Below, one piece after another: positions 1 to 64,000 of a stretch of 64,000 bases of DNA (its first letter is position 1; every line of letters starts with the position of its first letter). Under the pieces are notes generated by a model that saw nothing but the letters and a program-made list of their open reading frames with translations, was not told the DNA's origin and ran no database searches. Source of the stretch: an uncultured Candidatus Peribacteria bacterium (GTDB lineage Bacteria; Patescibacteriota; Gracilibacteria; Peribacterales; Peribacteraceae); NCBI GenBank assembly GCA_964554785.1, contig CAZKPW010000003.1, positions 98,243 through 162,242 of the forward strand, read 5' to 3'. Made by a program: the position numbers and the translations under genes.

Positions 1-2
1 CC

Positions 3-254
3 GATAAAATCCAGAACAAAGCAGGGTCACTCTCCGAAGGTCAGAAAGGACTGCTCTGTTTTGCACGTTTCTTTCTGCAGAAGCCAACACTTCTTATCCT
101 GGACGAGCCCACGAATCACATTAACTTCCGCCATATTCCGGTTATTGCCGAAGCGCTCAATGAATATAAGGGAGGGATGATTCTGATTAGCCACGATAAA
201 GATTTCGTGAATCAGGTCAGTGTGAACGAAGAGTTGGATTTGGGAGCGCTGTAA
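3..254 (+). CDS. ABC-type ATPase (ABC-F-like), C-terminal fragment; 5' end lies outside the window
   Basis: Frame 3 is open from the window edge and reads ..LSEGQKGLLCFARFLLQKPTLLILDEPTNHINF..ISHDKDFV..GAL*. It has an ABC signature plus Walker B, with TAA at 252-254. It is absent from the ORF track because there is no Met. Confidence 0.8.
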   Translation, partial: DKIQNKAGSLSEGQKGLLCFARFFLQKPTLLILDEPTNHINFRHIPVIAEALNEYKGGMILISHDKDFVNQVSVNEELDLGAL

Positions 255-263
255 ATCTGTCAT

Positions 264-325
264 GCTGGGCTCGTCGAAGCATGGTTACATACATGCACTC
301 TTCGACGAGCTCAGAGTGACACGTG
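264..325. repeat. Palindromic repeat element (gctcgtcgaag..cttcgacgagc, then tcagagtgacac) between convergent genes
   Basis: Perfect 11-bp arms at 269-279 and 300-310, with an inner gcatg/catgc pair. The tail supplies the last codons and TGA of recQ. A related copy lies at 39963-40038. Confidence 0.7.
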
Positions 326-2503
326 TTCGCTTTCTCGCATAAAAATCCGTACAAATCGCAACGTGTCGTACGAATACTTTCCTGCAAAGTGCCGGAAGAT
401 AGGGGAGAGTGCCGCCGATCCAATCCGCCTGTACGCAGCTTCTATTTCATTGAATATGTCTGCAGGCGGTTTCAGGTGGGTGATATCGGGACAGGTACCT
501 GCTTGGATAAGTGTTTCGATGTGTTGAATAATGGTTCCTTCTTTCAGGTGTCTTGCTTTGGCAATGTCCGCGAGTGCGAGCCCTTGTCGGATTAGGTGGC
601 TTGTTTCATCAACGGTAGAACCATTGGTGATTCCTCCCATTTTCTTCTGAGGCTTTGATGCCCGTCCTTCCATCTCGCGTTCCTGCAGATTGTGGGCAAT
701 GGCAAAATCACGAATGACATTCATGAACGTGGTACCGTACTGCTCCAGTTTTTTTTGTGAGACTCCGTACACTTTCTGGAAACTATCGGGGTGCTGCGGG
801 AAGAAGCTGGCCATTTCCTTGAGCGACTTATCGCCAAAAATTACATACGCCGCGACCTGTTGGCTATTTGCGAGAGACTTCCGAACGGCGCGCAATTCCT
901 CAAAGAGATCCATATTGAAGTGCTCGTCGGTATCTTCCAGGCGCACTGCGACATTCAAGTTTTCATCCATTTTCCGCAGATGCAGTTCGGCATCGGATTC
1001 CAGGAATTCTTGCCCGGCGTGTGTAAGAGAAAGGGTCGGGTACATGCCGTCCGCTTTCATTAGTAGTTTTTCTTCTACCAGCGCATTCATAATATGTTTG
1101 AGCTCGTCTGCACTTTTTTCTTTGGCACTGCCGAACACCGAGAGCCCGTCGTGACCCGCCATGCGCGTGCGTTCGGTGGAGGTTCCGCGGAGCACGTTGC
1201 ACATATGGACGGATCCAAAGCGCTGGCCGGCAGATACGATGGCAGTCAGTATTGTGCGGGCAATATCGCCGGCGTTTTCGGTGACGTCCGCGGCACTTAA
1301 GCATCTGTCACAACTCTGGCAGTTATCGTCTTCCACTGTTTCGTGGAAATAGCTGAGGAGGAATTTGCGGCGGCAGGAACGCAGCTCTCCGTAGCGGACC
1401 ATTTGTTCCAGGTTACTGCGGCTCATGCGTTGTTGTTCGGGGTCTTCTATCATCCGAATGAAATATTCCTGCTTGAATCTGTCTGCTTCGGAATAGAACA
1501 GGATGCAATCACTCTGGAGTCCGTCGCGGCCCGCGCGGCCTGTTTCCTGGTAGTAGCCTTCCACGTTTTTTGGGAGATCCATATGGACCACGGTGCGTAC
1601 ATCGGGTTTATCGATTCCCATGCCAAAGGCGACAGTCGCGGTAATAATTTGCACGTCATCGCGCATGAATGCGTCCTGTGTGTTGCGGCGTTTGTCGGGA
1701 CTGAGCCCCGCGTGGTAGGGGAGGCACTTGTATCCTTCCGCTTGCAGATCTGTTGCCAGTGTTTCCACTGATTTTCGGGAGAAGCAGTACACGATTGCCG
1801 GAATGCGCCCGGGTTTTTTCAGGAGTACAAGTAAGCGCTGAAAGGCTTTGGCTTTCGGGTAGACGTGGTAGGTCAGGTTCGGGCGATTGAAGGTGGAGAG
1901 GAAGAGTGGTGCGTCTGCAATATCCAGCTGCATGCGGATATCGTCTCGAACCTGCGGAGTCGCGGTTGCGGTCAGTGCAATACACGGGACTTCCGGGAAT
2001 GCGGAACGTAACTTTGTAAGGAGTCTGTAGTCTGGACGGAACTCGTGGCCCCATTCCGAAATACAGTGTGCTTCATCGATGGCAATAAGACTGATATTCG
2101 AATTTTTGAGGAAAGTCTGGAACGCAGGAACAGCCAAGCGTTCAGGTGCTACATACAGAAGTTGCACTTCTCCGCTTCGGACACTCCGCATAACGGTATC
2201 TTGTTCATCGGTGCTTTGGCTGCTGTTTAAAAAGGCGGCTCCGATTCCGTTCGCGCGGAGTCCGTCGACTTGGTCTTTCATGAGCGCAATGAGTGGAGAA
2301 ATCACGAGGGTGATTCCGGGCAGGCAGAGCGCCGGAAGTTGGTAACACAAAGACTTTCCGCCGCCGGTCGGCATCACGACCATGCAGTTCTTCCCGCTCA
2401 CCACCGTATTCACAATGTCCTCTTGCATGGGGCGAAAGGTGCTGTAGCCGAAGTGTGTTTCCAGAAGAGCGCGCAAATCCATGGGAGGACACTCTAGGGT
2501 CAT
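311..2503 (-). CDS. recQ: ATP-dependent DNA helicase RecQ with a C-terminal extension
   Basis: 730 aa. FGYSTFRPMQEDIV, MPTGGGKSLCYQLPA, IDEAHCISEWGHEFRPDY and Zn-finger CQSCDRC, followed by an HRDC-like region and ~100 extra residues. The start could be Met8 (2482). Confidence 0.95.
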   Translation of the reverse strand: MTLECPPMDLRALLETHFGYSTFRPMQEDIVNTVVSGKNCMVVMPTGGGKSLCYQLPALCLPGITLVISPLIALMKDQVDGLRANGIGAAFLNSSQSTDEQDTVMRSVRSGEVQLLYVAPERLAVPAFQTFLKNSNISLIAIDEAHCISEWGHEFRPDYRLLTKLRSAFPEVPCIALTATATPQVRDDIRMQLDIADAPLFLSTFNRPNLTYHVYPKAKAFQRLLVLLKKPGRIPAIVYCFSRKSVETLATDLQAEGYKCLPYHAGLSPDKRRNTQDAFMRDDVQIITATVAFGMGIDKPDVRTVVHMDLPKNVEGYYQETGRAGRDGLQSDCILFYSEADRFKQEYFIRMIEDPEQQRMSRSNLEQMVRYGELRSCRRKFLLSYFHETVEDDNCQSCDRCLSAADVTENAGDIARTILTAIVSAGQRFGSVHMCNVLRGTSTERTRMAGHDGLSVFGSAKEKSADELKHIMNALVEEKLLMKADGMYPTLSLTHAGQEFLESDAELHLRKMDENLNVAVRLEDTDEHFNMDLFEELRAVRKSLANSQQVAAYVIFGDKSLKEMASFFPQHPDSFQKVYGVSQKKLEQYGTTFMNVIRDFAIAHNLQEREMEGRASKPQKKMGGITNGSTVDETSHLIRQGLALADIAKARHLKEGTIIQHIETLIQAGTCPDITHLKPPADIFNEIEAAYRRIGSAALSPIFRHFAGKYSYDTLRFVRIFMRESEHVSL

Positions 2504-2615
2504 CTTTGAAGCGGGTCTATGCCCTTCTCTCTTTTTTCTATCGGTCTCTGATTTTTTGTGTGAAAGATGCAGAGAAAAATGTTCTGTCCGTCTTCGGAAC
2601 GTGTATCATTTTTGC

Positions 2616-2957
2616 ATGGCCACTCAAGAATCCACAGTCACATATTTGGTTGATCAATTACAGGGGGCAGGGGATATTCGTATTCGCAAAATGTTTGGGG
2701 AGTATGCGCTGTATTGCAACGACAAAGTAGTCGCACTTATTTGTGACGATCGGTTTTATGTGAAACCAACGGAAGCAGGAAAGGAGTTCATCGGTCGAGT
2801 GGAAGAAGCGCCGCCATATCCGGGATCTAAGCCTTTTTATGTGATAGGGGAAGAGAAGTGGGAGGATGCGGAGTGGATGCGGAATCTTGTAGAAATAACT
2901 GCCGATGCACTTCCCATCCCGAAGAAAAAGCCATTGAAGAAGGTTTCAAATCGGTAA
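2616..2957 (+). CDS. TfoX/Sxy N-terminal domain protein
   Basis: MATQESTVTYLVDQL..IRIRKMFGEYALYCNDKVVALICDDRFYVK fits the TfoX_N pattern. The internal ATG at 2616 is preferred because the ORF-track start at 2481 overlaps the recQ start. Confidence 0.7.
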   Translation: MATQESTVTYLVDQLQGAGDIRIRKMFGEYALYCNDKVVALICDDRFYVKPTEAGKEFIGRVEEAPPYPGSKPFYVIGEEKWEDAEWMRNLVEITADALPIPKKKPLKKVSNR

Positions 2958-3184
2958 ATTGACCAAATTCGATAATAGTGTAATTATACATATTGTCAGG
3001 ACAATTGTTCTGGCTGTTCTTTGATAGCAACGGGTATGAGCTTTAGAGTTGTTGCGCTCGCAGCCTGAGTTTCTGTGTGTGGAAATTGAGGCTGCGAGTT
3101 GCAGCACCGGTGTCCTTGTCGGACATAATATGACCGGTGGTCCAGGCTAGCCGACCGGGCTTAAAACGTGAGGAGAAATGTACG

Positions 3185-4066
3185 ATGGCTGTTTATTTGT
3201 GGTTTGATCAGTTGGAAACCTTGAGTCAGTTTGGTAATGAGGGGCAGGGAGTTCTCACCATTGAAAAATTGGACCCTCACATTCTGGTGAAGGGGTCTGT
3301 GACCGGCGAGGTGCCGTTGATGCCGGGTCAGAAAGTGGGCTTTGAGAACGGGCGCGTGTGGTTGGCAGGCGGGTTCTATGATGATCCCATTCGAAACTTG
3401 TTTTCCACCATGAGTCTGAGCCGCAAAATTATTGTGGAGGATGAGGATATTGAATACGATCCTCTGCAACACGATCGGTTTGTTGCCGGCGCTTTTACGG
3501 AGAGCGAAGGATTTGCAGGCATGAGAGTGGTTCACGGAGGGGATGCCGTTGCCGTCATTGAGCGCGGCAGTCGTTTGCCGCCGTACATTGATGCCGTGGC
3601 AGTGCGTTTGCAAAGTAAAGAAGAACGCGCTGATCTTATTCCATGGTTGCGCGAAGCATTGATGTCGCGCGGTTATTTGACGGAGCATGGGCGGCGTATC
3701 GACAACGCCTTTTATATGGCTCGGTCCATTTGTTTCAAAAGTGGGATCGTGTGGGATTCTCCTCACCTCATGCAGAATGGTCGGTCCTTTATTGCAGCTG
3801 ACGGCTCCCTTTATACGCTGCATGCGTATCGTCGGAGCAATTCGGAAGAATGCGATTTTACTCCGGATAGGCATTGGATTCCTCACATTACCCATATTTG
3901 TCCCGACTACAATGATCGTCATGTGTGCATTGCTGATGCACTCATGTATGGACTCATTCTGGAATGGGCAACCGCTCTGGAGTGTATTGAAATTTGTAAC
4001 CTCTGTGGCGCGCCCCTCAATAGGCCGTCCGACGAAGTGATCAATTGTTCCGCGGGTTGTTTCTAA
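3185..4066 (+). CDS. Hypothetical protein, Cys-rich C-terminus
   Basis: AGGAGA lies 8 nt before the ATG at 3185. A rho-independent terminator follows the stop on the + strand. The sequence looks protein-like, unlike the full-length antisense ORF. Confidence 0.6.
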   Translation: MAVYLWFDQLETLSQFGNEGQGVLTIEKLDPHILVKGSVTGEVPLMPGQKVGFENGRVWLAGGFYDDPIRNLFSTMSLSRKIIVEDEDIEYDPLQHDRFVAGAFTESEGFAGMRVVHGGDAVAVIERGSRLPPYIDAVAVRLQSKEERADLIPWLREALMSRGYLTEHGRRIDNAFYMARSICFKSGIVWDSPHLMQNGRSFIAADGSLYTLHAYRRSNSEECDFTPDRHWIPHITHICPDYNDRHVCIADALMYGLILEWATALECIEICNLCGAPLNRPSDEVINCSAGCF

Positions 4067-4094
4067 TTGGCTCATATCCCATTCGCTTTCAAAG

Positions 4095-4127
4095 AAATCC
4101 CCGTTGCCGTCGTAACGGGGATTTTTG
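4095..4127 (+). terminator. Rho-independent terminator
   Basis: aaatccccgtt-gccgtcgt-aacggggattt followed by a T-run. Confidence 0.7.
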
Positions 4128-4130
4128 GTG

Positions 4131-4164
4131 CAAAAAATAAAACCCTCAGCGACGAGCTGAGGGC
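4131..4164 (-). terminator. Rho-independent terminator for the 4193-4873 gene
   Basis: ccctcagc-gacga-gctgaggg, with a T-run on the minus strand (aaaaaataaaa on plus). Confidence 0.65.
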
Positions 4165-4192
4165 ATGCTTGGCCGGGTAACTTTTTCGTGTT

Positions 4193-4873
4193 TTACTTGA
4201 AATAAATCATTGGTCCCATGTCTGCTTTTTGCATTGTTTCTGGGACGTACATGCGGTGGTGGTGAGTGTGAGGATTGCTTACCCCCTTTGTATGCCAGTG
4301 TTTCATGTGCACCTGGCTGCCGTTCACAAAAGCATGTGGCGTTTGGATATGCCATCCTGTTCCTGCTTTTACAGATCCGAATTCATTATGTTGCACGAGT
4401 GCAGAGTAGGCTTCGATGGCATGCGCTTCCCTGTATCCGTGCGCTGGAACTTGATGCTCGAAGTGGACGAGAATAGCGCCCACAATCCAGTAGGGAGCGA
4501 AGCGTTTCTCTGACCTCCTGTGAACGTTCTGTGCAGGATTCAAATCGAACACGGCAGAGTCCACCACCAAAAATGGCGGCATCTCGACAATCTGTTCCCC
4601 TTCGCAGACGTGCTCCAGGCTCAATCCCGGTTGTCCATATCGGACTAACGGGAATTCTGCACATGTGGGGAGCCAGGGTGCAGGCCCTGTGGTTTGCATG
4701 TTGATGCGCCGTGTCTCATAGATCCTCATGATCTCGAGAAAAAGCGTATCTGATCCCACGATAAGTGGTCTCATTGGGGTATATCCTCCGTGGTTTGAAG
4801 TAACAAAATGACCAAGCACGGGAGACGCTACACTTGTCATGTTTGTAAAAATAGGGGATTTCTTCTTTGACAT
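4193..4873 (-). CDS. Hypothetical protein with a His-rich C-terminus
   Basis: 226-aa ORF with its own terminator, divergent from the ArsR operon. No family recognised by eye. Confidence 0.55.
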   Translation of the reverse strand: MSKKKSPIFTNMTSVASPVLGHFVTSNHGGYTPMRPLIVGSDTLFLEIMRIYETRRINMQTTGPAPWLPTCAEFPLVRYGQPGLSLEHVCEGEQIVEMPPFLVVDSAVFDLNPAQNVHRRSEKRFAPYWIVGAILVHFEHQVPAHGYREAHAIEAYSALVQHNEFGSVKAGTGWHIQTPHAFVNGSQVHMKHWHTKGVSNPHTHHHRMYVPETMQKADMGPMIYFK

Positions 4874-4903
4874 TGCGTGGTCTTAGTTTTATCATTCAAC
4901 CAA

Positions 4904-5248
4904 ATGGTTGAATTAACTCTGAACCCACTGAGCCTCGATGCGATTTTTCAGTCTCTCGCAGATCCAACCCGTCGCGATATTCTTCGTCGCGTTTCAAAAA
5001 AAGAAATGTCGATCGGTGATATTGCAAAACCGTATTCAATGACATTCGCCGCCATCTCCAAGCATCTGAATGTTTTGGAAAAAGCGCGACTCATCATCAA
5101 GAAGCGGAAGGGGAAAGAACAGATAGTGCAGCTCTCTCCCGCGGCATTCAAAGATGCGACTGCGTATTTGCAGCAGTACGAAAAAATGTGGAATAACCGT
5201 CTCGATTCTCTGGAGAAATATCTATCCACCTTCCCTACAGATTTATGA
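4904..5248 (+). CDS. ArsR/SmtB-family transcriptional regulator
   Basis: LADPTRRDILRRV..MSIGDIAKPYSMTFAAISKHLNVLEKARLI is a typical ArsR wHTH. The ATG at 4904 is preferred over the GTG at 4877. Confidence 0.85.
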   Translation: MVELTLNPLSLDAIFQSLADPTRRDILRRVSKKEMSIGDIAKPYSMTFAAISKHLNVLEKARLIIKKRKGKEQIVQLSPAAFKDATAYLQQYEKMWNNRLDSLEKYLSTFPTDL

Positions 5249-5742
5249 ACCCGGATCATACATTCAGTATTGTGCGCACCTTTGCCGTACCCAGACATGT
5301 CGTGTGGCAGATGTGTACGCAAGTCGAACATTTAAAACAGTGGTGGGGTCCGAAGGAAATGACCATGACGTTTGCGCAATTGGATTTTCGTGTAGGCGGG
5401 ACGTTTCATTATTGTTTACAGTCCACCGAGGGATGGGATTTGTGGGCATTGTTTACCTATGAAGATATTCAACCCGAGGAAAAAATTGTATTTATTGATG
5501 CTTTTTCGGATAAAGATGGCAATCTTTCGCATCATCCTATGGCACCCGAGTGGCCGTCTCAAATTTTGAATACATTGATTCTTACCGAGGAAAACGGCCG
5601 GACTACTATGACCATTACTGCCACGCCTGTTCATGCTTCTCCGCAGGAAATAAAAGTATTCGATGACAATGATGAAAGCATGCGCGGCGGATTTGGCGAA
5701 CTATTCGATAAGCTCAATGCATACCTCTCTGTAGTGCAATAA
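5245..5742 (+). CDS. SRPBCC / AHSA1 (Aha1-like) domain protein
   Basis: 165 aa. VWQMCTQVEHLKQWWGP..DFRVGGTFHY pattern. Its start overlaps the arsR stop (ATGA), which suggests an operon. Confidence 0.85.
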   Translation: MNPDHTFSIVRTFAVPRHVVWQMCTQVEHLKQWWGPKEMTMTFAQLDFRVGGTFHYCLQSTEGWDLWALFTYEDIQPEEKIVFIDAFSDKDGNLSHHPMAPEWPSQILNTLILTEENGRTTMTITATPVHASPQEIKVFDDNDESMRGGFGELFDKLNAYLSVVQ

Positions 5743-5774
5743 CGTCTTGTTTCTTTATTTTCTCCTTACACACT

Positions 5775-6146
5775 ATGCGTTACGTTGATGGATACGTCAT
5801 CCCGGTTCCTGTAAAAAATCTTCCTGCCTATAAAAAAATGGCTAAGGATGCCGGGAAAATTTGGATGAAACATGGAGCACTCCAGTACGTGGAATGTGCG
5901 GGTGATGATTTGGATTTGGAATGGGCTACATTGCCGTTTCCAAGAATGGCAAAAGTGAAAGAAGGCGAGACGGTAATTTTTTCTTTTATCGTCTATAAAT
6001 CCCGAAAGCACCGCGACCAGGTAAATGCAAAAGTGCACAAAGAACTGGAGGAAACGTATAAGCCTGGAGATGAAAAGAAGATGCCCTTCGATATGAAGCG
6101 CGTGGGAGTAGGCGGATTTACGACGTTGGTTGATCTGGCCCAATAG
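5775..6146 (+). CDS. DUF1428-family protein
   Basis: MRYVDGYVIPVPVKNLPAYKKMAKDAGKIWMKHGAL..ECAGDDL is the characteristic DUF1428 N-terminus. Confidence 0.8.
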   Translation: MRYVDGYVIPVPVKNLPAYKKMAKDAGKIWMKHGALQYVECAGDDLDLEWATLPFPRMAKVKEGETVIFSFIVYKSRKHRDQVNAKVHKELEETYKPGDEKKMPFDMKRVGVGGFTTLVDLAQ

Positions 6147-6369
6147 GGGTTGGATCTGCAATGACCTTTTTCCCCGAAAACCATACCCGTATCTTGTCTT
6201 TTATTTTTTGCAACGCCGTTCGCACTTTTCTGGGGATGAGGAATCCCATACCCAACAGTTCCAGTCCAATAAGAGCCAGCCACGAACCCGGTGTGAACGG
6301 AGTGACCAGTGCCAAGAGGCCTAGAATAATGAAGATAACGCCAAGGATCTTCCGCAGAACTGAGAGCAT
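6118..6369 (-). CDS. Small membrane protein (PGPGW-like)
   Basis: 83 aa with two hydrophobic helices and a TPFTPGSW motif. Its 3' end overlaps the convergent DUF1428 gene. Confidence 0.45.
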   Translation of the reverse strand: MLSVLRKILGVIFIILGLLALVTPFTPGSWLALIGLELLGMGFLIPRKVRTALQKIKDKIRVWFSGKKVIADPTPIGPDQPTS

Positions 6370-6429
6370 GCTTGCAGCATAGATGCGGAATAAAAAACGT
6401 CCAGGAGATCCTTTGCTTTTTGGCTTCCA

Positions 6430-7902
6430 ATGAATACAATCACGTTTCTTCCATTCGCGTCACACCCACCCTTCATGACTGAAAAATCTTCGCCTTGGTT
6501 TGTCTTTCTGCTCGTTGCCATCGCGCAGTTTATGGTTGTGCTGGATGCATCCATTACAAACGTTGCATTGCCTGCCATTAAAACGGCATTGAATTTTGAC
6601 GCAGCAACATTGCAGTGGGTGGTCACGTCGTATGCGCTGACATTCGGTGGATTTTTGTTGCTGGGAGGTCGTATGGCGGATTTGTTCGGGCATCGCAAAG
6701 TGTTGGTGATCGGCCTTGCCGGATTTACGTTGGTGTCTCTGTTGATCGGGTTTTCGACATCATCCACCATGCTTATTGTCTTGCGTGCGTTGCAGGGAAT
6801 GACGGGTGCGTTATTGTCTCCGGCAGCCATGTCGATTGTGCTTATTACGTTTCGGGAAGGGCCCGAGCGCAATAAGGCCTTTGGATACTGGACGACTATT
6901 GCGACCATTGGTGCCGCGGCTGGATTGCTTCTGGGCGGTATTCTGACGCAATACTTGGGTTGGCGTTGGAATTTCTTTGTGAATGTGCCGGTGGGTATTG
7001 TGACCTGTTATCTTATTTCCAAGTACGTTCCTATGCATAAGCAAGAGATGGCGCATTCGCATTTGGATGTACCCGGAGCACTTCTTGTTACTAGCGGACT
7101 TACGCTCTTTGTGTATGTCATCAGTGTTGCTCCCGTGTGGGGTTGGCTCAGCCAGACAACGCTTATTGCAGGAGCATTGGCCCTTGCGCTTTTGGCCGGT
7201 TTCATTTGGAACGAATCACGCAGCAAGCATCCGCTCATGCCGCTTTCTATGTTTACACGCAGAAATATAGTCGGTGCAAACTTGATGATGGCGCCTATCA
7301 TGGCCGGCGCATTCGGGATGTTCTTCCTTATCTCTCTCTATATTCAGGCATCGCTCAAATTTACGCCGCTTATGACGGGTCTTAGCTTCCTGCCGTTCCC
7401 GCTCATCATTGGTGTGCTGTCGCCTCGCGTGGCGCCGTTTGTGGCCCGTTATGGCTATAAAGTTTTCATTATCGGCGGGCCGCTTTTGGTGGCTGCCAGC
7501 ATGGCGTGGCTTATTCGTTTACCAGTGAGCGGCAACTACTTCATCGATATTCTGCCGAACGTCATTTTGATGCCGATCGGTCTCGCCTTTACGTTTATGC
7601 CCATCATGGTGGCTGCTACGTCCGGTGTAGCGGAAGATGAATCCGGACTCGCATCGGGACTCATTAATACATCGCAGCAAATGGGTGGCGCACTCGGACT
7701 TGCGGTCCTCAGTAGTATCGCTGCTTCAACAACAGCTTCGCATGCGTCACTTGGACAATTGGAATCTCTCGTTTTTGGGTACGATCGCGCGTTTTTCTGG
7801 GCGGTCATGCTCGTTCTTGCTGCAACAGTGATGGGTGCGTTTATCATCAAAGAGAAGAAGGGTACGCACGGAAAAACGGAGCAGGTGGGACACGGAATGT
7901 GA
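6430..7902 (+). CDS. MFS transporter, DHA2/EmrB-like (14-TMS type)
   Basis: 490 aa. FMVVLDASITNVALPAI..WVVTSYALTFGGFLLLGGRMADLFGHRKV and many TM segments. The start may be Met16 (6475). Confidence 0.9.
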   Translation: MNTITFLPFASHPPFMTEKSSPWFVFLLVAIAQFMVVLDASITNVALPAIKTALNFDAATLQWVVTSYALTFGGFLLLGGRMADLFGHRKVLVIGLAGFTLVSLLIGFSTSSTMLIVLRALQGMTGALLSPAAMSIVLITFREGPERNKAFGYWTTIATIGAAAGLLLGGILTQYLGWRWNFFVNVPVGIVTCYLISKYVPMHKQEMAHSHLDVPGALLVTSGLTLFVYVISVAPVWGWLSQTTLIAGALALALLAGFIWNESRSKHPLMPLSMFTRRNIVGANLMMAPIMAGAFGMFFLISLYIQASLKFTPLMTGLSFLPFPLIIGVLSPRVAPFVARYGYKVFIIGGPLLVAASMAWLIRLPVSGNYFIDILPNVILMPIGLAFTFMPIMVAATSGVAEDESGLASGLINTSQQMGGALGLAVLSSIAASTTASHASLGQLESLVFGYDRAFFWAVMLVLAATVMGAFIIKEKKGTHGKTEQVGHGM

Positions 7903-7909
7903 GTGTTGT

Positions 7910-8998
7910 TTATTGCATGGAAGATACTTTTTTCTGTGGCAATAATGCGCGCACATTCTCTACGTTGCCAAATTCAATGTAACGATACGACAGCCAGGAA
8001 ATGCCGAATAGTATGAGAATATAACGGATAAGATGTTCCGTGTTTATCCACGGTTGCATACTTGTTTGCACCATGAAATGCCAGACATACAGAGAATAGG
8101 ACATAAGCCCGATCATTTGCAGCGGCCGGAATGACAATATTGTCGTTGGCCATGAACGCGGTTGTTGCAGTAGCGGTGCCATAACCATAAAAAAACTCAT
8201 ATTAAAGAGCGTGTGCACCAATGGCGTCAGGACGGGCATGACGGTGTGTAATTGTACTGCGTCACTAAGGTTTAAGCTTAAAAAGAGGAGAAGAATGCCG
8301 CAGAAGGCCCATCCCATGTTTTTAAAATACGTCGTGCGTACATAGACTGCCGATAATGCTATGCCCCACATAAAATCTTCCATTCTTCCAAATACGCTAT
8401 TTTCTATCATTCTGTATTTTCCCTGAAAGCCTGCAGCCCACTCCCATACATGCGGTGCGCCGCGTATGAGCAGCCCCATGCATACAAGAATAATGAGCAT
8501 GCGAAGTACGCCGGTTTTTCGTATTCCAAGCAGAATGAATGGCAAAAAAATGCATGCCCATATTTCAATGCCCAAGCTCCATAATATCGTGTTATAGGGC
8601 GGAGAAAACATCTCCTTATCAAAAATAAACGTTGCAGTGAACATCAGCGGAATGCCTTTGGTCAATTCATGAGGATACACAAACGCCATGCCGATCAATA
8701 CTGAAAAAAAGTAGAGCGGGAGCAGGCGTTTTGCGCGACGTTTATAAAAATCCACAATATCCGATCCCCGTATCATATGCCGTCTGCCCGTAAAATAGGG
8801 AAGTGCCAGTACAAATCCCGATATGATGAAAAACAGTTGGACGGCGCGATACAAATTAGTTTCCAGTGCCGGGATGCCGTGAAGGGGAAGCCATCCAATA
8901 TGCGATGCATCGAAAACAGGCCGTTTTCCAAAAAGATGCGTATACAGAACTGCGATGATCGCCAATCCACGCAGGCCGTTGATGACCGGAATTTTCAT
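7910..8998 (-). CDS. Acyltransferase family 3 (OafA-like) membrane protein
   Basis: MKIPVINGLRGLAIIAVLYTHLF.. is the acyltransferase_3 N-terminal signature. Polytopic. Confidence 0.85.
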   Translation of the reverse strand: MKIPVINGLRGLAIIAVLYTHLFGKRPVFDASHIGWLPLHGIPALETNLYRAVQLFFIISGFVLALPYFTGRRHMIRGSDIVDFYKRRAKRLLPLYFFSVLIGMAFVYPHELTKGIPLMFTATFIFDKEMFSPPYNTILWSLGIEIWACIFLPFILLGIRKTGVLRMLIILVCMGLLIRGAPHVWEWAAGFQGKYRMIENSVFGRMEDFMWGIALSAVYVRTTYFKNMGWAFCGILLLFLSLNLSDAVQLHTVMPVLTPLVHTLFNMSFFMVMAPLLQQPRSWPTTILSFRPLQMIGLMSYSLYVWHFMVQTSMQPWINTEHLIRYILILFGISWLSYRYIEFGNVENVRALLPQKKVSSMQ

Positions 8999-9061
8999 GC
9001 ACCGTGATTGTACGGTACGGCTGTATCTAGGAAAGATGTGACATGAGAAAAGGTTTTCTGC

Positions 9062-9496
9062 TTATACCTGTGCTTCCGCGTACCTCTTAAAGTTATCTAG
9101 AATGGACTGCCATCCCGCGCGCTGCATCTCGACCGGGTTTTCCGATTCTGGATCGAAGCTTTCAATAACATGCGTGTGATCACCATGGCCGTCGAAGGTG
9201 ACGCGTACCGTGCGTCCGTCATCCATGGTGTACCCCACTTCTTTTTGATCGATGACTGTTGTATAGGTGCCGCCAAAATCAAAGCCGACGCTGCCATCTT
9301 TGGCTTCCATGCGCGCGGTGAATGTTCCTCCTTCCCGGAGATCCACGGTTGCGGAAGGGGAGTGCCAGTCGTCCGATGCGTGGTTCCACTGCATAATGTG
9401 TTCCGGCGTATTCCAGCATTCCCACACTTTTTCGAGGGGTGCGTGGATGGTGGTTTCGATGGTGATGGGGGTTGGGTTGGACATAGAGAAAAGCAT
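9062..9496 (-). CDS. SRPBCC / AHSA1 domain protein (second paralog)
   Basis: ITIETTIHAPLEKVWECWNTPEHIMQWN..DLREGGTFTARMEAKDGS. Confidence 0.85.
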   Translation of the reverse strand: MLFSMSNPTPITIETTIHAPLEKVWECWNTPEHIMQWNHASDDWHSPSATVDLREGGTFTARMEAKDGSVGFDFGGTYTTVIDQKEVGYTMDDGRTVRVTFDGHGDHTHVIESFDPESENPVEMQRAGWQSILDNFKRYAEAQV

Positions 9497-9690
9497 AACA
9501 TAAAAACAGTGCAGTCTCTATTTTTTGATTGAGTTTTGGAGCGTGTAGCACATTCGGCTCTTGCCTCAGTACTGCGCTCCAACTCAAAAAATTGCGTCAT
9601 GTGCTTGGCGCATTCCTTATTTTTTGGTTGGAGCGGGTTACTGGAATCTATTACAACCATGATATGCCCTACTTATAGAATTAAAAATGC

Positions 9691-10272
9691 CTAATGAATA
9701 AGCTTAATCCTAATATGGGATATCTTTTTGCGTAATGAATAGCGCAATCTGGTAATTCCATCAATTACATGAAAAATCTCACTCTCTTCATCTAAACAAT
9801 ATTTAAGTGGTGGCCAATCCTGGATCGTTTCATGTCCAGAATCAATTTTCTCTGCAAGATAAACCTCCTTGCGATCATACTTGGATAGATCCATACGCTC
9901 TTTTGCAAAATCATCTAAATGAGCAGCTACATATTGCACAGGCATCATAAAAACTTTTCCCTTTTCATAATCTTGATTCATCCACGATCTTTCGGGAACT
10001 TTTCTAAAATCCTTTGGCATGTATTTTTCCCGGGGAAAGTCAGAAAAAGAAATCGTATTTATTCCACTGTTAGTAAACATGCCTGCTATTAATAACTGTG
10101 TTTCTTTCATTATTATATCTTCGTCCTCGTATTCGTCTTCATAGCGTATTAACTCTGGATATCCCATTAAGCGTAATTCTCTATATTCATTTTTAAATTT
10201 ATTGCGGGAGATATCACTAATTACCTCAACTACATCGCCAACCTCTAGCTCTGAATCTACTTTATGGATCAT
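9691..10272 (-). CDS. Hypothetical protein in an A+T-rich patch; weak ParB/Srx-like C-terminal motif
   Basis: 193-aa ORF whose DNA is visibly A+T-richer than its flanks. The C-terminus WPPLKYCLDEESEIFHVIDGITRLRYS resembles the ParB-like 'viDGhHRl' strand-helix but lacks the His pair. Confidence 0.55.
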   Translation of the reverse strand: MIHKVDSELEVGDVVEVISDISRNKFKNEYRELRLMGYPELIRYEDEYEDEDIIMKETQLLIAGMFTNSGINTISFSDFPREKYMPKDFRKVPERSWMNQDYEKGKVFMMPVQYVAAHLDDFAKERMDLSKYDRKEVYLAEKIDSGHETIQDWPPLKYCLDEESEIFHVIDGITRLRYSLRKKISHIRIKLIH

Positions 10273-10450
10273 ATTTGTTAATTTAATATTAATTTATTAT
10301 TTGTCAATTAGTGCAGACAGTTCATTCAGCTGCGGTCACATACTGCTGTAAAATGCCTAGAAACGGCAAACTTCCAAATCTCTTCCCTTTGAAGCCAGTT
10401 CTTAGTATCCTCTTGCAACGTTCTGGGGATAAAAAGCCCTTTTCACACCA

Positions 10451-10524
10451 GCGGGTATCGTACAGTGGTAGTACATCAGCCTTCCAAGCTGAGGATGCGG
10501 GTTCGATTCCCGCTACCCGCTCCA
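10451..10524 (+). tRNA. tRNA-Gly (anticodon UCC), CCA encoded
   Basis: GCGGGTA/TACCCGC acceptor, anticodon arm TCAGC-CTTCCAA-GCTGA, T-loop GGTTCGATTCC, terminal TCCA. Confidence 0.9.
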
Positions 10525-10546
10525 AAATTCCAGAGAATTTTGGAGC
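10517..10546 (+). terminator. Hairpin overlapping the tRNA-Gly 3' end
   Basis: gctccaaaattc-caga-gaattttggagc, a perfect 12-bp stem. Confidence 0.45.
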
Positions 10547-10676
10547 TTCCAAGCTCTAAAACAAGGAGCGCACCAAGCATGCGACGCTGCTTCTGGGTTG
10601 GAGGGCAATCCATGTGCTACCCACTCCAACAACATTTATTATAAAATTGCCCACCGCGTCATCGGTGGGCTGTGCA

Positions 10677-11237
10677 TCAGCTCTTGTTGGCGTCACTGCG
10701 TCGGCAGTAACCGTTCCAGCAGCTTTCTTCGATCATTGTCCGCATTGACGTTGCGGTGCGCGGGTTGAATGCTTGTGTGAGGGCAAAGCCTGACCACAAG
10801 TCATCCGCTCCAAGGGTATGGCCGATGATTCCTTTGTCTCGCCATTCCTTTTTGATTCGCTTGTTCTTCACTGGCTCCTGCTCTTCCTCGAGTAGAATGA
10901 CTGTCGCTGCGTCCGGGACAATGAAGTATCGCCAGTCGACGCTACTCACCTCTAGATCGAGGTGTGCATTCCATCCTGCTTCGAAGGCACGGGCGTAGAT
11001 TCCAATGAAGGACGCAGTCATAATGCCTCCGTTGGTCTGCTCCCAGTTCCATATCCTCTGAAGAAACTTTTGATGATTAGCTGGAGGTTCTTCCAGAAGA
11101 ATCGTCGTTGCATCTGATGGACCGCCACGGGTCTTCAGTATTCTGGCCAGATCTGCATCTGTGCCGTCGAACAGTTCCGCCGAGTCCGTGTGTTTTTGGC
11201 TCTTCGGCCAACCGTAGACAAGAATTTTGACCATCAA
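10677..11237 (-). CDS. Hypothetical protein
   Basis: 186-aa ORF with AGGAG upstream. The hairpin gcccaccg-cgtcat-cggtgggc lies just downstream (10648-10669). Confidence 0.55.
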   Translation of the reverse strand: MMVKILVYGWPKSQKHTDSAELFDGTDADLARILKTRGGPSDATTILLEEPPANHQKFLQRIWNWEQTNGGIMTASFIGIYARAFEAGWNAHLDLEVSSVDWRYFIVPDAATVILLEEEQEPVKNKRIKKEWRDKGIIGHTLGADDLWSGFALTQAFNPRTATSMRTMIEESCWNGYCRRSDANKS

Positions 11238-11316
11238 AAGACTCCTGATGAGGTAAGGGGGGGGTGAAAGAACGTTATGCTGATGCTCTTATAAAATAAA
11301 CCTTATTTAATATAAG

Positions 11317-11565
11317 TCAACTATTCGCCCGTTTCGCCATCTCCCGCCATTTCGCATCACTAATTTTTGTAAACGGATTGCAGCTCAGCACTCGTTTCAT
11401 AGCCAAGAACGACCCCACAATAGCCCCTCTCTCAGCTAATTGAATCTTCGCATACTCGGAACACGTCGGAGAATGTCTGCAATATCCATACGTATAGAGA
11501 TACTTGAGCGGACCGTGATCCGGAGACAATGTGTGCTGGTACAGTGTCACCAGTCCTATCAACAT
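11317..11565 (-). CDS. yidD: Membrane protein insertion efficiency factor YidD
   Basis: LIGLVTLYQHTLSP..CRHSPTCSEYAKIQLAERGAIVGSFLAMKRVLSCNPF is the YidD signature. The internal Met at 11565 is preferred because the 11679 start collides with the divergent gene. Confidence 0.8.
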   Translation of the reverse strand: MLIGLVTLYQHTLSPDHGPLKYLYTYGYCRHSPTCSEYAKIQLAERGAIVGSFLAMKRVLSCNPFTKISDAKWREMAKRANS

Positions 11566-11656
11566 CGAGCTTGCTCGCAGATGCCGGACATGGTGCAGGG
11601 GATTGCGCAGAAAATAAGGAAAGAAGATACTGTGGATTGTACACTTCCTTTTTCGT

Positions 11657-11905
11657 ATGAACCTGACATCTGTCGACATTCTCCACGGACTCTACATTGC
11701 CATCGGCATTATGCTGATTGTCGTGTTGTATCATGTGATTTTTATTGTGGTGGATGTACGCAAAATTATGAAGCGCGTGCAGACAGTCAGCGAGGAAGTG
11801 GAAACAGTCATTCTCAAGCCGCTCTCGATGGCGGATCAGGCGATGGCGTGGGTGACGGGGTTTTTGGAGGAGAAGTCGAAGCATCATCATAAGAAAGACG
11901 AGTAA
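11657..11905 (+). CDS. Small membrane protein (N-terminal TM plus charged tail)
   Basis: 82 aa. One clear TM helix (GLYIAIGIMLIVVLYHVIFIVV) followed by a polar region. Confidence 0.45.
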   Translation: MNLTSVDILHGLYIAIGIMLIVVLYHVIFIVVDVRKIMKRVQTVSEEVETVILKPLSMADQAMAWVTGFLEEKSKHHHKKDE

Positions 11906-12012
11906 GTTTCTGGTTTCTGGTTATTTGTTATTGGTTTATTTTGAATAAGTTAAACTCTTAACCAATAACTAGTAACCAATTACCAATAACTAGTAACTAG
12001 TAACGCGTAAAA
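11906..12012. repeat. Oligomer-repeat palindromic element, family 1 (gtttctgg.. / ..aaccaataactagtaac)
   Basis: gtttctggtttctggttatttgttattggtt ... aaccaataactagtaaccaattaccaataactagtaactagtaac. It is the reverse-complement arrangement of 29029-29175. Confidence 0.75.
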
Positions 12013-12525
12013 TCACTGAATAGACTGTTTATCAATAAACACCCGAATAAAGATTCTCTTCACCACTTCAACCGATGCCTCGAATAAGCTTGCAAGAATC
12101 GCGTTCAAGTGACGAATGCGTGCGTAGAGTTGATTCAATTTGTATGCGCCCCCCGGACGGGACATGGCGGCAATGCTCTTTGCTTGGTTTCTGAGCTTCT
12201 TTACTTCTTCGCGGATGTGTTCTTCCAATTGCTTTTGCATGACGACGGGAATCGGTAAATTTGCGATGGCTTGATCGCGTGCGGACATTCCCGTTTGTGC
12301 TTGGCCCGTTGTTGCGACTACGCCTCCCGTTCCTGCGGTACCGCTCCAGTCTCCGCTGGGTTTATCGTTGGCGTTCTCCGTAATTTGTCCGAGTCCATCC
12401 AGGAACACAGCAAGGTCCACGTTTGCGACACTGGGCTGCATGACCTTTAAAGGAGCACTTGCAGTCTCCGGTGCAGCGACAGTGAGTGATGGTGCCTTCT
12501 CTTGCGGTGTATTTACCATGTACAT
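12013..12525 (-). CDS. Hypothetical protein
   Basis: 170-aa ORF with a low-complexity N-terminal half and a helical C-terminal half. Confidence 0.55.
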   Translation of the reverse strand: MYMVNTPQEKAPSLTVAAPETASAPLKVMQPSVANVDLAVFLDGLGQITENANDKPSGDWSGTAGTGGVVATTGQAQTGMSARDQAIANLPIPVVMQKQLEEHIREEVKKLRNQAKSIAAMSRPGGAYKLNQLYARIRHLNAILASLFEASVEVVKRIFIRVFIDKQSIQ

Positions 12526-12637
12526 CTATTATGCTCTTTTTTCTTTAAAAATTCAATGAAATGGCTTATAGGTATCAAATTTGATCTCCATTTTCTTGTC
12601 ATGCATTCTTCACTGTCTGTGCTTCTGCGAGTAAACT

Positions 12638-12973
12638 TTGGATATGGCTGAAACAATTTTTCACAAAATTATTGCACGCGAGATTCCTGCAGACATTGTC
12701 TACGAAGACGATGATGTTCTTGCGTTCAAAGATATTCACCCGAAAGCTCCCACACATCTTTTGTTTGTGCCGAAGCTTTTCGTGGCATCCGTCGCGGATA
12801 TCGATGCATCGACGAAACATCTTCCCGGCCTACTTATTCTGAAAGCTCAGGCATTTGCAAAAGAAAAAGGGATCGACGGTTACAAACTGACGTATCACGT
12901 CGGGAAGGGCGGGGGACAGGAGGTGCCGTATTTGCATCTGCATTTTATGAGTCAGCAGCAGTACGAGTCCTAA
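12638..12973 (+). CDS. HIT-family (histidine triad) nucleotide hydrolase
   Basis: IFHKIIAREIPADIVYEDDDVLAFKDIHPKAPTHLL..PYLHLHFM (HxHxHxx triad). The start may be Met3 (12644). Confidence 0.85.
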   Translation: MDMAETIFHKIIAREIPADIVYEDDDVLAFKDIHPKAPTHLLFVPKLFVASVADIDASTKHLPGLLILKAQAFAKEKGIDGYKLTYHVGKGGGQEVPYLHLHFMSQQQYES

Positions 12974-13618
12974 TTATAGTCCGCGCAATACTTCTTCCGT
13001 TATTTCTTCAATGCGCTGGATTTGCTTGTCTGTCATATCCAAATTCTGATTGTAACCCTCTTTGTGGTGCAGCCCGATGCAATACATGCCCGCTGCCTTT
13101 GCAGCGAGTGCGCCGTTGCTGGAATCTTCGAGTGCTACGCAATCGGCGGGAGATATTCCCATTTGTCGTGCCGTTTCCACATAGACTGCGGGGTCCGGTT
13201 TTCCAATGCCGACATCCGCTGCCGTCACAATAGGGAAGAAGGTGTCGGTCATTTCCAAGCGTTCAAGCGTCCTTTCAATCCATCTGCGTTCTCCGGACGA
13301 TGCAATGGCTGTCGGAATATTCCAAGATTGCAGTAGGGCTACCAACTCCCGGATTCCCGGCAATAACTGCGTCAGCTCGCCATAAATTTCGTTTGTCATC
13401 GATTCCAAATACCCCAAATATTCTTCTTTGCTGAAACGCACATGAAAATCGCGAACAAGCATTTGGTAAATATCGTTAATGTTTCTGCCTTTCAATTTTC
13501 GGTCGTCTTCTTCGGTAAAGCTCGGGACGAAGGTCTGGTAGGTGGAAAGACAGAGTTTGTCCCAGTAGAGTTCGCTGTCCACTACCACGCCGTCGAAGTC
13601 GAAGATGAATGCTTTCAT
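12974..13618 (-). CDS. HAD-superfamily hydrolase (beta-phosphoglucomutase-like)
   Basis: MKAFIFDFDGVVVDSE (DxDG motif I), ..ASSG.., ..GKPDPAVY.., ..EDSSNG.. Confidence 0.85.
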   Translation of the reverse strand: MKAFIFDFDGVVVDSELYWDKLCLSTYQTFVPSFTEEDDRKLKGRNINDIYQMLVRDFHVRFSKEEYLGYLESMTNEIYGELTQLLPGIRELVALLQSWNIPTAIASSGERRWIERTLERLEMTDTFFPIVTAADVGIGKPDPAVYVETARQMGISPADCVALEDSSNGALAAKAAGMYCIGLHHKEGYNQNLDMTDKQIQRIEEITEEVLRGL

Positions 13619-13711
13619 AGTGTGAGAGGATGACTAGGAAGACGAAGAGTACTAGGAAGAGAGATGTCCGTCTATGAGCTCCTCGTCATCTTCGTCTTCT
13701 TAAGTAGTTAT

Positions 13712-13759
13712 ATGAAAATCGTAGGGGCGACGGTCGTCGAACGCCCCTACGATTTTCAT
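13712..13759 (-). terminator. Strong hairpin downstream of rpsA
   Basis: atgaaaatcgtaggggcg / cgcccctacgattttcat, an 18-bp perfect stem. Confidence 0.6.
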
Positions 13760-13776
13760 GAGTTATAAAGCGGTGA

Positions 13777-15153
13777 TTACGCAGCGTATCCTGCCGCTTC
13801 TGCCTCTTCTGAAGTCTTGAATTCTACGCGGTTCTCGTCCTTGATCTTCTTTCCTGCCGCGGAGTTTGCATCGTAGTATTTCTTGCCGTCTTTGCTGGCT
13901 ACGAAGCCCGAGACGTCTGCACCGGTCGTCTCTACGTCATCGTCGGAATCCTTGGAATCCTCGGATTCGTCGGAATCTTTCGACTTGGCTTTTGCAGCTT
14001 CCTCTTCCTCCTCTTCGCGCTTCATGCGTTCCAAGGTTTCCTTGTCGATCGGCTTCAATGCTTTGATGGACAGTCCGATGCGGCGTTCGTCGACATCAAT
14101 GTTGATGACCTGCGCTTCCACCTTCTGACCGATGGTGAGAGCCTCGCTTGGATCGGCCACTTTGTGGTGTGCAATTTCCGACAGGTGCACGAGACCGTTG
14201 ATATCTTTCTCGAGTCTGAGGAATGCGCCGTAGTCCGCAAAGCGTACAACTGTGCCGGAAACCTTTCTTCCAACAGGGTAACGCTCTGCCACTTCTTCCC
14301 AAGGATCTTTCGTGAGCTGCTTAATGGAAAGGCTGAGCTTGTCGCCGTCGACACCAATCACTTTTACGCGCACGCGGTCTCCCATTTCTGCGTATTCAGC
14401 AGGGTTCTTTACATGGCCCCATGCAATTTCAGAAATGTGGACGAGTCCTTCGAGCCCGTCGAATGTGACGAACACACCAAACTTCACAATACCGGAGATA
14501 ATACCGTCCTTCTCTGCACCGATTGCCAAACCTTCCAGCGCCTTTGAGCGCTCTTCAGCCATAGCATCACGTTCGGACACCACAATCTTTCCTGCTTCCT
14601 GGTCCATCGTCACGATCTTCACCGTGAAGGTGTGGCCAATGAACTTTGCGAGGCGGTTGATGATTTCTCCGGAGTCGGCGTTATTCACGCGCGGGTAGTT
14701 GACCGGAGCCAACTGGGAAACCGGGAGGAAGGCGCGGATACCGTCGATGTTGGCAATAAGTCCGCCCTTGTTTGCTTCCTGAGCTTGGAATTTCATCGTG
14801 CGCTCTCCTTCAATGAGCTTGTGGAAACGATCCCATGCCTTGCGCTGGGACGCCATACGGAGGCTCAGAACGACGAGTCCTTCATTGTTTTCATCTTCCA
14901 GAACGAGTGCGCCGACAGTATCGCCAACGCCAAGGTCCTTGAAGGTGTTAAAAGAATCGCGGAGTTCGCGGCCGGAGATAATACCGGTTGCGACTCCCTG
15001 GATATCGAGGAGGAGTTTGTTCTTCCCGCGGAAGACCACAATACCTTCAACGAGTTCACCCGGACGCGGACGGAAAATAGGTGGAGACAGCTCCATAAGT
15101 TCTTCCATCAGCTTGTTTACCGGCTTTTCGACGAGAGCAGTTTTTTTGGACAT
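13777..15153 (-). CDS. rpsA: 30S ribosomal protein S1 with an acidic linker and a 'sunset'-like C-terminal tail
   Basis: 458 aa with repeated S1 modules (GELVEGIVV.., GHTFTVKIV.., GIISGIVKFGVFV.., KVSGTVVRFADYGAFL..). The tail is ASKDGKKYYDANSAAGKKIKDENRVEFKTSEEAEAAGY. Confidence 0.9.
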   Translation of the reverse strand: MSKKTALVEKPVNKLMEELMELSPPIFRPRPGELVEGIVVFRGKNKLLLDIQGVATGIISGRELRDSFNTFKDLGVGDTVGALVLEDENNEGLVVLSLRMASQRKAWDRFHKLIEGERTMKFQAQEANKGGLIANIDGIRAFLPVSQLAPVNYPRVNNADSGEIINRLAKFIGHTFTVKIVTMDQEAGKIVVSERDAMAEERSKALEGLAIGAEKDGIISGIVKFGVFVTFDGLEGLVHISEIAWGHVKNPAEYAEMGDRVRVKVIGVDGDKLSLSIKQLTKDPWEEVAERYPVGRKVSGTVVRFADYGAFLRLEKDINGLVHLSEIAHHKVADPSEALTIGQKVEAQVINIDVDERRIGLSIKALKPIDKETLERMKREEEEEEAAKAKSKDSDESEDSKDSDDDVETTGADVSGFVASKDGKKYYDANSAAGKKIKDENRVEFKTSEEAEAAGYAA

Positions 15154-15369
15154 AAAAACGATGGTGCAAGGGGAGGGGGTAAAAGGAGCCGTCCTTCGAC
15201 AGGCTCAGGATGTGGCGCTCTTGCACGAGCAGCGTCAAATCGGCCGACAGTATGCTTATGTGAAGGGGATTTGTCAAATAGCCCGCTTGGGGATGGGTTT
15301 AAAGGTTTAAAAGTTTAAAGGTTGGAAGGATAACTTTTACACTTTGAAACATTCCAACTTTCAAACCTC

Positions 15370-16086
15370 TTAAAGGGCTGTAGCCTCCAGTCCCAAATCG
15401 TCCATACTCTTCGGAATTTTCTGGTTCTGGCTCGTTTTGGGGTTATATGTCTGGTACAGCATCTCAATAAGGTCACGCGTTTCCAGGCGTTTTACATGGA
15501 GACCGATGTTTGTAAGGCCGGACGAAATCAACTCGACGCGTTCGTTGAGCTTTCCTGCTGCCGAGGTGAATTCATGACTGCGGACGCTGGCTTTGGCCGC
15601 GGTATCGTCGGGGTGCAGCCAGTCGAAGAACTGCTCAAAGATGGTTTTGCGACGATCTGTGTGATCAATAGGGATAATCACATAGAAACGCTTCTGCATA
15701 ATGTCTGCCATTTCAATCAACTTCTGCATGAAGGACACATACGAGAGCGTTTGATCGCGGAGCAGGGAATTTTCGTGTTTTTCTCCAATGCTTCTGACCT
15801 CTGCCAAATATTCATCAATGTTTGTGCGTGTGGAACGGATGACAATTTGCAGCGGGAAGGTGAGCGTATTTACGAAGGCGCCATAACCGGCAATAATTCC
15901 CTGTTGTTCGGTTTCACTCTTGAGGTTGAAGTTCAATGCTTCAATGGCAAGTACGGCACGCATTCCGCCGTTTTTGAGGACGATCGTATTGTTGCGCACT
16001 TCTGCAACGGGAAGCGCACGCTGCGTGGAGAGCTTTTTCCACTCTTTGCGGTTTCGCACGGTGCTTTTGGCGGGCTTGTCTGCCAT
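15370..16086 (-). CDS. Stand-alone VirB4/TraE N-terminal-domain-like protein
   Basis: LPVAEVRNNTIVLKNGGMRAVLAIEALNFNLKSETEQQGIIAGYGAFVNTLTFPLQIVIRS resembles the N-terminal region of Gram-positive VirB4-type ATPases. No Walker motifs. It lies directly after the PrgI-like gene. Confidence 0.6.
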   Translation of the reverse strand: MADKPAKSTVRNRKEWKKLSTQRALPVAEVRNNTIVLKNGGMRAVLAIEALNFNLKSETEQQGIIAGYGAFVNTLTFPLQIVIRSTRTNIDEYLAEVRSIGEKHENSLLRDQTLSYVSFMQKLIEMADIMQKRFYVIIPIDHTDRRKTIFEQFFDWLHPDDTAAKASVRSHEFTSAAGKLNERVELISSGLTNIGLHVKRLETRDLIEMLYQTYNPKTSQNQKIPKSMDDLGLEATAL

Positions 16087-16091
16087 AGTCT

Positions 16092-16757
16092 TTAAGCGGG
16101 GGAGATATCGCGGAAAATAGAAACAGAGCCGTTTCGCGGTGCGACGCCGTCTACAGTCGCTCCGGCGATGGGGCTGGCAACAATGCGTGCCGGATTGACC
16201 GGATGACGGATGACGTTCGGGTTATCGTTCATCAGATTTATTTCATCATCGTCCATCGGTTCGTCATTCATAGGACCTTTATCTTCCACGTACGGTTTTT
16301 CAATTTTAATGTCTGGAACGCCCGGCACTTTCTGATCCAACATGCTGCTGAGTTCATCAAATTTTTCCATTTTCTTTGCAACCACCACTCCGTGCGGAGC
16401 CTGCTTGTCTTCCGGAACGGTGTGGAATGTACGGACATTGATAATAATGCCACGGCGCGGTGTCCATGTACGTGTTGCCGGCTTATTAATACGCTCTAGG
16501 AAAAGCAGCACAAGACGCATCATGCTTAAGTCATTAATGCGCACGAATGCAAAAATGATTGATATGACTGCGGGCAACCACACGAGTAACTGAAGAGGGA
16601 GTGCGATGGTTCCGTATGTTTTGCTGATGGATGCGAACATTGCGTAACTGAAACCACCACCCACCGCCACAATGAGCACTTGTTTCAGCGTCAGGGGACC
16701 GACAATGCGGTCCTCAATGTAGACGTTCTGCGGAATTTTGATGGGTTCAATCGGCAT
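16092..16757 (-). CDS. PrgI-family (VirB3-like) membrane protein
   Basis: MPIEPIKIPQNVYIEDRIVGPLTLKQVLIVAVGGGFSYAMF.. followed by a second TM helix gives the PrgI-type N-terminus. It also has a long acidic C-terminal extension. Confidence 0.65.
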   Translation of the reverse strand: MPIEPIKIPQNVYIEDRIVGPLTLKQVLIVAVGGGFSYAMFASISKTYGTIALPLQLLVWLPAVISIIFAFVRINDLSMMRLVLLFLERINKPATRTWTPRRGIIINVRTFHTVPEDKQAPHGVVVAKKMEKFDELSSMLDQKVPGVPDIKIEKPYVEDKGPMNDEPMDDDEINLMNDNPNVIRHPVNPARIVASPIAGATVDGVAPRNGSVSIFRDISPA

Positions 16758-16793
16758 GAATGTGTGTGTCAGGAAATCTGTTTAGTATAGCAG

Positions 16794-16837
16794 AAAACGG
16801 GGCTTCGGACCAGTCCTTGGTCAGAGAACCCCGTTTT
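16794..16837 (-). terminator. Hairpin downstream of clpC
   Basis: aaaacgggg...ccccgtttt with an inner gacca/tggtc pairing. Confidence 0.5.
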
Positions 16838-16845
16838 AACGCATT

Positions 16846-19443
16846 TTAGACAATTGTAAGCTCCAGATCGTTTTCGATCTTTTCTGCCTTTTTAGCTTTA
16901 CCGTGCATTAATTCCAACTTATCGCCGGTTTTGCGGATGACCTTAATCATGTCGCCTTTGTGGAAGACTCCTTTCAGAATATCTTCGGCAATTTCATCTT
17001 CGACCAATTCTTGAATGACGCGGCGGACCGGGCGAGCCCCGTATTCGGGATCGAATCCCTTGGTTGCAAGAACGTTGATGGCTTTTGGATCAACTTCCAA
17101 ACCATATCCCTGGTCCTTCAAACGCTTCTCGAGTTCTTCCAGATGCGTCTTCACAATTTTTCGGATGTGAACCTGGTTGAGCGCATTGAAGATAATAATA
17201 TGATCGATACGGTTCAGGAATTCCGGACGCATGTTGTCTTTCAGTTCACTCAGAACTTCCTGCTTCTTTGCTTCGTATTCGCTCTCTTCGGATCCTGCTT
17301 CGTCTTCCAGCTTGAACCCGATCTTGGCGGCCTGCTTGGTTAGTTTTGCCGCACCGATGTTACTGGTCATCACAATGATCGTGTTTTTGAAGTCGACCAC
17401 TTTCCCCTGACCGTCGGTGAGGGTTCCGTCTTCCAAAATCTGGAGGAGGAGATTGAAGAATTCCGGATGTGCTTTTTCCACTTCATCGAAGAGGACCACG
17501 GAGTACGGCTTGCGACGGACTGCTTCGGTTAATTGTCCACCTTCTTCGTATCCCACATATCCGGCGGTTGCACCAATCAAACGTGACACGTTGTGGCGCT
17601 CCATGAACTCGGACATATCAATCTTGATGAGCGCGTCGTCGCGGTGGAAGACCTCTCGTGCAAGGGTGCGAACCAGTTCCGTTTTTCCAACTCCCGTAGG
17701 ACCCAGGAAGAGGAAAGAACCAATGGGGCGGCGATTGTCGCCAATGCCTACGCGGGAGCGGCGGATGGCGCGCGATACCTTGCGGATGGCGTCGTCTTGG
17801 CCAATGACATGTGCACGGAGAATTTGTTCGAGTGTGGCAAGGCGCTTGGCTTCCGGCTTCATCATTTTCATAACGGGTACACCGGTCATACGTGCGACCA
17901 CTCCGGCAATATCGTCCGGGGTAATACTGACGGGAGTGCGCTTATCGCCGTCTGCTTCGGAGAGCATGCGTTCGCGCTTTTCTTTCAGTTCCTGCTGTTC
18001 CTGTTTCAGCTTCAATGCTTGATGATACTTCTGTTCCTTCACCGCTTCTTGCTGCTTCAGTCCGAGCGTTGCCAATTTATCTTCCACTGCCTGCAGTTCC
18101 GGGGAAATGCGTGCGTGCTGGAGACTCTTTCCTGCTGCGGCTTCATCCAATACATCGATAGCCTTGTCCGGCAAGAAGCGTTCTGTGAGGTAACGGCTGC
18201 TCAGTTGGACCGATGCCTCGATGGCGTCGTCCCCAATGCTTAGGTGATGAAACTGTTCGAAGGATTGCTTCAGTCCTTTTAGGATTTCGATGGCATCTTT
18301 CAGAGTCGGTTCTTCCACTTGGACCGGTTGGAATCTGCGCTCGAGCGCGCGATCCTTTTCGACCGTGCGATATTCTTCTAACGTGGTGGCGCCAATCACT
18401 TGAATGGTGGCGCGACTGAGAGCGGGCTTCAGAATATTGGCTGCATCCAAGGAACCTTCCGCACTTCCCGCACCCACCACTGTGTGAATTTCATCAATAA
18501 ACAGAATGATTTGTTTATCGCTCTGTGTTGCTTCTTTAATGATGTCTTCAAAACGCTGTTCGAATTCACCGCGGTACTTGGTACCTGCCACAAGTGATCC
18601 CAAATTCAACACAAGCACGCGCTTATTTTTGAGAGAGTCGGGGACCTTGCCCGTGGCAATTCTCTGTGCGAGTCCTTCCACAATTGCCGTTTTTCCCACA
18701 CCCGGTTCTCCAATGAGCACGGGGTTATTTTTCGTTTTGCGATTGAGGATATGAATCACGCGTTCAATTTCGTTATCGCGTCCGATAATAGGATCGATCT
18801 TGCTCTCGCGCGCCTTTGCAACAAGGTCATCGGTGAAGTAATCGAGCGCCGGAGTTTTACTGTTGGCATCGCCGCGTTTGCGCTTAAGGCCTTCGGGTTC
18901 CGTTGTGCCGTTTGCGTTGCCGCCGGCAATGGCGCCCTGGAGGCCGTGGAAGAATGATTCGAGTGATTGCTCCACGTTTCTATTTTGCTGACGGAATTGA
19001 TTGATCTGCCCGAACATTTCTTCAATGTGTGATTTTAAATCTTCGGGATCCACCTGCATATTTTCCAGAAGCAATGTTCCGGCGTTTTTTCCTGTTGAAA
19101 CGAGAGCATAGAGAAGGTGCTCCGTTCCTACGTTCGTGTGGCGGAATTTGTGAGCGGTGACGACTGCTTGCTCAATGACTGTGTGTAGGAATGTCGAAAG
19201 TCCGTGCTTCACATGTTTTCCTTCAATGCTCGGTGTCTTCGATGCCTTCAAAAGAATGCGGACATTTTCGAGCGTGACGCCTGCTCCCGTAAAAATAGAG
19301 AAGGCGAGGGATTTTGGAATACTCAGGAGTCCCAAGAGCAGATGCTCCGTTCCGATATACGTATTTTGCATGGTCTTTGCCTCCTGCTCTGCAATCTGCA
19401 GCGCAAGTTTGGCATTTGGAGTGAATCGGTCGAATGGGTGCAT
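16846..19443 (-). CDS. clpC: Clp/Hsp100 AAA+ chaperone, ClpC-type (short UVR-like middle domain)
   Basis: 865 aa. Clp_N repeats, two AAA modules (GEPGVGKTA.., GPTGVGKTE..), and a short middle region EAVKEQKYHQALKLKQEQQELKEK resembling the ClpC UVR motif. Confidence 0.9.
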   Translation of the reverse strand: MHPFDRFTPNAKLALQIAEQEAKTMQNTYIGTEHLLLGLLSIPKSLAFSIFTGAGVTLENVRILLKASKTPSIEGKHVKHGLSTFLHTVIEQAVVTAHKFRHTNVGTEHLLYALVSTGKNAGTLLLENMQVDPEDLKSHIEEMFGQINQFRQQNRNVEQSLESFFHGLQGAIAGGNANGTTEPEGLKRKRGDANSKTPALDYFTDDLVAKARESKIDPIIGRDNEIERVIHILNRKTKNNPVLIGEPGVGKTAIVEGLAQRIATGKVPDSLKNKRVLVLNLGSLVAGTKYRGEFEQRFEDIIKEATQSDKQIILFIDEIHTVVGAGSAEGSLDAANILKPALSRATIQVIGATTLEEYRTVEKDRALERRFQPVQVEEPTLKDAIEILKGLKQSFEQFHHLSIGDDAIEASVQLSSRYLTERFLPDKAIDVLDEAAAGKSLQHARISPELQAVEDKLATLGLKQQEAVKEQKYHQALKLKQEQQELKEKRERMLSEADGDKRTPVSITPDDIAGVVARMTGVPVMKMMKPEAKRLATLEQILRAHVIGQDDAIRKVSRAIRRSRVGIGDNRRPIGSFLFLGPTGVGKTELVRTLAREVFHRDDALIKIDMSEFMERHNVSRLIGATAGYVGYEEGGQLTEAVRRKPYSVVLFDEVEKAHPEFFNLLLQILEDGTLTDGQGKVVDFKNTIIVMTSNIGAAKLTKQAAKIGFKLEDEAGSEESEYEAKKQEVLSELKDNMRPEFLNRIDHIIIFNALNQVHIRKIVKTHLEELEKRLKDQGYGLEVDPKAINVLATKGFDPEYGARPVRRVIQELVEDEIAEDILKGVFHKGDMIKVIRKTGDKLELMHGKAKKAEKIENDLELTIV

Positions 19444-19474
19444 AACGGGAACGGGGAGGAAAAATTGAACTTGT

Positions 19475-19501
19475 TTATCACTTAGTAATTAAGAGTGATA
19501 A
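19475..19501. promoter_or_regulatory. CIRCE-like inverted repeat (TTATCACTT-N9-GAGTGATAA) 32 nt upstream of the clpC start
   Basis: 9-bp arms, 9-nt spacer, 8/9 self-complementary. Compare the HrcA operator consensus TTAGCACTC-N9-GAGTGCTAA. Confidence 0.55.
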
Positions 19502-19628
19502 CTCTGATCCAGTTCTGGGAACTGTACCATAAACCCCTCGAAGAGGGGAAGTATGCAGGATCAAAAAAGATGGTATTTTTGTGGATAGCACGACTGCGCT
19601 TTGGTCAGCGGAAAAACGCCGCATTTTT

Positions 19629-20894
19629 TTAGCGCGTATACGGTGCTGGGGAGCGACGGAAATCATCCAAGAAAATGGTGACGATGGTCGTGACGGGAAC
19701 GGCAAGAAGAAGACCGAGAATGGGATGAATCACTTCCGGGAAACTGAGTGCGGTCAACATGGCAAAGATAATGGCGATAGGGGAGAGTCCCACGGCGCGC
19801 TTCATAATGAGCGGAACAAGGAGATTATTTTCACACCACTGAATAACGTAGTACACGCCGGCAATAATCAATGCCCACACAAATCCTCCTTCCGTGAGTG
19901 CAATCAGAATGGAAGGTATGGCGGCAATGAACGGACCGACATAGGGAATGAACTCCGTGAAGCCTGCAAGAATGGAGAGTGTAATGGCGTAAGGAATACG
20001 GAGAATGGTAAGAGCCACAAAGACCAAGAGCCCAATGCTGATACCGAGCAATAGCTGTCCGCGTGCCCACTGGCCGATTTTCTGCTGGATCGCTTCTGTC
20101 TTCGTATCGATATATGCGCGGTACCGAGAAGGGAAGAAGCTTCGGAACCAAGATCGCAAATTCTCACGCTCAATCTGAATGAAGAACGCAAGGACTAAGA
20201 CAATGACTAAATTCACAAAGAAATCGAGTACGCTGCCCGCAACCTTCGTTGCAAAGAAGAAGGAGCCCTGCGCTACGGCAGACATATTGGAGCTCACGCT
20301 TTGCAGTGCATCGGTAAAGCGCGTAATAGAAAGGTTTTGCAGTGTTACGCGTACGAATTCCGTCATTTGGCGGTTCACTTCCGTTGTGACGAGTGGTAGA
20401 GAAATCTGCGGGTTATTCAGGAAGCTGTTTACACTGTCGTTAATGAGAATCGCGATTTGTTGTAACTGCGTGGCGATAATTGGAATAAGCGAGATGACCA
20501 GAAACATGAAAGCAAAGAGCGCCAAGAAGTAATGCAGAAGCACTCCTATGCCGCGCGGGAATCCCATGCGTTCCATCATGCGGACGCCCGGATCAATAAT
20601 GGCGGCCACGAAAAATCCAAGGAGCATGAGAATAAGTTTGTCTCGAAGAATGACAATCATCCACGCTCCAATACCAATGGCGATAATGATGAGTGTTGCC
20701 TGCATAATACTCGTGAGCGAGAAGCGCACGGTCATGCTGTTTGCATCGGTAGGAAGATCGTCTGTATCCGGAAGGTCTGTTCCTTTCGGTTCACGCTTTT
20801 TTAATTCTTTTGCTTTTAAAAACAAATCCTGAGCGCGTTTTCCAAGAATGCGGAAAGACGTGAAGTTGTCGGTGGATTTTTTACCGGAGGCCAT
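19629..20894 (-). CDS. AI-2E family transporter (PerM/UPF0118)
   Basis: 421 aa, polytopic. ..FIPYVGPFIAAIPSILIAL.. is the typical AI-2E C-terminal half. Confidence 0.85.
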   Translation of the reverse strand: MASGKKSTDNFTSFRILGKRAQDLFLKAKELKKREPKGTDLPDTDDLPTDANSMTVRFSLTSIMQATLIIIAIGIGAWMIVILRDKLILMLLGFFVAAIIDPGVRMMERMGFPRGIGVLLHYFLALFAFMFLVISLIPIIATQLQQIAILINDSVNSFLNNPQISLPLVTTEVNRQMTEFVRVTLQNLSITRFTDALQSVSSNMSAVAQGSFFFATKVAGSVLDFFVNLVIVLVLAFFIQIERENLRSWFRSFFPSRYRAYIDTKTEAIQQKIGQWARGQLLLGISIGLLVFVALTILRIPYAITLSILAGFTEFIPYVGPFIAAIPSILIALTEGGFVWALIIAGVYYVIQWCENNLLVPLIMKRAVGLSPIAIIFAMLTALSFPEVIHPILGLLLAVPVTTIVTIFLDDFRRSPAPYTR

Positions 20895-20939
20895 AATGAG
20901 TACGAGTTATGAATTATGAAGTATGAATAATACGGAGCG

Positions 20940-21404
20940 TTAACCGAGAATAACGTTGAGGACGAGATCGAGAATAAGGAAAGTACAGGTCGCAATAATC
21001 AGCCCGCCGATGGACCACTTCAGGCGCTCTTTTCCCGCACCCTTATCCGATTCTCCAATGTAGGCAATGGCTAATTGATAGCCTGCATACATGACGTTTA
21101 AAATAAAGAACACGCCCACAAATCCATACACAAACGTGATCAAATGTCCTACGAATTGCGGGATACATGCAGCCGATATGCGTCCTGTCACAAAGCCGCT
21201 CCCTCCTGCCGTTGCCCCCGCGCCCGCTCCTCCGCCAACCCCTACCGTATCCTCGCATCCTATGATATCGGTCAAAATACCCCATGCCGTCCCGGAACTG
21301 GCTGCGGATGAAGCTGCCGCAAAGGTTGTTTCTACGGGGAAGCTCGCTAAAGGCAAAAATAGGACAGTCAGCAGCGCAATGAGGAAATATCGTTTTGAAA
21401 ACAT
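20940..21404 (-). CDS. T4SS pilin-like (VirB2/TrbC-type) secreted membrane protein, lone paralog
   Basis: Signal peptide, Gly/Ala-rich spacer, then two TM helices around MYAGYQLAIAYIGESDKGAGKERLKWSIGGLII. Same layout as the 36.1-37.6 kb paralogs. Confidence 0.65.
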   Translation of the reverse strand: MFSKRYFLIALLTVLFLPLASFPVETTFAAASSAASSGTAWGILTDIIGCEDTVGVGGGAGAGATAGGSGFVTGRISAACIPQFVGHLITFVYGFVGVFFILNVMYAGYQLAIAYIGESDKGAGKERLKWSIGGLIIATCTFLILDLVLNVILG

Positions 21405-21508
21405 AGATTGTTCCCTTCTACGATACGCAGCTTTCGGGTATTCTTGGAGGGTTAAACCGGTGTTTTGGCTCGCAATTTGAGCCGTTTATGTTTCGGTAAC
21501 CTGTTTCT

Positions 21509-22483
21509 ATGTCTTTCTCTTGGTCCACTGCCACTCGGCCGATCATCGCACTTGCTCCTATGGCGGGTGTGACCGATGCGTCGTATCGACAGTTGATTAA
21601 AAAAATCGCACCGGAAACGGTGGTGTATACGGAATTTTTGAGCACGGATGCGCTCGCATTTGGCGGAAAGAAAACCATGAAGATGATGTCCTTCGATCCG
21701 GAGATCGAGCGTCCGTTTATTGTGCAGGTTTTTGGCCATGACCCGAATCACTTTTTGGAAGCTGCAAAAATTATTGAACAGGAAGGAGCGGATGGAATCG
21801 ATATCAACATGGGATGTCCCGCTGCCAAAGTGGTGTCGTCGTGTCATGGCGCTGCACTCATTCGTAAACCCGAACTTGCCGCAGAATTGGTGCACGCCAC
21901 CAAGAAAGCAATTTCCATTCCGGTGAGTGTGAAGACGCGTTTAGGATGGGACACGGAAGAAACATTGATTCCGTTTTGTGTGGCACTGGAGGCTGCGGGC
22001 GCAGAAGCGTTTGCAATTCATGGTCGCACGTTTCAGGATAAATTCACGGGCAAGGCGCGTTGGGATAAAATTTACGAACTCAAAAAAATGGTAAAGGTGC
22101 CGGTCATTGGGAACGGCGATATTCGTACCGCGGAAGATGCGCTCGAAAAAATCGGGAATTTGGACGGCGTCATGATTGGTCGCGGGACCTTTGGAAATCC
22201 GTGGGTGATGGGCGAGATTGTCGAAGCGCTCTACAAGAAAGCGGGGATCGATCGACTGTTGCAAGACGGCTTGCAGACGCCGCAAACATTCCAGGAACGT
22301 ATTCCTATGATTCTCACACATTGTGAACTCGCAGTGAAAACGAAAGGGGAGCAGCGAGGGATGCTCGAAATGCGCAGACATTTGGCAAGTTATGTGAAGG
22401 GATTCGACGGAGCATCCGAAATGCGTCAGAAATTGGTGCACGTGGAAACGTTTGAGGGAGCAAAGGCGATATTGTGTGCGTGA
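21509..22483 (+). CDS. tRNA-dihydrouridine synthase
   Basis: IALAPMAGVTDASYRQL..VQVFGHDP..GIDINMGCP..SVKTRLGW..HGRT.. are Dus-family motifs. Confidence 0.9.
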   Translation: MSFSWSTATRPIIALAPMAGVTDASYRQLIKKIAPETVVYTEFLSTDALAFGGKKTMKMMSFDPEIERPFIVQVFGHDPNHFLEAAKIIEQEGADGIDINMGCPAAKVVSSCHGAALIRKPELAAELVHATKKAISIPVSVKTRLGWDTEETLIPFCVALEAAGAEAFAIHGRTFQDKFTGKARWDKIYELKKMVKVPVIGNGDIRTAEDALEKIGNLDGVMIGRGTFGNPWVMGEIVEALYKKAGIDRLLQDGLQTPQTFQERIPMILTHCELAVKTKGEQRGMLEMRRHLASYVKGFDGASEMRQKLVHVETFEGAKAILCA

Positions 22484-22906
22484 TTATTGTTCTTTGCTGT
22501 AAAACTTTTGTGCTTGGTCGACAATACGGTTTCGTGCAGCTTCGATAGTTTCGCCTGTTTTTGCAATAATCGAAGCGAGTGATTCATCTGTTAATGTTTC
22601 TTTTATACGTTGAACCTTCATGTCCAGAGCTTCTATGGAAAAAGTAGTGGATGTACGCGGCGAAGGCGTCTCATATTTCATGCTGATTTCCGGGGTGGGT
22701 GGGGTGCGCGTTTCCTGGGGTTCGCTTTCTCTTTTGGTTAATAATTTTTCAATGCAATTGGTGACAACTTTTTGTAAAACGATGGGTCTCTGTTTTTTTG
22801 CTTGTGCAATAAGATCTTCAAAGATGGAAAACGTCGCCAGATGATCGGCAAGGTTGGTGACATCTTCCTGATCTGCGCCCTCGAGTGAATTGATTAGTGA
22901 AAGCAT
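22484..22906 (-). CDS. Hypothetical protein
   Basis: 140-aa ORF whose stop abuts the dus stop. No recognisable family. Confidence 0.45.
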   Translation of the reverse strand: MLSLINSLEGADQEDVTNLADHLATFSIFEDLIAQAKKQRPIVLQKVVTNCIEKLLTKRESEPQETRTPPTPEISMKYETPSPRTSTTFSIEALDMKVQRIKETLTDESLASIIAKTGETIEAARNRIVDQAQKFYSKEQ

Positions 22907-22973
22907 TACCTTAGATAATACGCCTTCTTTTTATGCGTCCAGATTCGAGGTCTACGAAGTACACTCTGCTTCA

Positions 22974-23001
22974 CAAAAAAGCGGAGCCGAAGCCCCGCTT
23001 G
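22974..23001 (-). terminator. Rho-independent terminator after rplA
   Basis: aagcggagc-cgaa-gccccgctt with a T-run on the minus strand. Confidence 0.7.
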
Positions 23002-23021
23002 AGAGTCTCTGGAAGTGATTT

Positions 23022-23729
23022 TTACAGTTGAATCTTCACACCTGGGCCCATTGTTGGGGCAATCGTAACGGAAATGACGTAGGTGTTCTTGATTCCGGAC
23101 GGGCGAGCTTCCTCGATACCGGCCATGAGTGCCTTGAGGTTTTCTGCAAGCTTTGCTCCGCCGAATGATACTTTACCAAATGGTACGTGGATGATTCCGA
23201 ACTTATCCATCTTACATTCGATGCGTCCTTTCTTGAGTGCTTCAATAGTTTTTCCAACGTTTTCTGTAACAGTTCCTGCCTTCGGGTTTGGCATCAGACC
23301 TTTCTGTCCGAGGGACTTTGCAATCTTACCAAGGTTTTTCATCATGGCCGGAACGGCGATAGCGACATCGAAGTTGATTTCGCCTCCTTCGATAGCCTTA
23401 ATAAGGTCGTCGTTTCCGTAGACGTCTGCACCTGCTTTCTTTGCTTCGTCGAATAAATCATCCGGAACGAAAGCGGCAACACGCACAGTCTTACCTGTTC
23501 CGTGCGGGAGGTTGACGGTTGTGCGGACCAATTGGTCGGCCTGTGTGGTATCGGCATTAATGCGGATGTGTGCTTCTGCGGTTGCATCGAACTTTGTGGT
23601 GCTGAGCTTACCCACGAGTTCTACTGCTTCCTCGATAGGATAAGACTTGTTGCCATCAACAAGACCCGCAACGGCGCGGTACTTCTTTCCGCGGACTTTC
23701 TCGCGCGGCTGCTGTGTCTGCTTGGACAT
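23022..23729 (-). CDS. rplA: 50S ribosomal protein L1
   Basis: MSKQTQQPREKVRGKKYRAV..YPIEEAVELV..KFDATAEAHIRI..LPHGTGK. The Met at 23729 is preferred. Confidence 0.95.
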   Translation of the reverse strand: MSKQTQQPREKVRGKKYRAVAGLVDGNKSYPIEEAVELVGKLSTTKFDATAEAHIRINADTTQADQLVRTTVNLPHGTGKTVRVAAFVPDDLFDEAKKAGADVYGNDDLIKAIEGGEINFDVAIAVPAMMKNLGKIAKSLGQKGLMPNPKAGTVTENVGKTIEALKKGRIECKMDKFGIIHVPFGKVSFGGAKLAENLKALMAGIEEARPSGIKNTYVISVTIAPTMGPGVKIQL

Positions 23730-23888
23730 AAAAAGAGGGGGGAATGTGGTATCCATTCTGTAACATCAGATGACGTCAGAAGGGGGCTCGCCATGTACCC
23801 GAACAAAGTGAGTGGTTCATGGCTCCCACAAATAAGTGCGGAGATTTTGCCTATTTCTCCTTACTTTTGCAAGGGAAAGGAAGGTCTA

Positions 23889-24581
23889 TTATCGAGTCTT
23901 CTTTACTCCCGGCTTTGTTGTTTTAGCAGCCATAACAGGGCTTTTGCGTGGAGGCAGAGTCGAACGAACGGATACTTTCTTTGGAGGTGTCGGATGAACC
24001 GTGAACCAACAGAGGAGAATACCGTAGAAGAACATCACCAAATGCACATTCCACCAACCTTCCGGTTGTTCACTGCCGCCGACTAGGAGTTCCAAAACAA
24101 AGGATAAGCTTGTGAAAAGTGCCACAACAAGACCGATAAATTTCCAAGAATAAAAGAAGAGCGCTGCAGGAATAGCCTTGGAATCTGCATCGACTTTCTG
24201 AAGCAGCGAATCGTGCCACAAATACGTAATTCCTCCAATAATGAAGAGGACCAAGAGCCCCAAGTATGTATTGCTTGCCAGAACCTGATGTGAAATGACC
24301 GCATATAAAGCGGGCAAGCCACCCGCAGTCATAAAAATAACACCCAGTGATTGTGCCAAGTATCCGTATGCAGCCAGTGCCAACGATTCAGGCTTTGTTC
24401 CGGCGCGAGCGAGTCCCGGTAAGACCAATACTACAAAGAGAATCAAAACGGCAATCGGCAGAAGGAATCCGGAAAAGATACCAACCGATTGGAAGAGTGC
24501 AGTCGTGGAGATGGGGGACATAGGAATCAAAGGCGATCTGGAAGGAGGATTATAGGATACGTTTGATTCGAAAAAGTGCAC
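23889..24581 (-). CDS. Polytopic membrane protein, unknown function, inserted between rplK and rplA
   Basis: 230 aa with about 6 hydrophobic helices and a basic C-terminus. Confidence 0.6.
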   Translation of the reverse strand: MHFFESNVSYNPPSRSPLIPMSPISTTALFQSVGIFSGFLLPIAVLILFVVLVLPGLARAGTKPESLALAAYGYLAQSLGVIFMTAGGLPALYAVISHQVLASNTYLGLLVLFIIGGITYLWHDSLLQKVDADSKAIPAALFFYSWKFIGLVVALFTSLSFVLELLVGGSEQPEGWWNVHLVMFFYGILLCWFTVHPTPPKKVSVRSTLPPRKSPVMAAKTTKPGVKKTR

Positions 24582-24614
24582 GTTAAAGGCGTTGCGATCT
24601 CTTTAAACCAGTTT

Positions 24615-24748
24615 GGAATAACGGAGAATATCGAGTAACCGAATAATCGAGTAACCGAATAACGGAAAGGAAAAGGAGGTATAAAAGAAAATCGGAGTAA
24701 GAGACCATGTCCCGTTACTCCGATCTCCGTTATTCCGTTACTCGAATT
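24615..24748. repeat. Oligomer-repeat palindromic element, family 3 (ggaataacggaga..cgagtaac)
   Basis: Left arm ggaataacggagaatatcgagtaaccgaataatcgagtaaccgaataacgg. Right arm cccgttactccgatctccgttattccgttactcgaatt. Imperfect inverted repeat just after the rplK stop. Confidence 0.7.
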
Positions 24749-25175
24749 AAGCAGCTTCAACCGTGATTCCCATGCTGCGTGCTGTGCCTGCAAGGGACTT
24801 CATAGCGGCTTCGACATCGTTCGCGTTCAAGTCCGGCATCTTGATAGTTGCAATTTCGCGGAGCTGAGCCTGTGTGATGTTTCCCACTTTCTTCTTGTTC
24901 GGTTCACCGCTTCCGGCCTTCACCTTGGTAATTTCCTTGATGAGTTCGGATGCAGGAGCCTGCTTTGTGACGAAAACGAATGTGCGGTCCTCATACACCG
25001 TAATCTGTACCGGAACCAACTGACCCATACGGTCTTTCGTTGCAGCGTTGAACTGCGTACAAAATCCCTGGATATCTACACCGGCCTGACCGAGGGCAGG
25101 ACCGAGTGGGGGAGCAGGGTTAGCCTGTCCGCCGCGTGCTTGCACTTTGATGACTTTCTTGATCTTCTTTGCCAT
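24747..25175 (-). CDS. rplK: 50S ribosomal protein L11
   Basis: [43 protein letters not shown].. is the canonical L11. Confidence 0.95.
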
Positions 25176-25376
25176 GTATCCGTAGGTAATTGAATGAATG
25201 AATTGAGTTCGCAGATCCTAATGATTTCTTTGTCAGAAGTAAAGCTTAATTGTATGCGTTTAAAGGTTTCTTAGGGGTTGTACGTTTTTTAGGTATTTTA
25301 GGTTTACTGAGGGAATTAATAACCCAATAAACCAACCAAACCTAACCAACCACATAAACCTAATGCTCTTAATGGC

Positions 25377-26006
25377 TTATTTTGTCGTCATTGTCTCAAT
25401 TAACGCGTTCATAACGTCATCTTTGCCGTTTGCGATGTGGAATTCGTACAAACGTTCACGAACGCGGATAAACACCAATCGTTCTGCACTGAGCGATGGA
25501 TCGGTGAATGTAAGGTAATTACGAACAGGAACGGCGTTTCCCTGCAACGTCTGATCCTTCAGATTCGTCATCTGTGGAGAGAAAGCGCTCAACAATGCTT
25601 CTTTAAGGGCAATGAAATAGCTTTTAACCTTCGGCGTTTCTATCCATGTGACAGACCCTGCACGGTCGCCGTCTTTCAAAATAGCGAGTGCCTTAATTTC
25701 TGCACCGCTTCCTGCAATTTGTGCCAAGAAGCTCAAATCATTCGTATCGGTTGTGGTGAATCCTGCAGCAGCAATAGCGCCTGCCACTTCCGGGCCGTTT
25801 TGTTTGCGAACGCCTCCCGAAGGAATGGATGTTGTCGCTACTGAACTACCCGATCCTGATGGAATTCCCGGATTATTTGCGATTTGACCCGCTTTGGAGA
25901 AGTAAAAATCAGCAATTCCCAATCCTCCTAGGAAAACTAAGAGAAGAACGGTAACGATGACTTTTGTGCGGGGTGTCATAGATCCGGAGAGGTAGGTGGC
26001 CATCAT
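25377..26006 (-). CDS. Membrane-anchored hypothetical protein
   Basis: 209 aa. N-terminal TM/signal anchor (VIVTVLLLVFLGGLGIADFYF), then a Ser/Gly linker and a globular domain. Confidence 0.6.
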   Translation of the reverse strand: MMATYLSGSMTPRTKVIVTVLLLVFLGGLGIADFYFSKAGQIANNPGIPSGSGSSVATTSIPSGGVRKQNGPEVAGAIAAAGFTTTDTNDLSFLAQIAGSGAEIKALAILKDGDRAGSVTWIETPKVKSYFIALKEALLSAFSPQMTNLKDQTLQGNAVPVRNYLTFTDPSLSAERLVFIRVRERLYEFHIANGKDDVMNALIETMTTK

Positions 26007-26111
26007 ACGTGCGTTCTACACTTTGGGGAACAGCGATGGCAGGAAGAGTATTAAATACTATAAATATAATTATGTCAAATGCTACGTTACCTACTCCTTT
26101 TCGTTTTTCAT

Positions 26112-26148
26112 CAGTAAAACGACAGTCCAGAAGGTCTGGACTGTCGTT
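26112..26148 (-). terminator. Rho-independent terminator after the coiled-coil gene
   Basis: acgacagtccag-aaggt-ctggactgtcgt followed by a T-run on the minus strand. Confidence 0.7.
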
Positions 26149-26218
26149 CGAAGTTCATCCGGTTATGGCCGGATAGTAGGGTTTCGTTGGCTCTTACCTT
26201 TGAAAAAGGTCTATCAGG

Positions 26219-27853
26219 TTACTTTTCGTCGATTGCCTCCTGGACTCGTTCTGCAAGGCCTGAAATTTCGGTAGCCATCGTTTCCAGGTCCTGATCTTGC
26301 AGGTTGTCAGCCCGCTTTTCAAGATTTTTGAATTCCTGTTTCAAACTTGCAGCCTGCTGTGCGAGTTGTTCGAGTGCTGCAATTCGATTTTGAACGGTGA
26401 CGGCAGATTCACTCCATTCAGACACTTTGTCTTCCGTGACTTCGCGCTCCATTCCATCGAGAACTTCTGAAATGTCTTTGTCCAGTTCATCGATAGCACT
26501 TGCCATATCAGCAAGTGAACCGCTCGTGCCCCCATTCACTCTCTCGATTCGCCGATTGAGAATTGGCAGACTCTTTTTGACTTCTGACACTCGAGGTAGC
26601 AATGCTTCGAGAGCTGTGATTCTCGTTTCAAAATCAGTCACATTGTTTTCCCACCCCTTGAGATCATCTTCGTCTACCGCACCTTCAACCTCCTCCAGCT
26701 CTGTTTCCAGTGCATTCCTGTCGTTGACAACGGCTTCGGTCACTTCCGCCAATGTGTCATCATCAACTCCATTCGCATTTTCCAATCGAGTGGTTAGCGC
26801 CGAAATTTTTGTCTGGAGCACGAGAACACGCGGAAGCGTTGTTTCGATGGTCGCAATCCTTGTCTCGAAATCATTCACGTCCGTTTCCCATGAATCCAGG
26901 TCGGAATCTCCAAAGGCGTCTTCGATATCACCCAGAGCAGATTCCAATTCCTTTTTTGCTGTTCCAAGGTTTTCGATTTGTTGGATTAAAGTCGATTCAT
27001 CATCGTCGGATTCCTCCTCTTCATCTTCGTCCTCTTCGCCTTCCTCCTCTTCATCTTCGTCCTCTTCGCCTTCTTCTTCATCTGGATCAACTTCTTGGCG
27101 ACGCGCATCCAGCGCATTCAGCGCTTGCTTCAGCGCAATGACGCGCGATGGCAATGTTTCTAGGGCTTCGATGCGCACTCTGAGACTTGTAAGATCCGTT
27201 TCCATGGATTCAACGGTTCCAGTTGGATCGTCTTCTTCCAGTTCGTCAAGATTACTTCCGAGTTCCTCATGAGCTGTTGTCACTTCTTGTAGACTAGCTG
27301 CAAGGACTCCTTTCCTTTTTTGAACTGCATCGTAGCGTCGCTTCGCTTCGCTTAATGCTGTGCTGAGGGCGCTGAGCTGGTTGGACAATTTTTCATCGTC
27401 TGTTTGAGCTTCTTCCAACTGGGCAACACGAGCTGTTGTCTGTTTCAGCTCTTGCTCCAGTTGGGTGATGCCGTCACGGAGAGTTTCTCCTTTCTTCGGC
27501 TGCATCTTCGTGTCCAACTCTTTGCCTGCTTCTCCCATGAATCGGAGAATGGCTTTGGCTGTCTCCATTTCTCTCCTTTCTTGCGACAGCCGATTTCGGA
27601 GCTTGCCTGCTTGACTCTGAGATCGGCAGGCCGAAATGAAAAAGAGAAGTGGCAAGACAATTGCCAGAATGCCCGAATAGACTTCGTACCTGACCGCCTT
27701 CTCTGATACGAGAGGGATTTGCATCACTTCAATCGTTTTGAGATTGATTGACGCCGTCAGTTCCTCGATCTTTTCCGGGTGATCATGTGCCACCGCAAAT
27801 ACGGCAACACTGGCCAACCAAACACACACCAATAGGGTCCACATTGTTTTCAT
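26219..27853 (-). CDS. Membrane-anchored acidic coiled-coil repeat protein
   Basis: 544 aa. Signal/TM, a second TM, then four ~90-aa modules sharing E(T/N)(D/N)V(T/N)DFETRI(A/T)..E(T/A)LLPRV.., and a poly-acidic tract DPDEEEGEEDEDEEEEGEEDEDEEEESDDDE. Confidence 0.75.
   Translation of the reverse strand: MKTMWTLLVCVWLASVAVFAVAHDHPEKIEELTASINLKTIEVMQIPLVSEKAVRYEVYSGILAIVLPLLFFISACRSQSQAGKLRNRLSQERREMETAKAILRFMGEAGKELDTKMQPKKGETLRDGITQLEQELKQTTARVAQLEEAQTDDEKLSNQLSALSTALSEAKRRYDAVQKRKGVLAASLQEVTTAHEELGSNLDELEEDDPTGTVESMETDLTSLRVRIEALETLPSRVIALKQALNALDARRQEVDPDEEEGEEDEDEEEEGEEDEDEEEESDDDESTLIQQIENLGTAKKELESALGDIEDAFGDSDLDSWETDVNDFETRIATIETTLPRVLVLQTKISALTTRLENANGVDDDTLAEVTEAVVNDRNALETELEEVEGAVDEDDLKGWENNVTDFETRITALEALLPRVSEVKKSLPILNRRIERVNGGTSGSLADMASAIDELDKDISEVLDGMEREVTEDKVSEWSESAVTVQNRIAALEQLAQQAASLKQEFKNLEKRADNLQDQDLETMATEISGLAERVQEAIDEK
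27011..27070. repeat. Perfect 2 x 30-nt tandem duplication inside the coiled-coil gene
   Basis: ttcctcctcttcatcttcgtcctcttcgcc occurs at 27011-27040 and again at 27041-27070. It encodes the duplicated GEEDEDEEEE block. Confidence 0.9.
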
Positions 27854-27981
27854 CGAACGTTCCTTCCAAGGTAAGTGCCAATGGTTTCAAGAAACAGAAA
27901 CCTTAATACTATCATCAACTATTTTAATTATTAGTCAATACATGGTTTGGGGCATTTCATCCCTCTGCTACACTGGCGTTC

Positions 27982-29028
27982 GTGGCTCTGAATCGTCTCC
28001 CGCGGCAAGTTCCCATTCTGCAACCGACAGCGGTTCCTGCAGATGTGGCAGATGTGGTGGAGCAAACACTTCGTCCTAAAATTCTGAGCGATTACGTGGG
28101 GCAGAGCAAAATTAAAGAGCATTTGATGATTCATATAGAAGCAGCCCGCAAGCGCAAAGAGCCTCTTGGTCATACGCTTTTGCATGGACCTCCAGGTCTT
28201 GGAAAAACAACACTCGCGCACATTATCGCGCAGGAAATGCAGGCACAGGTGCGCGTGACCAGCGGCCCCGCCATCGAGAAACCGGGGGATCTGGCCTCAC
28301 TCCTTACGAATCTTACAGAAGGGGATGTGCTCTTTATAGATGAAATCCACCGTCTGCGTCCTGCTATTGAGGAAGTTCTGTATGGCGCGATGGAAGATTG
28401 CGTGCTCGATATTATGATTGGCAAAGGTCCGACAGCACGCTCGGTACGCCTGACTATTAAACCATTCACACTTGTGGGTGCCACCACAAAAGCGGGTGCC
28501 GTCAGCGCACCGCTCCGGGATCGATTCCTGCATAACTTCAAACTCGGTTTTTACGATCGCAAAGAAATGCAGAGCATTGTCGAACGTTCCGCAACCATTC
28601 TCGGCATTGCGATGGAAGGACTCGCGGCACATAGAATCGCATCTGCAAGCCGCGCCACACCGCGCATTGGAAACCGTTTGATTCGTGCCGTGCGTGATTT
28701 TGCACAAGTGCGTGATGAAGAAATTATTAACTTAGCCTGTGTCGAAAAAACGTTGTCTTCACTCGACATTGATGATGAAGGACTCGATGCTACGGACCGC
28801 GCATTACTTGCAACGATTGTGGATGCATTTGCCGGTGGACCGGTTGGACTCTCGACACTCGCAGCCATTCTTGCCGAAGAAGAGGAGACGCTCGAAGACG
28901 TGTATGAACCATACTTGATGCAGCAGGGATATTTGCAGCGCACGCCAAAGGGTCGCATGGCTACGAAGAAGACATATGAAAGACTCGGCAAGGAACCGCC
29001 GGAGGGGGCGCAGATGGGGATGTTGTAA
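27982..29028 (+). CDS. ruvB: Holliday junction branch migration helicase RuvB
   Basis: LRPKILSDYVGQSKIKEHL..LLHGPPGLGKTTLAHIIA..LFIDEIHRL..GATT..PLRDRF. GTG start at 27982. Confidence 0.95.
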   Translation: MALNRLPRQVPILQPTAVPADVADVVEQTLRPKILSDYVGQSKIKEHLMIHIEAARKRKEPLGHTLLHGPPGLGKTTLAHIIAQEMQAQVRVTSGPAIEKPGDLASLLTNLTEGDVLFIDEIHRLRPAIEEVLYGAMEDCVLDIMIGKGPTARSVRLTIKPFTLVGATTKAGAVSAPLRDRFLHNFKLGFYDRKEMQSIVERSATILGIAMEGLAAHRIASASRATPRIGNRLIRAVRDFAQVRDEEIINLACVEKTLSSLDIDDEGLDATDRALLATIVDAFAGGPVGLSTLAAILAEEEETLEDVYEPYLMQQGYLQRTPKGRMATKKTYERLGKEPPEGAQMGML

Positions 29029-29175
29029 TAGTTACTAGTTACTAGTTAATAGTTAATAGTTACTAGTTATTGGTTGTTTGTTTGGTGGAAGAAAGATTTT
29101 TTGAAAGAGTGGCATTTGTATATGTATAAAAACAACCAGAAACCAATAACCAGAAACCAGAAACCAGAAACATCG
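29029..29175. repeat. Oligomer-repeat palindromic element, family 1 (second copy, opposite orientation)
   Basis: tagttactagttactagttaatagttaatagttactagttattggtt ... aaccagaaaccaataaccagaaaccagaaaccagaaac. Confidence 0.75.
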
Positions 29176-29415
29176 TCAAATAATCTCCCTTTGTAACCAC
29201 TCCTTTCCCATGGTCCGTTCTACCAATGTACGGCTCCTCATATGACGGCGGGATACTTTATTAATGAACATCCAGTGACCGCGCATGGAATAGGCTGCTT
29301 GGTACGAACCGTCGGCACGGGCAACCATGGTCGGATGTGCGGATGCAAGTGAGGGGAGAGCCAGAAAACCGCTAGCTACAACGCTCAATGCCAATGTCTG
29401 CAGGGTGAATTTCAT
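29176..29415 (-). CDS. Small secreted hypothetical protein
   Basis: 79 aa with a plausible signal peptide MKFTLQTLALSVVASGFLALPSLASA. Confidence 0.4.
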   Translation of the reverse strand: MKFTLQTLALSVVASGFLALPSLASAHPTMVARADGSYQAAYSMRGHWMFINKVSRRHMRSRTLVERTMGKEWLQREII

Positions 29416-29545
29416 CTGTTTTTGAGGTGGGGGATTTCCAGGAAAAGTGAACGTCTTCTGTCCATTGAAAGATTACCTCTGTCGAAATCCTGCACAAGAC
29501 ACCGGCAATTCGTTTGTGGAAACTTGTCTAGCGCAAATTTTGTAC

Positions 29546-30670
29546 TCAGTGACCCTCTTTCATGAGGGCATTTATGCTTGCATGCAATTTTTGTACGAAC
29601 GCAGATTCACGGAACTTCTCTGCCTGCTCATGGCACTTCTGCGTTGAGTATTTTTTTGGATCAAAGTCTTTGAGAATTTGTATTAAAGATTCAGGGGTTT
29701 CTGCATCAAAATACGCTCCCGTTACTCCATCAATCACTGTTTCTGTAATGCCACCTTTGCCATATCCAATGACCGGCGTTCCACACGCCATGGATTCCAA
29801 TGCAACGAGTCCGAAGTCTTCTTCGCCGGGGACAATGGTGGCTTTTGCACTTCTGAATAGATCTTTTATTTCATCACCCTCGCGCCAACCGTAAAACTCA
29901 ATAGTCGGACCGGCTAACTTTTCCAGCCGCGCGCGTTCTGCTCCTTCACCCACGATTTTTAGGTGCACCTTGAGACGGTTACAGGCTTCGATGGCGAGAT
30001 CGATTCTCTTGTAGTTCGCGAGAGTGGAGACAATCAAGAAATAATCCGGATGTTCCATGTTGGGTTTCTGGTTTTTGGTTTCTGGTTTTTGGTTGAACCA
30101 GGAGTCGCTGATGGGGGGATAGATCACTTCACTCTTTCTATCCCAATAGAGTTCGATGCGGCGCTGTACTTCGTTCGATGCGGCAATGAGCATATCCGGA
30201 CGGGGCGCGACTTCTGCGTCCCATTGGCGAAGTTTGTGGAATACGGATTCGAGGTAGAGTTTTTTAATCGTTCCCAGTGGTCCGGTATTTGCTCGCTCTA
30301 CCACATCGTGTGTGCGATCCCACAAGTAACGAGCAGGGGAATGAACGTAACAGAGATGCTTTGGTTTACCGTTTGTGATGATGCCGTGAATGAAGGCGGA
30401 GGAAAAACTGATGACGAGATCGAACTCAGAAAAATCCCAGGCTTCCACTGCTTTCGGGAATTGCTTTAAGTACAGGTGATGGTTGAACCCCTTGGTCGGT
30501 TGAATGGAACTTGTACGGACGCGTTCTTTGGGAAACCATTCGCCCAATTTCTTTTCGTCGTAGAGCAATGTGTAAATAGGCGCGTCCGGAAACATGTCTG
30601 CCACAATGCGCAGAACGCGTTCCGCGCCGCCGCGCATTGTTAATAACTCGTGAACCAAGGCTACTTTCAT
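29546..30670 (-). CDS. Glycosyltransferase family 4 (GT-B, GT1 clan)
   Basis: MKVALVHELLTMRGGAERV.. N-terminus and C-terminal EDFGLVALESMACGTPVI (E-x7-E). The Met at 30670 is preferred. It carries the oligomer insert KPETKNQKPN. Confidence 0.85.
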   Translation of the reverse strand: MKVALVHELLTMRGGAERVLRIVADMFPDAPIYTLLYDEKKLGEWFPKERVRTSSIQPTKGFNHHLYLKQFPKAVEAWDFSEFDLVISFSSAFIHGIITNGKPKHLCYVHSPARYLWDRTHDVVERANTGPLGTIKKLYLESVFHKLRQWDAEVAPRPDMLIAASNEVQRRIELYWDRKSEVIYPPISDSWFNQKPETKNQKPNMEHPDYFLIVSTLANYKRIDLAIEACNRLKVHLKIVGEGAERARLEKLAGPTIEFYGWREGDEIKDLFRSAKATIVPGEEDFGLVALESMACGTPVIGYGKGGITETVIDGVTGAYFDAETPESLIQILKDFDPKKYSTQKCHEQAEKFRESAFVQKLHASINALMKEGH

Positions 30671-30755
30671 GTGGGCAGTGTAGCGATTTCTTTCGTAAAA
30701 CCGAAAGGTAGCGGGAACGATTGATTTTAAGGTTTCACAGGTAGATTCTCTACTT

Positions 30756-31250
30756 ATGACTGAAAAACACAATGATCAGGAGGTCATCGTGGTCGATCCA
30801 CCTCTGCATTCTGAAGAGACGCAGTTATTTTTGAGTGTTCATGGAAAGACATCTGCCGAATTTATAGAGCAGATCATCGGTACAATTTCTGTATTCCAAA
30901 GGCGTTATGCAGAGAAAGTGAGAAAGATACTTGTACGATCACAGGGCGTGCTTTTGCATGTGATTGTGGGATTGGATGAAGGTGAATACGATGACGATCT
31001 TTCTGTCGATGTTACGAATTTGAATTTAGAGATTGAAGATAAAGGATGGCCTGTACAAGCACTTGAGTTCAATTCCGGTGACCTTGCTGTACTTACTGAC
31101 TTCAGTGATACCTGTATACCGTCCGAGGGGGATGAGCTGTTTGAAGCAGAGATGGATATGATGAGGGAAGAGGAAGAGGCGGCAGTGCAAAGGCAAGAAC
31201 CAATTCATGTGGTTTATAATATCCAAGAGGTGTTAGGGAAGTATTTGTGA
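30756..31250 (+). CDS. Acidic hypothetical protein
   Basis: 164-aa ORF, divergent from the GT4 gene. No family recognised. Confidence 0.5.
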   Translation: MTEKHNDQEVIVVDPPLHSEETQLFLSVHGKTSAEFIEQIIGTISVFQRRYAEKVRKILVRSQGVLLHVIVGLDEGEYDDDLSVDVTNLNLEIEDKGWPVQALEFNSGDLAVLTDFSDTCIPSEGDELFEAEMDMMREEEEAAVQRQEPIHVVYNIQEVLGKYL

Positions 31251-31255
31251 CGGTG

Positions 31256-32032
31256 TTACGCAGTGGGTGACTGCACGCTGCGCGCGATTCTTGCTGCAAA
31301 GCTAATAGATACAAAGCGCGTCATAAAAGCGCCGATTCTGTTTTTCAGACCGGGAATGACGAGTGCTTGTCCGCGCATGCATGCATCGAGACCTGTTCGT
31401 ACGACAGTTTCTGCATCCATCACTCCACCTTTAAAAAGTTTCGATCCACCCAAATGCGCATTCTTCGCAAAGCCGGTCTTGGTGGGACCGGGACAGAGGC
31501 ACGTGACTGTTATGCCTGTTCCCTGCAATTCGTTGCTGAGTGCTTCGGAGAAGCTGAGGACATATGCTTTGGTGGCGTAGTAGACCGCCATCAACGGGCC
31601 GGGTTGGAATGCGGCGACCGAGGCGACGTTCAGGATGCGGCCGTGTTTGCGTTCAATCATCTGCGGAAGAATGGCGCGCGTAAGATCTGTGAGCGCACCT
31701 ACATTCACATCGATCATCTGCCGTGTGCGCAGGGGATCTGCATTTTGGAATAATCCGTAATCCCCAAAGCCCGCATTATTGATGAGGAGGTCAACAGGGG
31801 AATGTTGGATGGATGTCATCAAACTGGCGGTTGCATCTGCAATCGAAAGATCGAGTGCAATTGTGTGAGCGGTAATGCTGTGTGCGGTTTGTAATTCTTT
31901 GGCGAGTGTATCGAGCGCGTCTTTGCTGCGGGCAACCAAAATCAGATTCCATTTTTTTGCGGCAAGTTGGCGCGCGCATTCTTCTCCAAGTCCGCTGGAG
32001 GCTCCGGTAATGAGGGCGGTCTGTGTGGTTAT
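31256..32032 (-). CDS. Short-chain dehydrogenase/reductase (SDR); start codon unresolved
   Basis: TALITGASSGLG.., NNAG, S..YxxxK (YYATKAY). No ATG/GTG/TTG lies in frame near the Rossmann motif. The only Met (32386) adds ~118 implausible residues. Confidence 0.75.
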   Translation of the reverse strand: MTTQTALITGASSGLGEECARQLAAKKWNLILVARSKDALDTLAKELQTAHSITAHTIALDLSIADATASLMTSIQHSPVDLLINNAGFGDYGLFQNADPLRTRQMIDVNVGALTDLTRAILPQMIERKHGRILNVASVAAFQPGPLMAVYYATKAYVLSFSEALSNELQGTGITVTCLCPGPTKTGFAKNAHLGGSKLFKGGVMDAETVVRTGLDACMRGQALVIPGLKNRIGAFMTRFVSISFAARIARSVQSPTA

Positions 32033-32255
32033 GGACTGACTATAGAGCGCAGAGCCGCCCTCGAACAGCGTGCTTAACGAAGGATGAAGTAGAGGAGCCC
32101 CCAGCCTGTTCCGAAGACTGCGGCAATAAGAATGGCCATCATAAGGCGTCCCATAAGAATGAGGGGGAAGGATTACGGCTCTATGACGCGTACACTCGAA
32201 TAAATTTACGAGAGAAGGAGGGACTTTTTGTCTGTTTTCTGCTATAATATGTACT

Positions 32256-32654
32256 ATGGTGAATGACAGTTTAGGAAGAATGCCCGGCGATGAACCGACA
32301 GAATATCCAAAGCTGGATTCAATTGATGCTGTAGATAATATCGCCAATGAAACCGGAAAGAAGATCGATGCGTTTTCTCTCACCAAAGATCAGTTGAAGT
32401 TGCAGGAACTGCGCGAGCGAGGCGAGCTTGCGCCGCATGATTTTGATTTGAATGAACTCTATCAGTTTATAGAAAACCGCATTCCGCTGACTGCAGCATT
32501 GTTGGGGAAACAGGCAGTTGTTTTAACACGCGGACAGTTTGAGCAGCTTGGCGGGTATTTGGATATTACGCTGCCGGGCGGAGAAGAGATTTGTGTGGAA
32601 GCGGAAAGCATGAACGAACCGATCCTGATTATTTTTCCGGGTGATCTTGGATAA
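32256..32654 (+). CDS. Hypothetical protein
   Basis: 132-aa ORF with protein-like composition. A TATAAT-like box lies just upstream. Confidence 0.5.
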   Translation: MVNDSLGRMPGDEPTEYPKLDSIDAVDNIANETGKKIDAFSLTKDQLKLQELRERGELAPHDFDLNELYQFIENRIPLTAALLGKQAVVLTRGQFEQLGGYLDITLPGGEEICVEAESMNEPILIIFPGDLG

Positions 32655-32883
32655 GGATTTCTTTTTTCTCCTTGCTCCACTTCTTTACTTCCGCCTCTCT
32701 TTTGCGCGCTTCGCTCAGTGTTTCAAATTCTTCCGTATAGATAATTTTGACCGGTCCGTGGCTCCGCGTGTATTTGGCTCCCGTGCCGTCATTGTGCTTG
32801 GCTTCGCGCTCGGCAACATCGATGCACGTTCCCGCATAGAGTGAGTCGTCATTGCAGCGGGCGAGGTAGAAGTAGTGAGGCAT
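32629..32883 (-). CDS. GIY-YIG nuclease-family protein (UPF0213-like)
   Basis: YFYLARCNDDSLYAGTCIDVAEREAKHNDGTGAKYTRSHGPVKIIYTEEFETLSEARKREAEVKKW. Confidence 0.85.
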   Translation of the reverse strand: MPHYFYLARCNDDSLYAGTCIDVAEREAKHNDGTGAKYTRSHGPVKIIYTEEFETLSEARKREAEVKKWSKEKKEILIQDHPEK

Positions 32884-32886
32884 GTC

Positions 32887-33486
32887 TTATTTTTTGCGGT
32901 TGAACAATGCAATGAGCGTGACAGTCATAACGCTTCCTACCAAGTTCGCGACTAAATCCCATCCTGTATTTACATATCCTCCCACATTCGTTCCCGGAAT
33001 AAGAAGTGTTGCTGCAAATTCGATAATTTCATTGAACGCACCCAGCCCCATACCTGCAAATGCACAGAGCGTGAGTACGCCGACTGTCGGTTGGATTTTT
33101 GGATAGCCACCTTTGAGCGCTTCCCAGCATACCCATGTGGCCACTGCAAATCCGTATGCGTGCGTGGGGTTATCGTATTTTAAGTATCCCGGAATAATCC
33201 ACCAGCTATAGAGCACGGCGTGTTCGCCGGCGTGTGGCCAGCTCTCCGGAATTTCCAGCAGTCCTCCCAGCATATGCATGAGCCCCCAGATACTGAGTGC
33301 CCAGAGTAACCCTTGAGAGAAGTGTACTTTGCGATCAATAAGAACAATGATGATTGCAAACAGAATCACAATGCCGATGTAAAAGAGGAATTCGGTATTG
33401 TGATGTGCCAGTGCGAACGGGGTCGCAACAAGCATGTACAGCGCAGTAAAAATTCCAACGGGTAGAAGGCGATGAGAAAAAGTCAT
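32887..33486 (-). CDS. Polytopic membrane protein (DUF2238-like, tentative)
   Basis: 199 aa, about 6 TM helices. The family call comes from overall pattern only. Confidence 0.6.
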   Translation of the reverse strand: MTFSHRLLPVGIFTALYMLVATPFALAHHNTEFLFYIGIVILFAIIIVLIDRKVHFSQGLLWALSIWGLMHMLGGLLEIPESWPHAGEHAVLYSWWIIPGYLKYDNPTHAYGFAVATWVCWEALKGGYPKIQPTVGVLTLCAFAGMGLGAFNEIIEFAATLLIPGTNVGGYVNTGWDLVANLVGSVMTVTLIALFNRKK

Positions 33487-33528
33487 GCATGCAGTGTATC
33501 AAACCGGAGAACTTGTTACACTCGTTCC

Positions 33529-34089
33529 ATGAAACACATTCTCCTATCCCTTCTTTTCCTTTTGGTACTGACTGCGTGTGGCGCAACGTCGCCCGTTGCA
33601 GTGGATACTGAAGACAGTTCTTCTTCCGTTCTATCTGTGGACGCATGGAACATGCTGCACGATGCAGCCTTCCCCGAAGGTTGGAAGGCGATTCCCGGAG
33701 ATTGCGGATCCAGGATGGCTTGTTTTTATTCGCCTCTTACATACACCGGTGCAAATGAGCCGATCGATCATGATGTATTCTACGCACACCCCACGCAGCC
33801 CGATCAATGTACTGAAGAGTTTGCCAAGGCACAGTCCATGATGGATGGTGGCAAAGACACATCAAAACCATTCGTGATGTTTGAATCAGCCATTGGTTAC
33901 ACATGGACAGGTTATGCCGGAGCGGGAGCGCAACCCGGAGATGCGCCTACGACACGATTTGTCTGTTTGCATCATCCTACAACGGGATTCGATATCCTGA
34001 TTTCTTCCTACATTGCCGATACGAAAACAACGACGTATTTGGATACGCTGTTTATTCCGTTCTGGTTACATTTGTTTATAACCGAGTAA
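33529..34089 (+). CDS. Lipoprotein, unknown function
   Basis: MKHILLSLLFLLVLTACGA lipobox. The internal Met at 33529 is preferred. Confidence 0.6.
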   Translation: MKHILLSLLFLLVLTACGATSPVAVDTEDSSSSVLSVDAWNMLHDAAFPEGWKAIPGDCGSRMACFYSPLTYTGANEPIDHDVFYAHPTQPDQCTEEFAKAQSMMDGGKDTSKPFVMFESAIGYTWTGYAGAGAQPGDAPTTRFVCLHHPTTGFDILISSYIADTKTTTYLDTLFIPFWLHLFITE

Positions 34090-34183
34090 GGTGGTGGACG
34101 TGTGAGTGTTTATAAAAGAGGCATGGGAGGCCTTTTACAAGCATTGAAGTCATGGGGTCATATCACTATAGTGTCTCGGCTAT

Positions 34184-34259
34184 GGGTCGATAGCTCAGCT
34201 GGTAGAGCAGTGCCCTTTTAAGGCATTGGCCGCGGGTTCGAATCCCGCTCGACCCACCA
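34184..34259 (+). tRNA. tRNA-Lys (anticodon UUU), CCA encoded
   Basis: GGGTCGA/TCGACCC acceptor, GTGCC-CTTTTAA-GGCAT, GGTTCGAATCC, ACCA end. Confidence 0.9.
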
Positions 34260-34281
34260 CATATCATTTTGTAGAGCATGC

Positions 34282-35046
34282 ATGATTGATTCACATTGCC
34301 ATCTGGCCGATCCTCAATTTGCGGATGATCTCGACGCTGTTTTGGAACGGGCGAAAGAAGCGGGAGTCACGCAGATGATCACCATTGCAGACTCCCTAGA
34401 CGAGTCGAATAAGTGTCTGGAGATTGCGACAAAGTATGAACATATTTTTTGTACATCAGGCATTCACCCGCATCATGCAAAAGATTGGAAAAAAGGATAT
34501 GGGGAGAAGTTAAAAACGCTTATTGGATCATCCAAAAAAATGAAGGCGGTAGGGGAGATCGGGCTGGATTATCATTATGATTATTCCCCTCGGGGCATTC
34601 AGCAGGGCGTCTTTCTGGAACAGCTTACGTTGTCCAAGGAATTGTCGCTTCCTGCCGTGGTGCATTGCAGAGAAGCCGTTGCCGATATCCGCTTAATGGT
34701 GGAAGAAGTCGAGCCTCTGCAGATTGTCATTCATTGCTGCAGTGAAAAATGGGAGGATATTTCGTGGGCGGTTGATTTGGGGCACTTCTTATCTTTTACG
34801 GGTATTGCAACCTATCCCGCATCGCACGATGTTCGTGAGACCATCAAACAGTGTCCGCTCAAGCAAATAATGATTGAAACCGACAGTCCGTATTTGGCGC
34901 CTGTGCCACATCGGGGCAAAAGAAATGAACCGGCGTATGTTGCGGAAGTGCTCAAGTGCATTGCAGAAATTAAGGGCATATCGGTAGAAGAAGCGGATCG
35001 CGCGACTACGCAAAATACGGTAGAGTTTTTTGGATTATTGTCCTGA
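34282..35046 (+). CDS. TatD-family metal-dependent hydrolase/DNase
   Basis: MIDSHCHL..GIHPHH..AVGEIGLDYHY..VVHCREA..ETDSPYLAPVPHRGKRNEP. Confidence 0.9.
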   Translation: MIDSHCHLADPQFADDLDAVLERAKEAGVTQMITIADSLDESNKCLEIATKYEHIFCTSGIHPHHAKDWKKGYGEKLKTLIGSSKKMKAVGEIGLDYHYDYSPRGIQQGVFLEQLTLSKELSLPAVVHCREAVADIRLMVEEVEPLQIVIHCCSEKWEDISWAVDLGHFLSFTGIATYPASHDVRETIKQCPLKQIMIETDSPYLAPVPHRGKRNEPAYVAEVLKCIAEIKGISVEEADRATTQNTVEFFGLLS

Positions 35047-35140
35047 GGGTTACGGATGCTTTATGTGGTAACTAAGGTTTCTCGATTTATTTTTTTACCC
35101 TAGTTTTTGTTGTATTAGTGTCAAAAATGACATCTATTTC

Positions 35141-35560
35141 TTAGTTATTTGGCATGGTATCGATTGTTTCGGAGAACCTCAATAAATATCCATCAGGGTC
35201 CTGAATGACAAACTGTCGACACGCGACAGTGTCTTCGGCACGTCGATACTTTTTTTCTTCAAGTGGTGCAAAGAAAACCTGATGTGCATGCCTGAGTTTT
35301 TCAAATAATTCTGAAACGTGAGTGGTGATGAATTGCATATTGATGCCGCGGCCAAAAGGGCGCTGTAAATCACCAGTAAGCCACTGTTTGTCGGCACCTA
35401 TTTCCTCAAGCATAAGCTGAGCGCCGTCTCGGGCAAGAAAGCAAAATTTTGCCTCAGGGCGTTCATAGAGAATTGAAAAGCCAAGTTGATCAGTATAAAA
35501 ATGAAGTGATTCGATAAAGGAAGAGCAATAAAGAACTGGCACAAGAGGGTTCTGTTTCAT
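35141..35560 (-). CDS. Glyoxalase/bleomycin-resistance (VOC) family protein
   Basis: VPVLYCSSFIESLHFYTDQLGF..LMLEE..FVIQDPDGYLLRF. The Met at 35560 is used because the longer ORF runs over tRNA-Arg. Confidence 0.8.
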   Translation of the reverse strand: MKQNPLVPVLYCSSFIESLHFYTDQLGFSILYERPEAKFCFLARDGAQLMLEEIGADKQWLTGDLQRPFGRGINMQFITTHVSELFEKLRHAHQVFFAPLEEKKYRRAEDTVACRQFVIQDPDGYLLRFSETIDTMPNN

Positions 35561-35580
35561 AGATGAATAGTAGTAAACAA

Positions 35581-35655
35581 TGGTGCCCCCGACAGGAATT
35601 GAACCTGTATTTCCAGCTTCGGAGGCCAGCGGTCTATCCGTTAACCTACGGGGGC
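35581..35655 (-). tRNA. tRNA-Arg (anticodon CCG), CCA encoded
   Basis: GCCCCCG/CGGGGGC acceptor, CTGGC-CTCCGAA-GCTGG, ACAGG-TTCAATT-CCTGT, ACCA. Confidence 0.85.
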
Positions 35656-35756
35656 GCGGGTCGAATCTTATCGAAATTGGCTTTAGAAAGACATGGGAGG
35701 TAATTTTGTTGCGATTGGTTTGAAAACTGCGTAGGATGGCCAAGCTTTCGAAATAA

Positions 35757-35833
35757 GCGGATGTAGCTCAATTGGCTAGAGCGACGCCTTGCCATGGCGT
35801 AGGTCGCGAGTTCGAGTCTCGTCATCCGCTCCA
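35757..35833 (+). tRNA. tRNA-Gly (anticodon GCC), CCA encoded
   Basis: GCGGATG/CATCCGC, ACGCC-TTGCCAT-GGCGT, GCGAG-TTCGAGT-CTCGT, TCCA. Confidence 0.9.
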
Positions 35834-35895
35834 CATTAAAATAAGCTCATTCACACAAAAATCCTTAACCTTTACCTTAACCTCGACCTAATAGC

Positions 35896-35969
35896 GCGGG
35901 ATTAGTACAGTGGTAGTACGTGAGCTTCCCAAGCTTAAAATGCGGGTTCGATTCCCGTATCCCGCTCCA
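35896..35969 (+). tRNA. tRNA-Gly (anticodon CCC), CCA encoded
   Basis: GCGGGAT/ATCCCGC, TGAGC-TTCCCAA-GCTTA, GGTTCGATTCC, TCCA. Confidence 0.9.
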
Positions 35970-36116
35970 CGCCAAAAACGCGAGTCTGGAGGACGAAGTG
36001 TTTTCTGGCTTGGACGGGTTATCCTGAGCGAACGAATGGGTATCCCGCTCTAAATAGCTCTTTTAGCCTGTTCGCAACCTCGCTTTTTGGGTCAATTTGT
36101 GCTACAATAATTCGAT

Positions 36117-36620
36117 ATGGTCTTTTCTCTCTCTCACACACAAAAGACGGGCCTGAAGACACTTTTCCTCACGATGCTGGTGATGGGTTCTTTTGCCGTG
36201 CATGTACAGCAGTCCGGCGCGGTTGGTTGTCCGGGTGCATGCGGTCCGGGAACCTATTGTTCGGCCGCAGGTACCTGTGTTCCTACGAGTACGACAGGGG
36301 GAAAGCCGCTCCTTATTCCAAAAGGCAATCTTCGCTTATTGCAACCGCTCGACGATACAACCACATCACTTCCGCCGAGTGCGGGTATTCTGATTTTCTT
36401 CGTCTACTTCGATATTGCGTGGCCTTGGATTCTCGGGATTGCGGCGGGTGTCGGGGTGTTGCAGGCATTGGTGGGAGGAGTGCAGATCATGCTTTCGGGA
36501 AGCGACAGCGGTATGCGCGAAAGTGGGAAGGGGAAAATTATGTGGGCGCTTGCCGGGCTTCTGATGGTCGGACTTGCCGGCTTTATTCTGCGTTCTATTA
36601 ATCCGCTGTTTTATAGATAA
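36117..36620 (+). CDS. T4SS pilin-like (VirB2/TrbC-type) protein, paralog 1
   Basis: Signal peptide, Cys/Gly-rich segment, two TM helices around GGVQIMLSGSDSGMRESGKGKIMWALAGLLMV. Confidence 0.65.
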   Translation: MVFSLSHTQKTGLKTLFLTMLVMGSFAVHVQQSGAVGCPGACGPGTYCSAAGTCVPTSTTGGKPLLIPKGNLRLLQPLDDTTTSLPPSAGILIFFVYFDIAWPWILGIAAGVGVLQALVGGVQIMLSGSDSGMRESGKGKIMWALAGLLMVGLAGFILRSINPLFYR

Positions 36621-36622
36621 TT

Positions 36623-37237
36623 ATGGTTCGTATTTTTTCATTCGTCGGCGCACTTCTGGTTTCACTTTTTGCGGTGCCGGCTGCACTCGCAGTCACGCTT
36701 CCGAATGCGCCGTGTACGTCCGATTTGTTTGGATGTGGAGGTGGTGCGAAGAATGTCATTATGAGTGCGCTCATAGGGCCGAACGGGATTGCGGTTATGC
36801 TATTGCAGATTTCTGCGGGATTGGCGGTTCTCTTTATTATTTGGGCCGGTTTCCAGATGGTGATTAGTATGGGTGAAGAAGGAAAATTGACTCAATATAA
36901 ATGGGGCATGGCGTATGCGCTCATCGGGCTTTCCGTGTCTATTCTTGCACAGTTCGTTATTTCCACCGTCGGTACGCAGAACTACGGTCAGGTGGGAGCG
37001 GTTACCAATCTGCCGCTGAACCTGCTTGCGAGCGGTGCCAAGATTTTGCGCATTATGCTCAATGCCGCGTTCGTGATTATTCTTGTGATTGCTGCACTCA
37101 AGATGTTGTATGCACAGGGAAAGGCCGACGACTACAACACGGGAAAGAAAATGCTGACGTGGGCAATTGTGGGAGCGGTTCTTGTAAACTTGTCTGCAGC
37201 ACTGGTGACAGTCGTTATTCAATTCTTCGGTGTCTAA
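36623..37237 (+). CDS. T4SS pilin-like protein, paralog 2 (internally duplicated module)
   Basis: Two consecutive pilin cores: WAGFQMVISMGEEGKLTQYKWGMAYALIGL and AALKMLYAQGKADDYNTGKKMLTWAIVGAVL. Confidence 0.65.
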   Translation: MVRIFSFVGALLVSLFAVPAALAVTLPNAPCTSDLFGCGGGAKNVIMSALIGPNGIAVMLLQISAGLAVLFIIWAGFQMVISMGEEGKLTQYKWGMAYALIGLSVSILAQFVISTVGTQNYGQVGAVTNLPLNLLASGAKILRIMLNAAFVIILVIAALKMLYAQGKADDYNTGKKMLTWAIVGAVLVNLSAALVTVVIQFFGV

Positions 37238-37632
37238 TGTTTTTTCTTACTTTGTTTTTCGGCGCTTTTATTCCTACTGCTTTTGCAGACACACTGGAAA
37301 CAGCCGGTAATGGCGGTGCCGGAGTGAGCGCAATGTGGGCGCAAATTTGTGCCGTGCTTCCATGCGTATCGACCGGTGGAGCCGGAGGCAGGGGATTGGT
37401 AACCGCGCTCGCAAATGCGGCTATCACGTTTATTTTCCCGCTGATTGCAGTGGTAGCGGTATGTATGGTGATGTATGCCGGTATTCTGATTGTGACCAGT
37501 AACGGTAGTGAAGATAAAATCAGCGAAGCAAAGAAAGTCATTCTGTATGCATCTGCCGGTGTTATTTTGAGTCTTTTGACCAGTGCGGTCGTTGGATACC
37601 TTACGTATTACTTGAACATTATTCTGAGCTAA
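37237..37632 (+). CDS. T4SS pilin-like protein, paralog 3
   Basis: TAATG start/stop overlap with paralog 2. Signal peptide MFFLTLFFGAFIPTAFA, core MYAGILIVTSNGSEDKISEAKKVILYASAGVIL. Confidence 0.6.
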   Translation: MFFLTLFFGAFIPTAFADTLETAGNGGAGVSAMWAQICAVLPCVSTGGAGGRGLVTALANAAITFIFPLIAVVAVCMVMYAGILIVTSNGSEDKISEAKKVILYASAGVILSLLTSAVVGYLTYYLNIILS

Positions 37633-37696
37633 GGAGGGCGGAATTCGGGTTGCTTTGGCGTGCAGAGAGCCAATTTTTCGCTATACTTTGCCCCAT

Positions 37697-39274
37697 ATGT
37701 CCCGTCACTATATTACGACCGCCATCGATTATCCGAATGCCAACCCGCACATGGGTCATGTGTTGGAGAAAGTATTGGCCGATGTCATGGCTCGGTGGTT
37801 TCGTCTGAAAGGCGATGAAGTGCGTTTTCAAATCGGGACCGATGAGCATGGTATTAAGATTCAGCAGACTGCGGAAAAAGAAGGCCTTACGCCGCGCGAG
37901 TTGGTAGATAGGAACGTGCCGTTTTTCCAGGAGCTCTATGCAAAGCTCGGTATTTCTGCCGATGTCTTTGTGCGCACCACGGACTCCGAGAAACACTGGC
38001 CGACCGTCGTGGCACTCTGGAATCGTTTGCGCGAGAAAGGCATGCTCGAAAAGCGTACGTACACAGGACTCTATTGTTCCGGTTGTGAGCGGTTCCTTAC
38101 GAAGCGCGATCTTATTGAAGGAGTGTGCGATATCCATAAACGTCCGCCCGAAGAAGTGAAGGAGGAAAACTGGTTTTTCAAATTGAGCGAGGAGACTGCA
38201 TGGTTGAAAGAACTGCTCGAAACAACCTATAAAATTATTCCGGACAGTCGCAAAAACGAAACAATGACTCTTATCGATCAAGGGCTGGAAGATGTATCGT
38301 TTTCGCGTCCGAAGAGCAGCTTGAGTTGGGGCATTCCCGTTCCCGACGATGATAATCAAGTGATGTATGTGTGGTGCGATGCGCTCACGAATTATATTTC
38401 CGGACTGAATTATTTCGGGGCAAATGACGGATCGGCTAGCCACGCGAAGCGCTCCGCAGAGGGCGAAGTGTGGTGGGATAAAGCGATTGTGACGCATGTC
38501 ATTGGAAAAGATATCGCGCGCTTCCATGCCCTTATTTGGCCGGCCATGTTGAAAGCTGCGGATATCAAAACACCGGATCAATTGCTCATTCACGGATTCC
38601 TGACCAGTGACGGACAGAAGATGAGTAAGAGTCTTGGAAACGTCGTAAAACCGGAAGAAGTACTCGCGCATTTTAACGGAAACCCGGACCCGCTTCGTTT
38701 CTATTTAAGCCATGAAGTGCCGGTGGGGAATGACGGAGATTTCAGTTGGAAGCGTATTGATGAAGTCTACGACAGCAAGCTTCGCAATCAGTTGGGGAAT
38801 ATGCTCAACCGCGTGCTCGTGATGCTGCGCAAGGAAAACGCGTCGCTCACTATTCCGCTCAGCGCGGAAGACGCACAAAGTACCGCGGGATTCTGGAGCA
38901 CATTCGAAGAATCGATGGACCGATTTGAAGTGCATGCAGCCATTCAAAGCCTGACAGCCGGCATCGATCAAATGAATGCAAACTTCAACACGGCACAGCC
39001 GTGGAAATTGGAAGGTGCAGAACGCATCACCGTGCTTTCCACATTTGCAGAACTTCTCAGACTCACGGCGCTGATGTTATTGCCGTTTATTCCGGATACC
39101 GCCTATCGCATGAGTAAACAGCTCGGTGTCCCGTATGCAGAAGCGATGCTCGACAAGAATTTTGCTCTGACCGATGCCATGAAAGCATGGGGTGGGATGA
39201 CGGATTGGAAGACGGTGGGGGAGCCGTCGATTTTGTTTGCACCACTTGAAAAGCCTGTAGAAAAGAGTGTCTAG
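37697..39274 (+). CDS. metG: Methionyl-tRNA synthetase (short form)
   Basis: YITTAIDYPNANPHMGHV (HIGH-type), CSGCERF zinc knuckle, KMSKSLGNVV. The ATG at 37697 is preferred. Confidence 0.95.
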   Translation: MSRHYITTAIDYPNANPHMGHVLEKVLADVMARWFRLKGDEVRFQIGTDEHGIKIQQTAEKEGLTPRELVDRNVPFFQELYAKLGISADVFVRTTDSEKHWPTVVALWNRLREKGMLEKRTYTGLYCSGCERFLTKRDLIEGVCDIHKRPPEEVKEENWFFKLSEETAWLKELLETTYKIIPDSRKNETMTLIDQGLEDVSFSRPKSSLSWGIPVPDDDNQVMYVWCDALTNYISGLNYFGANDGSASHAKRSAEGEVWWDKAIVTHVIGKDIARFHALIWPAMLKAADIKTPDQLLIHGFLTSDGQKMSKSLGNVVKPEEVLAHFNGNPDPLRFYLSHEVPVGNDGDFSWKRIDEVYDSKLRNQLGNMLNRVLVMLRKENASLTIPLSAEDAQSTAGFWSTFEESMDRFEVHAAIQSLTAGIDQMNANFNTAQPWKLEGAERITVLSTFAELLRLTALMLLPFIPDTAYRMSKQLGVPYAEAMLDKNFALTDAMKAWGGMTDWKTVGEPSILFAPLEKPVEKSV

Positions 39275-39560
39275 TTTTATTGACATATTGCACGATGTAT
39301 GAGATTGTATACATAGCCTCTTTTTCCCAAGGAGAGGTGAGGGACGGGCATTTAGGCACCTGCCACAGTTTGCCGTCGCCTTCCCGGGTCTCATTCCTTC
39401 AATTGCACCATCAATTGAAATTGTAGGGAATGAGACCTCCCTCCTATGCTTTTCATTTTGGACACCTTTTGATAGGCTGTCTCCGCTCTCACACCAACTG
39501 ATGCAAGAACATTGCTGAAAGAAGAGATGGAGGGCGACGTACTTTTTCCCCATTCTTTGT

Positions 39561-39875
39561 ATGTTTGATCCTATGTCAGAACTGACAGGCGGAATGCCTC
39601 AGGATGATCAGCCGATGCAACAGGCTGCTCCTGCTCCTCACCAGGGAGGTTTTAGCGGCGGCAACCGTTCGTTCGCGGATGATATTCATTCCGTCACGAT
39701 CCACGCTCGTCAGCGCACGTTTTACATCGACTTGAAGAAGTCCGGCAACGGCAAGTTCTTCAAAATCTCCGAGAAGTCTCGTGGTGGTCAGAAGACGACC
39801 ATTATGTTCGACTCCGAAGATCTCGATCAGTTTATCAGCGCGCTCAATGAAATGAAGACGAAGCTCGTTGCGTAA
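39561..39875 (+). CDS. PUR-alpha-like (DUF3276-type) nucleic-acid-binding protein
   Basis: IHSVTIHARQRTFYIDLKKSGNGKFFKISEKSRGGQKTTIMFDSEDLDQFISALNEM matches the bacterial single PUR-repeat pattern. Confidence 0.65.
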   Translation: MFDPMSELTGGMPQDDQPMQQAAPAPHQGGFSGGNRSFADDIHSVTIHARQRTFYIDLKKSGNGKFFKISEKSRGGQKTTIMFDSEDLDQFISALNEMKTKLVA

Positions 39876-39918
39876 TTGAAGATTCCGAGGATTCCAATGA
39901 TTCCGACAATACCGAAGA

Positions 39919-39946
39919 AACCGAGGAGTGATTCTCGGTTTTTTTT
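39919..39946 (+). terminator. Rho-independent terminator
   Basis: aaccgag-gagtgatt-ctcggtt followed by tttttt. Confidence 0.7.
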
Positions 39947-39962
39947 GTATACGTGTCATATT

Positions 39963-40038
39963 GAGCTCGTCGAAATATGAATGTGTGTCGACACTTCGCC
40001 CCCTAAGGGGGCCCCTTGGGTCGAGCTCAGGGTGACAC
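39963..40038. repeat. Second copy of the gagctcgtcgaa ... cgagctcagRgtgacac element
   Basis: gagctcgtcgaa..(cccctaaggggg)..gggtcgagctcagggtgacac. Compare 264-325. Confidence 0.65.
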
Positions 40039-40039
40039 T

Positions 40040-40071
40040 AAAAAGCCCGTTGATCGTGATGATCAACGGGC
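40040..40071 (-). terminator. Rho-independent terminator closing the fmt-tRNA operon
   Basis: gcccgttgatc-gtgat-gatcaacgggc with ttttt on the minus strand. Confidence 0.75.
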
Positions 40072-40073
40072 AG

Positions 40074-40145
40074 AACGCCGGACGGGGATCGAACCCGCGA
40101 CATCGTCATTGGCAATGACGCGCTCTACCACTGAGCTACTGGCGT
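40074..40145 (-). tRNA. tRNA-Gly-like (anticodon GCC), A1:U72, no encoded CCA
   Basis: ACGCCAG/CCGGCGT acceptor (one A-C mismatch), GCTC-AGTGGTA-GAGC, CGTCA-TTGCCAA-TGACG, GCGGG-TTCGATC-CCCGT. Confidence 0.7.
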
Positions 40146-40155
40146 AAAAAGGAAT

Positions 40156-40230
40156 TGGCGCCACTCGGATTCGAACCGAGAACCTTCTGCCTGGAAAGGT
40201 CAGATGCTCTGCCTATTGAGCTATGACACC
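40156..40230 (-). tRNA. Atypical tRNA with an expanded anticodon arm (possibly UUC/Glu); no encoded CCA
   Basis: GGTGTCA/TGGCGCC, GCTC-AATAGGCA-GAGC, CTCGG-TTCGAAT-CCGAG are canonical. The anticodon arm is TCTGAC-CTTTCCA-GGCAGA, 2 nt longer than standard. Confidence 0.55.
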
Positions 40231-40265
40231 GATCGGAAAGATCTTTCTATCCCGTGGGACAGAAG

Positions 40266-40339
<74 letters not shown>

Positions 40340-40356
40340 GCTCTTTTGAATGAAAA

Positions 40357-40430
40357 CTCGGGCGGAGGGATTCGAACCCACGAATTACCGATTAAGAAGC
40401 GGTCGCCTTTGGCCACCTGGCTACACCCGA
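40357..40430 (-). tRNA. tRNA-Lys-like (anticodon CUU), U1:A72, no encoded CCA
   Basis: TCGGGTG/CGCCCGA, 3-bp D stem, ACCGC-TTCTTAA-TCGGT (C31-U39 mismatch), GTGGG-TTCGAAT-CCCTC (one mismatch). Confidence 0.65.
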
Positions 40431-40471
40431 TCACAAAAGAGTGGCAGATTCTAGGGCGTATGTTTTATTTG

Positions 40472-41350
40472 TCAATTCCGGAGGCCCCGCCTCCAATCCG
40501 CTGCCTTCATTGGCTTTTTCCCCGCTTCTTGAATTACGGCTAGATAGAGTGTTGATCCATTGGCACAGGGCAGGGGAATGCTGTCTGCAGCTTCCGTGAG
40601 CGATGCTTCGATGAGTTTGAGTTCGTGACCTTCAATACTTGTTATGACTCCAGGCCACGGATTCAGTGCGCGGATGCGACGATCAATATCGATGGCGGTC
40701 ATGGTGGATGTATCGATGTTCGCATCCTCGCGGGAGAGTTTGGTGCAGATGGTAATGCCGGTTTCGGGTTGAACTTTTGGTTCGAGTGGCTTTTTAAGAG
40801 TTTCTGCCAAAAGAGTTGCTCCTATCTTACTCAACTTTTCACGCATCGATGTATTCGTATCGGTCTGGCCGATGTGCATGGTGGCAATAGAAAGAATGGG
40901 ACCTTCGTCCAAGCCTGCTCCCATAATTTGTACTGTCACTCCCGTCTCGGTATCACCATTTAAAATTGCATGCTCCACCGGCGATGCTCCGCGCCAGCGC
41001 GGGAGGATGGAACCGTGCACATTGATGGGGGCGATTTTTGGGAGATCCAGAATCGGTTGTTTCAGAATTTTTCCATAGGCAACCACAATCAAAAAATCCG
41101 GACGACCGATGTTGTGCGCCTCTAAATATGCCGGTAATTCTGCGTTGATATTTTCCGGCTGGAACACGGGAATATTTTTTTCGAGTGCGAGCGTCTTTAC
41201 GGGCGGCGGCGTAAGAAGCTGTTTTCTTCCGACGGGACGATCGGGTTGTGTGATAACAAGTGCCACATGAAACGCCGCATCACTCAGCAGTAATTGCAGA
41301 GAGGGGACGGCGAAGTCCGGGGTGCCGCAGAAGATGATGCTATGGGCCAT
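40472..41350 (-). CDS. fmt: Methionyl-tRNA formyltransferase
   Basis: IIFCGTPDFAVPSL..PDRPVGRKQ..INVHGSILPRWRGASPVEHAIL. Confidence 0.95.
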   Translation of the reverse strand: MAHSIIFCGTPDFAVPSLQLLLSDAAFHVALVITQPDRPVGRKQLLTPPPVKTLALEKNIPVFQPENINAELPAYLEAHNIGRPDFLIVVAYGKILKQPILDLPKIAPINVHGSILPRWRGASPVEHAILNGDTETGVTVQIMGAGLDEGPILSIATMHIGQTDTNTSMREKLSKIGATLLAETLKKPLEPKVQPETGITICTKLSREDANIDTSTMTAIDIDRRIRALNPWPGVITSIEGHELKLIEASLTEAADSIPLPCANGSTLYLAVIQEAGKKPMKAADWRRGLRN

Positions 41351-41390
41351 TGGTTGTTAGTGTACAGCATGATCGGCGCCGTAAAATCCG

Positions 41391-41536
41391 AAATACGAAG
41401 CGCGAAATACGAGGCAAATGTGAATGATAAAAATTGAAAAGTGAATAGTGAAACAATAGAGAACTGTTTTATTTTTTAATGTTTGCATTTCAAAATTTAT
41501 TCTTGCCTCGTATTTCGTATTTCGCGCTTCGTATTT
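41391..41536. repeat. Long inverted repeat, family 2 (aaatacgaa oligomers), in the fmt/nrnA divergent spacer
   Basis: Left arm aaatacgaagcgcgaaatacgaggcaa (41391-41417). Right arm ttgcctcgtatttcgtatttcgcgcttcgtattt (41503-41536). The right arm has one extra 7-nt unit, and the loop is an ~85-nt A+T-rich segment. Confidence 0.8.
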
Positions 41537-41646
41537 ATTTCTCTGTCATCTTTTACATGCATCTTGTTATAAGAATAAACAGCATCCTATCAAGCAACAG
41601 CACTTCATTGTCGCAAAAGAGAAATAGTCGTATTGTGAGACCCTTT

Positions 41647-42633
41647 ATGCCTCTCACTTCTGCAGACGCGCACGCGGCATCCGATCTCCTCTCGAAAGCA
41701 AAACGTATTGCGTGCATCTGTCATCGGGGGCCGGATGGTGATGCAATCGGATCGGTCGTGGCGATTGCTCTTCTTCTCGAACAAAATTTCCCCGATGCGA
41801 AGGTGACCATACACTGCGTGGATCCGGTGCCGGAGACTTTTTTGTTTATTGAGGCAGCCAAACGCATTGCGGGTGCGCCGATTTTTCAGGAAGGGGACAG
41901 CGCGGTGATAGTGGATTGTGCGGAGGCAAAAATGACCGAGATGCATGTGACGCATCCGCAGCTTTTTGACGGAACTATTCCCACCGTGATGATTGATCAT
42001 CATCCGGGAAATCCGCGTTTTGGGACCGTGAATCTTCTCATTCCGGAAGCGGCATCGACGTGTGAAATCATTGTGGCTCTGGCAGATGCGCTCAACTGGC
42101 ATATCGATAACGATGTCGCAACGGCGCTTCTTACAGGCGTGTATACCGATACGGGAGGTCTCTTGCATAGCAATACCACACCGGGCGTGTATCGCGCCGT
42201 AGGTCGTTTATTGCGTGCCGGTGCGCGTCAGCAAATGATTGTGACTGCGGTCTTCCGGACGGCAAAATTGAGTACGCTTAAATTGTGGGGTCGAGTGCTC
42301 GAAAAGATCAGCGTGACGGAAGAGGGAGGGGCAATATCTGCAGTCACTCAAGGGGATTTCCGTGCGACGGGGGCGGATTATTCCGAACTTGCCGGTGCCA
42401 TCGATTACGTGAATGCAGTCCCGGGTATGCGCTTTTCCATGGTACTGTCCGAGCGTGACGGTAAAGTGAAAGGCAGCCTCCGCACTCTAAGGGATGACGT
42501 GGATGTGGCTGCAATGGCCGGAAACTTCAGCGGCGGCGGACACAAGAAGGCGGCGGGATTCGCGCTCAACGGAAAACTAAAACCGGAAGTACGCTGGAAG
42601 GTGATTGAGGAAGAGACCGAAGAGAAAAATTAA
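41647..42633 (+). CDS. DHH/DHHA1 phosphoesterase (NrnA-like)
   Basis: ICHRGPDGDAIGS.., MIDHHPGN, GGGHKKAAGF. The Met at 41647 is preferred because the longer ORF crosses the inverted repeat. Confidence 0.85.
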   Translation: MPLTSADAHAASDLLSKAKRIACICHRGPDGDAIGSVVAIALLLEQNFPDAKVTIHCVDPVPETFLFIEAAKRIAGAPIFQEGDSAVIVDCAEAKMTEMHVTHPQLFDGTIPTVMIDHHPGNPRFGTVNLLIPEAASTCEIIVALADALNWHIDNDVATALLTGVYTDTGGLLHSNTTPGVYRAVGRLLRAGARQQMIVTAVFRTAKLSTLKLWGRVLEKISVTEEGGAISAVTQGDFRATGADYSELAGAIDYVNAVPGMRFSMVLSERDGKVKGSLRTLRDDVDVAAMAGNFSGGGHKKAAGFALNGKLKPEVRWKVIEEETEEKN

Positions 42634-44633
42634 GCATTCTTCTCTGCATCCTTCTTTTGTTCCGCAGCTCTCTGCTGAGCGGCTACTTCGCTTGGCTTGG
42701 TGGTAATCAACTTGGATTCTTCGGGACTGGCGATGATTTCCACGGCCACATGTTTGTATCCAGCGAACAAGATTCCTTGTCCCACATCGGAGTTGAGGAG
42801 CACGTACTTTTCACCGTCCGTCAGGTAGAAGAGTTTCTGCAAACTATCCACGGTAGTCGGTGACTGTTTCATGAGAAGCTGCAACGAGGAGTTTGTGATG
42901 ATGGGTTTTCCAAAGGGGGACTCCACGAAGTCATCCACGTCCTGCGTGATGGTCGTGACACCCAAGTAATACTTACGGGCCCGCTTCACAATTCCATACA
43001 AGAAACGTGCCGAGTCTTCGTGCTGCATAAGGTTCCAGGCTTCATCAATCACGAGGATGCGCTTCTTCAGTTCCGTACGGATACGGTTCCAGAGGAAGTT
43101 CAATACCACGTAGATGGCAATGGGGCGGAGCTGTTCTTCAAGATCGCGGATCTGGAAGACAATCATCTGCTTATCCAATTCCACATTTGTCTTTTGATCG
43201 AACAACCCTGCGAAGCTTCCCGTCGTATACTTCTGCAGCACGCGACCCATGTTCTCGCCGCCATCGGTGGTCATAAGCACATCCACGAGCTGTCCGAGTG
43301 TGGGAGGCGTATTGGCGGTCAGGTCATCGGTGGTGAGGGTGATTCCATTGAGTGCGTAGGTATCCAAAATTGCTTTATCCAGCACACCGTCTTCTGTTGG
43401 TGTAATGGGGCCAAGCATCAATTTCAGAAGTCCGTGGATATTGATCACTGCGGAACGGAGTACTTCTCCGGGGGCCGCTTCATCGCCGCGGATGGCCTTG
43501 GGAAGGTCGAACGGGTTGATGCGATAGGGGCTTTGGATGGAGAGCGGAATGAAGGAACCACCTACCGCTTCACAGAGGTTGGTGTATTCGTTTTCCGGAT
43601 CGACCACCAGCACTTCGGTGCCAAGCATCAGGTAGCGCAGAAGTTCCAACTTCGCGGTGAAGGACTTACCTGCACCGGAGGTGGCGAAGATGTTGCTGTT
43701 GGCGTTCGGGAGATCGAAGCGATCGAACAGAACCAAGGAATCGTTGTGGCGGTTAATACCGTAGAGGATGCCGTGGTCGTCGGTTAAGTCGCTAGAGCTA
43801 AAGGGGAAGCTTGCCGCCAGCGGCGACGTATTCATGTTGCGATTGATCTCAATTTCATCCACACAAAGGGGAAGGGCGCTCGTCCACGCGTGTTCCATTT
43901 GGAACATGGCAGGCTTTGTAAGCACCAATTTTCCTCCAAGCAGAGATTCAAGATCGGTCTGGAGCTTCTTCAGATGCTCCTCGTCTTCGGCATACACCGT
44001 AATGTACATACCGAACTGGAAGAGCTTTTCCTGTCCGCGCGCAAGAAGATCGCGCAGTTCTTCCGCGTCTTGCAGAGCCGCTTCCAGGGTCGGATCGCGC
44101 ACAATTCCGCGCTGTTCCAACATACGGATAGAGGAGCGAAGTTCCGCAACTTTCTTGCGGAGCATTTTCATAATCGCTTTGTTTGAGCTGGGGTAAATGT
44201 ACTGCGCAATATCCATGGTGGCCGTCATATTAATGGTCTGTGCCAGCCAGTTTGGATAAATATAGTTCGGCCAGTTATAGGTGTAGAACGTCCGCGCGTA
44301 GAGGTCGTTCATAATAATATCTTTGTTGCGCACCTGCATGCCCGCAGGGGCAATGAGGTCGAGCATTTTCTGCAATCCTTCCTCGTAGCGTTTGACCGCT
44401 TCGCGTTCTTCGGGAGTCAGACTTTCGTCTTCTTTTTTATCCAAGATTTTTTTTGTTTGCTGATGAAGTCCCAGAAGTTCGTCAATAGCCTGCATGACCG
44501 GAGGCTCTTTTTTCATGCTCAAAACGGGAGCCGAAGGGATAGGTGTTGCAGCTGCAGCATCGGTACTTGGCTGAACATCATCGGGAAGGACGTTTTCAGG
44601 GAGGGGGCCGACTATGTTATTTGTGTCTGGCAT
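42630..44633 (-). CDS. VirB4/TraC-type type IV secretion ATPase
   Basis: 667 aa. LIAPAGMQV..DLYARTFYTYNWPNYIYPNWL..MDIAQYIYP, Walker A FATSGAGKSFTAK, Walker B RILVIDEAWNLM. Confidence 0.85.
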   Translation of the reverse strand: MPDTNNIVGPLPENVLPDDVQPSTDAAAATPIPSAPVLSMKKEPPVMQAIDELLGLHQQTKKILDKKEDESLTPEEREAVKRYEEGLQKMLDLIAPAGMQVRNKDIIMNDLYARTFYTYNWPNYIYPNWLAQTINMTATMDIAQYIYPSSNKAIMKMLRKKVAELRSSIRMLEQRGIVRDPTLEAALQDAEELRDLLARGQEKLFQFGMYITVYAEDEEHLKKLQTDLESLLGGKLVLTKPAMFQMEHAWTSALPLCVDEIEINRNMNTSPLAASFPFSSSDLTDDHGILYGINRHNDSLVLFDRFDLPNANSNIFATSGAGKSFTAKLELLRYLMLGTEVLVVDPENEYTNLCEAVGGSFIPLSIQSPYRINPFDLPKAIRGDEAAPGEVLRSAVINIHGLLKLMLGPITPTEDGVLDKAILDTYALNGITLTTDDLTANTPPTLGQLVDVLMTTDGGENMGRVLQKYTTGSFAGLFDQKTNVELDKQMIVFQIRDLEEQLRPIAIYVVLNFLWNRIRTELKKRILVIDEAWNLMQHEDSARFLYGIVKRARKYYLGVTTITQDVDDFVESPFGKPIITNSSLQLLMKQSPTTVDSLQKLFYLTDGEKYVLLNSDVGQGILFAGYKHVAVEIIASPEESKLITTKPSEVAAQQRAAEQKKDAEKNA

Positions 44634-44692
44634 GCGAAAAACTTATCTCATTAGTATAGCATAAACCCTCTTTTGCTGCAACCGTCTGAAAC

Positions 44693-45541
44693 CTACGGAT
44701 TCCCGAATATAGTGCCTCCATTGTCCGTTTGAGTCCTGTTTCCCTTCTTTAAAATGTCCAATTCATCTATACCCGGCACGTCCACTACCCCCAGACCCGC
44801 AATCAACACTTGGCGATTCGCGCTGATGGCAGCCATACGTTTGTCTGCAATCTTGTGTAAATTCGTATAGAGATTGATGGTGCTGTTGATTTGCGTGACT
44901 TCGCTTTCGGCTTTTGCCTGTTCCGATTTTGCCGCCACAATCTCCGTCTGCTTCTGGCTGGCAACGGTATAGTCTTCTTTTTGCAAAGACATATTCAAGT
45001 CATGCTGGATGGAAGTGACCACCGTCCGCTTGTCATGTTGAATGCCGAGCAGTTCTTTCTGTTGTTGTTTGAGTGCGGTCAGCTGCGCCTTGCTTCGGGT
45101 GAGGATGGAATTGAGTGTCTCTAAATACGTGTCGAGCGTCTGTTGTCGGTCCGCACTTCTGTTCAGCATGTCCGGCACATTGACCTGCAACACAATGGCA
45201 AGCTGTTGGAGAATTTCGAAAGATTGCGCGGGGTTTTCTTGGTCTTCTATAAAAATGCCCAGCCCCGTGTTCACACCGTTTTCTGCTCCCTGTACGTGGA
45301 CCCCCGTGGAATCAATGAGGAAATTTGCAACGTACATCCCGAGTGGTGCACCGGGCGCCGCTCCGTTTTTTTGCATGCCCAGAACCAGTGGTCCCGTTTG
45401 CATCACCCCTGTTTGTGCGCCCGTTACTGTGACTGCCGCGGGTACGGCAGGAGTTTGCTTGCAGTGCGCCAGACTGAGCGCCGCAAGGACTAAGAGAAAA
45501 TTTTTCGTGGGTGTGTGCACGGAACGTATTCTACCGCACAT
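44693..45541 (-). CDS. Lipoprotein-like coiled-coil protein upstream of virB4
   Basis: FLLVLAALSLAHCKQ lipobox-like signal and a C-terminal coiled-coil half. It is in the same orientation as the ATPase, 59 nt upstream. Confidence 0.55.
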   Translation of the reverse strand: MCGRIRSVHTPTKNFLLVLAALSLAHCKQTPAVPAAVTVTGAQTGVMQTGPLVLGMQKNGAAPGAPLGMYVANFLIDSTGVHVQGAENGVNTGLGIFIEDQENPAQSFEILQQLAIVLQVNVPDMLNRSADRQQTLDTYLETLNSILTRSKAQLTALKQQQKELLGIQHDKRTVVTSIQHDLNMSLQKEDYTVASQKQTEIVAAKSEQAKAESEVTQINSTINLYTNLHKIADKRMAAISANRQVLIAGLGVVDVPGIDELDILKKGNRTQTDNGGTIFGNP

Positions 45542-45720
45542 ATTCGGGCACTGCTAATTGCGTCTGTGGAGGCCTTTTTTTGGAATATGGAGCGTCTTCC
45601 GCAGAGTCTAAAATTGTGTTCAAAACATGAGTATAAAGTGTGAGCAAGATCAAATAATGTTTTCATATAGAAACCCTGCTTTTACCTGATATAGTTCAGC
45701 CGTTTTATTGAATAGCGTTT

Positions 45721-47436
45721 GTGTTCAGCCTCATGTTTCAGCACCTTGCCACCGAAGCCAATCAGATCGTCCAATCACTCTTCGGGGTGGAGGATCTTTT
45801 TGTGGAATGGCAGAAGCCGCAGGAGGCCTCACACGGAGATATTTCGACTGTTATTGCGCTCAAAATTGCACGTCAAAAAGGACTCAATCCGCGTGAGGTG
45901 GGGGAGAAGATTGCAGAGGCACTTGTGAACAGTCCGTCGGTTCTGAAGGCGGAAGTTGCGGGTGCGGGATATGTAAACGTCTGGTTGAAACCTGCTGCAC
46001 TTTTGAAAGAATTGGAGGAGACGTTGCATGCGTGCAGTCCCAAGAAAACTCGCGACGAGGCGCCGGTGATTATTGAATACTCGGGACCCAATATTGCAAA
46101 GCCGCTTGGCATTCATCACATCATTGGAACGGTGGTCGGTCAGGCAGTCAGTAACCTCTATGAGTTTGCCGGTTACCCTGTCATCCGTTGGAACTATATG
46201 GGGGACTGGGGAACGCAATTTGGAAAGTTAGCGGTCGCTATTCGCAAATGGGGTACAGATAAAAAAGTGACCGATTACAGCATTGATGAATTACTCGCAC
46301 TCTATGTAAAATTCCATGACGAGCTTGCAGTTCATCCGGAACTCGACGATGAAGCGCGTGAGGAATTCCGCAAATTGGAAAGTGGAGATGCAGACGTCCG
46401 TGCGTTCTGGAGTGATGTTGTCTCTGTTACAAAAGCATCTCTCGGACACTTGTATGACCGTTTACATGTCCGGTTTGATTTGGATTTGGGAGAGAGTTTT
46501 TATGAAGACAAAATGGAGCCGGTTTTGGAAGAGGGAAAAAAGAAGAGTGTCTTTGTTCCGGGGCTGGAAGGATCGTTTATTGTCGAGTTTTCCGAGGAAT
46601 CCAAACTCCCTCCATTCCTTGTACAGAAAGGGGACGGTGCGACTTTGTACTCTACACGCGATATTGCTCAAATGCGCTATAGGACCGATACCTATAAGCC
46701 ACAGCGTATTTTAATTTTTACGGATATTGCGCAGAAACTTCACTTTGAACAGGTGGTGGCAACGTGTGAAAAACTCGGATGGGAATTGCCTCCGTTCGAA
46801 AATGTTCTTTTCGGTCGCATGCGTTTTGCGGATAAAAGCATGAGCACTCGGAAGGGAAATATTTTGAAATTAGAAGATGCACTCGACGAAGGTGAATCAC
46901 GCGCAGAGACGGTCATTGCAGAAAGAGGTGAGACCATTCAGACAGACGATCCAAAAAATCTCGCAGAAATGATGGGAGTGGGCGCGCTCGTGTACGGCAT
47001 CCTCAGCCAGAACCGCAAGATGGACATGGTGTTCGATTGGGACAAAATGCTCAGCTTTGAAGGAAATAGTGCACCGTATTTGCAGTACACGCATGCCAGA
47101 GCAAAGTCGGTTCTCCGTAAGGCGGATGGGGAGATCGGAGATTGGAGATCGGAGATGGGGACGAGCGAATTAACGATATCAGAAAGAATTCTTATGGGGA
47201 CATTGCTCCAGTTCCCGCATGTGCTTACGGAAGCACGGAGCGAACATTTGCCACACAAACTTGCCAATTTTTTGTACCAGCTCTGTCAGGATTTTAACTC
47301 CTTCTATAACAGCGAAAACATTCTTCAGGCTGAACCAACTGTGCGCGCAATGCGCATTCACCTTACCTCTCTTACGGCAACGGTTTTAAAAACCGGAGCT
47401 GAACTTCTTACTCTGCGCGTCCCGGACCGCATGTAA
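45721..47436 (+). CDS. argS: Arginyl-tRNA synthetase
   Basis: 571 aa. N-terminal Arg-tRNA-binding domain, SGPNIAKPLGIHHIIG, ..MSTRKGN.., C-terminal DALR-type helices ending ..RM. The start is GTG 45721 or ATG 45733. Confidence 0.95.
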   Translation: MFSLMFQHLATEANQIVQSLFGVEDLFVEWQKPQEASHGDISTVIALKIARQKGLNPREVGEKIAEALVNSPSVLKAEVAGAGYVNVWLKPAALLKELEETLHACSPKKTRDEAPVIIEYSGPNIAKPLGIHHIIGTVVGQAVSNLYEFAGYPVIRWNYMGDWGTQFGKLAVAIRKWGTDKKVTDYSIDELLALYVKFHDELAVHPELDDEAREEFRKLESGDADVRAFWSDVVSVTKASLGHLYDRLHVRFDLDLGESFYEDKMEPVLEEGKKKSVFVPGLEGSFIVEFSEESKLPPFLVQKGDGATLYSTRDIAQMRYRTDTYKPQRILIFTDIAQKLHFEQVVATCEKLGWELPPFENVLFGRMRFADKSMSTRKGNILKLEDALDEGESRAETVIAERGETIQTDDPKNLAEMMGVGALVYGILSQNRKMDMVFDWDKMLSFEGNSAPYLQYTHARAKSVLRKADGEIGDWRSEMGTSELTISERILMGTLLQFPHVLTEARSEHLPHKLANFLYQLCQDFNSFYNSENILQAEPTVRAMRIHLTSLTATVLKTGAELLTLRVPDRM

Positions 47437-47490
47437 TTTTATTTTTTAGGACGTTGCAACGCAACGCCCCTACACCTTCCTTCCTATCCC

Positions 47491-48927
47491 ATGGCCCGCC
47501 CGTATTCTTCTTCTCGTTCCCGTACACGCACTCCTTCTCCGTTTGTCGTCTTTCTTCTGGTTGCATCGTTTGGCATCCTCTTTGTCGGTTGCAAAGGCCC
47601 CGAAGATGTAAACGAAAATCAGGATTTTGTATTCACTCAGGAGAACATGGACGAAGCGCATCAGCTGGCGGAAAACGCATCGAGTGACGCCATGCTAACG
47701 GGTACTGGCACATCGCCGTACTTGGAAGGAATTGATACAGGAAGTGGATCTGCCGATACCGCAGTACTGGATCTTTCCATGGTGAATACCTACAAGTCCA
47801 TTCGTACGGGACAGGGTGCGGCATCCGGAAACAGCTACCGCGTGACGAATGAATTCTTGAACGTCCGCGATAACCCTGCAACGACCGCAACCAGCGTTGC
47901 GCGTTTGGTGTATGGAGATCCGGTGGAAGTCTTGGCGTTTACAAACGCGAGTTGGGCACAGGTGAAGACGGCGGCAGGCCAGACCGGATACGTGTCTGTT
48001 CGCTACATTGCAAAGATGACTAGCGACGAAAAGTTGGCGGATGAAAAGAAGGCATTCGAAGGACAGTATTATGTAAGCTACGGATTTGTGAACGTTCGAA
48101 AGGAACCGAATCAGAAGAGTGAGAAGGTGGGGGAAATTCCGGGTCAGACCATCGTGAAGCCCACGAGCATTGCAGACGGTTGGGCTGCGGTAAGCGCCAA
48201 CGGGGTAACCGGTTATGCGGCCGCATCGTACTTGGCTCCGTTCAAACCAAACTTCATTGTGCGCCAGAACCAATACACGTTGCCGGTTCTTCACTACCAG
48301 CTTACGAAGGGGCAGGAGGCGGATGTCATGAGAGCACTCACTGCGCATGTGACTGCGCTGAAGGCAAAGGGAAAGATCTTTATTACCTTCGCAAAATTCC
48401 ATGATCTCCTTCTTCAGCAGCAGAAGCAGGACATTAAAATTGATACCAATTATGTCATTATTGCCGTGACCGGTATTACGCCGGAAAATGTCCGCACCAC
48501 ATCCGATGCGCTGGTTGCGGCGAACGTGGATGCAACACTCTTCATTCAGAGTCGTCACATTGGCCTGAGTGGCATTACGCAGAAAACGCTTCTGAACCTT
48601 CTGGCAAACGGGTTCGATATTGAATCGAACACACATACCGGGGACGATCTTCGCGCTCTTACAAACGCGCAGGTGGACTTGGAATTAAAGCAGAGCAGGA
48701 AGATTATTGAAGACCTTACTAACAAGAAGGTCATTGCCGTTGCGTACCCTGCAGGCGGATCCAACGATCGTGTGATTGATCTGGCCGGCCAAGACGGATA
48801 CCTGCTGGGACTCAGTACGGGTTCCAATAAGACCTTCACACGCGATCAGCTTTTGAATATTCCGGGAATCGATATCTTCCCGAATATGACGGCGGAGGAG
48901 GTGGTGACATTGGTGGGGGCGAAGTAA
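47491..48927 (+). CDS. Lipoprotein with two SH3b-like domains and a polysaccharide deacetylase (NodB-type) domain
   Basis: Lipobox ILFVGC. YRVTNEFLNVRDNP..GYVSVRYI and YYVSYGFVNVRKEP..GYAAASYL. C-terminal ..FDIESNTHTGDDL..VAYPAGG.. Confidence 0.75.
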   Translation: MARPYSSSRSRTRTPSPFVVFLLVASFGILFVGCKGPEDVNENQDFVFTQENMDEAHQLAENASSDAMLTGTGTSPYLEGIDTGSGSADTAVLDLSMVNTYKSIRTGQGAASGNSYRVTNEFLNVRDNPATTATSVARLVYGDPVEVLAFTNASWAQVKTAAGQTGYVSVRYIAKMTSDEKLADEKKAFEGQYYVSYGFVNVRKEPNQKSEKVGEIPGQTIVKPTSIADGWAAVSANGVTGYAAASYLAPFKPNFIVRQNQYTLPVLHYQLTKGQEADVMRALTAHVTALKAKGKIFITFAKFHDLLLQQQKQDIKIDTNYVIIAVTGITPENVRTTSDALVAANVDATLFIQSRHIGLSGITQKTLLNLLANGFDIESNTHTGDDLRALTNAQVDLELKQSRKIIEDLTNKKVIAVAYPAGGSNDRVIDLAGQDGYLLGLSTGSNKTFTRDQLLNIPGIDIFPNMTAEEVVTLVGAK

Positions 48928-48946
48928 GCGATCTTCATAGGGATAA

Positions 48947-48975
48947 GAAAAACGCTCCGGAAGGAGCGTTTTTTG
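48947..48975 (+). terminator. Rho-independent terminator
   Basis: aacgctcc-ggaa-ggagcgtt followed by ttttt. Confidence 0.8.
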
Positions 48976-48993
48976 TAGTCGATATTATCAGCT

Positions 48994-49353
48994 TTATTTG
49001 GTTGTCGGTTTCCCGATGTAGTCATTGAATGTATCCATCAGTCCTTTTTGGTTATATCCGGAAATACTTTTGACGGACATATCGGTCAGTTGCTGCATGA
49101 ATTCCGTGCCGTGTGCATAGAAGTACCAAGCGCTGGCTAGGAAAATGATGATAGGCACCAGCGTGAAGACGCCGCGGATAAATCCGCCCACCGTTCGCCA
49201 TTGATCGCGGCGGTCCATGCGGTGGAGATAGCGAATGATGACATCCAGCTTTTGTTCTGCACTCAGTTCGTGCGTGGCGGGAGGTGTGTCGCTGCGATGA
49301 TCGATTTCAATAATTGCTTCCGGTTCGGATTCGGTGGGTGATTTGCGTGGCAT
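48994..49353 (-). CDS. Small membrane protein, unknown function
   Basis: 119 aa with one TM helix (GVFTLVPIIIFLASAWYFY). Confidence 0.5.
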   Translation of the reverse strand: MPRKSPTESEPEAIIEIDHRSDTPPATHELSAEQKLDVIIRYLHRMDRRDQWRTVGGFIRGVFTLVPIIIFLASAWYFYAHGTEFMQQLTDMSVKSISGYNQKGLMDTFNDYIGKPTTK

Positions 49354-49409
49354 GCTGAAAGTATAGGGTGAGGGTTGGGGCTAGGGCTAGGATTTGGAAT
49401 ATCTTTTTT

Positions 49410-50516
49410 TTAAAAACCTCGTTTCCATTTACGGACAAACTCAAACGCGCGCGTAAGGTAATATGTTTGTGAGAGGGGAAGATCGAAGCAGTGTTCCAGG
49501 TTCAGAAGATTGCCTCCAAATCCCGTCTTAAATAATGTGACACCTGCAAAAGGATGTTTGGGATTCAGGATTTCTTGTTTCGTTTCTTGGTCGGGATTCT
49601 CCGATTTCTTTTCTCCCATGGGCGCAATGCCCCAAAAGTTATAGATAGTGTCGCCACGCTTCAGGGCATCCTGAATAGCGCGCCACTGCAGCAAGTAACT
49701 GGCGGGCACTTTGCTAAGGACGCTGGCTCCGTGGTGATAGCTGGTCTCGCCGCCAAATTGCATATGGATGGATGTTGCGAGTACCTGGCCTTCGTGACGT
49801 GCAATGTACACAAGAACTTCTTCTGTTGGCGCAAAACGTTGTACCTGCGCACGGAAGAAGCTATTGGTGTAGGGCGTAAAGCCATGGCGCTTACGCGTTT
49901 CGTCGTGGAGCTTAATAAATTCTTCTACGTCGCGTATTGGATCGGTCGAGAGTTCAACGGTCACGCCGTCTTTTTCTGCACGGCGAATAAGGTTGCGTGT
50001 GGTTTTGCGCATGGACATCAAAATTTCTTCCTCTTTCCTAAGGTCTAGGGAAAGGTTAATGGAAAGGGTTTTATTCCATGTATCATGTGTTTTAAGCGGG
50101 AGGTACCAAATATGCTCAGCAAGCAGATGCAGTGGCGAGTTGATGCCTTTCAGTGATGATGCGTGTTGTTCATTGGAAAACGGACTCATACGTATAAAGC
50201 TACAGCTATGTTTTTGAGCTTCTTCTTTTAATCCATTCACTAACTTCTCAAAAACCTGGTAACTGGTAACCGATAACTGATCACTCGCAATAGGTCCATA
50301 CTGCACCATGATATGTCTCCCTCTGCGTGCGGGAACAAGAATAGCCTGGCAGATGCCGACAATTTTTCCGTCATCGCGTACTTCCAGGCGGATTGGCTCT
50401 TGGCCGATATCGCGGTAGACGTCGCCCATGGTCCAGCACTGCAAGAATGGTGAGAAGCGTTGTGCTTTCAGGAAGTCATCCCATGCCTGCGGATCGGTTG
50501 CGAGTTGGACGATCAT
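49410..50516 (-). CDS. FemAB-family peptidoglycan peptide-bridge aminoacyltransferase
   Basis: 368 aa with the typical Fem layout (..FLQCWTMGDV.., ..YHHGAS.., ..YNFWGI..). It overlaps the upstream gene by 4 nt. Confidence 0.8.
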   Translation of the reverse strand: MIVQLATDPQAWDDFLKAQRFSPFLQCWTMGDVYRDIGQEPIRLEVRDDGKIVGICQAILVPARRGRHIMVQYGPIASDQLSVTSYQVFEKLVNGLKEEAQKHSCSFIRMSPFSNEQHASSLKGINSPLHLLAEHIWYLPLKTHDTWNKTLSINLSLDLRKEEEILMSMRKTTRNLIRRAEKDGVTVELSTDPIRDVEEFIKLHDETRKRHGFTPYTNSFFRAQVQRFAPTEEVLVYIARHEGQVLATSIHMQFGGETSYHHGASVLSKVPASYLLQWRAIQDALKRGDTIYNFWGIAPMGEKKSENPDQETKQEILNPKHPFAGVTLFKTGFGGNLLNLEHCFDLPLSQTYYLTRAFEFVRKWKRGF

Positions 50517-50923
50517 CTGTCTTGAGCTTTGTAGACGAATTTAAGACCATAATACTGATATTCAATTTCACACTTTCCTACCTCGGACAGTTTGTGCTTT
50601 TTTCCGATATCGCGCACGGTTGCAGATTTTAGATCGGTTGTAATGCCCGAAATGATCTGCGGCCACACAATCCAGAGTACACCGTGTTTTGCGATTTGCT
50701 GTTTCAAATTTTCAAATTGAGCATCGAGATCCTTTGCGTCGGTCGCAAAGTAAATGAGCATGTCTGCGTTAGTGCCGGGCGTTTGTTGCAAAATAACCTG
50801 GCGCACTTCCGATCCGAGCGTGCCAAAGACCGTCGTGGGGACATTGCAAAGGATAACGGTATGTCCGGGTTTAATGCCCAGGCGTTTCGAGAGTGGATCG
50901 TGGCGGCTGCTGAGGGGGCTCAT
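50513..50923 (-). CDS. DUF3052-like small protein
   Basis: LSKRLGIKPGHTVILCNVP.. then ..HGVLWIVWPQ.. resembles the DUF3052 pattern (tentative). It is translationally coupled on both sides. Confidence 0.55.
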   Translation of the reverse strand: MSPLSSRHDPLSKRLGIKPGHTVILCNVPTTVFGTLGSEVRQVILQQTPGTNADMLIYFATDAKDLDAQFENLKQQIAKHGVLWIVWPQIISGITTDLKSATVRDIGKKHKLSEVGKCEIEYQYYGLKFVYKAQDR

Positions 50924-52164
50924 TTGGAAAGGAGGGGATCGAGTAGGGCTGCAAGTTCGAGTGCTTGTTCTTTCGTGGTACCCGGATGCGTGGGTAAGTT
51001 CAGAATAGCTTCAGAGACTTCTTCTGCCGACGGGTCTTGTCCTTCCGTGTATCCGGCATCTTCTATGTCCGTCGTCTCCGGACAAATCACGCACCCATTC
51101 CAGCCGTCGTTCAAATGGATGTTCAGCGTTTTCAGATGTGCGCGAATGGCATTGGCGCCTCTGGTGAAGATGGGAAATTTTTGGAGGGGCAGGTTATATT
51201 CAATGCCGCTCAAAAGAGGCCATTTGTGTGTGACGCCAAAATCCACATACGTATTCGTCAGCATTCGTCGGTGATCATTAATTTCCTCCAGTTTTTGTAA
51301 TTGCTGCAGAGCCAGCACGGCACAAGCGCCGGGCATCTTGTGGACAACGGGACTCATAATGCCTTCTTTTTCCTTCTTGCTGGTTGCGGGTATCAGCAGT
51401 TTTATTTTTGCGGCCACTACCAAAATCGCTTTCCCAATCACCATGCCGTAAAGCGGGCGTACTATTGCGTAGAGGAGAGGGTACTGGAGCAGTGCAAAAA
51501 TAGTGCCCAGTGATTCCTCTACAGCTCCCTCCTGTTCTTTGCGAAGCGCTGCTGCAATCGCCGGGTGTCTTGTGAGCATGGCACCGCCGCTTACGCCGGA
51601 AAATGCTTTGTCGCGCGAGAAGCTTGCCAGCAATGTGTCTCCATATTTTCCGACTGTCGCCGGACCTTTTACATCGGGCAGCATATGAGCGCAGTCTTCA
51701 ATCAGAAGAAGCTGATGCTCATCGCATACTTTTCGAAGAGCCTGCGTGTCTCCGGGAATCCCAAATGTATTTTGGCACACTATTGCTCGCGTCTTCGGGG
51801 TAATGGCGGCTTTGAGCGCTTCAAGATTAAAATTTAACGTGTCTTTGTCGATATCCGCATAGACTGCCACCAGTCCCGCCGTATGAATGGCATTCGACAT
51901 GACGATGCAAGTGTAGCCCTGCAAAATAATTTCATCGCCCGGTTGATAGTTCATCGCTCGGAGAAGTGCGAGCATGGATTCACGACCTGTTCCAAACGTG
52001 ATTGCTTCCATGTGAAACTTTGCCTCCAGCGCTTTCTCGAATGTTTTCACATCCGCACTGTTTCTATAGCGCCATGGTTGCAGCGTGCATAAAAATGCGA
52101 GCCATCTTTGGGCGCTGTCTCCGTGCGGAGCAAAGTAATGATGTATGGGGCGAAAGAGACTCAT
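50920..52164 (-). CDS. DegT/DnrJ/EryC1/StrS-type PLP-dependent aminotransferase-like protein with a hydrophobic insertion
   Basis: FEKALEAKF..GTGRESMLALL..PGDEIILQGYTC..IEDCAH..ASFSRDKAFSGVSGGAML (Lys position). There is an extra hydrophobic stretch LLYAIVRPLYGMVIGKAILVVAAKIKLLI. Confidence 0.75.
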   Translation of the reverse strand: MSLFRPIHHYFAPHGDSAQRWLAFLCTLQPWRYRNSADVKTFEKALEAKFHMEAITFGTGRESMLALLRAMNYQPGDEIILQGYTCIVMSNAIHTAGLVAVYADIDKDTLNFNLEALKAAITPKTRAIVCQNTFGIPGDTQALRKVCDEHQLLLIEDCAHMLPDVKGPATVGKYGDTLLASFSRDKAFSGVSGGAMLTRHPAIAAALRKEQEGAVEESLGTIFALLQYPLLYAIVRPLYGMVIGKAILVVAAKIKLLIPATSKKEKEGIMSPVVHKMPGACAVLALQQLQKLEEINDHRRMLTNTYVDFGVTHKWPLLSGIEYNLPLQKFPIFTRGANAIRAHLKTLNIHLNDGWNGCVICPETTDIEDAGYTEGQDPSAEEVSEAILNLPTHPGTTKEQALELAALLDPLLSK

Positions 52165-52194
52165 GATGACGTAAGGTCTAGGTGAAGGCTTGGG

Positions 52195-53784
52195 TTAAGG
52201 GAGGAGTTTTTGGATGAAGGAGAGCGGCATGCGACCAATACAGAGAAGGACTGATCCGGCTGCCACTTTTTCTGTTCCTGAGGATAGCAGTTCCACGGGT
52301 TTTCCGTAGCCTTCTGCAAAAGAATCTCGTCCCGTTTCTGCGGTAAAAATCACGCGATCAACCGATGATGTCGCAGCCTTCCCCAGTTCCTGCATAAATG
52401 CAGATTCCGCTTCTCCCGTTTCCATCAGTCCGCTTAGGAGCAGTACGCGCGGACGTTCTTTTCTTTGTGATGCCCAATGTAAACCGGCATGCACGCTCAA
52501 GCGACTGCTGTTATAGGTATCGTCCACAAGCAGTACGCCCTGTTCGTTTTTAACATGGAAACTATGTGCGAGAGACTGAAACGATTCCAAAAGTTCGTGT
52601 ATGCGCTTGCTGCTGATTCCCAGACTTTTTGCGATTCCCATCGCAAGCAGAATATTCCCGATATTATGAAGGCCATGCAGACCGATTTCCGAAGTCTGCC
52701 CGTCGAACGTAAGCATCAATCCCTTTTCTGTTTGTTCGACTTTTTCAAAACGAAGAGTGGCGTCTTTATGTTCGCCTACGAGTGTGACCGCACAAGGCGT
52801 GCCGTCTGCCAGTCCTCGCGTTGCGTCGTTATCGGCATACAGGAAGGCTTGGCCGTTTTCGGGAAGTGCATGCAACAGTTCTGCATTCGCTTCTACAATG
52901 GCTTCTTCTGATCCAAACAGTGCCAAGTGATCCGATCCCAATGCCGTCATAACGCCTATGGTCGGTTTCACAAATTCGCACATCAGCGCAATTTCTCCCT
53001 TTCTGTAGGCCCCCATTTCCACAATGAAGATTTTCGTATTTCGTATTTCGGATTTCGTATTTCCGCGATTAGTGATTGCGGCCATCCATTGAGCCACTCC
53101 CATTTCCGTGTTTACATGTTCGGGGGTCGCTAGAGGATGTAGATCCTGCAACAGATGTTTGAGCAGTTCTTTGGTCGTTGTCTTCCCAACGCTGCCTGCA
53201 ATACCAATGACCGTCGCATCTTTCCATGTATTGCGAATGGCTGCCGCGCGGAGAAAGTGTTTTGTTTTGAGAAATCCATCAAGGGGTAACAGCATTGCCC
53301 ATGCAATGAGAACAATGACCGGTTGTAGGAGAAGGAGAAGCGGGGCAAGAATGAGGAAAGGAGTCGTGAGGTGCACGGCAATACCAAACAGAGCAAAAGA
53401 CACCGTGCCCATAAGCAGCGCCTTTAGAGTCCATACCGGCATGCGCTGTTTATGCATCATAAACTGTGCAGCAGTCAGTCCGCACCAGAGACAGAGCATT
53501 GTTCCATGAACAATAAAAAGCCCGGTTATGGTGTTGATGAGTGCCTCTTTGCTATTTGCCTGCAGGAGAAACCAAAACCCGCCGATAATGATGACGACAT
53601 GCAAGAGAGCCAAATATGGTCGCACTTTGCCCCATAGTTGCCGAAAGACTCCTTCTCGCTGCAAATGGTCCAATAAACGGTCAAAACGCCATTCTTTCTG
53701 TTGAAAAAGCGCCAGGAAAGTCAGAAGGGGAGAAAGTGCTCCTATAACCGTTAAAAGTGTGAAAAACAGGGCAATAAGCTGCAT
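52195..53784 (-). CDS. murF: Mur ligase (MurF-like) with a polytopic N-terminal membrane domain
   Basis: VIGIAGSVGKTTTKELL, ..EMGA.., ..DDTYNS.. form the ligase core. It is preceded by ~200 aa with 5-6 hydrophobic helices. The Met at 53784 is preferred. Confidence 0.8.
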   Translation of the reverse strand: MQLIALFFTLLTVIGALSPLLTFLALFQQKEWRFDRLLDHLQREGVFRQLWGKVRPYLALLHVVIIIGGFWFLLQANSKEALINTITGLFIVHGTMLCLWCGLTAAQFMMHKQRMPVWTLKALLMGTVSFALFGIAVHLTTPFLILAPLLLLLQPVIVLIAWAMLLPLDGFLKTKHFLRAAAIRNTWKDATVIGIAGSVGKTTTKELLKHLLQDLHPLATPEHVNTEMGVAQWMAAITNRGNTKSEIRNTKIFIVEMGAYRKGEIALMCEFVKPTIGVMTALGSDHLALFGSEEAIVEANAELLHALPENGQAFLYADNDATRGLADGTPCAVTLVGEHKDATLRFEKVEQTEKGLMLTFDGQTSEIGLHGLHNIGNILLAMGIAKSLGISSKRIHELLESFQSLAHSFHVKNEQGVLLVDDTYNSSRLSVHAGLHWASQRKERPRVLLLSGLMETGEAESAFMQELGKAATSSVDRVIFTAETGRDSFAEGYGKPVELLSSGTEKVAAGSVLLCIGRMPLSFIQKLLP

Positions 53785-53824
53785 GCAGTAAGGAAAAGAG
53801 AAGAGAGTATAGCGCACTCTTAGT

Positions 53825-53853
53825 TTGCTAAAATAGTATAAATATGTTATAAT
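53825..53853 (+). promoter_or_regulatory. Near-consensus sigma70-type promoter (TTGCTA-17 nt-TATAAT)
   Basis: -35 at 53825-53830 and -10 at 53848-53853, with an exact 17-nt spacer. Confidence 0.55.
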
Positions 53854-53888
53854 ATAAAATAGTTTTACATCCATACCAACCTTCCATT

Positions 53889-53990
53889 ATGGAAATGCAA
53901 AAGAGTGCAAACTTCACTCATGCAGTCGCAGGATTCGTTCTTGCATCCATGTACTTCGTGTACATGTTCGTCCTCTTGCCACGCATGTAA
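53889..53990 (+). CDS. 33-aa hydrophobic peptide (candidate small membrane protein or type I toxin-like)
   Basis: ATG..TAA encodes MEMQKSANFTHAVAGFVLASMYFVYMFVLLPRM. It sits between the promoter above and a + strand terminator. No obvious SD. Confidence 0.35.
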   Translation: MEMQKSANFTHAVAGFVLASMYFVYMFVLLPRM

Positions 53991-54015
53991 TTCTTCCCAG
54001 TCGACTGTGAAGCAG

Positions 54016-54040
54016 AGAGGGGCTTCGGCCCCTCTTTTTT
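54016..54040 (+). terminator. Rho-independent terminator (T-run only on + strand)
   Basis: agaggggc-ttcg-gcccctct followed by tttttt. Confidence 0.75.
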
Positions 54041-54045
54041 ATGTG

Positions 54046-54783
54046 TCATGGTTCGACTCCGCTCACCATGACACGGCGAATGACATCGGCAATTTCTTGT
54101 GCTTTTTCCTTATGTACTCCATGACGAATGCCCGGATATTCGTGGAAGGAGTTTTCGGGAATTTTCTTTGCCATTAATCTACCGTCTGCAATGGGAGTCA
54201 TGCCGTCTTCGGTGCCCCAAAAAATATCGGTGGGGACTTGAATGCAGGGGAGGAGCGGACGCAGATCTTCTTCGGTTACATTAATAAGAGTGTCACGCAT
54301 AATAGGCGATGCTTTTTCGTAATCGTGCACGCGGACCAGTTTGTAGAGCATTTTCTTCCCGAGCGGTTGCAATGTGCGCATACCGGGGATGGAGAGGAAG
54401 AACTTTCCTGTTTTTGCGAGTGTGAGGCCGGCTAGTCGTTTCATGTGCCGGGGTCTGCGGATTCCTGCGGATGCGCACAGGAATAGATGGCTGACCGGAA
54501 GACTGTTTCCTGCCGTCAGTTTAATGGCTATGCGGCCGCCATGTGAGTGACCGAGCAACAAGAGCGGCTCTGTCGTAAGGACAGACGGATGATTTTTTTG
54601 TAACCATTCCAGCACCCAGTTTGCATAATCATCATTCGTAAAGGGGTGCGAGGGTTCGGGTTCATCGCCAAAGCCGGGAAGATCCGGAGTGAGAATATCT
54701 ATGTCCGTTCCCTTCAACGCCTCGCGCAGAGGATTGAACGATTCTTTCGAGCCACCCCAACCATGGAGACAGAGAAGTGCCAT
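54046..54783 (-). CDS. Alpha/beta-fold hydrolase
   Basis: MALLCLHGWGGSKESF.., nucleophile elbow GHSHGG, ..H near the C-terminus. Confidence 0.85.
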   Translation of the reverse strand: MALLCLHGWGGSKESFNPLREALKGTDIDILTPDLPGFGDEPEPSHPFTNDDYANWVLEWLQKNHPSVLTTEPLLLLGHSHGGRIAIKLTAGNSLPVSHLFLCASAGIRRPRHMKRLAGLTLAKTGKFFLSIPGMRTLQPLGKKMLYKLVRVHDYEKASPIMRDTLINVTEEDLRPLLPCIQVPTDIFWGTEDGMTPIADGRLMAKKIPENSFHEYPGIRHGVHKEKAQEIADVIRRVMVSGVEP

Positions 54784-54815
54784 GGGATGAGCTTATAGGG
54801 TTTAGCTTTTGGCTT

Positions 54816-56195
54816 CTAGTTTTTAGCTTTTAGAATCTGCCATTTTGTCATTTCTGCGCCTTCTTCCGTGAGCGCATCGTATATACGTCCATTTTCCGTG
54901 ATGCTTGATTTTGCAGATTCCACGTCGGTATCAATAATCCAATAGTCCGGCATTTCCTTATCTCGGGCGGCTTTATCCAAATACCGGATGGTGCTGATGG
55001 GTGCGACGGGAGGTCCATAAAACCAGAGAAGGAGTTCTGTGCGAAAATCGGTGTGACTGCCGACCGTGGTATCTTCCCAATTCGCTCCATCAATAAGTGT
55101 CACGATGGCATCGCTGTAATCATGCGGATGTTTGATGAGTTCTTGTTGTGCCAAGGTATTCGATGCCAGATAGGCGCTCACTACCAAAAGCCCGAGCGAC
55201 GATGCGACGATATTTTTTTGTTTGATGGCAGTTGCCAGCACTGTGCCAAGCAGGAGTAATGCAAAGAAGAGCGATGTAAGAATGTAGCGCGGATAGAGAA
55301 TGGTCGGGTGAAAGAAGAGCATCCAGAGAATGGGGCTTCCCAAGAAAAGAGTGACTGCGGCGAGCCCTTTGGGAGTATTTTTTCGTATGAGGATTTCCGT
55401 CTGCCAGACAAGGAAGATCATCAATGCGAGCCCTGTCATGATTGGAATGATGCCCGTCAAAGGCGTACCAAACAGTCCGCTTACGCCACCGAGTGCGAAT
55501 TGGAGTGGCGTTGCTGCCGGTCCGCCTCCAATGATCAATTTCGAGAAATCGACGATTCCCAAAAACGTAAGTAGAAAAAGGACGGGGAGATGTGCGGCAA
55601 ACAGCAGCCACTTGTCTTTTTCCTTTTTCCAAAGTGTGCAGACAGACCAGACAAAAAGCGCGAGATACAAATGGATGTACATTAACTGCCACAAGAAGCT
55701 GATGACTGCGAGAAGGGCAAAGCCGAATGCGTAGGCGATTGTCTTTTTTTCAATAAGTTTTTGCATCATGAGAAAAGACAGAAATCCGCAGAAGAGCATG
55801 GGCATGTAGCCTCTGGTTTGTGTGCTTTGGAGCGTGAGGATAGGGGAGACGGCAGTGAGTAAGCCGAGCAGAAATCCTGTCAGCGGATGTTTTTTCCAGC
55901 CGGTCACTATGACGCTCACAATAAGAAGAATACCGGCAAAAAATGATGGAATTCTATAGACCCAAAAAGCCTGCGTCGTTCCCAAGGTATAGAGCCAGAG
56001 CGTGTTCAGATAATGATTGTTGTCGGAGTGCAGCGTGAAGACATCGAATGGGGACTGCATGGTGGAAGCTAAACGCAGGGACCATATTTCATCGATGCTG
56101 AGGTCGGTGTTCAGAAGGCGCAGCCTGACAAAAAAACCGATCGCAAGAACAATCAGAGCACCTATGAAGGCAGGGATGTGTTTTGCAATCTTCAT
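54816..56195 (-). CDS. Polytopic glycosyltransferase, GT39/ArnT-like (tentative)
   Basis: About 11 TM helices, an early DEIWS loop motif, and a C-terminal soluble domain. The Met at 56195 is preferred. Confidence 0.65.
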   Translation of the reverse strand: MKIAKHIPAFIGALIVLAIGFFVRLRLLNTDLSIDEIWSLRLASTMQSPFDVFTLHSDNNHYLNTLWLYTLGTTQAFWVYRIPSFFAGILLIVSVIVTGWKKHPLTGFLLGLLTAVSPILTLQSTQTRGYMPMLFCGFLSFLMMQKLIEKKTIAYAFGFALLAVISFLWQLMYIHLYLALFVWSVCTLWKKEKDKWLLFAAHLPVLFLLTFLGIVDFSKLIIGGGPAATPLQFALGGVSGLFGTPLTGIIPIMTGLALMIFLVWQTEILIRKNTPKGLAAVTLFLGSPILWMLFFHPTILYPRYILTSLFFALLLLGTVLATAIKQKNIVASSLGLLVVSAYLASNTLAQQELIKHPHDYSDAIVTLIDGANWEDTTVGSHTDFRTELLLWFYGPPVAPISTIRYLDKAARDKEMPDYWIIDTDVESAKSSITENGRIYDALTEEGAEMTKWQILKAKN

Positions 56196-56324
56196 GGAGG
56201 GGAGAATAGCAGAGGTGTGTCTATCCTTGGTATGATGATCGGGTGACCCAATGAAAATGTAAAAAAGGTGAGATGCACGGATGCCTCTCACCATTGCCTA
56301 ACCAAGACTAGTTAGGCGTGTCTG

Positions 56325-56570
56325 TTACCAGAAATGCCCGCCGATGATTCTATCCAGTGGATATCCGGGGTACCGTCCTCGGTTTCCAAGACACCAGATA
56401 CACCACCCTGTCATTGACGTAATGATTCCGAGTACAGGGGTACATATTTGCAGATACCAAGGAATCTTCAGTACTTCCTCTATCCACAGCATCCACTTTT
56501 CGGTGTACAGGGAGCTGAGTAGTAGGATCATCCATCCACCGAACAAAATCCAGAATCCAATTACTTCCAT
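56325..56570 (-). CDS. Small membrane protein
   Basis: 81 aa, two or three hydrophobic helices, Trp/Cys-rich. Confidence 0.4.
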   Translation of the reverse strand: MEVIGFWILFGGWMILLLSSLYTEKWMLWIEEVLKIPWYLQICTPVLGIITSMTGWCIWCLGNRGRYPGYPLDRIIGGHFW

Positions 56571-56877
56571 CGAGTTTCTCCTTCTTGGGCCATGTGTTTT
56601 GAATAAACAGACACCGACATTATTGTCAGAATATTATTCTAAACAACGGTTTAAGTGTCTTGTAAATTTTTTTGCTATTATATAAAATGACTGTTTACAC
56701 GCTAATGAAGTAGCGGAGGGTCTTTTATGATCACATCCGGCAGCGCAACTGAGCTTTGTAATGGTAACAAGGGATTCACAGGTTGTTATCTTCTGAAAGT
56801 GAGAAGGGAATTGCCATCATGGATGTCAAATAAATGTACACAGGAAGCAATAAAGATAGAATAGAGGTACTTACGTT

Positions 56878-57702
56878 ATGACTGATGTAGCACACCCCTT
56901 CACCTTTTCTGAAAGTCAGTTCAATGAGCTGTCTGGGGATCAGGTGTACGCAATAAAAAAATTGATTTATACGAAATCATTTCAAGAATTGGTATCAAAG
57001 AACCGAAGGGCTAACAATCTCCCCATAGAGCCTCCTACTGCATTTACGCCCCCTACTGCGGACGAAATTGAAGTGTCCGATCCTCAGATGTTCCGGCAGA
57101 TATCGGACATTCTTGGAAAATTGAAATGCTCCAGAAGGAAATTTCTTCCCTTCGCTTATATCTATACAAAATTCAACAAAATCATACCTCCTGCATATTT
57201 TCCACGTCCTTCAATGGATGAACTGAAACATGCTCATAGGGCAATCTCTGGGAAGCTGCAATTCCTGTCCAATGGTGACATTGGAAATTTGGATAAGAAA
57301 ATTCTGCTATCGGGTGTCGAAATTATGGGTGACCCCCTGTATGCGAACGATCAGGTGGCGGTCAGAGGGGGTAAGAGCCACGTTGCCTTACTACTTACAC
57401 CGCAGGCGACTCTGAAGAACATTGAGGATGTTTTTTCTGTTGTGAACGCATATCAACAAGTCATTCGCGGAAAACGGAAAAAGCGGGGCGAAAAAGATTT
57501 GGATAGGTTTTATGCAGTCTCGTGTCTTCAGCGAATGGGCGTGTCCTCTTTGAAACAGATTCGTCAAAAGCTCTTTGATAAATGGGAAGAGGAGAATCCT
57601 ACTGCAACTCAGGAGGAGGGGGACAGAGTTTTTGAGGCTGAATTTAGTGAAAATAACATCAATAACTGGATGAGGGGGGCAAAGAAGTTGGGCTTCATGT
57701 AA
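56878..57702 (+). CDS. Hypothetical protein (island)
   Basis: 274-aa ORF with a basic patch GKRKKRGEKD. No family recognised. Confidence 0.55.
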   Translation: MTDVAHPFTFSESQFNELSGDQVYAIKKLIYTKSFQELVSKNRRANNLPIEPPTAFTPPTADEIEVSDPQMFRQISDILGKLKCSRRKFLPFAYIYTKFNKIIPPAYFPRPSMDELKHAHRAISGKLQFLSNGDIGNLDKKILLSGVEIMGDPLYANDQVAVRGGKSHVALLLTPQATLKNIEDVFSVVNAYQQVIRGKRKKRGEKDLDRFYAVSCLQRMGVSSLKQIRQKLFDKWEEENPTATQEEGDRVFEAEFSENNINNWMRGAKKLGFM

Positions 57703-57740
57703 ACATAGACACCCCACTACATTTACCGCCATTTTTTGAG

Positions 57741-58013
57741 TTGCTCTGGAACTATCGTGACATGTCACGCGAAGAAGTCACGACACCCGTCACTAGGCGC
57801 ACTCCGAAAACGAAGACCATAGAGTCGGATAATCAAGTGCGTTGGAACTTCAAATACGCAGAGCAGTCGGAATCTACCGATAAAATACTGAGGGATGTTG
57901 CACAAGTGATCTACCGCTTCGGCGCAAGACACAGTTTTTTTGATGCTGAGAGCAAATCAGAGAAAGCATCTATTCCTCAACCATTTTTATCTACTCCCCC
58001 AATAAATCTATGA
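57741..58013 (+). CDS. Hypothetical protein (island)
   Basis: 90-aa ORF. Its stop overlaps the next start (ATGA). Confidence 0.4.
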   Translation: MLWNYRDMSREEVTTPVTRRTPKTKTIESDNQVRWNFKYAEQSESTDKILRDVAQVIYRFGARHSFFDAESKSEKASIPQPFLSTPPINL

Positions 58014-58324
58014 AAAGGCGGAAGAAATTCATGTTGGTCAAAGCTCTGAATTATGAAAATTTAGTCGTAAAAATTTATCAGTCACTGGATACCTTTGAAA
58101 CACAGGTGGGCTTTGAAACAGGGAGAAAAGAAATCTATCGGGTAAAAGTATCTGAGGAGGACGCAATAGGATTAGCGCAACTGTATTTGAAGGGGAGGAA
58201 TCATGGCTCATTCACTGGTCGAGGTCAGATGCTTCAGGAGCTGGAGCCGTCACTCAATGGAAATACATCCAATACGATGATTTTGCCGGAGCAATTTCAA
58301 CTGCCTTCCCCCCACACGAAATGA
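58010..58324 (+). CDS. Hypothetical protein (island)
   Basis: 104-aa ORF, translationally coupled on both sides (ATGA overlaps). Confidence 0.45.
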   Translation: MKRRKKFMLVKALNYENLVVKIYQSLDTFETQVGFETGRKEIYRVKVSEEDAIGLAQLYLKGRNHGSFTGRGQMLQELEPSLNGNTSNTMILPEQFQLPSPHTK

Positions 58325-58581
58325 AAATAAGTGAAATCCAGATCGTGCCTGTGAAGCCCCAAGATGGACTTATTGGATTCGCCTCATGTGTTCTGGATAA
58401 CTGCTACTTCATCGGTTCAATCGCAATTTATACACGCCTTGATGGAGGGCATCGCCTGGTCTATCCGAGCAAGAAGCTCGGAGAACGCAATATGCACTTC
58501 CATCATCCGATAAACCACGAGGCCAACAAAGCTATCGAGGATGCCGTACTCGAGCGCGTCCGTTCTATTTTCTCTACATAA
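58321..58581 (+). CDS. SpoVG-family nucleic-acid-binding protein
   Basis: MKISEIQIVPVKPQDGLIGFASCVLDNCYFIGSIAIYTRLDGGHRLVYPSKK..HFHHPINHEANKAIEDAVL parallels SpoVG (..MKAIASITLD..FVVHDIRVI..FVAMPSKR..DIAHPIN..). Confidence 0.75.
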   Translation: MKISEIQIVPVKPQDGLIGFASCVLDNCYFIGSIAIYTRLDGGHRLVYPSKKLGERNMHFHHPINHEANKAIEDAVLERVRSIFST

Positions 58582-58587
58582 ATTCTC

Positions 58588-59382
58588 TTGAATATGGAAA
58601 AAAGTGATGACCCATTCGTTCGGCTCCCGACCCCATTCCATGAGGCTCTGTGCAGGACTCGCATTGCTGGCGAACCGCGCATGATCCTTGATGCGATCAT
58701 TCGGAAGACTATTGGCTGGCAGAAAAAAGAGGACTGGATATCACTCTCACAATTTATGGAAATGACGGGCCTGCAAAAGAACGCAATTTGCCGTGCAATC
58801 GCACATCTTGAGCGCATGAAGATCATTCACAAAAAAGAGAACGGCAAGAAGTCTTTTTATTCAGTAGAACTCAAAACAGCATGTTGGATTCCATTACCAA
58901 AAAAGAGCACTGTTCCCCAAAAAGAGAAACATCATTCTCATAAAGGTGAATCATCATTCTCAAAAAAGGGACATACAAGAGATACAGATTCAAAAGAAAC
59001 TTCTTCAAAAGAAAATGTACTTGCTGTCGCAAGTACGTCTGTGCCGGAGCCTGAATTTATACATCCTTTGGAAATTGAATACAGGACGTTTCTGAAAGGG
59101 ATGCCGCTGATTTTGGGCCGCGAAAAAATGTTCACAAAAAAGGGATTCAAAAAATATGAGGCGCGACGCAAAAAATTTGATCTCGAGCGTCTGTGTCGAG
59201 CGTTTGAAAATCTACTCAGTGAACCTGGCCACTGGAAAATTACGCATAACGCTCACCGTCCTATGGAGTGGTGGCTCAAGTCTGATGAATACCTTGAGGA
59301 GCTTGAAAATTGCCATCTGAAAGGCAAGAACCCTGCGCCTGTCCAAGTTGGTTCCTTACATTCTACCCATGCCGCGATATGA
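58588..59382 (+). CDS. Replication initiator, phage lambda O N-terminal-domain-like
   Basis: FVRLPTPFHEALCRTRIAGEPRMILDAIIRKTIGWQKKEDWISLSQFMEMTGLQKNAICRAIAHLERMKII matches the Phage_rep_O wHTH pattern. Confidence 0.7.
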   Translation: MNMEKSDDPFVRLPTPFHEALCRTRIAGEPRMILDAIIRKTIGWQKKEDWISLSQFMEMTGLQKNAICRAIAHLERMKIIHKKENGKKSFYSVELKTACWIPLPKKSTVPQKEKHHSHKGESSFSKKGHTRDTDSKETSSKENVLAVASTSVPEPEFIHPLEIEYRTFLKGMPLILGREKMFTKKGFKKYEARRKKFDLERLCRAFENLLSEPGHWKITHNAHRPMEWWLKSDEYLEELENCHLKGKNPAPVQVGSLHSTHAAI

Positions 59383-60014
59383 AAGAGCCTGAACAAATTG
59401 GCAATGAATTGCACGTACTGACCTTGTTTGGTGATCGGTTTTTGGTCATCACGCGGGAACAGGTGACGCAGATAATGAAATTCCAGGATGAGGGGGTGAA
59501 GAAGTCTGTCAGTGTTGGCTTTGATGTCATTATGCTCAATCAAATATCGGGTATGCCTACATTGAAGACATATCGTGAGCAGATGAAAACGGCACTGGCG
59601 ATGAGGAGCCAACGTATGTGCAGGCGTTGCGGAGCCATTCTTGCTATGCAGGATCGATGCGCGTGCCAAGATAGCTCTCTGAATCCAGAGGAAAAGCCCA
59701 CACCGTATCTGGAGCGCTCGGCACAATCGAACCCCGCAGTCCGTAAGTATCTTGATACAGTTGGCTATAATCCTCTCCAGATAGCCGCCCCTTTGCCAGA
59801 GTTGCCGGATGACCCCGTGAAGGCGAAGGCATATCAACTTGCGAAGGCTCACATCATGCAAGGTACGCCGCGACCGGAGCTAAAGCCTGACCCGAACTGT
59901 ATAGAATGTAAGGGCGAAGGGAAGTACCCTCTCCAAGGCGTAATCGTGACATGCAACTGCATCGTAAATCTACGATTAGCAGAACGTGCAGCGAAGGTAC
60001 GCCGCGCACCATGA
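59379..60014 (+). CDS. Zn-ribbon protein (two CxxC..CxC knuckles), possible replication accessory
   Basis: ATGA coupling to the initiator gene. CRRCGAILAMQDRCAC and CIECKGEGKYPLQGVIVTCNC. Confidence 0.5.
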   Translation: MKEPEQIGNELHVLTLFGDRFLVITREQVTQIMKFQDEGVKKSVSVGFDVIMLNQISGMPTLKTYREQMKTALAMRSQRMCRRCGAILAMQDRCACQDSSLNPEEKPTPYLERSAQSNPAVRKYLDTVGYNPLQIAAPLPELPDDPVKAKAYQLAKAHIMQGTPRPELKPDPNCIECKGEGKYPLQGVIVTCNCIVNLRLAERAAKVRRAP

Positions 60015-60344
60015 ATAGGGAGTGGAAGATAAAGCGCAACGGTATATCGTCGGGGGATGGTAGTCAGATCATCTTGCGGCTCAAGTTTTCTCCCAGAACA
60101 GACGATCGTTGCTGGAACACATGTAATACTGGATGTAAGAGAAGGAATACTTCATATCGTGGGAAAGGCTGCAATGAATGTCATCTGCGTCAAATATAAA
60201 ATTTACGATCAGGACATCTCACTCGAATTTTTTGCTTATCTCACCAAATACCGCGATAGATTCGCTTCAGTACGTATCAACTGACGAAATGGTGTAGAGC
60301 ATACTTCACCTCTGCCGTACACTTGCCATGATTCCCCACCTCAC

Positions 60345-63248
60345 GTGTCGTACTTCGCAGATCACTACAAGGACATCGCATATCCAATCGGCACTAAAGA
60401 ACAGTCAGGACTGCATAACGCCCAGCTTGGCGCGATCCATGCGCTAATGTCTCATTTCACGTTGAACAAGGAACCAGCGATCATCACGCTCCCCACTGGG
60501 TCAGGGAAGACAGCGGTACTGATGATGTACTGCTACCTCGCACGTGCTCAGCGCGTCCTCATCCTGACTCCAGGAAAAATGGTCAGAGATCAGATTCGGG
60601 AGGATTTTGAGCAGCTTGCAACCCTGAAGGACATCGGTGTACTCGGTGAAGCGATACAGCCCCCGAGTATTGTTGAGGTAAAATCAAAAATCGACTCCAA
60701 GGAAAAATGGGAGGAGCTGAAAAAATTTGAAGTCGTAATCAGTACGCCAAACTGTGTGAGTCCAGAGTATGACGATATTCCAACACCCCCTCGTGATCTT
60801 TTTGATTTGGTGCTGGTGGATGAGGCGCACCATAGTCCCGCGAAGACATGGAATAAGATTCTCAGATGCTTCCCAAAGGCAAAGCGTGTTCTTTTCACGG
60901 CAACTCCGTTCAGGCGTGACCGCCGAGAGATTATCGGAAAATTCGTCTACACATATCCAGTCGCGCAGTCGTTCAAAGACGGTATCTTCGGCAAGATTCG
61001 CTTCATTCCGGTCAATGAGGATAATGAGCAGATCGACAATGACGTTGCTATCGCCAAGAAAGCGGAGGAAGTGCTGAATAAGGATCGTGCAAAGGGTTTG
61101 GATCACCTGCTGATTATCCGCACACTGACGCGAAATAAGGCTGATGATCTTGCAAAGCTCTACGCCAAGGAGACAAAGCTGAAACTTGATGTGATTCACT
61201 CCAATCATTCGGGGCGGAAGGTGAAAAAAGTCCTCGAACAGCTGAAGAAAAAGGAACTCGACGGCGTGATTTGTGTGAATATGCTCGGTGAGGGTTTCAA
61301 TCTCCCGCAGCTCAAAGTCGCCGCCATACATACGCCGCACAAGTCCCTTGAAGTGACGCTGCAATTCATCGGTCGATTTGCACGGACAAACGCTAAAAAT
61401 ATCGGGGAAGCAAAATTCCTCGCCGTTCCGAGCGAAATGGAGATCGAAGGAGAAAAACTGTTCCAAGAAGGCGCAGTGTGGCAGGAAGCGATCATTGGCC
61501 TCAGTCACTTCCGGCTAAAGGAGGAGCAGGAGACACGGGAGATGCTGCAACGATTTTCGCAACCCGTCATCTCAGAAGAAGACATAGCTGACATGTCTTT
61601 ATTCTCCCTTCGGCCTCGTCAGCATGTGAAAGTGTTTCATGTTCGTAGCGATGCCGATGTCATGCGGGAGCTGGAATTGAAGCCGCCGCTTGAAATTGTC
61701 TATCTCAACCCCAGCAAAGAAGTCTCTGCGCTCGTGATGGTGACGAGGGAGGTTTTGAAGCCGCGATGGACGAAGCTGGATCAGTTCGTGCGAGTCGAAT
61801 ATGACCTCTTCGTCGTTTATTACGATAAGCAAACAAAGCTGCTTTTTATCAATGCCTCACGGAGCAGTGATTCTGTGTATCGGGAGATTGTCGAACAGAT
61901 CGCGCCTTTTGCCTATCCTTTGGCTTCGAGCGAACTGAAGAAGGCGCTCATCGGCCTCAAACACCCGATCATTTTCAACCTCGGTTTGCGGAACAGGGTT
62001 CAAACACCCAATACTGAATCCTATCGCATAAAGGCAGGGCCACGCACGGACTCTGAACCAAGCGAAAGCCGCATGTTCAGTCTTGGTCACTTGTTCTGCA
62101 CTGCGGAAGAAGATGGGAAAAATGTGAATATCGGCTTCAGCGGTTCCTCGAAAATATGGAGTGCAACATCCTCGCAGATTCCTCGGCTTATCCGATGGTG
62201 TAGGAGTCTGGCGACGAAGATCAAGAGCGACGGCAAGGTGCAGACCAATTCGGGAATTGACTACATCACCACGGGTGAGCGCATCGACACGCTGCCAGAT
62301 GGCATTATCGCGGCAGATTGGGATAAGGACGCATACGATTACATGTTTCCCGTTGAGGCAACGATCAAATTACCTTCAGGACAGACGGAGAAGTGCCATA
62401 TCTCTGAACTTGATGTGAAAGTCGATCAATCAGAATCAGATGAAAGCAGAGTGCGGGTAAGCATCAGCAATGATCGCGTGAGTTACTCGTTCGATTATAC
62501 GCTCGATGGAAAAACCTATTTCCAACCCGTCGGATGTATCGGTAATGAGATCATGCTGAGTAAGGGGGCGGATGAACAGATTCCGTTGCTGGATTATCTC
62601 AATGGGAAACTGCTGCATTTTTATACTTCTGACCTATCACTCGTTCATGGCCATGAAATCCTACGGTTCCCCTCTGACCGCGCTATCTTTGATGACGGTC
62701 AGGTGCAGGCTATCGACTGGAGCGGTACGGACATCAAAAACGAAGTCAATGAAGCATCGTCCAGAGGTATTTCCATTCATCAGCATCTGCGTGAATCACT
62801 TTTAGCGGATTCGTATCCAGTGGTGATTTACGATCATGGGAATGGAGAAATTGCCGACTATGTTGCTCTCAAGAAAACAGATGAAGGTGTCCACGTTGAG
62901 CTGTATCACTGCAAAGGCTCAGGAGCAGAAAGTGCAGGAAGCCGTGTTGATGACATTTATGAAGTATGCGGACAGGCGATAAAATCAGTCGCCTTTGCCA
63001 ATCCGAAGAAATTGGAATCGAAAATGGGACTGCGTGGACGACGCAGCGGGAAATTCCTGCGCGGCACATTGGAAGAGTTCAGAACTCTGCTTGATGGAGG
63101 CCAGCGCGTTACGTTTGAGGTTATTCTGGTTCAGCCAGGCATCTCCAAAACGAAACTGAATGACAAGATGAAAGAAGTGTTTGCGGCAGTCGGTGACTAT
63201 GTTACGCAGGGTGGTTGTCAACGCCTGAAGGTGCTTGCTTCCGTCTGA
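60345..63248 (+). CDS. SF2 (DEAH) helicase fused to a large uncharacterised C-terminal region with a nuclease-like motif
   Basis: 967 aa, GTG start. LPTGSGKT, VLVDEAHH, LFTATPFR, QFIGRFAR in the first ~400 aa. The C-terminal region has IYDHGNGEIADYVAL..VHVELYHCKGSG. Confidence 0.9.
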   Translation: MSYFADHYKDIAYPIGTKEQSGLHNAQLGAIHALMSHFTLNKEPAIITLPTGSGKTAVLMMYCYLARAQRVLILTPGKMVRDQIREDFEQLATLKDIGVLGEAIQPPSIVEVKSKIDSKEKWEELKKFEVVISTPNCVSPEYDDIPTPPRDLFDLVLVDEAHHSPAKTWNKILRCFPKAKRVLFTATPFRRDRREIIGKFVYTYPVAQSFKDGIFGKIRFIPVNEDNEQIDNDVAIAKKAEEVLNKDRAKGLDHLLIIRTLTRNKADDLAKLYAKETKLKLDVIHSNHSGRKVKKVLEQLKKKELDGVICVNMLGEGFNLPQLKVAAIHTPHKSLEVTLQFIGRFARTNAKNIGEAKFLAVPSEMEIEGEKLFQEGAVWQEAIIGLSHFRLKEEQETREMLQRFSQPVISEEDIADMSLFSLRPRQHVKVFHVRSDADVMRELELKPPLEIVYLNPSKEVSALVMVTREVLKPRWTKLDQFVRVEYDLFVVYYDKQTKLLFINASRSSDSVYREIVEQIAPFAYPLASSELKKALIGLKHPIIFNLGLRNRVQTPNTESYRIKAGPRTDSEPSESRMFSLGHLFCTAEEDGKNVNIGFSGSSKIWSATSSQIPRLIRWCRSLATKIKSDGKVQTNSGIDYITTGERIDTLPDGIIAADWDKDAYDYMFPVEATIKLPSGQTEKCHISELDVKVDQSESDESRVRVSISNDRVSYSFDYTLDGKTYFQPVGCIGNEIMLSKGADEQIPLLDYLNGKLLHFYTSDLSLVHGHEILRFPSDRAIFDDGQVQAIDWSGTDIKNEVNEASSRGISIHQHLRESLLADSYPVVIYDHGNGEIADYVALKKTDEGVHVELYHCKGSGAESAGSRVDDIYEVCGQAIKSVAFANPKKLESKMGLRGRRSGKFLRGTLEEFRTLLDGGQRVTFEVILVQPGISKTKLNDKMKEVFAAVGDYVTQGGCQRLKVLASV

Positions 63249-63370
63249 ACATCCCCCTACCCTCCAATTCCTCTGTGTGGCCGCCAACTGCCCTATAACG
63301 GTTTTTCGGAGGATTAGGCTCCCTTACTCCTCCCGCGGATTATCAAGCGCTATAAACGATTTCTTGAAGC

Positions 63371-64000
63371 TCAGGCATGTGGATGATATTGCTCTCCAGA
63401 TTGATGGGTGGGATCGACATGTACGGTCGCCAGTGACAGATAGTTCAGATGATGGAATAGCTCGTGCTGCACGTCACTTGCGATGTCATGTCCCTGTTCC
63501 ACCGATAAAGAAGGCTCCACGGCGATATTCATCTCGATATGCAGTTTGTGTCCTATCCATCGCGCCCGTACGTCGCTTACATCTTGCACACCGGAAACAT
63601 GGCTGACTGCGTGACTGATCTCGTCCAAAATCTCCGGCTCCACGCCATCGAGGGCGCGGAGGAAGACCGCCTTCACCGATTGCCAGACAATCACAAGAAT
63701 TGCCACGGTGATCCCCAACCCTATGATAGGGTCAGCCAACGGAAATCCCAGCCAGACACCGAGAGCACCGAAAAGCACCGCAAGACTTGTCCAACCATCC
63801 GTCCGCGCATGGTAGCCATCAGCTATAAGGGCGGCGCTGTTGATCTCCTTTCCTACTCTAATGCGGAATATAGCTACGACTTCGTTCCCAATGAATCCGA
63901 CAATAGAGGCAGCGACAACCGCCCAGAGAAAGGTGACCTGCTGTGGGTGCAATAAACGATCAATTGACGTGTAACCGGCAACAATCGCGCTAAAGAGGAT
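63371..64000 (-). CDS. Cation diffusion facilitator (CDF) transporter, partial; 5' end outside the window
   Basis: ..NSAALIADGYHARTDGWTS.. (TM5 HxxxD) plus a C-terminal cytoplasmic domain ..VSDVRARWIGHKLHIEMNIAV... The frame stays open to the window edge. Confidence 0.85.
   Translation of the reverse strand: MLFSAIVAGYTSIDRLLHPQQVTFLWAVVAASIVGFIGNEVVAIFRIRVGKEINSAALIADGYHARTDGWTSLAVLFGALGVWLGFPLADPIIGLGITVAILVIVWQSVKAVFLRALDGVEPEILDEISHAVSHVSGVQDVSDVRARWIGHKLHIEMNIAVEPSLSVEQGHDIASDVQHELFHHLNYLSLATVHVDPTHQSGEQYHPHA

Follow-up and report, generated by a model that had tools for sequence, protein, structure and literature searches.

A DNA motor, a putative DNA-clasping middle and a FokI-like end in one polypeptide: a probable one-gene immune nuclease from the Peribacteria

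To recognize and destroy invading DNA, bacteria have repeatedly come to rely on helicase-nuclease proteins, among them Cas3, Hachiman, Hna, Nhi, DruE and HmaA, and each example that has been solved has its own, different trigger. To our knowledge, few defence systems have been characterized in Peregrinibacteria/CPR genomes. Hna is defined as an 845-aa protein in which HEL1 and HEL2, with a reduced Arch domain, are followed directly by the nuclease (PMC13381803), HamA of the Hachiman system most closely resembles a type IIS enzyme (PMC12278908), and REase-SF2 helicase fusions have been described as auxiliary BREX effectors (PMC12839542). The RdgC fold, which IML3/CENP-L and lambda RexA have in common, is also of relevance here: its known members dimerize as a ring or horseshoe and wrap DNA non-specifically, and RdgC itself is a recombination-associated protein (PMC11077077).

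The window (the whole stretch of 64,000 nucleotides that was analysed) comes from an organism close to Peregrinibacteria (CPR), in keeping with the original prediction of a host from a small-genome group. It contains, as predicted, a 967-aa open reading frame at 60345-63248 on the + strand with a GTG start (Table 1), whose product appears to combine a DNA motor, a DNA-clasping middle and a DNA-cutting end and is probably a one-gene immune nuclease. A chance open reading frame is ruled out because a profile built from the C-terminal 577 aa recovers a large family: among 1.84 billion searched, 2082 representatives score E<=1e-3, of which 889 reach E<=1e-30. Family size is accordingly given as at least 889 strong clusters at 50% identity. 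The identical 967-aa protein was called independently (P0061), and its predicted start, MSYFADHY, agrees with the family consensus MxYFxxxY in an alignment of 55 sequences; the NCBI call (P0001, 907 aa) begins at an internal ATG and loses the Walker A motif. Members are nearly all ~970 aa long with the same domain order, and database annotation currently describes the family merely as 'DEAD/DEAH box helicase'. Past residue ~390 the window protein has no Pfam match, and a C-terminal Pfam match was gained by none of 51 family members. The last 567-577 aa had no PDB sequence match either by single-sequence phmmer or by profile hmmsearch (E<=10), the ~580-aa tail had no NCBIfam match, and PHROGs likewise gave nothing usable for it. 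The earlier description of ~560 aa of unrecognized sequence therefore stands as far as sequence databases are concerned, but structure models resolve the tail into two recognizable folds, of which the middle one is a probable assignment.

Table 1. Features of the helicase-nuclease gene and of its upstream replication module (positions in the window; residues of the 967-aa protein).
Feature	Position	Strand	Basis
Complete helicase-nuclease gene	60345..63248	+	967 aa, GTG start, stop codon within coordinates; ORF list
SF2 DEAH motor core (RecA1 + RecA2), residues 23-348	60411..61388	+	Pfam, PDB and PHROG matches
Motif I / Walker A LPTGSGKT, residues 49-56	60489..60512	+	Read from sequence; P50, T51, G52, G54, K55 and T56 at least 90% conserved
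Motif II DEAH, residues 159-162	60819..60830	+	D159, E160, A161, H162 and H163 invariant (n=55 sequences)
Motif VI QFIGRFAR, residues 340-347	61362..61385	+	Q340, F341, G343, R344 and R347 invariant
Basic conserved half of middle region, residues ~415-640; probable RexA/RdgC/IML3-like DNA-binding fold	61587..62264	+	AF2 model and Foldseek
Acidic, fastest-evolving beta-rich segment, residues ~641-795	62265..62729	+	Charge and conservation profile; well modelled
PD-(D/E)xK nuclease domain, FokI/HamA-like, residues 796-967	62730..63245	+	AlphaFold model, Foldseek, PADLOC
Putative active-site stretch D830-K857 (YDHGNGEIAD...LYHCK)	62832..62915	+	Invariant residues and model
Phage O-like replication initiator gene	58588..59382	+	Pfam Phage_rep_O E 6.7e-20; PHROG 'replication initiation O-like' E 7e-25
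Iteron-like direct repeats TTCACAAAAAAGAGA, 4-5 copies, within initiator gene; probable origin	58824..59145	+	Repeat families D1, D2 and D4

The four SF2 motifs quoted in the original prediction, LPTGSGKT, VLVDEAHH, LFTATPFR and QFIGRFAR, are all present (residues 49-56, 156-163, 183-190 and 340-347, respectively). Pfam matches of the motor comprise ResIII at residues 23-190 (E 1.6e-24), SWI2_SNF2 (PF18766) at 27-245 (E 2.3e-12) and Helicase_C at 254-348 (E 1.8e-10), with a DEAD match also present, and T1R_D3-like was matched in 29 of 51 family members. PDB sequence matches were to a type I R subunit (3h1t_A, E 5e-9), SauUSI (7clg_A, E 7e-8) and RadD; the PHROG match was to the DNA helicase phrog_16 (E 1.9e-40), and the PADLOC models mREase_IV and PbeA match the motor in all 51 members. 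Judged from these sequence matches, the motor is of the DEAH SF2 kind known from type I restriction R subunits, SauUSI and RadD.

The end of the tail was modelled confidently as a nuclease fold rather than as some non-nuclease domain, the C-terminal ~170 aa reaching a pLDDT of 96.4 in the AlphaFold model. In a Foldseek search of the PDB the FokI cleavage domain came out on top (2fok_A/B and 1fok_A; probability 0.99-1.00, TMq 0.45-0.47, E 1.7e-3), and the weaker structural matches (LmuA, SfsA, MspJI, BsmI, Cap4 and Shedu) are all PD-(D/E)xK nucleases. Against BFVD, the C-terminal domain of HamA was matched with a probability of 0.72; this match is at the level of fold only, as Pfam HamA had no match in the window protein or in 51 members. 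Residues 796-967 are thus modelled as a PD-(D/E)xK nuclease fold closest to the FokI cleavage domain, the match being a moderate one (TMq 0.47, E 1.7e-3). The PADLOC model PDC-S71 aligned with residues 818-891 (E 9.4e-5; model positions 418-486 of 589) and was found in 8 of 51 members; membership in PDC-S71 was rejected, since the match is partial and the nuclease core alone is in common.

Secondary-structure elements of the modelled domain follow the order H21-31, E36-39, E49-55, E58-66, H78-94 ... E132-144, with D838 placed just ahead of strand 2 and H855-C-K857 ending strand 3. Both tail sequences singled out in the original prediction are present, VVIYDHGNGEIADYVAL at residues 826-842 and VHVELYHCKGSG at residues 849-860, and they had been proposed to supply an Asp followed by Glu...Lys. 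D838 and K857 are invariant, but the Glu, E852 of VHVELYHCK, varies within the family (E/Q/G/S/R/A), and H855 is found instead. Among 55-68 homologues the invariant residues are D830, E835, D838, H855, K857, D870 and Q877, the last two lying on the next helix after the D830-K857 stretch. An acid/lysine constellation is therefore conserved among homologues as had been expected, in the form D838...H855-x-K857 rather than with Glu...Lys. Because the first (D/E)xK position is occupied by His, an unusual variant, nuclease activity is not guaranteed.

Between motor and nuclease, the AF2 model (residues 391-967, pLDDT 91.9) points to a further, probable DNA-binding module. In Foldseek searches of BFVD, the middle region matched phage RdgC-family proteins with E values of 2e-5 to 1e-3 at a probability of 1.00 over 290-380 columns (TMt 0.30-0.47), and the annotations of these matches were checked to be RdgC homologues; in the PDB it matched CENP-L (probability 0.72). 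Residues ~415-795 of the model thus most resemble RdgC-family proteins and CENP-L, and the region is a probable RexA/RdgC/IML3 DNA-binding fold. The link to RdgC is structural only, because no sequence signal emerged when the C-terminal alignment was compared as a profile with the E. coli RdgC sequence (hhalign probability 0.08). Pfam RdgC likewise had no match in the window protein, and the solved RdgC structures (2OWL/2OWY) were absent among the best 50 PDB structural matches of the C-terminal model. When the whole C-terminal model was compared with the PDB, most matches were low-probability beta-propeller and TbpB noise, the credible ones being FokI and CENP-L only. The two halves of the region differ in character. 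Residues 415-640 have a pI of 9.5, with conserved basic residues at K429, K533, R549, R561, K603 and K625 and invariant positions at H427, W475, G547, Y560, G565, G581, H582, G597, S599, W605 and W618. Residues 641-795 carry a net charge of -15 in the window protein (family median -13) and are the least conserved of the four segments (0.38). We know of no report in which the DNA-wrapping RdgC/RexA/IML3 fold occurs inside an enzyme.

The distribution of the family is patchy and mobile. It occurs in 305 of 185,579 species genomes (~0.16%), spread over many phyla, and relatives are found on 107 plasmids, 61 of them conjugative. For the survey of partner genes, the five genes on either side of each homologue were clustered at 94 loci, which form 64 non-redundant groups, and counts were kept as raw tallies. 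No conserved partner gene was found across the 64 non-redundant loci, where the commonest neighbour family, an integrase, occurs at six loci only; this agrees with the claim that the gene lacks a methyltransferase or other partner. As the prediction also required, homologues reside in variable regions, defence islands and plasmids rather than in conserved repair operons, while some copies stand alone amid housekeeping genes (L098).

Many of the neighbouring genes belong to defence systems. In a 61-member cluster from the human gut the gene lies within a type 1 BREX operon, with pglZ and brxL on either side, and genes embedded in BREX loci usually are defence systems (10.1101/2024.01.29.577857). 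Other homologues adjoin type III, BamHI and type IIG restriction-modification genes and toxin-antitoxin modules, one adjoins Shedu and a ScoMcrA-like HNH protein, and a plasmid-borne copy is located amid AbiE, SIR2 and UvrD genes. The closest relative, with 74% identity, is found beside a PDDEXK_1 gene and a type III restriction-modification system. Among 107 immediate neighbours were LmuB (three), GajA, RloB/AAA_15, TIR, OLD-TOPRIM and Eco57I (two each), as well as mad2, PglZ and BrxL; the neighbour systems of the family include Gabija and Lamassu. From the company that these genes keep we infer, by guilt by association, a role in defence.

In the window, the gene closes a small island whose other genes (56878-60284) lie on the same strand at tight spacing. 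It had been proposed to be the last cargo of a replication-module island, and an O-like initiator with iteron-like repeats does lie upstream. Pfam and PHROG annotation of the island genes revealed no methyltransferase, a search of 56200-63450 for island boundaries found no tRNA, integrase or flanking att-like repeat, and promoter and terminator scans performed at chance level.

Taken together, these observations make it probable that the protein is a self-contained DNA translocase-endonuclease, most likely an innate defence protein engaged in conflict between elements and carried here as island cargo. In the mechanism that we propose, the protein, which is probably dimeric, would load on DNA via its middle module, ATP hydrolysis would shift it along the DNA or remodel the DNA, and paired FokI-like domains would then cleave invading phage or plasmid DNA. 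The original prediction of a single-gene defence module is supported in that neither a non-nuclease fold in the tail, nor loss of the acid/lysine constellation among homologues, nor residence in core replication or repair operons was found; the defence function itself we infer from the neighbourhoods.

Other explanations were weighed against this one. A DNA repair or recombination helicase-nuclease, acting on forks or ends or modulating RecA through its RdgC-like domain in the service of host or element, would account for the weak matches of the motor to RadD, UvrB, XPB and Hef, for the recombination-associated function of RdgC and for the copies found amid housekeeping genes. We regard this as unlikely, as all repair-family matches fall far under curated cut-offs (RadD, for example, 51.6 vs 720 bits), the family is sporadic, present in ~0.16% of species genomes and often plasmid-borne, its neighbours are defence genes rather than repair operons, and RecQ is already encoded elsewhere in the window. 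The position of the gene immediately downstream of a replication module makes a role in replication or recombination conceivable, and the strand and close packing that it shares with the island genes, including Phage_rep_O with its internal iterons, would suit a replicative or accessory helicase of a small integrated element, partnered with the O-like initiator. Replicative helicases, however, are hexameric DnaB, MCM or SF3 types and not nuclease-fused DEAH SF2 motors. Furthermore, no replication family recurs beside homologues at the 64 non-redundant loci, and the closest relative adjoins restriction genes instead, so that a replicative function seems highly improbable.

The two remaining alternatives would place the protein in a described restriction or defence family. 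An orphan or diverged R subunit of a type I, ISP or III system, in need of a methyltransferase or specificity partner encoded elsewhere, might be suspected from the motor, whose nearest counterparts are type I R subunits (EcoAI model E 2.3e-14, T1R_D3-like, 3h1t), and from the restriction-modification genes that often adjoin homologues. This is nevertheless very unlikely: those neighbouring systems possess R subunits of their own, and no conserved methyltransferase or specificity gene occurs nearby or in the window island. HsdR membership was rejected, the scores lying at 30.6 bits vs a cut-off of 284.55 for the HsdR model (TIGR00348) and at 52.8 vs 550 for EcoAI, with a nuclease that is C-terminal rather than N-terminal and no partner. 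Membership in the Hna abortive-infection family had been suggested by the order of parts, an N-terminal SF2 helicase and then a C-terminal PD-(D/E)xK nuclease in one polypeptide. That order stands, and the C-terminal nuclease fold is present (FokI probability 1.00; D838 and H855-x-K857 invariant), but motor type, length and the ~380-aa middle region differ. By its published description, Hna is set apart by its length of 845 aa, by a DinG/XPD-like helicase in which the Arch domain is reduced and by a nuclease straight after HEL2 (PMC13381803), whereas the window motor is ResIII/Helicase_C/HsdR-like and ~380 additional residues form separate domains. DinG-type Pfam families were absent from the window protein and from the matches listed for the 51 members (25 of 39 families), and no PADLOC model under the name Hna matched either. 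Hna membership was rejected on the basis that there is no DinG/XPD-like motor and that, in a protein of 967 aa, ~380 separately folded residues split motor and nuclease; we find it scarcely credible.

If the self-contained translocase-endonuclease does act in defence, the leading possibility, though short of an even chance, is that it is triggered by DNA ends, replication structures or a phage protein, by analogy with Hachiman and Hna. Dependence on modified DNA, like that of a type IV enzyme embedded in BREX, is a lesser possibility, and some other way of sparing self DNA takes up what remains. More tentatively, the family may constitute an unnamed, widespread single-gene immune system with its founding example in CPR, in which a DNA clasp of the RexA/RdgC type and a rapidly evolving acidic segment, serving as sensor or plug, link an HsdR-like motor to a FokI-like nuclease; the case for this full reading is appreciable but falls somewhat short of persuasive. 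If true, it would represent a new coupling of DNA encirclement to cleavage and the first case of the RdgC fold at work in an enzyme, tying this fold to the old puzzle of RexA exclusion. We found no account of the architecture in the literature covered, on RdgC-like domains in defence, PDC-S71, FokI-like single-gene helicases, DefensePredictor and a domain-centric screen, and no model of PADLOC 2.0.0 (2023) covers the family, which newer catalogues could already name. A validated function would yield a new defence family, a mechanistic handle on the RdgC/RexA/IML3 fold and an added defence gene for Peregrinibacteria/CPR genomes, and the family lends itself to direct tests, since the models are confident and the invariant residues few.

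Comparison with known systems places the protein beside several of them. Hna of Sinorhizobium meliloti is likewise a lone polypeptide that begins with an SF2 ATPase, ends with a PD-(D/E)xK domain and has a sporadic, broad distribution; compared by description, Hna is a 3'-5' ssDNA exonuclease without an RdgC-like or acidic middle, whereas the window protein has an HsdR/SauUSI-type DEAH motor, ~380 additional residues and a FokI-like domain with D...HxK. Hachiman (HamAB) also couples a helicase to a type IIS/FokI-like PD-(D/E)xK effector, and HamA is among the structural matches. In contrast, Hachiman consists of two genes, one for HamB, which is Ski2-like and carries a helical bundle at its N-terminus, the other for a DUF1837 nuclease with D-ExK, while the window protein is a fusion in the opposite order, with a D...HxK motif in one polypeptide. 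PADLOC HamB models match it weakly, over motifs I-II only (residues ~23-160; E 1e-6 or worse), and Hachiman membership was rejected in view of these partial matches, the single polypeptide and the lack of a conserved neighbour.

SauUSI and HsdR have the DEAH translocase core that is closest by sequence to the motor, and they too are single large nuclease-motor proteins of defence islands. However, SauUSI starts with a PLD nuclease and has DUF3427, a reader of modified bases, at its C-terminal end, and the nuclease of HsdR, which requires HsdM/HsdS, is N-terminal; SauUSI membership was rejected because the motor alone aligns (7clg_A residues 239-547) and neither PLD nor DUF3427 is matched. HmaA or BR-type Snf2 helicase-REase fusions and the auxiliary REase-helicase effectors of BREX join a helicase to an active C-terminal PD-(D/E)xK domain and act in or beside methylation-based defence loci, an arrangement that the family resembles. 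They differ in their Swi2/Snf2 motor, Tudor domain, inactive REase domain and methylase and ATPase partners, and no conserved methylase or ATPase partner accompanies the window family at the 64 non-redundant loci. RdgC, RexA and IML3-CHL4 (CENP-L/N) have no sequence similarity to the middle region and are free-standing DNA-binding proteins, whereas here the fold would be an internal domain of an enzyme; phage RdgC-family proteins and CENP-L are its best structural matches, and RexA, with the same fold as RdgC, is a phage-exclusion protein.

The reading frame predicted originally was borne out: it begins at a GTG codon and encodes a 967-aa protein (the helicase-nuclease), whose N-terminal MSYFADHY agrees with the family consensus MxYFxxxY, and a separate gene call (P0061) gives an identical product. 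The NCBI call of the same gene (P0001, 907 aa) takes an internal ATG as its start and so loses the first 60 residues, including Walker A. All of the motor motifs quoted in the prediction are present (LPTGSGKT 49-56, VLVDEAHH 156-163, LFTATPFR 183-190 and QFIGRFAR 340-347), and Q27, PTGSGKT, DEAHH, TATP and QFxGRxxR are invariant or near-invariant in the family alignment. Besides the tabulated domains, Pfam matches SWI2_SNF2 PF18766 and DEAD. By sequence, the motor comes nearest to a type I R subunit (3h1t), SauUSI (7clg) and RadD, a group that contains DEAH dsDNA translocases. T1R_D3-like matches occur in 29 of 51 members, and the PADLOC type IV REase and PbeA motor models match all 51 weakly. 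NCBIfam matches (EcoAI R subunit, RadD, UvrB, HsdR) were sub-threshold and confined to the motor, which reached the curated cut-off of no named family.

Past approximately residue 390 there is no Pfam match, and the C-terminal 567-577 aa (the tail), originally described as unrecognized, has no PDB sequence match either as a single sequence or as a profile (E<=10). The two strings from which a nuclease-like core had been proposed, VVIYDHGNGEIADYVAL (826-842) and VHVELYHCKGSG (849-860), were found. AlphaFold2 models built with the family alignment reached pLDDT 91.9 for residues 391-967, and pLDDT 96.4 with pTM 0.92 for residues 791-967. FokI chains take the first three places among the PDB structural matches of the shorter model (prob 0.99-1.00, TMq 0.45-0.47, E 1.7e-3), followed by low-probability matches to nucleases of the same superfamily (LmuA, SfsA, MspJI, BsmI, Cap4, Shedu). 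Among predicted viral structures, the C-terminal domain of HamA was matched (prob 0.72), a protein that reportedly most resembles a type IIS enzyme (PMC12278908). The proposed core therefore stands as a FokI-like fold in the model with an invariant acid/Lys set, but the Glu that had been nominated, E852, is variable. Invariant in 55-68 aligned homologues are D830, E835, D838, H855, K857, D870 and Q877. Because D838 lies just ahead of strand 2 of the model and H855-C-K857 at the end of strand 3, the predicted nuclease motif is D...HxK, with an unusual His in the first motif position. In Mrr/MspJI-type and Cfr10I-type enzymes this position is Q or S and the acid comes from elsewhere; E835, D830, D870 and E873 are candidates for that role here. 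From defence databases the tail draws a single signal: the PADLOC candidate PDC-S71 partially matches residues 818-891 (E 9.4e-5), as it does in 8 of 51 members.

Between motor and nuclease lies a middle region (residues ~415-795) with a probable RdgC/RexA/IML3-like fold. In predicted viral structures, the 391-967 model is matched best by proteins labelled 'exonuclease' or 'recombination-associated protein' (prob 1.00, E 2e-5 to 1e-3, with TMt 0.30-0.47 over 290-380 aligned columns). Using E. coli RdgC as query retrieved phage genes annotated with exactly these terms, including one in Providencia phage Kokobel1, itself the source of one of the structural matches, which shows that these labels stand for RdgC homologues. 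Human CENP-L was the sole credible non-nuclease match among the PDB matches listed (prob 0.72, ~300 columns). The RdgC fold is shared by IML3/CENP-L and by RexA, the exclusion protein of lambda; all of these proteins form dimers, ring- or horseshoe-shaped and joined by an extended beta-sheet, that bind DNA non-specifically (PMC11077077). The assignment is probable rather than settled because it lacks sequence support (no Pfam RdgC match; hhalign prob 0.08 against RdgC) and solved RdgC is absent from the best 50 PDB structural matches listed. The region has two unlike parts. Its basic part, residues 415-640 (pI 9.5; family median 8.7), is conserved: K429, K533, R549, R561, K603 and K625 are invariant or nearly so, and ESYRI, RGH and GYSSxSKVWS are conserved motifs. 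The strongly acidic residues 641-795 (net charge -15; family median -13) form the least conserved, fastest-evolving part of an otherwise well conserved protein and might serve as a sensor, or as an autoinhibitory plug or DNA mimic.

Coordinates of features in the helicase-nuclease, in the window and at loci carrying homologues in other genomes
Feature	Sequence	Position	Support or remark
ResIII	helicase-nuclease	residues 23-190	Pfam, E 1.6e-24
Helicase_C	helicase-nuclease	residues 254-348	Pfam
Helicase-nuclease gene	window	60345..63248 (+)	
Segment missing from P0001	window	60345-60524	
Acidic segment	window	62265-62729	
Same-strand block	window	56878-63248	
SpoVG-like ORF	window	58321-58581	PF04026, E 3.8e-9; directly upstream of initiator gene
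Phage_rep_O-like initiator gene	window	58588..59382	E 6.7e-20
Iteron-like direct repeats, 4-5 copies (TTCACAAAAAAGAGA and variants)	window	58824-59145	within initiator gene
Four-tRNA cluster	window	40073-40430	
VirB4-like ATPase gene	window	42633-44633 (-)	CD1110 family, E 7e-102
Rubrobacteraceae copy	L005 (= L017)	660-7030	
P0057 in BREX operon	L006-L009	1-14930	
C-terminal-only ORF	L047	59-1807	
C-terminal-only ORF	L048	10061-11671	
C-terminal-only ORFs	L045, L052, L080		

With only the tail as query, 60 clusters were retrieved; almost all are of 960-990 aa with the same N-terminal helicase domains and are named, where at all, 'DEAD/DEAH box helicase' or 'superfamily II DNA or RNA helicase'. 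Against 1.84 billion representatives, the tail profile gave 2082 matches at E<=1e-3 and 889 at E<=1e-30, again covering ~residue 390 to the end in full-length proteins. When one genome per species was scanned in a pattern-limited search, 305 of 185,579 species proved to carry the family, from Bacillota, Bacteroidota, Acidobacteriota, Planctomycetota, Pseudomonadota, Actinomycetota and Chloroflexota, plus one archaeal MAG. Relatives are also carried by two 'phage' records and by 107 plasmids (61 conjugative), on all of which the sole annotation is DEAD/DEAH box helicase. In Parapedobacter and a few other genomes, the intact ORF comprises only the C-terminal 430-660 aa (middle region and nuclease); such ORFs may be pseudogenes, parts of split genes or variants without a helicase.

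Contexts vary between homologues, many of which reside among defence genes. The nearest relative (74% identity) adjoins a PDDEXK_1 gene and a type III restriction-modification system, while a Brevibacillus copy is flanked by a BamHI system, a type IIG enzyme, an HNH protein and a recombinase. A Rubrobacteraceae chromosomal copy directly follows an SNF2 helicase and 1177-aa Eco57I/MmeI-type methylase pair, an Hma/BREX-related layout, and sits between PIN/MazE and Phd toxin-antitoxin genes. In a 61-member human-gut cluster (>55 contigs), the homologue P0057 lies within a type 1 BREX operon in the order pglZ–P0057–brxL, in the same orientation. Genes inside BREX are usually defence systems (10.1101/2024.01.29.577857), and fusions of an REase with an SF2 helicase have been mentioned in general terms among auxiliary effectors of BREX (PMC12839542). 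A DUF6414 and AAA-ATPase gene pair follows P0057 and may be another embedded system. Clostridial copies are preceded by an integrase and followed by an SMC-like ATPase, one further copy comes after a Shedu gene, a Bradyrhizobium plasmid carries a copy surrounded by AbiE, SIR2 and UvrD genes, and another is a lone insertion with a TIR fragment. The 107 immediate neighbours at 63 loci (raw counts) include LmuB (three), GajA, RloB/AAA_15, TIR, OLD-TOPRIM and Eco57I (two each), mad2, PglZ, BrxL and integrases. Clustering of five genes on each side at 94 loci, representing 64 non-redundant groups, revealed no conserved partner, in agreement with the original prediction; the top neighbour family, integrase, occurred in 6 groups. 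A defence gene that acts alone and moves horizontally would be expected to show this pattern.

In the window, the gene ends a same-strand block flanked by host genes of opposite orientation and containing small unknown ORFs, the SpoVG-like ORF and the initiator gene. Iterons within an initiator gene reproduce the layout of the lambda ori in gene O and, by this analogy, probably represent the replication origin of a small replicon, integrated or decayed. No integrase, tRNA or att-like repeat was found in the block, nor any methyltransferase, as had been noted. The suggestion of an ultra-small-genome host gained support from the arginyl-tRNA synthetase of the window, 61-66% identical to Candidatus Peregrinibacteria/Peribacteraceae proteins, with close relatives on ~1.0-1.25 Mb contigs. 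The window further encodes RecQ, ClpB, S1 and a VirB4-like conjugal-transfer ATPase (above the curated cut-off), the last near a four-tRNA cluster in this Peregrinibacteria-like genome.

The helicase-nuclease is rather likely to be a stand-alone translocase-endonuclease working in defence. The basic RdgC-like module, probably dimeric, would clasp DNA, the DEAH motor would spend ATP moving along or remodelling it, and the FokI-like domains would cut invader DNA; FokI cleavage domains must pair for a double-strand break. How self is distinguished from non-self might follow either of two modes. A type IV-like dependence on modified DNA would also fit embedding in BREX (10.1101/2024.01.29.577857), but the protein contains no known modified-base reader, and we lean slightly toward a trigger such as a DNA end, a DNA structure or a phage protein, by analogy with Hachiman and Hna.

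Hna, Hachiman, SauUSI and HmaA share with the helicase-nuclease a broad likeness, a motor plus a PD-(D/E)xK nuclease, while each is defined by features that it lacks. The original analogy with Hna holds for the order of parts, a helicase followed by a PD-(D/E)xK nuclease in one protein, but identity was rejected on architecture: Hna is an 845-aa, DinG/XPD-like protein without a middle domain (PMC13381803), whereas the 967-aa helicase-nuclease has one. Hachiman was likewise rejected, being a two-gene Ski2/DUF1837 system (PMC12278908) rather than a single gene, as were HsdR and SauUSI, which have N-terminal nucleases together with partners or readers, whereas here the nuclease is C-terminal and these are lacking. 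No PADLOC 2.0.0 model covers the family (catalogue state up to 2023), and literature searches found no description of it. Apart from the catalytic residues and the Hna analogy, which needed correction, the original interpretation was essentially right. Judged against catalogues up to 2023, this is an unnamed candidate single-gene helicase-nuclease defence family, large, unannotated and directly testable; its domain combination is confident and unusual, and it falls within the well-populated class of helicase-nuclease defences.
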